From Orbicella franksi (taxonomy: Eukaryota), in assembly GCA_964199315.1 (NCBI GenBank), contig OZ116712.1, forward strand, positions 8,680,001 through 8,744,000: a stretch of 64,000 nt of DNA, read 5' to 3'. The translations under genes and the position numbers were made by a program. Positions 1 through 64,000 of this stretch are shown one piece after another (the first letter of the stretch is position 1; the number at the start of each line of letters is the position of its first letter). Below the pieces are notes generated by a model. The model was given only the letters and a program-made list of their open reading frames with translations. It was not told the DNA's origin and made no database searches.

Positions 1-83
1 AGGTTAAATTAACCTTCGATCAGGCTTTTTTTTTTTTCCCCCTTTCCCCGTTCACTGAAAAACCCCTCCCCATTGCAGGTTAA

Positions 84-317
84 AGGGGCTCAGTCATGGT
101 ATTTTGAGTTATTTTGGCCACATACAAAATTACCTTTAAATGGTAGGAAACCTGAAAAGAACAGTTTAATAAGATAGATAAACACCAAAGACATAATGAT
201 AAACCATAAAGGAACAAGGATGGCTAAGGACCGAGAAGATTAACACGGATTACAAACGACGAATTTGAAAAATTGAGGCTAAACTTTTCAATATGCGCAA
301 ATCCTGACGTAGCTCTT
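84..317. mobile_element. Short non-autonomous DNA element flanked by TTAA (Kolobok-like MITE)
   Basis: TTAA at 80-83 and 318-321; imperfect terminal inverted repeats AGGGGCTCAGTCA / TGACGTAGCTCTT. A second copy lies at 24196..24429 inside the duplication. Confidence 0.5.
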
Positions 318-1483
318 TTAAGTTTAAACACCAACAGAAGGTGGAAAAAAAACAAAAAGGAAAAAAGTCTTTTAGATACAATGCTCCAAAGGTAAGGAAC
401 ATTTTAACAGAAAAACTACGGTCGGCAAGAAACAAAAACTTTTGCAAGACAATTAAGAAATGGGCACTTTGGTAACTAACCAGTTTTGGCTAGTACGTTA
501 TGTAAATGGTTTTTACAACACTTTTTCTGTTTCAAAAGGATTTTTCACTCTTTTAACAGTTAAGATGATTTGTATTTGTCGTTGTTTTTTGATGATGCCT
601 AGCATCTTCTTTTCCTTAGTTTAATATGTATTTTTGCACAAAAATTAACTGTTCTTTTAAACGCTAAAGACACTTAAAAAGTTGGTACTTCAGTGGTTAA
701 AGAAGGTGATATGCATGTTATGTTATAATCAATGAAGATAAGAATGGAAAAGATTAAAAGAACTACAAACAAGGAGCTTAATGAAGAATTTGTGCCTCAT
801 CCTGAAGCTAGAACCTTTATTTTGAAGCTGGAGCTTGTATATTGGATCACCCATATTCTTCTGAAAGCAAAGATTTTCCGAATGTAGCGATATCAAAGAG
901 TTCCTGGGGATTGAAAGCACCTTGCACACTTCTGAGATGCTTTTCAACATGCGCAGTTTTACTAGCTTTGCGTGACGTGTTTAGAGAAGACGGAATACAG
1001 AATTCGTGCCAAAGCAATCCAGATCTGTTGTTTTTTCTTGTATCTCACGTCCTCAAGAAAAAATAGGCAACAAGAGGTTTTCGACACTAGCGAAAAAATA
1101 AAATATGTGTACGGCATCTTGGCACTCTCATTCCTGTATCGTCTCTAGATTCTCGCCACATTTTAACGAAGAATGATTTTGAAAACCTCGTATTTAGAAC
1201 ATATACACTGAACTCCTGCGGCGAACGCGCTTCAAGCCAATATCTGCCTCTTTAATGACAGACCCCGGTGGGTCTCGTAAAGCCATAAATCTACAACCAA
1301 AATTCTTTAGCTATATTTACGCAAAATATTTGCATGCTGTTCAGGCCGGACATTGTACAGGCGGCGGTTACATCAAGGTCATATTACATACGAATCTATC
1401 AATATCAGAATTTCTATTTCAAGACTGAGAAGTCCAGATCAAGGATTCGTACATTGTACACGACTGTCATTTAGTCCGGCATC

Positions 1484-2110
1484 ATGACTGTAAACCGCAT
1501 CATGCTCGTCACATTGTTGCTGTTTCTGGGCGCGTTCCACTTTGCCTCAAGCAAAAGGAGGAAATGTGAAGTGATCAAAATACCTATGTGCAAAAGTATT
1601 GACTACAACCTGACTTATATGCCGAATATGTTCAACCACGACACACAAGAGGAAGCGGCGCTTGAGGTTCATCAGTACTGGCCGCTAGTCGAAATCAAGT
1701 GTTCGCCAGACCTAAAGTTCTTTCTCTGCTCCGTGTATGCTCCAATGTGCCAGCCGAACTCTAAACACGAAGTGCTTCCATGCCGGTCTATCTGCCGACG
1801 AGCAAGAAAAGGCTGTGCGCCTTTACTGCGTAAGTATGGCTTTTCGTGGCCCGAGAAAATGAGATGCAGAAATTTTCCTAAAGACAGGGGCAACGGATTG
1901 TGCTATAATGGCATAGACAGACCTCTGTTGAATCATACTTCGATAACGGAACGACCGACGAATTCATCGTTCAGCCCGGCTTGTAAGAAAATCAATGACG
2001 GAAACCTCGCCATTACTTCAGGTGTCCTAGGCGGCTCATCAAAGCCACCGCCGGCATTTACCTTCATGTTATTGGTAGCCATTGTTGCTGTCGGACAGAT
2101 ACCAGTCTAA
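1484..2110 (+). CDS. Frizzled-5/8-type single-CRD protein: signal peptide + 10-Cys CRD + hydrophobic C-terminal (GPI-like) tail, 208 aa, intronless
   Basis: Hydrophobic N-terminus MLVTLLLFLGAFHFASS; CRD with NHDTQEEAALEVHQYWPLVEIKCSPDLKFFLCS and 10 Cys; no 7TM region; ends AFTFMLLVAIVAVGQIPV*. Confidence 0.9.
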   Translation: MTVNRIMLVTLLLFLGAFHFASSKRRKCEVIKIPMCKSIDYNLTYMPNMFNHDTQEEAALEVHQYWPLVEIKCSPDLKFFLCSVYAPMCQPNSKHEVLPCRSICRRARKGCAPLLRKYGFSWPEKMRCRNFPKDRGNGLCYNGIDRPLLNHTSITERPTNSSFSPACKKINDGNLAITSGVLGGSSKPPPAFTFMLLVAIVAVGQIPV

Positions 2111-2803
2111 AATATTGTGTTATTGTGTTAAAAAAGTGTTACCTGATTCTAATTTAAATATGTCGAAAATTCTGCAATGATATTGGAATTAAAAGAGGAG
2201 CTAGCGGATGCAGCAATATCTCTAAGAGAGTCGGAGACATTTGGCTTTTGTGGTTTTCTTTACTTGAGTTTGCACGTAATCTTTCGGTGAAGATCTGACT
2301 GAGAGGTTACAATTATTTATCTATTGAAGGTATATTCGTGCAAGCGTTTCTATTTCTGATAAAACGTTACAGTTTGGACCTCAGGGCGAAACCGGGCTCC
2401 TCCAGGAAAAAGATGAACAAAATACGTTTTCTTGCTACATTTCTAAATTTAATTTCACCATTTGTTTCAAAAACAAATTCTTAAATCAAGCACCCTGCCC
2501 CAAAATAAGAAACAAGCCCATTGCGTGCGACCAGCTTACGAAACAAATTGTTTTGCCAAGTTGTTTCCGACAGTCGTTTTGGCACGTGATCATGCCTGCT
2601 GGGGCACTGTGCTGAGGCTACATCGTACAGGAACCAGTTTCGTGAAAGCATCTTAAGTCACAAGGGCCTCTTCAAATGCATTTCAGCCTAAGATATAAGT
2701 CTGTCAATTTGGAAAATCTAATGATAAAGCAGGCATCCGCACCAGGCACTTGAAAAATACCCGATGAAATCAGGAAGGGATCATTCTTTCACTTGATATC
2801 GTT

Positions 2804-2989
2804 ATGGCTGTGAAACACAACGTAGTGTTTACAGTCTTGCTGTTTTTGAGTTTGTTCTACTTTGCTTCTAGCAAAGAAAAAAAATGCGAACAGATCAAGA
2901 TACCCATGTGCCAAAGCATTGGCTACAACTTAACTTCTATGCCAAACATGTTCAACCACGACACACAAGAGGAAGCGGCGCTTGAGATT
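2804..2989 (+). pseudogene. 5' part (signal peptide + first half of CRD1) of the five-CRD gene, interrupted by the transposon at 2990
   Basis: MAVKHNVVFTVLLFLSLFYFASSKEKKCEQ...TQEEAALEI breaks exactly at the element TIR. The continuation HQFWPLVEIKC resumes at 20573. Confidence 0.93.
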
Positions 2990-3475
2990 GGGTGTGGACA
3001 AAACCTGGGCCTAGGCCCATGGGCTAGCCCATGGGCCAGCCTATCGGCTACCCTGTGGGCTACCCTATGGGCTACCCCCGTAAATTTTTATTTTTTTTTA
3101 ATTTTTATTTTTTTTAAATTTTTTTTCAGACTGTTGTTATTATTATTAATTATTAATTAATAAATTATAATAAATAATTTATGAAATGAAATACTAGGAA
3201 ATCTTGCGCACGAAAAAAGCATATCTTCAGACGTGAAACGTCTCACAATGCTGAATAAGCCCAAGGTTATCGATATTAAGTTGAAACATCTTCGGATTTT
3301 CCTCGGCAATCTTCGGCAATCTTCGGAAGTCTTCAGAAAACAGTCGGAGATATACGGAAAATCGTCAAAAACCTTGTTATTAGTTGCTTGGAGATATGAA
3401 ATGTATCTTGCACACTCGAAGATAATTTCATATTTCCGCACAACCATGTAATATCCTCTATATATTATCATTAAT
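2990..3475 (+). repeat. Left TIR of the Mutator-like element
   Basis: Reverse complement of 20090..20563. The outer ~190 bp are nearly identical; the inner part is similar, with an ~80-bp left-only and an ~50-bp right-only segment. Confidence 0.88.
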
Positions 3476-3620
3476 TATTATTAATATCAATAATTAATTG
3501 TTATATTGTGAAAAAATACTCGATTTTGATTGTCTAAGAGCAGTGCAATTCAGCTGTAACAAAAAGTGTAACACCAGTGCAAATTACACATCATTCTTCT
3601 GGAATACGTTTGCCTGAAAA

Positions 3621-4120
3621 AACATAGAGGATATTACATGGTTGTGCGGAGATATGAAATTTATCTTCGAGTGTTCAAATCGATATCTCACGAGTGAGCG
3701 CAGCGAACAAGTGGGATATCGATTTGAACACGAGAAGATAAATTTCATATCTCCAAGCAACCATGTAATATTCTGTTTATTATATAAACCTACTAATTAT
3801 GTTTTTGACGATTTTCCGAAGATTTCCGAAGATTCTCAAAATGTTGCCCGAAGGTCGTACGAATATTTCCGAACATTTTCCGAACTTCTCCGAAGATATC
3901 CGAAGATTGCCGAAGATTGCCAAAGATTGCCGAGGAAGATCCGAAGATGTTTCGACTTAATATCGACTTTCTTTGGCTCATTCAGCATTGAAACAGGGCA
4001 AACTTGTCAGAAAATGTTTCGAAATCGATATCTTCACTTGTGAAAATAACATGTTATTTTCACGTGTGAAAGATGACTTTCGCGCAAAAGATTTCCTGGT
4101 ATTTCACTGATGTTTATATA
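3621..4120 (+). repeat. Interspersed non-autonomous repeat (AGAGGATATTACATGG... family)
   Basis: The same sequence recurs at 3262..3470 (inverted), 16526..16625 (partial) and 20100..20370. It contains a CCGAAGAT-like subrepeat tract. Confidence 0.75.
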
Positions 4121-4877
4121 ATAAAACGGGAAATTTCCTAACGTCAACATTGTCAATTGACAGCTGTCAAAACAAGGTATCCGCTGACCAGTATCACATG
4201 ACCATATCGCGGTCTTAGCTGTGCACCTCATCCAGTTCATGTGTCTTTTTAAGCTGACTGCTGACCAAGTTACTTTTGCCATTGAATCGCGGGCTCAACA
4301 TTTTTCATGTTTATATTACTAATAAGTAATCATACATACGGTTTTTTTCGTTCAATTTGAATTAATTTGCACTTGTGAGTTTTTCAAAAAGCTGCAATTG
4401 GGTGTTTACCTATACTAACGTATGTAAATACTTATTACGAATACTAATTTATTTACTCCTACCTCCTCTCTAGCTCGTCACGCAATCTTTCGTTCCCAGG
4501 GATAAGCCTATCAGTCAAAGAACTACTTAAAAGATTGCGGTATGAGCCGAAAGAACGCCTGTTCAGAAACCAAAAATTAATTAATGGCACAACGCCAAAC
4601 AGTATAATTTTCTGATGGGTGATACAAAATAGCTCTGGCTGCCGAGGACAATTTGCCAGTTTTGTACGCTTTTGTTGTTATTGGATATCCTTTTGCATGT
4701 GAGAAGTGGTCTGAATCTAAAAAAAAGGCGACGTGGAGGCAGCAGCAAGTGACGGTTTTCATGTGACGTCTTTAAATCCTAAACTGCAAATTCGAAAGGT
4801 CCCTGAGCTTTCAGTTTTTTTTTGGTATTAGATGACCTAAATAGTCGTATTTGTGAAATTTGTTTCTAACATACAGC

Positions 4878-4930
4878 AGTCGCGGAGGGTCGTGGGTTCA
4901 AATGTCATCTTGGACTCGAATTTTTTCTAA
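4878..4930 (+). mobile_element. tRNA-derived SINE fragment
   Basis: B-box-like GTGGGTTCAAAT followed by GGACTCGAATTTTTT. Confidence 0.35.
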
Positions 4931-5521
4931 GTTTCCTTCGATGCCATTTTATAGCTTGTTGCAGTTTGAATGTCTGATTTTTGTGCATTGACGTCACGTT
5001 TTTCTCGCGTGCTGCAGAAACCATTGCAGGTTCAAAGATTAGTCTACCACGTGCACGTAGCGGTTACTTTTGTAGTCACGCTAAGCTCCTCTCGCCCACC
5101 CGCACACACCATCGAGTGTTAGGAGACGACAACCGCCTCCCTTCCCAACCCACCCCTCCCCTCTTATCCCATCCCGTCAAGCCCCTGTTTTGATTTGGTG
5201 TCAAGTTCGCTCGTGACTCTTATCTCGCTTTATATGCATAATATCTGCTATGCTGCAAAATTTGGCGCTTTTGCAAATCTATAACGATTTGTAACACACA
5301 AGAAACTGATGCTGCTACCACCAAAGCAACACTCACCAAGAGCCAGACGCATGTAAACTCAAAAGCATATATAATGTAAAAGTCATTACATATTAATCTG
5401 ATCAACTTTTCTTGTGACATTTTTAAGTAAGGTAAAGTCTACGAAACTAAAATAACTGACAAACAATTTAAAAAATAAAATGCTGACAACTGCCGACATC
5501 TGAAGAGTACCATAAACACAG

Positions 5522-8500
5522 CTAATAAAGTCTTTGCTGTAAAAGTTTGATTTCGTCACTTTCTAAACTGCATTGAATGCTCACTTTGCTAGGGTCGAAG
5601 TGAGGATTCCTTGCTTTTATACAATTGGCATAAACGTGGTAATGCTTATTTTCGAAAGTCTTCTTGTACTTTCCTTGGCTTTCGATCCAGACGAAATCAT
5701 GCTCCTTGTGTCGGATGCAATACTGCTCATCAATTTCTCCCCGGGTGAAGTGGTCTGGCCCATCCCTGATGTTACCATTGCATCCCGCGGCACACTTTTT
5801 GATCCGAGAACTGAGTTCGATCAGTTCAAACGGAGTAGTGATCGTTGGCCGTACAGCGGGCTTTGCCGGTTTGCTGTTCTTTCGAATGGTTATGCGAAGG
5901 GGGTTGGAAGACGCTTCAGCTGTATACTGCTGGGATGTTACTTCTTCTCCCAGGGTCTTTGCATTTGTGTTCTGTTTTGCCTTACTGGAAGTCATGACGT
6001 CGGGTGACTTGTTGCGACGCTTTCGTGTGGGCTTTTTAGCGCCCGCATTCTTGTTCACCGCAAATGTTGTCAATGCAGTCAAGTTGTCTTTCTTTTCTTG
6101 ATTTCTGTACCATTTGAAATACCCTGAAACGTTTTTGTTACGCACTGCTACTGCCATTGTGTGGGCACAAAGTTTTCTGGCCTTGAAGCCCAAGCAGTTG
6201 CTATCACATAGGTATCCAGAGTTAGCAACTGCTTTCACTGTGTGGGGCGTTTGCGAGGACTGACTTCTCACCAGAAAACAATTTTGCTCAAAACCCTCAC
6301 GAACACCCTTTTCCTGGCAAAGCCTCTGTACTTTTTCGGTGAGCAATTTTAAATCTTTCTCCGCGAAAAAATCGGAGAGAGCGTGTAAGTCGATGGTATA
6401 ATTTTTGTTGAGCTGAGTTTGGGGCGGGGCAGGGCGGTGGCTGTAGACTTTCTTGAAATTTACTGGATCGACCACAACCTTTAAATTGCTGGAGGCGAGA
6501 TCGCGAGTACCAGGTTGTTCGTCAAAGAAATTAGAATTGTCTTTGACGGAGTTTTGATATTCGGGCCTTAAGATATACGGACTAGAAAGCCCCAGCAAAG
6601 TCCGCTGAACATCACGGCGCTGTTTCTCAATAAGCCCTTTCAAATCGTCAACGAAAGTGGCCATGTCAGTGGCTACGAAGTCCTGCCAACGTTTAACAAA
6701 CGCGTTTGCAGATTCCGGGATGTTGTTTGTCTGCACTTCGTCTCCAAACCCAGCATTGCTTGATGCTTTGGCGCTGACATGATTCCATATTTCGTCTGCC
6801 TTATATCGCCTGAAATACTTTGAAAAACAAGGCTCATCAGGTGATTCTGAAAATTCCTGTTCGTCCCATTTCTTAGTTAAAACATCCAACGTTGAGTTGT
6901 ATTCTTCATAAGAACTGGCAAAAACCAAGCCACCACTGCCAAAAATATCATTTATGATATCATTCGTGAATGATTGTGACAATCGCAGTTTGCGACATTT
7001 GTCCTCGATGTTTCTTTGAGCGTGAACTTTACACAACAATGACACCGAACTTGGGAAAACTTGGGCTAGAGCTTGTCGCAGCGCTTCTTCTGAATCAGTG
7101 CAATAACCCTTTAGGCTGACTTGCAAGCCAGGTACTTGAGCGGAGAGCTTTTGAAACAAGGTCAGGTACGTAGATTTATCTTTTAACATACACAACATTA
7201 CAGGGCCAAGCATCACTGGGCAGGTTGGTGGATTACTGCGTTTCGTAAATAGAGTTGTGTTCGATATGTTGTGACCAAAACAAAAAAAGGTCCGAGTTTA
7301 AAAGTGACATCTACGTACAACATAGACGTGTGTCCGTCAACCTCGTTACAGCAGAAGTTTACAATGTCTTCAACCTGTTCATCGCTAAACAAAATAACTT
7401 TGGGCGATTCATTGTCAAGGCTGTAACACCTAACAAATTTTTTTTCTTCCGTTTTCATTTTCTCAGTGATCGCCAAAATGGGATCAGCAATACGTCCTCT
7501 AGCGTCCTTTGATTTCAGATATTTTGCCTGTCTTTCATTTCTTGGTAAAGCTCCGATGGAATTACAGTTTTCAAGGTCTCCAACTTCGGTTTCGACCTCG
7601 TGGACAGCTCTCTTTAGGCCTTTGCCTTTTTCCTTCGCAGATTTTTCTAGACGGTTGCGTGTACTCTTATAAGTTCTTAAATAGGGGATACTGCACGATT
7701 TCTCGTTGCCGTGTTGCTTGACCTTTACCTCATGCTCAGGTGCACCAACGAATTCGTATTTGACGAAAACAATGTTGTGATGTTTCCCATCTGGATGGGT
7801 CACATCAACGATTGTTTTGTGCAGACTTCTGTCACTAGCATTGACAAATGGCCGGCGGCACACTAATAAGGCATCGGAGTTGTCTCCAACTTTAACCACT
7901 TTCTCCACTTTTCCTGTCTTATCGCATCTTGTGTCGTACCACTTTTTTTTGGTCTTGGTTTGAACCCAAGAGCCAAGATCGTCCGACAGCAAGTCTTCAC
8001 CGTGTTCGAGCGCATCAAGATTAATCAAAAATCGGACGTTGTGCTTAATTCCAACGGGATTTGAGGTTGCAATATATTCCTTGTAATATTGCTCAGCGTT
8101 AAGCAAAAGCGGAACAACTGAATCATTAGACCCAGTCTTGTCGAGGAGACTGTTTGGTAAACTCGGTAGCGATTTTCTGCCCAAGTAAAATCTGACATTC
8201 TCTGATTTAGAGACTTCACTTTTAATGCTGTGGAGTGAAACAAAAAAGAAAAAATGAATGGTGTATATTGAGTATACTTTTTCAGTATTAATCTACTATT
8301 AATATACATCCAGAAATTTCTCGAATCTGATTGGCTTAGAGAAATGCAGTCTTTAGTAAATTCAATGCAGAAATGAGGAAATTCAGTGCAAAAAACAAAC
8401 GCGGCATCCTGATTGGTTAATAAACAAAGGCAGCCACAGGGGGCCAATCAAACTCTATAGTCTGACACTGATAGAAAACAGTTATCAAAGCTACTGAGCT

Positions 8501-8836
8501 CGTCGTCTAGTAAAAAAAATGTTTACCTGTTTTCTTCAACGTCAACATTTTCTTCCGATTGGCCACTTTCCGACATCTGCAGCTGACCTTTGGGTAGATT
8601 TTTATCTGTAACAGTTTCTGTACTAAAAAGGAAAAGGGCAATAAATAAATATAACAGCTACAATCGAGGTAGGCAATGACCTATGAATGACTTTTTCTGA
8701 TGGTTTTATCAGTCAATGAACTCACAGCTTTTCCGCGTCAGATCCCTCTTCAGTATCATCTTCATCTGCATCTACGATCACATTGCCCTTGGGTGTGGCC
8801 TCTCCCTGTCTCTCCTTGTATTTACGCTGTTTGGAA
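5522..8836 (-). pseudogene. MULE (Mutator) DDE transposase with SWIM zinc finger, spliced, single -1 frameshift near 7260
   Basis: Motifs LYVDVTF...GPVMLC...YCTDSEEAL...LLCKVH and SWIM-like CDSNCLGFKARKLCAH. Adding one base after TAT-CGA gives a continuous YRNTTLFTKRSNPPTCPVMLGP. Phase-compatible GT-AG exons at 8836..8726, 8622..8527 and 8191..5522; candidate further exons at 9350..9322 and 9592..9503. Confidence 0.85.
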
Positions 8837-8958
8837 CTGCAGATAAATTGAAATTTTTATAACACTCTCTTCAGTTAATTTCCATTACACATTTTGAAAT
8901 CCCACACATTTCAACTCGTAATTCAATTTCGTGGATGATAAAAGCAAATTCATATTAA

Positions 8959-9253
8959 CCCACGGGACGTACAAGCGGGGATGCTATCTGGCCATGGGGA
9001 TGCTACCCCCCCCCCTGAAGTTTTTCGAAGTTTTGAAATAGGATTAAAGACTGGCGCATCCAAGATGGCAGCTGTAATGACGTCATGTGGCGTCATATGA
9101 CGTCAAAACCAACAAAAAATTACGTCCCAATAGACGTGCTACTGTGCCCTAAAAGAGGTAAAACCTTATGAAAACCCTATGAGCGGGGGGGGGGGGCCCT
9201 CCACTCTCCTCCTGTACGACGTGGGAGTATGGATTTGCTTGTACGTCCGAGGG
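8959..9253. mobile_element. piggyBac-type MITE in an intron of the MULE gene
   Basis: TTAA at 8955-8958 and 9254-9257; TIRs CCCACGGGACGTACAAGC / GCTTGTACGTCCGAGGG. Confidence 0.75.
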
Positions 9254-10025
9254 TTAATGTCTGAAGCCACTGACATGAAAGTAATTTAAATAGATGAGAC
9301 CTTAGTTTCTATAAAACTTACATCGATGCAGCGTCAGAAGAGCCTTGTCCCTAAGAGGTAAAAGATAAAATAAATATAAATGGGATAATTCTTACGAAGA
9401 GCACAATCGTTCAGTAATTTTATAACATCCATGTTATGGTCACTAGATAGCAGTCGAAACAAGGTATCATCAAACTGGCGTCACTCAAACTCCAAAGGCT
9501 ACCTTAATTTTGCTAGGACCTCCTCTTGAACTCTCCTTGCGTCTCACTCTGCTTTCTGTGTAAGCTGAGATCCGGCTCAGATTTATCGCATGCTGAAAAT
9601 GGATACAATTATAGCATGGTTATACTGACAATTCGGCTAATCAACATACAAACGGAATACCATGTTGGAGTTCTAGCAGTTGCACTCTTATAAGGCGTTT
9701 CCATACTGTGCTCTCTAAGTTTCTGTGAATTATTTTGACGGATAACTCGAGTACGGAATAACGTACAGACCTGACGCTTGGACAAGTTGTTTATATATTC
9801 ATTTTCTACAACCTGTAATAGTTGACTTAATAGTTTTAGATTTATTTTTTTCTCGGCGTGACGTTGGCGTGACAGTGAAACCCACCTATTGGCATGATGC
9901 ATCTTAGCCTTAGCCTTAGGAATCGATAGAGAACAGGAACTGTGATTTGCCAGTCCAAGAGTACACTTAATTCATCAAATGAACCATTCCAAAACAAACG
10001 GACACGCACACAAAAGCCCCTGGAT

Positions 10026-13000
10026 TAGTCAGGGAGCATATGTAATCCCATGGGATTTTTATGGTGAAAGCAAACCACCTACCCAGATGTTTTAAGGGGA
10101 CCCTAAGGAACACAAAAACTGTTGTCGGCAATTTTGTAACCTGCACCGGCGGCTGCTCTGGGGGGTCTATTTTTAGACCCATATGGCTCAACATGGAATC
10201 GAGGCTCGAACATAAAATGGCGTGTAAATACAATTAACTACAATAAATTTCCACAAAATTACCAGGAATCTTTAATATAGTCTATCTAATACACATTCAT
10301 AGACTTAAGTAGTAAATACTGATCACGTGATCAACACTGCACGAAAGCGAGGCTGGTCGTTTGTTGTCTTCAAATAAGCATTAAAAGCATATTTCTTTTT
10401 CTCGAGTTGTTGAGAAAAATGACTACAACAAGTGAACTACATGATATTTTTTGTTCACGTGAATTAAACTACATTTGAATAGGTTTTGTTCACGTAAGAC
10501 GACATGAAAGTGAGGCTGAGCTCCTCGGCACTTGTTAGGCCTGTTCTAAGCGTCGAGCCAACGTCGTGCTGAACCAAATTCCTTTCCGAAAATTAGGGCT
10601 TTCGGTGCGAAGAAGAAATACAACTAGATGAAAACAGAACTAACCAAATTGGCGTTTAGAACCACTGCCGTGCTAGCGTCGCGCTATCATAAAACCAAAT
10701 GGAATTAGGTTCGGCACGACTTTGGCTCGACGTTTAGACCAGGCCTTATATCAGCTATTCGATATGTTAGCGATAATTAAGGTTGCTCCGAGGGCGTAAT
10801 GTTAACCATAGCAGGTTTACAGGTATATATAATTATTACTACCCAGAACCTAGTCAGGCTTTTGGCGATAATAACTGCTTTAAAAATAACACAACTGAGC
10901 CCATAATGCATTGCAGTCTACAGAACATAGATGTCAGGTAAGAATCATTCATCATCCTCGTCTTCCTTGTTGTCATCGTCCTGCTCATCCGATGTTTCAT
11001 CATCACAGCTATCATTCTCAATCATATCGACATTGTCACACGCTTCCCCTGTCTCGTCATTGCTGCAGCTGCATAGATCTGTGCAAGTGAAACCCGCCCT
11101 TCGACAGCTGCACCTGTTGTTTCTGCATTTGTCCTTCCCACAGCCACACTTGACAAGATAAAGAACAGCGTCGGGTGCCGGCTGCAGTTTCGTCATCACC
11201 GGCATCCATTTGTCTGAAATATAAAAGAATAAGGCAATGCATTAAAGTCATCTCGATCTGCAGTGTCGAACTTGAGAGTCTATTACTATATCAACTGTTA
11301 ATTTATAATAACCTTTGTCCTTTTTCCATCCATAGTTCTCTGGTGATGGAAGGTCTGGATTAGGGACTTTGTCATTGGCCCAGATGATGGCTTGGTAATG
11401 CGCTCGCTTAATGGCCTCTCGGAGAGCAGCTTGTGTAGGCGGTAGTCGTTCTGACTCGGCCTGTTTTCTTCGAAAGAGGAGCCACCTTAGATCTTTCAGG
11501 CTGGATATCTTAGTCTTGGGCAGGTAAAGTTGGCACACTAGCTTCTCTATTGCATAGAACATGCCCACTGTGGGAACGACGGTAGAGCCGAGATCTGCAA
11601 GTGCAGTGACACATTCTTCATCAGCTTCAAGAAACGCTTTCCAGCATTCCAGCTTTCCTTTAAATGCAAAGTTTCCAGTGACATCAGCTCCGCTCCAGGC
11701 ATGAAAGCCAGGTAGTGCTGCCGTTCTAGCTGCTCCTAAAGCGCGGACAATTGGACAAAGCTGGATAGTTCGGTGGCGCTGTCCTCTTCCAGTGACGAAT
11801 GAAGTGTCCGCACATAGCTCCGGGTAACGTCTAAGGGCTAGTACAAACACGTCAGTGTCCGGTGAAAAGATCTTGATACTCGTAGCTCCTGATGTGGTGG
11901 CATCTACTGCATGTAGCAGTATTTTGGTATCTGCCTCCTCTTGGTCGCTATCGAGGTACGCCATATCCTTGTGTGTTGCCCTACACTTACTGCTCCATGC
12001 AACCACCACGTGCAAACCATTCTGACGCCCCTTCTCTAGAGTCTTGCTGGCAAGATATTGCGTCAGTTCATCCTTGGTGCTGACATGTGCCAAAAGTCTC
12101 TTCATCGGTACCTGCATAAGAAAGGGTGTACTAGTTTTAGTGTCTTTACCTCTATATCTGGCCCTATTCTTCTTGCAGTACATTATATATAGGATCATTG
12201 CTTTTGTATGAAAAACCGTTAATAGTATACCTTGGAAATCTGAGTGGTGTCAGTAATCTTGTAGCTGATAGGTTCCAAGCATCCCTGACGAAATTCGCGA
12301 GTTGCGGTCTTTAAAGACAATGGTACATCATACCTAAAAGCAGAATAACGTGCCCACTAATGTAAGTAATTATATCTAATATAAACACAAAGGTTACAAG
12401 GTAAATATCAGCGGGAGTGACAAACCTGTCGAAAATAAGACGAATTTCATCTGCCTCCTTGTACTTGTCGAAGATCGTCACAGTGAAATGATTGGCCAGA
12501 TCCGAGCAGGTCTTGATCCAATCCGGTTTTTCCAGTGCTTGTACTTCGGCCATACCATCTACAATGGAAACCTTGATCTGCACATCTGCATTAGCGAACT
12601 GGTCAGTGGGTTCAGCCTGCGCAACTGATCTGTCACTTGGCAGCTTCTCTAGAATACTCATCAAGGCGCTCTTTGCGGAACAGTGCAGCATATTGCCATC
12701 GGCGGCAAACATTGATCGTGGAACTACCGAGAACTCGTACGCTCCCACTGCCTCTTTGATGTCTATCTCTGGACGGGACTTGCAGATTACCATCATCCGC
12801 GCGAAGAGACATCGATCTTCCTTTAGCTCGATGATCTTATCCTTTGTAGCCACCCTAACTGTTTTCCCAGTAGTCTTCCACGTTAGGAGCTTGCGCTTCT
12901 TCATCACGTCCCAGATGCTCTTCTCGGCTGTCTGTATCCGTTCCTTAACGAATGTTCCGAACAGCTTGTTACCAATGACGCTTTGATCGCAGAGATCTTT

Positions 13001-16000
13001 CTTCACTTTCTCGGGCATGCGCACTTTCGTCACTAGGTTGAACAGATCAGGGCCTTCTACTGTGAAAGGGTTGGTGAACCGTTGAATACTAGTGGTCAGC
13101 TGCTGGACGTTCCTTTCTTCACGTAACCTGACAGCAGTGGTGAGGTTGTGATGGCTAGTCTGTGTCTTAGAAGAAGTACCTGCCATCAGCTTGGCTTGAT
13201 CTGCCAGTCTTGCTAACTCAGGTGCAATCAAAAAATACTTTGTGCGTGCAGTAGGGTTCAGCGTGATGCCAATCAATCCACCTGAGACTTTCATTGATCT
13301 GTTGACGTGTTCAAGCGCGTTGTCAGCGCCAACGGCACAGAATGCTACGTTCGCGTTCTTGTTCACCACCCAGTTGCCATTCTGGAACTCATGGTAGATT
13401 TCAGGATCGGTCTCCTTTATTATCTCCATCTCTGCCAAGTAAACAGGAATCATACGAGCGTAGTTTAACATGTCATGCGCAAAGAAGTACTTCACAAACA
13501 ACTTTAGGGCTTGTAGATGAAGATCCCAGTCTCCAGTCCGCACGGCTCTGATGAACGTCATCATCTCCAAAACCATTGCCATGTACCCTCGGGTGAACTT
13601 GAACAGTGGACTATCCTCATGGTCTGCATCAAACTGCTCCATCTTTGCAGCAAGCTCTGTTGAATTGATGGTCTGTGCCAGTTCTTCGTGCTTTGCTGTA
13701 ATATCTTGGTTTTCGCCTTTTTTACACGCATCGCTTAACTGGTTAGCCGACTTCTCCACAATCGTGCGTACAGCTGGGTGTCTCACGAAGAAGGCTTCCT
13801 GGTAGAGGCTGAATAGAGCTTGTAATGTAACCATGTGCGCTGCCTCTCCTCTCTTTACGTGGCTCCCACCGAGAATCTGCTTCACAGTGGAAGGCCCATA
13901 GAGATCCGACTCTACCCAGCACATGTCCAGCCCGCTGTTCTCGATGAATGCACCGATTGTGCGAAGTTGGGCCATCACGATGTGTAGCTCACCAGGACGA
14001 AGTATTATATGCCCAAGATCTTGACGGGTCATCTGTAACTTCTTTGCCGGTTGATACAGTCCCATATCAAGCGATATCACAGTCCTCCTGTTCTGCCCTA
14101 CAACCGCCGTGTTAATATTCTGTGCTTGCATCAGAATGGTAAGCAGAGTCTGCCACTCGTGTGCTGGTGCAGCGATCAGGGGAGGGGTGCCAACTCGTGT
14201 CAACGGCATGGAACTACTCATAGTGGAGTTATAGCCAGACCATACTGGGATGTTGGTACTAGGGGGCTGATTGTCTTCAACTTCTCCATTGGTGATCGTT
14301 CTGGTCATACTGCGTCCGAGAAGCCATGTGAAATCTTGCTTTTTGATGTACAATGGAAGTTGGTCTTCGGTACACAATCCAAACTGGGGGAAGGTGGGAC
14401 CAACAGGCCTTCCGGGTGGTGCAGGGCATTCTAGCAAGGTTGTCACAGATTCAGGAAGCTCTCTGATTGAGCGACGACACTGATCTCCGGGGTCCACGGT
14501 CAGCTCTGGTGCTACATCGCCTGCTTCCTGCCTTTGGTAGATTGCCATCGCTGTGCCGTGGAAGGTATTCTTGCCATCAGGAGTGTCCTCAGCGAAATCC
14601 ACATTATCGACTGCAAAAAAGACGTGCCCACCCAAAACTACATCAGGGGGTATATATAGACCATCATTCAGCTCCATGCGCTTTAGAACGCTAGCTTCGA
14701 TTTGGGCCTCTACTCTCAGGATCCTGTTGTAGTCCACTGACATTCCGAATCCATGAAGCATGGTTATGAGCTGCTTGCTTCTCACGGCCTGGTCTACAGC
14801 TATCCCAACAGCTAACTGCAGCGGCATCTCCGACGAGGATCTTACAACATCCGACTTCTTGTTTTTGACCTGCCTCTCAGTCAAACACATTGATACAGTG
14901 GTCTGGGATAGAGCCATTGCACGATTGTACACTTCGTCACATTTCTTTCCAGCAGAAAGCTCATGTTTTGGGCCTTGTATAATAATAATGGCAGTGCGAA
15001 GGGACTCACCAGCAGAAAAGGTACTGATATTATGCAGGCTCTTACGGTAACCGGGTGGGCCATCGCAGAAAAAACAGACATTCTTATTGTAGAGAGACGT
15101 TTTCGAACGGGTTAGTTGAGGAATTTCTACTGATGAATCTGGTCGTGATTTTCGCCTGGACTCATTGGGGCCTTCGAGCTGCCTCTCATACCTTTCTCTT
15201 GCTCGTCTAAGCATCCCAGTATGTACTGCATCTTTATAACATGATCTATGCCATGATGCCCGCCCATCCTCGAGCTCTTGGACAGAAGCAAACCTCAACT
15301 TACTCCACGCTTCTGTGTACTCAAGATTACCGTACTTACTCCATTCCTCGATCGATACCAGAACTTTTTCGTGAGCTTCGGGCTTTTCAACTAGATTTTC
15401 GTTTTTTTTTCTTTGACAAATTATACATAAGTGTAAATCCAACCCTTTGGCCTCAGTTTCGTTTGTTTTTTAACCAGAATCCGTTTCCATATCTTATTAA
15501 ACACCAAAAAAACATGCCGCTCTAGATGGACTGTAAATCCAACATGGCGGACCTCTAAAATGATGAAAATGACCGCTGACCAAAATCATTGTTTTTTCCT
15601 GATTTCAGTGAGCTATTGATTTGAATACAATCCCCTTAATAAATTTAACTCTGATCAATTTTCAGTAGCAAAATATATGCCTTCATGCCTTTGATGCTTA
15701 TTTGAAAACAACAAACGACCAGCCTCGCTTTCGTGCAGTGTTGATCATGTGATCAGTATTTACTACTTAAGTCTATGGATATGTATTAGATAAACTAAAT
15801 TAAATATGTCTGGTAATTTTGTGGAAATTTATTGTAGTTAATTGTATTTCCACGCCATTTTATATTCGAGCCTCGATTCCATGTTGAGCCATATAGGTCT
15901 AAAAATAGACTCCCCATAGCAGCCGCCGGTGCAGGTTACAAAATTGCCGACAACATTTTTTGTGTTCCTCAGGTTTCCCTTAACACATTTAGGTAGGTGG

Positions 16001-16059
16001 TTTGCTTTCACCATAAAAATCCCACGGAAATTTATTTTAAGACATATGCTCTCTGACTA
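10026..16059 (-). mobile_element. Academ (AcademX-type) DNA transposon nested in the Mutator-like element
   Basis: TIRs of ~365 bp (10026..~10390, ~15690..16059); termini TAGTCAG...CTGACTA; 3-bp TSD GAT (10023-10025, 16060-16062). Encodes a DDE + XPG/PIN-like + Cys-rich protein. Confidence 0.9.
10945..15442 (-). CDS. AcademX transposase/XPG-like nuclease/Cys8 zinc-finger protein; predicted exons 15442..12426, 12333..12231, 12111..11313, 11213..10945 (1395 aa)
   Basis: Motifs DNVDFAEDTPDG, SLDMGLY, RPGELH, DNALEHVN, DQEEADTKILLHA, SPDTDVFVL and CGCGKDKCRNNRCSC...CTDLCSC. Three GT-AG introns (92, 119, 99 bp) join the three listed ORFs in frame (4188 nt). Confidence 0.82.
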
Positions 16060-16525
16060 GATGTGCATGGACTGTAAAAGGGTTACGTCATAAAACCAAC
16101 CTGTTCATCACTGTCAGATTCCCCACTTGATATTAAAATGCAATTCTCTTCATGCGCAGGAGCAACTTTGGAGTTTTTATTTTTACTCTTGCTCTTCACT
16201 TCCTTTCCTTTTCTTTTTTTAGCTGGTGAGGCATCGATGCAGATTGTGACAGGAGAAAGAGGCTGAAATAAATAAGTCATAAGTTTTAGTGCTTGTGGTA
16301 TTTATTGTCACCCGTGCCTTTGTCGTTTTACCCTATGAAAACCGTAACATCAAAGAATTGAAGCCAGACGAGAGCATTAAATCTCTTTGACACTTCCTTG
16401 AATTTTGAGAACACTTTACTTTCTTTTTTTGATATTGAGTAGAAGGCTTCCATACTTCAGAAATAGATTGCTTATGAAGGTTAACGGCAGCTTACATCTT
16501 TGATATTCGACATCCATGTCATTAC

Positions 16526-16625
16526 TAGAGGATAATACATAGTTGCGCGGAGATATCGGATTTGAACACGAGAAGATAAATTCCATGTCTCAAAGCAACC
16601 ATGTAATGCTCTGTTTATTATATAA
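16526..16625 (+). repeat. Partial copy of the 3621..4120 repeat family
   Basis: AGAGGATAATACATAGTTGCGCGGAGATATCGGATTTGAACACGAGAAGATAAATT matches the 3621 copy with an internal deletion. Confidence 0.7.
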
Positions 16626-17129
16626 ACCTACTTTAACCTACTTTGGCTATCTAGACGACTGTTTATCTGTACTGAAGAAACAGGCATTTGCACAAGCACT
16701 ATTCCTAATACTTTAACTTCTAAAATGGCTAAATATCACGAGATAAGAATATGGTTTTTTGACGAACGCGTTCGCAGCTTTATGTCACGCACCGCCACAA
16801 CTCTGAAGTTAAAACTGCGCTGGTTTCCAGATGAAGCAGGCTACTCAGCTGAAAAGGTGTACACAAATATCAATTTACCCTCTCTCATGGCTAATGGGGA
16901 TAAAAACATTATTGGCTCATTAATTTTGGGTTTAAGATAACGATGACGTCACGTGCAAGCCAAGAATTTTCGGGATCCGGGATTTTACCAACATACATTG
17001 CGTGATTAAAGAGAACGCAAAATATCTTGACGGGATTTGGGATTTGACTGCGCTCCGAGGAGTGGAATAAACTAAAATTTCGGGACTGTTAGCCTTCCGT
17101 CAAGAATTCAGGAAGTCGTCACAACGTAA

Positions 17130-17620
17130 ATAATAAATAATAATAATAAATAATTAACTTATATTGCGCAATTATCAATTAAAAAATTTTCAATTGCGCA
17201 TTACAATATAAAGCTAAAAATTTACAATTTACAATTCACAATTAAAAAGCTTTAGAAAATAAAAAGGTCTTGATGGCTTTCTTGAAGCCTTGTACTGATG
17301 CCATGTTTCTTATTTCACTTGGAAGATCGTTCCATAATTTAGGGGCGGCCACATGAAAAGAGCGATCCCCAAGCGTAGCGAGCGATTTACATGGGCTATA
17401 ATTAAGGCGTAAACCATTGTTGGAACGCAGGTAATGTCTTCCAGCAGATTCTCTAACGGAAATAAGTTCACTTATGTAGGCTGGAGCAAGACCATGTACA
17501 GCTTTAAAAGTAATCAACAAAATGGACGTTCAAGCAGCGAACGCAAATCAACCGGGCGAGCACGTGGAGTCTATTTCAGAAGATACAATGTAAGACGCGG
17601 TAAAAACTGTTCCTGCAAAT
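17130..17620 (-). mobile_element. 3' fragment of an L2/CR1-group LINE (ORF2 C-terminus, 3' UTR, TTA-type tail)
   Basis: LITFKAVHGLAPAYISEL...YLRS...GDRSFHVAAPKLWNDLP...FKKAIKTFLF is the typical L2/CR1 ORF2 end. An AT-rich simple-repeat tail lies at ~17131-17160. Confidence 0.8.
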
Positions 17621-18739
17621 TTCAATTGTACTCTTGCATCTTACCGAGGTATGAAATTTACTACTTTTTCTGCACACGTAAGTTCAAAATTCTAAGAAAC
17701 GAGATTTGGAAAAAGCCATTTAAAAACGCGGGATGCAGGAATTTCGTAAAAAAGGAGCGGGCCCCAGTAGCTCACCGACAAAACAGGGAATATGCGAAAA
17801 AAAAATCAACAACGTGCAGAGAAAGAGAAAGAGCAGCGCTTACAAATAAGCGAAGCAAGATAAAACAAAACAAAACACTTATAACCATAAAGGCAGTTTA
17901 CAAGTTAAGCTTCACTATCTAAATTACCCCGACCTGCTCCCGTACTGGCCTCGTAGCTCAGTCGGGGTCAAGTTTTTTTTTTCGTTCCGTGGGAACCCTC
18001 CCAAAACTCCTTTTAGAGGGTAGTAACCCCAGGGGCTTTGGCGTATCGGCAGTATTACCGACTACCGGCACCATAAAACTCACCAACACCATTTAATTGC
18101 TATAAGTTAACCTTCTCTATCGCCGAATCATACAGCAATGTCGTAAACGTAACATGTCAACTGGGTTTAATCCTGATTTGTTTGTCTGTTTGTTTTGATT
18201 ATTTTTTTTGAGAGAGATTTTTTCGTGAAATTTGCCGCTCCCATTTTTGCGGAATTAGGTTTCTGCGAAGAAAAGGCGCGTGTAAATTCAGAAATGATTT
18301 GTTCGACTAAAGTTTTTTCCAGGAAACACTGGAATGGTTTTGATGACACAATTAAATCACGTTTCTTGCATTTTTGACATATTTAGATGTAAAGAAGCAA
18401 TTGAAGTTCTAATTGAGTATTTGATCTCTTTACTAACGGATGGAAAAATTCTACTTAATCGTAGCGCGCTAATGTATCCGAAACCATTATTAAATATAGA
18501 AATAAACTAAAAATTGATATAATCGATTATAACTGATGCATATCGCGGGATATCGAAACAGATTGGACACGCTGGGCCGGCCGGCATGAGCGGACACGAT
18601 GGTTTTCTAAAACAAATGATTTCACGAACCCATAAAGGAAAGAATCATTCGGAAGTTTGATTTTGCTATTCAAAAATAAAGGGATAAGTTGCGCGATAAC
18701 AAACAAAACATTTTCTGAGAAATGGCTAATAGAACTGAC

Positions 18740-19075
18740 CTTTCCACGTGGACAGTTTCCAAATCCTGGTGTAGGCTTCGTCAACTTCAAGCTCTCGCCA
18801 GAGTCACTCTGATCACTCGTTCCACCAGACTGAAAGTAGAAAAAAGTGTTGACGAAGTGGGTCACTAGATAATTTTTCGTGGAAGACTTTTGTAGTAACA
18901 AATAAAATCAAATGGTAACAAACTTATGTACCTGGCAAGACTGGAGTAAAGCAATTGCTGTGGCCTCTGCATCCCCTTCTTTTTGGTACTCGGACCATTT
19001 CTCACTTGGAGAAGGGCATCCCCTGACAATACTAGCGTACGAAAGAGACGATTTGTCTTCGGATGAAGAATCCAT
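18740..19075 (-). CDS. Two phase-0 coding exons (19075..18932, 18829..18740) of an unidentified gene inside the Mutator-like element
   Basis: ATG-started MDSSSEDKSSLSYASIVRG...LLQSCQ|gtacat ... ttttctactttcag|SGGTSDQ...CPRGK|gtcagt; exons of 144 and 90 nt, both open. Confidence 0.5.
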
Positions 19076-20089
19076 TTTCCAAAATTATAAAAAACTTTGC
19101 AAGTAAAGTCTATCCGAAGCGAAGCTTTGTGTTAGTCACGTTGTGTGCTATTATGTTACATAAGCAATCGGAATAACATGGTGTCAACTGAAACTGTCTT
19201 GTTTCCTTAGGAAATTTTGAAAAAAAGCAGAACACTGCCTGTCAGTTGCTCATTCATTAAGAGACTTATGCTGTGTTTACGCTTGAGCATTTTATCGAGG
19301 TATTGGAGTTAACTTACATAGGTAAATATTTTGTGCGTGTGAACGCCAACTAATTCCACGGAAAACGCCGCCCGAGAAAATAGAAAGTTAACAAATTATT
19401 TAGTACTATTTAACCCTCAGGCATGGTTAAGGTCAGTAACCAAGGTTGAGATGACAGACATACCCGCTTGCGGTCGCATAGTATTTCACATCCCGTGGTG
19501 ACCAGATTGCGTCAGTCTCATTCGATCACGTTTTCATTGTTTCCACGTTTTTTACCTAACTATCAATCTGGTCTCCTTCTTTGCCAAATCCGGACCAACC
19601 ACTAGGACAATGTAATCAACGAAATTTCTTGGTTAAAGGGATTTAAACCAGAATTGGTTTCTTGGTTTAACTTGCCATGTTTTTGCATGTCCAGCGCGCA
19701 TTGTCTTTTAAAGAGAAATTGGGCTCGACTTCTTGAGGTGTTGCAAAAGCAAGAGCCGCTGAAATCTTGAGACCTGAGTTTGCAGCTCAAAAACAATAAA
19801 ATAAAACGTGAGGACTACAACAGCTTTTCTTTTTCTTTGGCCGCAATTCAATTTGATGGTTATCGTGATCGATGACAGATCGGCTATTTAAGCCAGTATA
19901 AACACAGTACTAATGTACTATCTTTAACATCTTACAGCTGTACTTCCACTACAAAGGACTTAAATCAACTTCTCTACAATAAATACGAGGTTCGTTGAGG
20001 CTACCAAGGCAAACACTCGATAGTTCATTGATAAGTTGGGACCCCGGAAAAAAAACCCTGCTGTTGGTTCAAGCTTTCCTTATGCAGTA

Positions 20090-20563
20090 ATTAATGATAA
20101 TATATAGAGGACTATAGAGGATATTACATGGTTGTGCAGAAATATGAAATTATCTTCGAGTGTGCAAGATACATTTCATATCTCCAAGCCAATAACAAAG
20201 TTTTTGACGATTTTCCGTACATCTCCGACTGTTTTCCGAAGATTTCCGAAGATTTTCAAAATGTTGTCCAATCATTTTCCGAACTTTTCCAAACTTTTCC
20301 GAAGACTTCCGAAGTTTGCCGAAGATTGCCGAGGAAAATCCGAAGATGTTTCGACTTAATATCGATAACCTTGAATTATTTATTATAATTTATTAATTAA
20401 TAATTAATAATAATAACAACAGTCTGAAAAAAAATTTTAAAAAAATAAAAATTAAAAAAAAATAAAAATTTACGGGGGTAGCCCATAGGGTAGCCCACAG
20501 GGTAGCCCATAGGCTGGCCCATGGGCTAACCCATGGGCCTAGGCCCAGGTTTTGTCCACACCC
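20090..20563 (-). repeat. Right TIR of the Mutator-like element
   Basis: Reverse complement of 2990..3475. Confidence 0.88.
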
Positions 20564-20572
20564 ATTGAGATT

Positions 20573-22561
20573 CATCAATTCTGGCCTCTAGTCGAGATCA
20601 AGTGTTCGCCAGACCTAAAGTTCTTTCTCTGCTCCATGTATGCTCCCATTTGCCAGCCGAACATTAACACAAACGTTCCTCCATGCCGGTCAATTTGCAC
20701 ACGGGCAAGAAAAGGCTGCGCACCTTTCATGGGGCAATATGGCTTATCATGGCCCCAGCGAATGAGATGTAAAAACTTTCCAGAAGGCGTTGGTGACGGG
20801 TGGTGCCTGGGTGGAGCCGGCGACATTGCAGTTAATCATACGTTAACAGCCCGACCGGAATTGACCAAAACGAAAACAGCTAGCAAAAAGAAATGCGAAA
20901 ATATCAAAATACCTATGTGTCAAAATATTGGCTACAACTTAACTTCGATGCCGAACATATTCAACCACGACACAAAAGCAGAAGCAGCACTTGAGCTTCA
21001 TCAATTCTGGCCACTGGTAGAGATCAAATGCTCGCCTGACCTAAGGCTCTTTCTTTGCTCTGTGTATGCTCCCATGTGCCGGGCGAACTTTAAAGAAGAA
21101 GTGCCGCCATGCCGGTCGGTCTGTGAACGGGCAAGAAAAGGCTGCGCGTTTCTTATGCGTAAGTATGGCTTTTCGTGGCCCGAGAGGATGAGATGTGAGA
21201 AGTTTCCAAAAGAAGTTGGTGACGGATTGTGCCTGAATGGAGTCGAAAACGTTGAAGCAAATGATACCGCAACAGCTCGTACCACAACAGCTCAGACCAA
21301 AACGGCTCGTATGACAACAGCTGGACCGAAGGGGTTAAATACAACAAGTACAACTAGCAAGAAGAAATGTGAACAAATAAAAGTACCTATGTGCCAAAAT
21401 ATTGGCTACAACTTAACTTCTATGCCGAACATGTTTAACCACGGCACACAAGAGGAAGCAGCACTTGAGATTCATCAATTTTGGCCGCTAGTTGAGATCA
21501 AGTGTTCGCCTGACCTGAGGCTCTTTCTCTGCTCTCTCTATGCTCCCATGTGCCAGTCAAACTTCAAAGACGAAGTGCCGCCCTGCCGGTCGATTTGTGA
21601 ACAGGCAAGAAAAGGCTGCGCGCCTCTTATACGTCAGTATGGCTTTTCGTGGCACGAGCGAATGAAATGTGAAAACTTTCCTAAAATGGGTGACAGGTTG
21701 TGCCTGAGTGGAAACAGCGGTACAGCTAATCATGCGAAAACAGCTCCACCGACGGAATTAATTACAACAAACACAAATAGCAAGAAGAAATGTGAACAAA
21801 TAAAAATACCCATGTGCCAAAATATTGGCTACAACTTAACTTCTATGCCGAACATGTTTAACCATGATACACAAGAGGAAGCAGCACTTGAGATTCATCA
21901 ATTCTGGCCACTAGTTGAGATCAAGTGTTCGCCTGACCTAAAGTTCTTTCTCTGCTCCCTGTATGCTCCCATGTGCCAGCCGAACTTCAACGACGAAGTG
22001 CCCCCATGCTGGTCAGTCTGTGATCGAGCAAGACAAGGCTGCTCGCACGTTATGTTCAAGTATGGCTTTTCGTGGCCAGAGCGAATGAAATGCGAACACT
22101 TTCCTAAAGTTGGGGGAGACAAGTTGTGCATGGATACGCAAACTGCTTGGCCGAAGGGGTTAACTACAAAACAAACAAGTAACGGGAAGAAATGTGAAAA
22201 GATAAGGATACCCATGTGCCAAAATATTGGCTACAATCTAACTCACATGCCAAACATGCTTTATCACGACACACAAGAGGAAGCAGCACTTGAAGTTAAT
22301 CATTTCTGGCCGCTTGTCAATCAAAAGTGTTCACCTGACCTCAAGTATTTCCTCTGCTCCGTGTATGCCCCCATGTGCCAGCCGAACATTACAAGGAGAG
22401 TCCCACCATGCCGCTCACTTTGCAAAAGCGCAAGAAAAGGTTGTCTGCCTCTTGTGCGGCTGTTTGGCCTTTCGTGGCCCGAGCGAATCAGGTGCAGGTA
22501 TTTTCCAAAACGTGGTAGCGGACAATTATGCATAGGCAGTGAAGGAATTCCAGCTAATTAG
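20573..22561 (+). pseudogene. 3' part of the five-CRD Frizzled-5/8-like secreted protein gene (rest of CRD1 plus CRD2-5), still an open frame
   Basis: Four further complete 10-Cys CRDs, each beginning (S/G)KK(K)C, separated by Thr-rich linkers; no TM segment. Rejoined with 2804..2989 it gives a 724-aa ORF. Confidence 0.92.
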
Positions 22562-23056
22562 ACGACGAAAATAAGACATTGAGAGGTTCCCTACACTGAC
22601 TGAGGTGATGCATGAAACAAATTCTCTGCTAAGATAAACATAATATTTTTAGTTTGTGTATTTTCGTTAACTCGCAGTAAGAAAATGTCACTTTTTACGT
22701 CGCTAGCAGTAAAGCAAGCAGGCATTAAGTGAGTTGTCTGCTAGTATCGTGCATATGTCATGGCCTGTGATCCAACAGTCACTATATATTTTTACGATAA
22801 CTGCAGAAATTCTCGCGCGCTCATTGGCTAATTTTTCATTGTCAATAAGCGGACAGACGCATGAGTTTATAATTTATGCCATGCCTCAATAAGCGAGAGC
22901 GGACAATTTGACAATTTGTTATCGCAAAAAACAAATTGACATTAATTTTTAATGCATCTGTCCTGTTACTGATCATGAATTTCGTCATAACATTGTAGTC
23001 TACGGATCCACTCGGCTAACACTTCTTAGATTGATCCACAGCTACTTTGACAATGT

Positions 23057-23496
23057 CAGCAGTGAAAAGCTTTTACTTTATTAGGGAAGCTTTTCCATTG
23101 TGTCACTTTACAGACAATTTCCGATTGTAAACGTCTTAAATTTCTACTGCAGATTTTTTCTGTCTAGGTTCCAGACCCCCATTGATACAGTATAAATAGC
23201 TTTCCAAAATATTTTAACGGTTATACTTTTAAAAATGTATGTTGTTGTTGTTGTTGTTGTTGTTTATAGTGGTCAATTCGCTTGGCTACACCTAGCTAGT
23301 TCACAGGCATGCCACTTTAAATGAAAGATACAAATATATCAACTAAACGTAATAGGCTTAAAAATCCCAACCGGCGGGAAGCAGACCAGTTGGCTGGCCA
23401 TAAAGTTCATAAAATGCATCTTTTTAAAATGTTTATCACCGCTGTTTCTTTTATATTTTCAATCAAGCTACGATGACCGAAGACCAAGAGTTTATA
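23057..23496. mobile_element. ~440-bp insertion flanked by a 14-bp direct repeat, splitting an older repeat
   Basis: TACTTTGACAATGT at 23043-23056 and 23497-23510. Contains a (GTT)n tract and a SINE-like segment. Confidence 0.5.
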
Positions 23497-24195
23497 TACT
23501 TTGACAATGTTATGAAGAAATTCATGATCAGTAACAGAACAGACGTGTAAAAACTGACGTCAATTTGTTAAATCCATCAATTAGACGATAAAACAGCTTC
23601 TCCTCTCTATCATAGAATATCAGAACTAAGAAAATAGAATGTCCTTAATTTGATGAAATTCCCTTTGACTAGTACACATTTAGAGGTCGTAAGATATTCG
23701 ACAATTTATAGTTTGATAGCCAGCTCTATATGCTTTAATTTGATGTAGGGGTTTAAGTATCTACAGTTTAAACCGGACGCGCTACATTGCTTGGACGTGA
23801 GGCACCTCTGAAAGCATACGGTAACCTTAAAATTTCCCGACCCCTCCCCTCTCAACGAGTCGACCAACTGGAAGAACGGGATAAACAACCCCAAGAAATG
23901 AACAAACACAAAAGATTGCAGGCTTATCAGTTCCCTCCCTTCTCCTCCCCTCGACCCTTCTCCGTACACTCCCCACTCTCCCCTCCTAACACGTTGACGA
24001 TATCTTTGTCCTGGATGAATCGTCGGCAGTAAACCTCGAGTGAATTATTTACCTGCCCGGTCTCAGACCTGCGGATTAAGTAAGACACGATGCCCGGTTA
24101 TTCATTTTATTCGAGGTTAAATTAACCTTCGATCAGGCTTCTTTTTTTACCCCTTTCCCCGTTCACTGAAAAAAACCCTCCCCATTGCAGACTAA

Positions 24196-24429
24196 AGGAG
24201 CTCAGTCATGGTATTTTGAGTTATTTTGGCCACATACAAAATTACCTTTAAATGGTAGGAAACCTGAAAAGAACAGTTTAATAAGAAAGAAAAACGCCAA
24301 AGAGATAATGATAAACCATAAAGGAACAAGGATGACTAAGGACCGAGAAAATTAACACGGATTACAAACGACGAATTTGAAAAATTGAGGCTAAACTTTT
24401 CAATATGCGCAAACCCTGACGTAGCTCTT
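24196..24429. mobile_element. Second copy of the TTAA/Kolobok-like MITE
   Basis: Paralogous to 84..317; the left TTAA reads CTAA here. Confidence 0.45.
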
Positions 24430-49551: not shown

Positions 49552-49848
49552 TTAAGTATGCCCTCGAGCCTATTGGCCCAACGGGCCTTATAGCCAACTT
49601 TCGCATTATGAGGCAACTTAGGGTAATTTTACTCCATCTTACTCCCTTGGTGGGATGCTAGTCCATCGCAGGATTACCCTCGAGCATTTTATATTCGCCG
49701 GTACCCCGTTTATACACCTGGGTGGAGTGAGGCACTGTGAGAGCAAAGTGTATTGCCCAAGAACACAACACTATGTCCCCAGCCAGGGCTAGAAACCGGA
49801 AGAGACGATGAAGAATCCTGTGCACAAACTATTGGGCCACAGCACCTC
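49552..49848 (-). mobile_element. tRNA-derived SINE (degenerate relative at ~45250..45420)
   Basis: GGGATGCTAGTCCATCGCAGG...TATACACCTGGGTGGAG.GAGGCACTGTGAGAG.AAAGTGT.TTGCCCAAGAACACAAC body; B-box remnant near 49790. Family recognised from memory. Confidence 0.65.
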
Positions 49849-50292
49849 TGGGCGGGTGACATTACGGACACCAATTTGTTTGTTTTCAGAGAAAATGGCT
49901 TTCACACTCCACTTACTTGTCAGCAGAGAAGAACAGAGAGAAATCTGTAAAAGAGAGAGAAAAATATTAATAATTTCGCACAAAAACACCAGTAGACAAA
50001 CAAAACAGTCGATTGATTGAAATTTACCTGGCATATTTTTTAATAGAAGTAATAATGTTTGACTATCGCCAAAAGTCTCTTCGCCTTCAGATCCAGGTTT
50101 GTCGATTTCTTTGCTCACTTCAAAGTTTCCAATAGAGCGTGTACAAATCATCTTAAATTTACTGTACGGTGTTTGATTATCGACTGTTCAGAGCCGCCTC
50201 TGCCAAAAGGCGGTATGATACTCAAAAAGTGTGGGAATGAGATTGTGTGCAAGGACCAAGAGACAGCAACGAATTGTAGGCTTTAACTAACA

Positions 50293-50469
50293 ATAGGCTA
50301 TTTGCGAGTTACCTTATGTCTCTGTTTATAAACGAGTCCTCATGCAAAGGCTTTCATGTGAAATGAGTTTGATTTGCATGAAAATGAATTAAGCTGTAGC
50401 AGGAACCATTTTCATATGAATGGTTTCGTCCGAAGACTCGTTTTGACACAGAGGTCGGAAATGGCCTAT
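50293..50469. mobile_element. Short MITE with ATAGGC..GCCTAT ends
   Basis: Terminal inverted CAATAGGC / GCCTATTG; same end motif as 31921..32118. Confidence 0.5.
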
Positions 50470-52784
50470 TGATCCTCAATTCGGTAGTCAAGGTAACTAC
50501 TACTCACAAGAAAACACCAAATCTAAAACATAACAGGTTAGATTTGGTTGTTTTGAAAACAAGTCGTCAACCGGAAAATTGTCCATTAAAGTGTTTAAAT
50601 CCAGTAAATAAACGTCGATAACGTCGGCTTGTTGGGGAATTGCTACTTATGAAAAATTGATTCCTGTAAAATTGTAGTTAGTTTCCTACATCATGAGTCA
50701 GACAAAAGATCTTAGAATCGTATCCATCAATACTTTAAAAATTCTCGCCATACATGTGCCTATACACGTAACATTTCTAATCATCTTAATTACAGCAATT
50801 CTCTTTACTAAGGGAATAATCTAACGAAATCACAGACGGGAAGGTTTATATTTCCAGTCACTTCGTTTCATTAACCAAGTCGACTGAGTCATGGCAATTG
50901 TAAAAAGAAAGAAAACATCTTTCGTTGCACCAAAAGGAAAATATAATTAAACACCAGTTAAACTTTGAGAACCCGATTATTATTATTCTGGAAAAATAAA
51001 ATTATTTCCCTAGCTGTTTTGTACAGTTGCATGAATGGCTTTTTACATCTAACCGGTAAGAAGTCATTCCTTTAAGGAACGTTTAAAATCATTAAAAAAA
51101 ATGGTTGTTGCAGTTTCTAAATACGTTTACCTATACAAACGCCGGTGTCTTTATTTACGATTAAACAGGTAAACGGTGTTTATTTGTCAACTTAATTCTT
51201 CTTTTCTTTAAAAATCGCTCGCTACGTAGGTCCTCAATGATACATAAAAGTTACGTGAAATTAAAACGAAATTGTTGACCTGTTAAGTTTTTCAGTGTTT
51301 TCGACTCTATTCAATCAAATTAGTGATAGGTAGTTCCCAAATTGTCCAACAGATGAAAAAGCTAAGCAAAAACTGATCAGTAGCTGAATCTTGAATAAAA
51401 GGTGTACTGAGAGAGTTAAAAAAAGTCTCCATTTAGCTATAAGATCATGCTCCAAAGAAAAAGAAAATTGGATTGACGACGAGTAAACCGCTAATTTTTT
51501 TTTCCAATAAATTCTCCATTGTTTAAGTATGGTGGACACGATTTCCCTGTTGAGTCACATATTGACCCATTGAGATTGCTTTGGGTACCTTCCGAAAGAA
51601 ACTAATTAGTTTCAAAAGTTAAGTAAAAACGACATAGGGAAAATAGAAGTCGGTGAATCAATTTTAAGGACGGTTTCTCTACGGATGTTGAAACACTATT
51701 TGAAAACAAAATTTAAGAGATCATCAGTTTAGACAGAAAACAATATATTTACATTGTATCAGCGTAAATCTTGCCTCCGACAGTAATTTTCTAGCATATT
51801 TCAGTACGTCTTAAATAAATCCTATAACCAAAAACAGGAGTTAAATTTCCTTTCCAGAAAGCAATCCCTATTAGCCATGACCCCACTGACGAACAGCAAC
51901 AAAAATAGTCTCACTTTGCCAATTAAGGTTAGAAAAAGTAAAAAAGTAATGAAATTTAAAAAGTACTGGAATTTTTGAGTATATATATGTAGGTATGTAT
52001 ATAAAGTTTTCTAACGTTCTCGGATTTTTTAAGAAAGGCGGCAACGAAAGCCCAACCTTTTCTTTTTTGAACTAAGGCGCCATTACAAAATCTGAGGCTT
52101 GATTTTCAAAGGGTATACAACAAAAGAGAAAACGTCGATTATTTTTTAAACTAAATCGCATAGACTGACATACAGACCGAGCGGAGGAGGAATCACGGGC
52201 GGGTTAATCAGAAACAGCTTGACGTTTAAAATGTCAAGGGGCATCTCCAGCGGCTTAAAAATTTACAACATTTATCATGTTTATGGCGTACGCGACATGC
52301 TACCACAAGACAAGTAGAGTGACCAATGAAGCGTGCGACGGCGCATTTATTCCGAAACGGTGGCAAAACCGCTTTAAGATTCGCGCCCTTTTTGGCAAGG
52401 CGTGAATCGCACGTCTTGCCACCCGCGATTTTTTCCCGCGTCTCAGTTAGGTCATATTACATAATAACCAAATATCAGGTGGTGCTATTGACTTTCGCAC
52501 AAAACATCAATTTCAACCAACCAGGGGTAAGTATACTGTCGCCATGACAATTGAGGAAGGGACCAGATGGAGTCTCAACATGACATCAATCCGTTGGCAT
52601 GGCATTACTCACTGGTCAGGAACGAGGCGTTTGTTAAACTGCCTCCCGCCGATTTCTACCCCGGCGGCCCGAGGGTGGAACAAGCCAAACAAAAACCAAC
52701 CATCCATGTTAGTTTCCTTGGGCGACAGGACCAAACTCGCAATGTGAAGGAGTTGAAAGGAAAGCGTGACGTAGAGTAGTTTAG

Positions 52785-53876
52785 ATGGAGGAAGCGAGCG
52801 ATACACCCTTTTATCAGGATGAAGGGATTTCATCGCACATTATTTCGCCGTATCTCTTCGACAAGTCGACCTTGCACTTGAATTTACAACCTTTGGCGGA
52901 GGATCCCAAAATTGGAGATTTAAAAAAACATGCAACGCCCTCAGAGCTCCGCTCGCCCGATCTGGGTCTGCTTAAGCTGGGTTCGCCCGAACTGGAAAAA
53001 ATGATCATGTCTTTGCAGGGAAATGTCACGGCGGGACCGAACCCTAGCTCACTCTTTAACTCGAACGTTCACGCAACGGTTCACACGGATCACGATCCCG
53101 AACCGTATTCACGTGGATTCACTGATGCGTTGCAAGACCTTCACGATCGACAGATCACAAGAGAATCTTCCCTTATAGATTTAGCAGACAATGCGCCGGA
53201 GTCTGCGGACCCATTTCTGGGGCATACCACGGTAGGAAATGCATCGTTTTTGGCGACGGTACCTGCGTCCACTTTACGGTCTTCTGCGGACGGGGTTGTT
53301 TATTCTTCAAACACTTCGCGTGTGGAGGCAAGCGATTTCTTTGCGAACAACGGAAGCGCCTACTCCGCTACGGTAAAAGGAGGTACAATTTATCCTTATT
53401 CTACCTCTACTGCGCCGAGTTACACGACCTTATACTCGTATCCATCGGAAAATGCCCCGTATTCTGCCTATCATGATTTTAATATGGAAAACTCGGCGAC
53501 TCTGCGGGCTTTTGCGTCGTATAATAGCGCGCTCGCGCAGGAAAAACCGGAATTGTCTGGTTACAAACTGGAAAATCAAGCACAGATGGTTTCGGAACAC
53601 GGAGCTTTACAACCTATTGATCTGGAAGTCCAAGAGATCGTTAAACGCGAAAGAAAAAAGCAGAGGAACAGAATCGCCTCGTCTAAGTGCCGGAAAAGAA
53701 AGCTGGAGCGTGAAGCGAGGTTGGAAACAAGAGTTAAAGAACTGAAAGAGAGGAATATTGAATTGAATGCTGTTGCGAACGCGCTCAAACAGCAAGTCTG
53801 TGATTTAAAACAGAGAGTCATGGATCATGTGAATGAAGGTTGCCAAATTATGCTCGCTCACCAATCCCAAATGTAG
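52785..53876 (+). CDS. jun: Jun-family AP-1 bZIP transcription factor, intronless ORF, 363 aa
   Basis: TPFYQDE N-terminus; [20 protein letters not shown] (JNK sites); [11 protein letters not shown]; QPIDLEVQE...[17 protein letters not shown] + leucine zipper; HVNEGCQ end. Confidence 0.97.
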
Positions 53877-56019
53877 CCTACAGGTAACTTTATTGATTGT
53901 CAGGTAGGTGTTAAAATAACAGTTGTTGACATGCGAGCTAGACAGCCGTAAAATCACCGTATCAATCAAATACAAACTTCGCGGGTACGTCTTTTAAATT
54001 TAAGGCTCGCGGGAACATTTTAAGGCTCCTTCTCGCTGCCTTCGGTTAAAGTAATATCATTGATAAATATGTTTTCTCTTTTCTTGCAATGGAACAGATT
54101 TAATAACTGTCAAGTTGCTTTAATTGGAGAATTACCTCATCAGAGAAGTATATATAAAGAAATTCACTGTAAATAAGCTACTTCACGAAACGAATAATTT
54201 TAGATTTCCACTGGAAAGATTAAGAAGTATATTCCAGCATTATAAGCTTGGTTTAGATTGATCCTTTATCCATAGGATAATTCTTCAGCAGTTGCGATAT
54301 GTGACGGTCTTATTCTAACGCTTTTGCGCATGCGCAAAATAGAACACTTTCCGCTTAGCCGCCACGAAGACTCAAGGGAGCCAAAATGGTTTTCCTACAG
54401 TGTGATGATAGGTCATTTTCGAAATTTTTGATGTCTTAATTACTTTTGAGGCTTACTGTAACCGGAAGAAAAATGTCGACTGGTTAAGTGAAGTATTTGA
54501 AGTTATTTCATCTGAGCCTAGGGCCGGGTCACGTTGATATTTTAATATTGTATTTCATCTATTATGTTTCCTCTTCCTGTAAGCCCCCTATAGGAAAAGA
54601 ATCGTAAACAAGCACGTAGCCTCGAACAGTATTGCGTGCCATTTTTTCTCTCTCTTTTTCTTCTCTCCAGAACTTGCTGCTATTTGTCATGGTCATGGAG
54701 CTTCTCCTCATATGAGCAATAAATAATAAAAATGAAGAGAATTTCATAGGGAAGAAAACAATATTTCGATTATTTTTCTTTTCGTTTAGCACTTAACGAA
54801 AGGAATTGGACTCAAAACAAATTACTCTTTTACCCCGCAATTAGTTATCATCGCCCACAGAGGGGGATTCTTTAAAACAAAAGATTCCTCGTATAAGATC
54901 GACTAAACGACATCTTGACAAAGAAACATTTTCCTCCTTTGAGTCTTAGTACTAATAACGTGCCACGCCGTTGTGACTCTCGATATAGTTTTGAATTCAT
55001 TTTTGACATTGTCTTGGTTTATGTATTTTGGTTTATTTATGCTTGACCAATCTCGGTAGGCTTTTGTACATTATGCTATACAAACATTTATGAAGCATTT
55101 CAGAGAGGTAAAGCCTTAAAATAAGCTAGTTTTTAAGTGACTTTTGACGGACAACTAGCATGTAAGCCGCCGACTCTCCACCTGTGTTCAAAGGAAGAAA
55201 GGAAAAAGGAAAATGAATTACCCCCTTTTTTCTTTCTTCATGCAACCTGACATCTTAACATTTACACGTTTTAGAGAATATTATTGATAAAAGTGTGGAG
55301 GTTTTTCTAGAAAGAGAGTCAAAAATCTAATTTTATTTTAGTTCTCCTGACTAATTGAGAACCTGCAGAGGATTGCAGAGAGATAAGAAATGACATTGTT
55401 CTTATGCTTTCTCAGGAACAGTGCATGAAACGCTGAAAACAACAATCCCATGTTTAACGAGCTTTGTTTTTGGCATCTTAGAGACATTTTCTTGAATAAT
55501 GCAATAAATATTTTAGGCAGAGGGAAGAGGAAAGCCGAAAACCAAAGTATGATGTACAAAAGTTTACTGTTATTCAACAATTTATCAAAGTCAACGGAGT
55601 GGCAACGCAACAGCATAAACGGTCGCTGATATTTTCTTATTGAGATTTTCGTCCGGGTAGAAAATTTGCACATAATTTATTTTTGCTACGATTGTAAATA
55701 AATTTCAAACGTTTATTTTTGTGTTGGTTTGAATTACTAGCTGATAGAAAAGCTCTTTGCTTATAGAATTATTTTTCCTAACAATTCTCTTGTTGAGAAA
55801 TTAAGAATAAATTTGTGTCGAAATTCCGCAACAAAAGGGTTTAACTATTTAAACGTGTAATGTAGAACATTTTAAGGAGTTACCATACGGTATTTTAAGT
55901 CAGTTTTTGATGTACAGCATTGCTTTCAATTCGAAGAAAGCTAAAATAGTCTTCTATGGTAGGAAACCACCAAAGGAGGAGCTATCAACGGAAAATAAGG
56001 AGGGTTGAGAGGAAGGAAG

Positions 56020-56315
56020 CCGGGGGGGGGGGAATTTCCATATAGAAAGGACGGGGATGCTCGTGGAAAATTTTGAAAAAAAAATACCTAAGAAGTACCA
56101 AGATCCTTTTTGGGGGCGTTGCTTGAAATGTTTTTCACCCCTAAGAGGTACCAATTTTAATACAACACATTGTGTCCTGTCGCAAAAGCTCCCGCTGTGG
56201 ACCCTCTGAGGCTGAACACAGTAAGAAGTAACCAAAACCGCGTTTTTAACCCCTTAAGGGTACAACGAGCACCCCCGTTCTATGGGAGTCACCCCGCTCC
56301 CCCCCTCCCCGCGGG
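56020..56315. mobile_element. MITE-like interspersed repeat with G-run/C-run ends
   Basis: CCGGGGGGGG... and ...CCCCCTCCCCGCGGG ends; internal CCCCTAAGAGGTACC motif resembling the 8959 MITE interior. Confidence 0.45.
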
Positions 56316-56908
56316 AGGAACATCAAGAGATATCTAAAAAAAGTAGGCCAGTGGCTTCAAGATGCACCTTCCTTGAAGTAACCACTTTAAATTTCGTACA
56401 CCCTATTGATATTGAAGACCTAGCGAGGATTCTTAGGCAAATGAGGCACAAAATACAGTTTTGTTTGAAAATCTTATTCAGATTCTAATAACTGTAATTT
56501 AAAGGAAAAAAGTGTTTCTCATGCCGGCATGGAAAGTACCTTGCGCAAATTTACGACGCAATTTTTTTCATGCTAACAAGATGGGATGTAAAACTGTTAT
56601 GTTAAACTGTTAACAAAACCCTACTGCAAATAGTTAAGTAGGAGGGATAGTGTACGAGAAATAGTATCATGTAAAACAGTTTAAGACTACATTAGCTTAT
56701 ATTGCATGCTTGATGTAATGCTCTATTATGCATGTGTAAGGTTATTTTAATAGAAACTCGCTCTCATATATCATTGGTTAAAAGATAATCGAATTTTTTG
56801 TATTTCATACACTTAGTAAATAGTCCCAGTATACTCAAAATCGGACAATATATATCAAATTATATCACATGTCCTTTAAGTCACATTATTAACCGCAAGA
56901 AGTTATTT

Positions 56909-57084
56909 TAGGATGCGTTCCTATGGAGTGATCTGGATCAGGAGTTATGATCCATGATTGGTCGCAGTGAATCAAAGAAAGCAAAGACTCCACTCTAGAC
57001 AAGGATTCATCGTTTCCTTTGATTCACCAAGATCCAAGTGATTGTGGTAAATCCTGATCCAGATCATCCTAAAGGAACACACTA
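56909..57084. mobile_element. Palindromic MITE
   Basis: TAGGATGCGTTCCTATGGAGTGATCTGGATCAGGA / TCCTGATCCAGATCATCCTAAAGGAACACACTA. Confidence 0.6.
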
Positions 57085-58334
57085 TAATAGACATATATAG
57101 ACCAGAGAGCTTTTTACATAGGGTAAGCCTTGCTTTGATTTTACTTTAGATTTAGGGTGTTAGAAATCCTAAGCATCTATCTAAAATGTTTACCTTAAAG
57201 CCATCAATTAACTAAATAGGTAGTGAAATGCTAGCATTTCTGTAAAATTGTGGCTATGGAATAACTGCAATTGTAACAAAAAGTCAATGGTATCAATAAA
57301 AAATCAGACTTGAATGAGAAACGTATGTTATCAATCTAACTCAATCTAGTGGAGTCTCTTAACTGTGCCTATCCCGCTATTTACGGAGGTTGAACTTCAG
57401 CAAAACCGGGTCACTCTTCCCCTTCTGGGTTCAACCTCTATCTAAAGGAGAAGGGAACGTTCAGGGACTGGACTCAGTCAGTATGCCAATAAGTAGTAAG
57501 TCGCACGAGGATGCCACCCCCCTCCACCCTCCAGCCCGTTTCTAATATATCCCCTCAGGTCGATGGTAGACAATAAAATTCCAAACATAACACATGATTA
57601 TTGTGGGAGTAACTTTATATAGTGCTTTAAGCTTCCGTTTAGAGTTATCCTCACGCTAAATTGGATTGATTCAAATACGGAGCTTTTCGGAAAAGTGTTA
57701 GACACGGTGCAAGATTTAGCTACATAAATGTTCTGTTTGCATTTTTACGTCCGTTGTTCGTTAGTAGAAAATGAAAGGCATATTTCCTATTTTGTGCTCC
57801 ACTCAGAAAGAAGAGAAGCATTCGTTTTAACAATAAATAACAAATTCATTGTTTTGTTTTTTCCTCTTCTATCCCAAGTAGAAAAACACACATCTGTCAA
57901 TAAGTCAAATCAAAGAACGTACACGCTTCAACGCAAATCTCTCAAACTAAAAGATGAGTATCCAAAAAAGTTTCGGAGCCTTAACATTTGAATTAACTAT
58001 CTATTACATTTAAGAGTTAATTCGTATTCTTTCGGCATATTTTGCCGAAAGCTCTTTAAAGTTTTGAAAGAAAAGCTTAAGAGGAAATTTTCTATCGAAG
58101 TAACTCGAAAGAATTTAGAAACCTATCCTTGATAAACTTCGACGGCAAACATATATAGACTTTTTAATTGAAGCTAAGTTTCTTCAAAATCCTGTAAAGA
58201 TTTGTTTCGACCTCTACAGAGACGACTAAACAGTTTTGAGAAGGCTAAACGCCAACTAACTTACCTAAATAATTGTGGTCGAGACAGCAGCAAAAATGTA
58301 GAAATTTTCAAAAATAATACGACTTTTTTAATTT

Positions 58335-58377
58335 TCACAAACATGTTTCGACGGTACATCCGTCATCATCAGTGTGA
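58335..58377 (-). ncRNA. Minimal type I hammerhead ribozyme, intact core
   Basis: Minus strand: TCACA-CTGATGA-T-GACGG(ATGTA)CCGTC-GAAA-CAT-GTT^-TGTGA. Confidence 0.75.
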
Positions 58378-58910
58378 CGGTTATGAAAGTTTACAGTGAT
58401 TTAAAACGTGCCTGTTACAAATCATACGTTACATTGCGTTGGAAAACAATACGCTAGAAAGATCCTCTCCCTGACAGGCTCTGTACGCGCATCGTGTACA
58501 AATTTTCTTATGCAAGCTGTTATGCTTGTTACGTTGGCGAAACAAGCCGACATTTCTCCACGCGCGTGCACGAGCACTTGTCATCGGACAGATCTTCTCA
58601 CGTTTATAAGCACTTGCAGGCTTCAGAGTCGTACCGTACCTCATGTAACTTAGACTGCTTCAAGATCTTAGACTCTGCACCTACCAAGTACCAAGTTAAG
58701 CTTAAGGAGTCATGTACATCAAGTGGGAAAAGCCTGACCTTAATCAACAGGTCAATCACATCAATTTGACGCTTTCCCTATAGCTGCACGCGCACGCGCA
58801 TCTTTTAACTCCGTTAACTTCGAGATTTATCTAACGTATTGTTTTCCAACGCAATGTAACGTATGATTTGTAACAGGCACGTTTTAAATCACTGTAAACT
58901 TTCATAACCG

Positions 58911-58953
58911 TCACACTGACGATGACGGGTGTACCGTCGAAGCATGTTTGTGA
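58911..58953 (+). ncRNA. Hammerhead copy with a GAAA>GAAG core change (probably inactive)
   Basis: TCACA-CTGACGA-T-GACGG(GTGTA)CCGTC-GAAG-CAT-GTT-TGTGA. Confidence 0.65.
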
Positions 58954-59247
58954 AAATTAAAAAAGTCGTATTATTTTTGAAAATTTCTAAATAATTGTCC
59001 TTTCAAGGCGATGTCAAAGCATTTGGTGTTTTTCCATAAATTTTGAATAGTTCAAGGTTATTTCCACAATAACCTTATCTTCTCCTTCCTTCATATGAAA
59101 TAACAAACGACAGAAAATTCCAGGAAAAGAAAAATAGAGAAACTTCAAGCACACTGCGTTGAAAGTCTGTCTCTTACTTCCAACGGCAGCAATGTTTTTT
59201 CTCTCCACTTCGAGTTGCTTAGTAACCGTCGATTACATGGTAACAGA

Positions 59248-59325
59248 TGACGTCAATGACGTATGAAACGACGCAAGGCAAACGTCACGCAATTTCAATC
59301 CGAATCACACACTCGTCGATTGGCT
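59248..59325. promoter_or_regulatory. Cluster of CRE/ATF-type motifs plus a CCAAT box
   Basis: TGACGTCA (59248-59255), TGACGTAT, AACGTCAC and ATTGG within ~80 bp. Confidence 0.35.
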
Positions 59326-61085
59326 GGCATGTAAATTCTAATAACCTTTTTATTTCTTTTACAAATAACATTTTCTTAATCAAATCCAACCTAAAACCTT
59401 CTAGTAATAAAACGTTTTTTCCGCTCAATTTTTTTAGTCCAATCTCTTTCATGGTCGGACGGATTACGTGACACACACCTTTGGAAGTGGAGGTGTCTTG
59501 TTGAGATCCAGGAGATCGTTGTGGCCGCATGTTATTTAGTTATTTTGCCCTTTATTAAAGCCACACTGCAACTTCCAGACTTGTAATGAGCTTCCTCAGT
59601 TGATGCGAACGTCGCAGTTTGTGGACTCACTCGTACAGGCCAATTCACAAGCGAAGAGGCGCACTTCAACAGAATAACCGAGGCATTATTTCTTCTCGCA
59701 ATTAAATTTGAGCCTTGCGGAGCGCGTAAATCGACCTTTCGCTCTCTTTTTTAGTTGTGCATTCGTCTCAAAAGCTATGCGAGATCGGCTTCTGCTTGTC
59801 ATTAAAGCTGGAGTAATAAACAACCAATCAAAAGAGACATACACCGAAGGTGAGTCGAAATCAGAATGGAACTTCTTACCATGAAATACCTGCCTCAACC
59901 TCGGGCGATTATTTTCCGCTGAACATGTATTTAAGGTGCAAAAATGAGTTTGGGTACGAGAAACAGATGAACCGCGCGGGGAATGAAAGGCAATGAGAAG
60001 CTAAAAGTCTGTTTTTCACGAGCGCTAATTTTCTGCTGTTTAATTTTGTCTTGTTTTACACCAAAACTAATCAAATTTTATCCTGAACCCAAAGTAAGTT
60101 GATGGTTAAAAGAAACAAGAACCTAATACGCACAAAGAACCATTTACATTTTCTTCCCCAATATTCAACATAATCATTTTACAATACCTTTCCCATTTAT
60201 TTATATTTTTATTCATTTACTTCTTTATCTGTTTCCTTTTTTTGTTGTTTTTTTTTTATAAATATATGCGGCGTTTACTATAATATTTCAGTTATTTTTA
60301 CTGAGAAATGTTAATTTAGCTATATCCTATTTTGATTTTTATATGTGTAATAAACTCACTAGTATAGCACTCTTATAGCTAAACGTATTTACACAATAAA
60401 TTTGTATTTTATCTTATTCTATTTGCTTGTTTGCTTGTTTATTTCTTTGTTCATTGATCCATCTATTTTTCATTTCTTCATTTGTTTAGTTATCTATCTA
60501 TTTGTTCGGTTGGTCGGTTGCTTGATTATTTCGATTGATAGATCTGTATTCTTCAACCAGTGACTTCTTAGAGTGCATGTCAGTAATTCCTACACTTGTC
60601 TTAAAACGACTCACCACCGTTTGTGACACATTTGTAAAAATAAATGATATTCAATCATCTTATCTTATCTTTTCTGCAACATTAAAAATACGTGAATTGA
60701 AGTGGTCTCTTTAAAACAAGCTAAAAATAGAATTTGAATCTGACTTATGTGAAGTGAAATATAAAAATATATTTCTCTTAGCTAGAATTACTTTCCACAG
60801 CCATAATGAAACATTAACAATTACCGTGAAATATTTTGTTAAGGCTTTAAGACATTCTGAAAACCACTCCAGTAAGTAAACTACTTTTTCCTTCCCGGCC
60901 TGTTGAGGAAAATCGTCAGGATTAAGAGGCAATTTCCATTTCAGGGGCGTGACAGTGTCGTTAGTGTCTCTCAGTTGTTTAAACTTTATAGATCATTGAA
61001 CTGAAAGCCCAAAAATGAGAGAGTAAATTATGTAAAATTTATAATACTAGAACTACTCGTGTAGTGAACTTTTACGCACTTATTT

Positions 61086-61433
61086 AGGCCCCGTCCACTG
61101 TACGTTAGAAAAATTTGAAAACGCAGCTTTATTTCTACGGTTGAGCTTACCGTCCACACCGAAAATCCGTTCCGAAAGCTTTCCGAAAACGCTCTTCAAA
61201 CGAGAGGAATCTGAACTGACACTGGCTGTGCGTTTTAGTGTGGACAGAAAAGGATGTCGCTACAATAACACTGGGATTTCCCTGCCAGAGTTTTCCTCAA
61301 AAGCAAATCTAAAATGGCCGCTGATTGATAGGTTTTCAAATTTCTCCGGCGAAATGTGGATGGAAAACATTTGATGCGCTTTCGGAGAGAAAACGGCATT
61401 TACAATTTTCTCCGGTGTAATGGGGAAGGGACC
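61086..61433. mobile_element. Degenerate Harbinger-type MITE
   Basis: Starts TTT-AGGCCCCGTCCAC and ends with a decayed GGGGAAGGGACCT; internal CCGAAAACG/TTTTCTCCGG motifs. Confidence 0.5.
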
Positions 61434-61649
61434 TCAATATTCAGTTGGCTTGTCCAACAAATCTACCATGTATCTCCTGACAGGTGATAAGTATGAGAGC
61501 TAGTTATTAAAAAGAAAAAAAAACATATCTAATACAACGAATTCGCGAGTTAGGTTCAATGCAAAATCATTGCGCCACCACATCTGACCATGTTCGTAAA
61601 AGCTAAGAACCTTCTTCGATACCAACCTTGCTGTGACGAGTGAAGAAAC

Positions 61650-64000
61650 CTAGCTCATTTCACACGCCCAGTTCATTTCACAACATTCACCCGGAACACG
61701 TTTGACCTTCAGCAGCGGATTGATACAGGTATGCGGCACAGGAGGGGGCCCTGGGCACGGCTTATTGTGAAGGAAACCATTTCTGCATTCCATGACTACT
61801 GCGCATGACGCATCTGTGAGTTTCTCTCCGTGCGATAACCTGAGACCGTCGTATGCACAACTTTTGTCTGAAGGAAATAAAACTTGGTGTCGGTATTCAC
61901 GTAATATGTCAAACACGACAGACCGTGTTTGACCGCATTTCGAAACAACGAGAAGAGAGTTGGAAATACGACGCGTAGCGGAGTATTTTTTGACGAACTT
62001 CGAGATGTTTGAAAATATGGTCGACAGTGTCGAGTGTTTGATATATCTTCTAAATCGAAACAAGAGATAAGAAGAAAATGGAGAAATAAAATCGTAAAAC
62101 TGTATCCTGGTTAAGATCAGTTATCCAAACACCTTCTCAGTCATAATTTCCTTTCCTTAAATTGGATAAATTATTACTGAGTTTGAGAAGTATGGTGTAT
62201 GGGTAACCGAGGGTGAAAGTGCCGAAGGCGTTCGAAGCAATTTAGGGAAAGTATGGACTGCTCTTGTCAAGAGGTTTGTACCTTTAGACGGTAGCCTTAG
62301 ACGATGAAACTTTAAATAAAATTTTGACTTCAGACCAGATTTTACCCCTCCTAGCTTACCGCGTTTTGTTTTGTTTTGGAGGTCTTAATTCCCCTATAAC
62401 ATCCCTAAAATCACTTTATATTCTATTAAATATACCACTACAAGATCAATGATGAATTATTCTCAGTTACCTGAACAAACCCACAGTTTTTTACAGCATT
62501 TTCCAGGCACATTGATAGTCTTCAACTTGGGTCGTGCACAGTCCTTTGGCTTTCCTGGTATTTTAGGACAGTACTCCATGTTTAAATGGCCATTGTAACA
62601 GCTTACAACTCCGGTACATAGTGGATCGCTCAGTTTATAGCCATGCTTGATAACACGGTTGTTAAAAATACAGTGCCTTGCTAAAATTCAAAGAGATGAA
62701 AAAAAGCGATAAGAAAAGACCTGTTTTTCTTATGAGTATGTTATTAAAAATAAATCACTAGCAACAACAAAACAAACTAGACGTGCGGAAACTGGAAGTT
62801 AATAAGAGTGACGAAAAAGCCATTCTTGTCCATACATCCATAGCCCTACACCTTAAGAGTAAAACTTGGGTCTGGAGACGAGAATAAGTAACAGCGAACG
62901 TTTGGCTATCGCCTCCAGATTCCTCGCGATTTTTGGCATTTCGTTTCACGTTCCACAAGAAAAACTACGCAGCTGTTTTTGCACAATTACGCTGAATTGG
63001 AATATTCATATTAAGCCGTCTGGCAATAAAGTTATTCTCATTAAATTTATTACCTTTGCACTTCCATTTCATGTGACAGCATTTTCCACTCCGGTGTTTT
63101 ACGATCAGCCGTGGTCGGGCACAGTCGTCAGGTTTCGGTGGAATACCCGAGCATTTTTTTACAGTAGCGATGCCATCTTTACATCGAACGACGCCCCCAC
63201 ATAATTCACCGCTCCACTGCTCGTTGTTTCTCAGTGTGAGATTTCCGTACCGACAGTGAAACTCTAAAAAACAAAAACCGTTGGTTTCTTTCAGTTAAGA
63301 ACTGAACCCATATAATATAAAATAAGGGAAAATTTCGTTTTCCTCCAACTTAATTTGGACAACTCTTAAAGGCGCAGGTGCCGATATGGATCCTGCTCCG
63401 AGCCAGTTACATTTTCGGGGAACGTTCAAGCTGGTGTGAAAATTCTTGCAAGTTCACATTGCTAATGAGAACAATTCTATGATATCTCCTTCTATTTTCT
63501 CTCGACATTTATCTCTATCCTTAGGGACTTCTTCAAGATGTGAGCGATTGGGGCGCAAACCATCTTAGATTTCAACGACAGAGGGGGCCCATAAGACGAC
63601 ATTGAAACACTGAAAAAGGTATTGAAAGGTATAACGTGACTTCCCCGCGAACATGACACAAAGAATGTAGCGCGGTTTGAACACTAACTGTGCTAACCAA
63701 CTGAATGAAAATAAATACTTTGACACTTCAATGAAATTACTTATTTTTTTATTGTTATTTTGTTGAGCTTAGTGTAGGTCTCATACCTTGGTTCTTCTCA
63801 ATGTCTCCTCTCTTTTGTCCTTTAGTAATAAACCCGAGTTGCGAGAAGACGAAATGTGGATGAGGAACCGGAATGGCCTCACAGAGCTCCTTGCTGAAAC
63901 AAGCCACTCCATAACACCGCCCGTCAATCAACAATGCCACGTCACACGGGTGTCTACTGCAACACCGCTGAAGACATGCGTGCATGCTTGCGGTCTCACC
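61650..64000 (-). CDS. 3' part of a gene for a MANSC-like domain + three tandem 8-Cys VWC-like domains (exons >=64000..63787, 63263..63054, 62680..62471, 61867..61650)
   Basis: All introns are phase-1 GT-AG. The three exons share the spacing C-x17-C-x5-C-x9-C-x9-C-x13-CC-x5-C; the upstream exon has seven Cys (CLQRCCSRHPCDVALLIDGRCYGVACFSKELC). The 5' end lies outside the window. Confidence 0.85.

Follow-up and report, generated by a model that had tools for sequence, protein, structure and literature searches.

A low-copy, very young Mutator-like transposon family in the coral Orbicella franksi, with one copy inside a five-Fz gene

In the coral Orbicella franksi, a gene for five Frizzled-type (Fz) domains is interrupted by more than 17 kb of other DNA, which raises the question of what this DNA is, whether it came in as one unit and how recently it arrived. 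We addressed this in a window of 64,000 nucleotides (contig OZ116712.1, positions 8,680,001 to 8,744,000; coordinates below count from its first base), for which a first-pass annotation had proposed an unusually large Mutator-like element acting as a nested stack of transposons inside an exon. The intervening DNA is a single transposon (2990-20563, 17,574 bp), very probably a member of a Mutator-like (MULE) cut-and-paste family that is very young and has few copies.

Ends of the element, target site and host gene

The element and the gene that it interrupts are laid out as follows:

2804-2989, plus strand: 5' half of the host gene, 62 codons, encoding the signal peptide plus residues 1-35 of Fz domain 1
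2981-2989: left 9-bp target-site duplication, CTTGAGATT, codons L-E-I of Fz domain 1, the same as the unoccupied site of a paralogue
2990-3470, plus strand: left terminal inverted repeat (TIR) of the Mutator-like element, starting GGGTGTGGACAAAACC, in paired inverted blocks
20113-20563, minus strand: right TIR, in paired inverted blocks
20564-20572: right 9-bp target-site duplication, ATTGAGATT, with one mismatch, its first base being unlike the left copy and the paralogue
20573-22561, plus strand: 3' half of the host gene, the rest of Fz domain 1 and Fz domains 2-5, open to the stop codon

The long TIRs described by the first-pass annotation are borne out, with a total length of ~480 bp and GGG as first bases. 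The outer arms (2989-3179 and 20374-20564) measure 191 nt and are 98% complementary, inner blocks of 86, 79 and 64 nt (95%, 96% and 94%) reach to about 3470 and 20113, and the left TIR is 95-100% identical among the eight genomic copies of the family. Because the unoccupied site of the paralogue is known, the boundaries of the target duplication are fixed, with eight of nine bases matching, and the interval of 2981-20572 that had been drawn for the element therefore runs exactly from duplication to duplication. The length of the duplication, left at 7, 8 or 9 bp until other copies could be consulted, is 9 bp: perfect 9-bp duplications flank four independent copies (C10, C3a, C8a/b and C3b), and matching duplications were not found in two, C1 and C8c. 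C8a and C8b are themselves another near-identical duplicate pair in the assembly.

The host gene gives five stretches of match to the Fz profile (E 3e-156) and is predicted to be intronless and, by its signal peptide, secreted. The element sits after codon 62, within Fz domain 1, and when the two halves were compared one by one, each separately, the 3' half showed no internal stop and 12 codon differences from the paralogue. An insertion into a run of CRD codons, with both halves of the reading frame open, had thus been read correctly.

Transposase, family copies and age

One gene of the element concerns us first:

5522-8184, minus strand: Mutator-type DDE transposase gene with SWIM-like and C-terminal Cys/His motifs, by open frames and profile matches

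This gene, earlier listed as MULE/SWIM cargo, indeed looks like one of MULE/SWIM type. A 1-bp deletion near 7262, private to the window copy, breaks it there into two frames (7213-8184 and 5522-7216), and three copies (C10, C1 and C3a) keep an open frame of 887 codons. Neither its start codon nor the 5' exon that it probably has was found, the ...ccacag just upstream resembling a splice acceptor, so that "intact" means here an open frame alone. Profile matches of the protein are to Mutator-type families only, namely Pfam MULE (PF10551; E 2.7e-4, 21.7 bits versus a cutoff of 27.6) and NCBIfam IS256 (E 8.2e-7, 28 bits versus a cutoff of 150), the latter over a stretch that begins shortly ahead of the second D and ends shortly after the E. 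Among 18 relatives, MULE is matched by eight and Transposase_mut (PF00872) by three, all under the cutoff, and Pfam SWIM by one (E 0.0076); a zinc finger of this type behind the catalytic domain is frequent in Mutator transposases without being universal. Invariant in all 18, down to 31% identity, are D292, D364, C385-x2-H388 and E491 (in a stretch reading N488..E491..N494..K498), and C660-x3-C664-x8-C673-x-H675 is likewise invariant; the DDE and CxxH signature of Mutator transposases has been described (PMC10045372), as have long MULE TIRs with G/C-rich first bases (PMC13359780). Neighbours in the protein atlas are MULE/SWIM clusters, and a search of the transposase profile against solved structures gave no significant sequence match. 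Every curated profile match of the transposase lies below its gathering score, so that membership in the superfamily is backed by a set of weak signals that agree with one another, together with the duplication length; with the D, D, CxxH, E and SWIM-like residues invariant, the assignment to Mutator stands.

Could the outer ends belong to another superfamily, with the MULE gene a mere passenger? AcademH elements also make 9-10-bp duplications (PMC10045372), but we hold this to be highly improbable. All eight close genomic copies of the gene lie inside the same TIR-bounded architecture, a MULE-type gene at an amino-acid identity of at least 97% occurs only within these eight, and an inverted-repeat comparison found no closer complete TIR pair around the transposase gene, which is thus the element's own. 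Nor did the 119 remaining open frames (at least 35 aa, both strands, outside the transposase) give a single Pfam match at E up to 0.01, be it to a kinase, peptidase, helicase or other domain; the "unassigned exons" of the first-pass annotation have to be dropped, and no captured fragment of a host gene was found in these frames.

The family is low-copy and very young. A genome-wide comparison found eight copies, seven of them independent, that are ~99% alike and collinear at 98.5-99.5% identity save for private insertions and deletions. The standard form is ~12.25 kb long (12,258 in copy C3a) and consists of ~480-bp inverted ends, one 887-codon DDE transposase gene and ~9 kb (about three quarters) of non-coding DNA with fragments of other repeats. 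Differences among copies are star-like, with 16-63 private substitutions per copy (a private divergence of about 0.16-0.6%) against 16 shared or otherwise variable columns. The window copy is privately substituted at 21 of 10,230 shared columns, and by this measure the insertion is young, as had been proposed. The sign of youth cited then, the few differences between the outer TIRs, does not serve, because the arms are copied from the donor and their similarity is no measure of age (two mismatches in C1 and four of 191 positions in the window copy, one position being common).

Three changes are private to the window copy: an AcademX-like insert of 6,034 bp, the transposase frameshift and a loss of ~770 bp. 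The insert is missing from the other copies, and the great size hence belongs to this damaged copy and not to the element as such, whose family is one of 12.25 kb; the reading as an "unusually large nested stack" is only half correct. Judged by its sequence, the window copy is dead, having lost the capacity to make transposase. It retains both termini, with outer arms that differ at those four positions, so that the three open-frame copies could possibly still mobilise it.

Internal DNA and the order of insertion

Apart from the transposase gene, the element holds the following:

3615-4040, unstranded: abundant short foldback or MITE-like repeat (4201 candidates, 72-88% identity), in all copies
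10023-10025: left 3-bp duplication (GAT) of the nested element, with its partner at 16060-16062
10026-16059, minus strand: nested AcademX-like DNA transposon, 6,034 bp, termini TAGTCAGGGAGCATATG, arms 10048-10390 and 15685-16027
10945-11205, minus strand: open reading frame (ORF) of the nested element, CXC, 86 aa
11248-12198, minus strand: ORF of the nested element, FEN/XPG/XRN-like nuclease, 316 aa
12311-15442, minus strand: ORF of the nested element, DUF6589, 1043 aa
16635-16967, unstranded: abundant repeat of ~333 bp (2077 candidates, 80-84% identity), in all copies but the internally deleted C8c
17242-17520, minus strand: old fragment matching the C-terminal tail of LINE ORF2, 92-aa frame, in all copies but C8c
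19264-19511, unstranded: abundant repeat of ~250 bp, in all copies

The AcademX element that had been reported inside the MULE is confirmed as a second TIR element with a 3-bp duplication and ORFs for DUF6589, a FEN/XPG-like nuclease and CXC. Such 3-bp duplications flank all 10 other sampled copies of this element as well as the window copy. Its transposase part matches DUF6589 (PF20231) only (E 1.3e-7, 31.1 bits, cutoff 27), and full-length relatives of the protein have about 1,550-1,640 aa, with a C-terminal part of predicted XPG/FEN/Exo1/XRN-like fold. For the 316-aa ORF, the predicted model (pLDDT 80.5) drew by VIA-align 50 of 50 FEN/XPG/Exo1/XRN-type 5' nucleases among the matches listed (Z 4.5-8.2), with Foldseek E-values that were all 0.13 or worse, and the motifs EEADT, DTD and H..G.D are conserved. 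Searched by sequence, this ORF matched neither Pfam XPG nor any solved structure, and the nuclease-domain profile found among solved structures only the CXC of LIN54 (E 0.067).

When the other copies were inspected, as had been suggested, for the presence or absence of the Academ insert, all seven lacked it and read ...CCCCTGGATGTGCATGG... unbroken at the site. The AcademX-like element therefore entered most likely after the window copy had landed, which makes MULE first and AcademX second the most likely order, though an AcademX-bearing donor copy may since have been lost. A single transposition of all 17.6 kb into the gene, with the AcademX element already inside, would agree with the intact outer termini and duplication, and MULEs with a nested element can go on transposing, as did a rice MULE with the MITE Os0548 (107 copies; PMC3903597); set against none of seven other copies with the insert, an internal site unbroken in all and a family that forms a star of near-identical 12.25-kb copies, we consider it very unlikely. 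The earlier suggestion that the nested elements were carried in as a unit thus holds for the short repeats and the LINE tail, which travel with the element, and is not borne out for the AcademX-like insert.

These residents, three abundant short repeats and the LINE tail, are already held by the standard 12.25-kb element in nearly all copies. The 3615-4040 repeat is related to the inner part of the TIRs, and word depth is very high at 3517-3600 and 3769-3852. The ~770 bp missing from the window copy at 16632, just before the 333-bp repeat, are present in five other copies. The fragment at 17242-17520 had been called an L2/CR1 tail, a clade assignment that is putative; its 92-aa frame gives more than 2000 matches, at only 44-64% identity, at the C-terminal ends of open frames of up to 1200 aa, the pattern expected of the end of a LINE ORF2. 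Internal DNA otherwise matches only repeats outside the eight copies.

The standard element might itself be composite, an older ~7.8-kb element having captured ~4 kb of neighbouring host DNA with its repeats through a more distant right end, and this origin would explain both its size and its cargo. Partial copies of the inner TIR module occur in right-arm orientation at 626-1015 and 7490-7816 (C10 coordinates), and the repeat-rich stretch (the 333-bp repeat, the LINE tail and the 250-bp repeat) lies wholly in the interval from the second module to the true right end. Against this, the outermost 170 nt of the terminus are missing from the modules, whose repeat family has thousands of members, so that mere insertion may account for them; the genome also has no shorter version of the element. 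We regard a composite origin as unlikely.

For the window copy, our best explanation is thus one MULE insertion followed by private damage. Transposase from an intact copy would have bound the ends and cut the element out, the element would have been inserted where a cut staggered by 9 bp had opened Fz domain 1 of the five-Fz gene, and gap repair would have left the 9-bp duplication, all steps that we infer from the family type. Resident repeat fragments would have moved together with the 12.25-kb element. After landing, the 6-kb AcademX-like transposon would have inserted with its 3-bp duplication, and one base of the transposase frame and ~770 bp elsewhere would have been lost.

The tandem paralogue and relation to known systems

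Two such genes stand in tandem, and the one hit lies downstream; its upstream twin, which shows the unoccupied site, is intact ~6.5 kb upstream of the insertion (724-aa ORF, L088:1323-3497; the upstream loci read end ~520 bases before the window start):

1-2121, plus strand: tail of tandem unit 1, 97.8% identical to 24114-26235, the tail of unit 2

The second unit begins at 2131. The exact empty-site string, proposed as a test of the insertion in reads, occurs in the paralogue ~3,550 bases upstream of the window start, and the test is therefore confounded. Logan contigs from four runs, aligned to 1501-4000, stop at 2967, 22 nt short of the junction and probably because Fz domains repeat within the gene, and cover neither a filled nor an empty unit-2 site.

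The same reads bear on whether the "tandem paralogues" are two haplotypes of one locus that the assembler stitched in tandem, in which case the sequenced colony would be heterozygous for a knock-out allele, the insertion. Identity between the units is 96.4-99.3%, inside the range of coral allelic divergence, all four runs yield over 2496-2967 a single contig version that is a mosaic of both units' letters, the two versions at 2403-2525 have depths (40+32, 113+152 and 4.5+5.4) that add up to the neighbouring depth, and the assembly has a further near-identical duplicate pair (C8a/C8b). These depths fit equally well two genuine units without differences along most of their length; moreover, the units adjoin cleanly at 2121/2131 with no N, and run X12, whose label is that of another organism, has a contig that spans 1703-2210 and so crosses the unit 1/unit 2 junction, which exists only in the tandem arrangement. 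We therefore favour two real genes and think stitched haplotypes rather unlikely, while giving them some weight.

With three open-frame copies and a star-like private divergence of about 0.16-0.6% per copy, the family may be active in the coral today, and the insertion would then be a segregating natural knock-out of one of the two tandem five-Fz genes, an idea that we put forward tentatively, as possible but less than probable. If true, colonies would differ in the dose of a secreted five-domain Frizzled-type (possibly Wnt-binding) gene. To our knowledge, active animal Mutator elements are very few, Muta1 of Aedes being one, and the coral MULE, if active today, would add a candidate that moves 12 kb or more. 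More directly, the coral now has a cleanly bounded, very young Mutator family with defined ends, target duplication, standard form, open-frame and broken copies, usable for activity tests and as an insertion-polymorphism marker. The locus also illustrates that a real five-Fz gene can escape gene annotation, and cautions that an "empty site" string may stem from a tandem paralogue and not from an allele.

The target duplication of Mutator elements and MULEs is ~9 bp (range 8-11). Like Mutator/MuDR MULEs (Muta1 of Aedes aegypti; arthropod MULEs, PMC13359780), the coral element makes a 9-bp duplication, has long TIRs starting with three G/C bases, encodes a single DDE transposase that bears the CxxH signature and a motif like a zinc finger, and combines low copy number (5-88 copies in arthropods) with signs of recent activity. 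Unlike the arthropod elements (1.4-10.0 kb), it is 12.25 kb in standard length and about three quarters non-coding, with a protein too divergent for the Pfam MULE threshold. AcademX, a lineage of the Academ superfamily (Kojima 2020, as cited in PMC10045372), has 3-4-bp duplications (PMC10045372) and encodes an XPG-type nuclease. The nested element resembles it in its 3-bp duplications (11 of 11 copies), its TIRs and its predicted 5'-nuclease-like C-terminal part; it differs in that its transposase part matches DUF6589 only and that it has no Pfam XPG match. Much non-transposase DNA within a MULE recalls Pack-MULEs, in which respect the coral element differs by having no host gene fragment found in it. 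A further parallel is the rice coding-MULE that gained the nested MITE Os0548 and then kept transposing with it (PMC3903597): the coral MULE likewise took up other repeats and moved on with them, but it does so in an animal, with a LINE tail besides three abundant short repeats as cargo, and its large private insertion is a DNA transposon, not an LTR element. All this is ordinary transposon biology, in which nested insertions in MULEs and the carriage of older insertions are already documented in plants, and the coral element extends that pattern without changing it.

Element boundaries and the interrupted host gene

The window, which contains no N anywhere, carries a Mutator-like element (MULE) whose element proper occupies 2990-20563 (17,574 bp), flanked on the left by CTTGAGATT and on the right by ATTGAGATT; the first-pass annotation had drawn it as 2981-20572, with ends that coincide exactly with the two target duplications. 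Its outer terminal inverted repeat (TIR) arms (2989-3179 / 20374-20564), of 191 nt each, show 98% complementarity, and three more inverted blocks extend the arms inward to about 3470 / 20113. As these ends recur as eight matched pairs across the 497-Mb assembly, chance origin of the pairing is excluded. The inner TIR parts (3246-3470, 20113-20373) and the internal modules 3615-4040 and 16525-16632 are akin to a family of repeats numbering thousands in the genome; insertions of such repeats may have extended the TIRs, or else the small repeats derive from this element type. Words of extremely abundant repeats also occur at 3517-3600 and 3769-3852, where contig word depth in one sequencing run (X2) was 30,000 and 8,800, respectively, vs about 60 in the flanks.

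The product of the interrupted host ORF has a signal peptide and five Fz domains; the ORF lies in a tandem duplication of two units, each with a five-Fz secreted gene and a shorter Fz gene.

Units of the host tandem duplication
Unit 1: G000:C15 (genome assembly), about 8675074-8682121, beginning 4,926 bases upstream of the window and ending at window 2121
Unit 2 (MULE-bearing): window 2131-2989 and 20565-26235

The units are 96.4-99.3% identical, with an extra 534 bp upstream of the gene in unit 1. Positions that tell them apart include 2867, 20714, and 20716, where unit 2 has T, G, and C and unit 1 has G, A, and T. Unit 1 has an intact 724-aa ORF and carries, at the homologous place, the exact empty-site string that had been proposed as a read probe. 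Because unit 1 thus shows the uninterrupted site, the insertion boundaries are confirmed and the left duplication copy is identified as the original sequence; for the same reason the probe is confounded, and reads with that string prove nothing about MULE polymorphism. Between the two host genes there are 13 codon differences (11 non-synonymous), too few for interpretation.

Logan contigs of four runs, placed on 1501-4000, stop at 2967, short of the MULE junction. All four runs showed a single version of 2496-2967, with unit-1 letters at 2687-2697, and none showed the window's version, a hint that the MULE-bearing flank haplotype is uncommon. One contig (1703-2210), from a run labelled as another organism (X12), spans the unit 1/unit 2 junction, and the Logan contigs lend weak support to a real tandem duplication.

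Transposase gene and family history

Two minus-strand frames are the halves of one transposase gene, in agreement with the MULE/SWIM gene anticipated inside the element.

Transposase frames in the window copy
7213-8184, minus strand: one half of the transposase gene
5522-7216, minus strand: other half of the transposase gene

Profile matches to Pfam MULE (E 2.7e-4) and NCBIfam IS256 (E 8.2e-7) were both under the curated cutoffs. Among 18 relatives, eight matched MULE, three Transposase_mut, and one SWIM, and a language-model atlas placed the protein among MULE/SWIM clusters. Relatives of the protein are cnidarian (Porites, Paramuricea, and Clytia), and two relatives are 77-80% identical. Residues D292, D364, C385-x2-H388, and E491 are invariant in the alignment down to 31% identity and form the DDE triad with CxxH signature listed for MuDR-type transposases (PMC10045372); a SWIM-like set (C660/C664/C673/H675) and further C-terminal Cys/His residues are likewise invariant. 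Across the whole genome, matches of at least 97% amino-acid identity occur only within the eight TIR-bounded copies, and there is no closer complete TIR pair around the gene, so the transposase is the element's own gene rather than a passenger. Numerous further Mutator-type transposase genes exist in the genome, all of them distant (24-66% identity). The true start was not found, with no in-frame ATG just upstream of the conserved frame start. A pyrimidine tract followed by CAG (...ccacag) lies just upstream of that start (L045:840-860 in the fetched locus of copy C10; about 8225-8245 in the window, minus strand), and this acceptor-like sequence suggests a 5' exon to the gene.

All eight copies were fetched with flanks, seven being independent since C8b is identical to C8a, and private substitutions were counted over the 10,230 columns common to these seven.

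Copies of the MULE family: length; flanking duplication (flanks of all eight compared); private substitutions; transposase frame
Window copy: 17,574 bp; 8/9 positions match; 21; one A missing near 7262, in this copy only
C10: 12,244 bp; perfect 9 bp, CCTTATGTG; 17; uninterrupted
C1: 12,290 bp; none matching; 21; uninterrupted
C3a: 12,258 bp; perfect 9 bp, CTGTAAGAG; 16; uninterrupted
C8a and C8b: 15,060 bp each; perfect 9 bp, CCAAATATC; 63 (C8a); holds a 2.8-kb TIR element (GAAGAAGCTAGTCATAAAAGGGG...) with 4-bp duplication AATT
C8c: 10,411 bp; none matching; 27; one stop codon
C3b: 13,345 bp; perfect 9 bp, TTTGATTCT; 58; stop codons and a 1-bp deletion

The uninterrupted frame runs to 887 codons (923 stop to stop). 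The duplications of C10, C3a, C8a/b, and C3b, together with that of the window copy, set the target duplication at 9 bp, among the 7, 8, or 9 bp initially considered. Barring private insertions and deletions, the copies are collinear and 98.5-99.5% identical, and nearly all variation is private, with only 16 of the 10,230 columns shared or otherwise variable. This distribution is the star-like signature of a recent burst. If neutral change is assumed to run at 1-3 x 10^-9 per site and year, the 0.2% private divergence of the window copy would put its age at no more than about 1-2 million years. Arm-to-arm mismatches in young copies number two in C1, two in C3a, and four in the window copy, with one position shared, and arm similarity is unusable as an age measure for this family. 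The proposal of a recent insertion stands on private divergence and the star pattern, not on the few arm differences first invoked for it.

The C8a and C8b copies (G000:C8:852440-867500 and G000:C8:1225368-1240427), 373 kb apart, are identical in sequence, flanks, and duplication, so that either a large genomic segment was duplicated or the doubling arose in assembly. Copy C3b (C3:23831129-23844474) lies 223 bp from a 6.6-kb AcademX-like copy (G000:C3:23824286-23830903), and a ~30-nt string flanking this MULE on one side reappears on the other, split by the AcademX element; possibly both elements inserted into a tandem repeat at this locus.

Nested element and repeat cargo

Where other MULE copies read uninterrupted ...CCCCTGGATGTGCATGG..., the window has GAT, then a nested element (TAGTCAGGGAGCATATG...CATATGCTCTCTGACTA), then GAT. 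This element has about 16 genomic copies, 98-99% alike and about 6.6 kb in standard length, some internally deleted, and 3-bp duplications were found at all 10 copies sampled. Its minus-strand ORFs encode 1043 aa (DUF6589, E 1.3e-7), 316 aa, and 86 aa (CXC). Relatives of the 316-aa part number 6,369; full-length proteins (about 1,550-1,640 aa) have it near their C-terminus, and its EEADT, DTD, and H..G.D motifs are conserved. Among the 50 structural alignments listed for its predicted model (pLDDT 80.5), all are to FEN/XPG/Exo1/XRN-type 5' nucleases (Z 4.5-8.2); the scores are middling, yet the list is uniform. AcademX elements are described as making 3-4-bp duplications and encoding a nuclease (PMC10045372), and the 3-bp duplication and nuclease-like ORF fit the AcademX assignment made at first reading.

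Repeat fragments carried by the MULE family (window coordinates)
3615-4040: foldback or MITE-like abundant repeat, kin to the inner TIR; common to MULE copies
16635-16967: 333-bp repeat; in MULE copies except C8c
17242-17520: diverged LINE ORF2 tail; in MULE copies except C8c
19264-19511: 250-bp repeat; common to MULE copies

Copy C8c is internally deleted and has neither the 333-bp repeat nor the LINE tail. Because these four fragments are present in all or nearly all copies, they moved as part of the MULE, and the suggestion that the nested elements arrived as a unit holds for them but is not supported for the 6,034-bp element (10026-16059), which is private to the window copy, as are the frameshift near 7262 and a ~770-bp loss at 16632. 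The rest of the non-coding DNA is family-specific. None of the 119 open frames of at least 35 aa outside the transposase matched Pfam at E up to 0.01, so no second gene or captured host exons were found, and the "unassigned exons" once listed as cargo find no support.

Comparison with known MULEs

The window MULE is real and was largely correctly observed, and its earlier interpretation was partly right. In arthropods, MULEs are 1.4-10 kb long, carry TIRs of 13-1193 bp, and occur in 5-88 copies (PMC13359780), and a rice MULE with an acquired MITE rose to 107 copies (PMC3903597). By this comparison, the label "unusually large" is apt insofar as the coral family is somewhat oversized, but the 17.6-kb size itself belongs to a damaged copy, and the family is otherwise a typical MULE.
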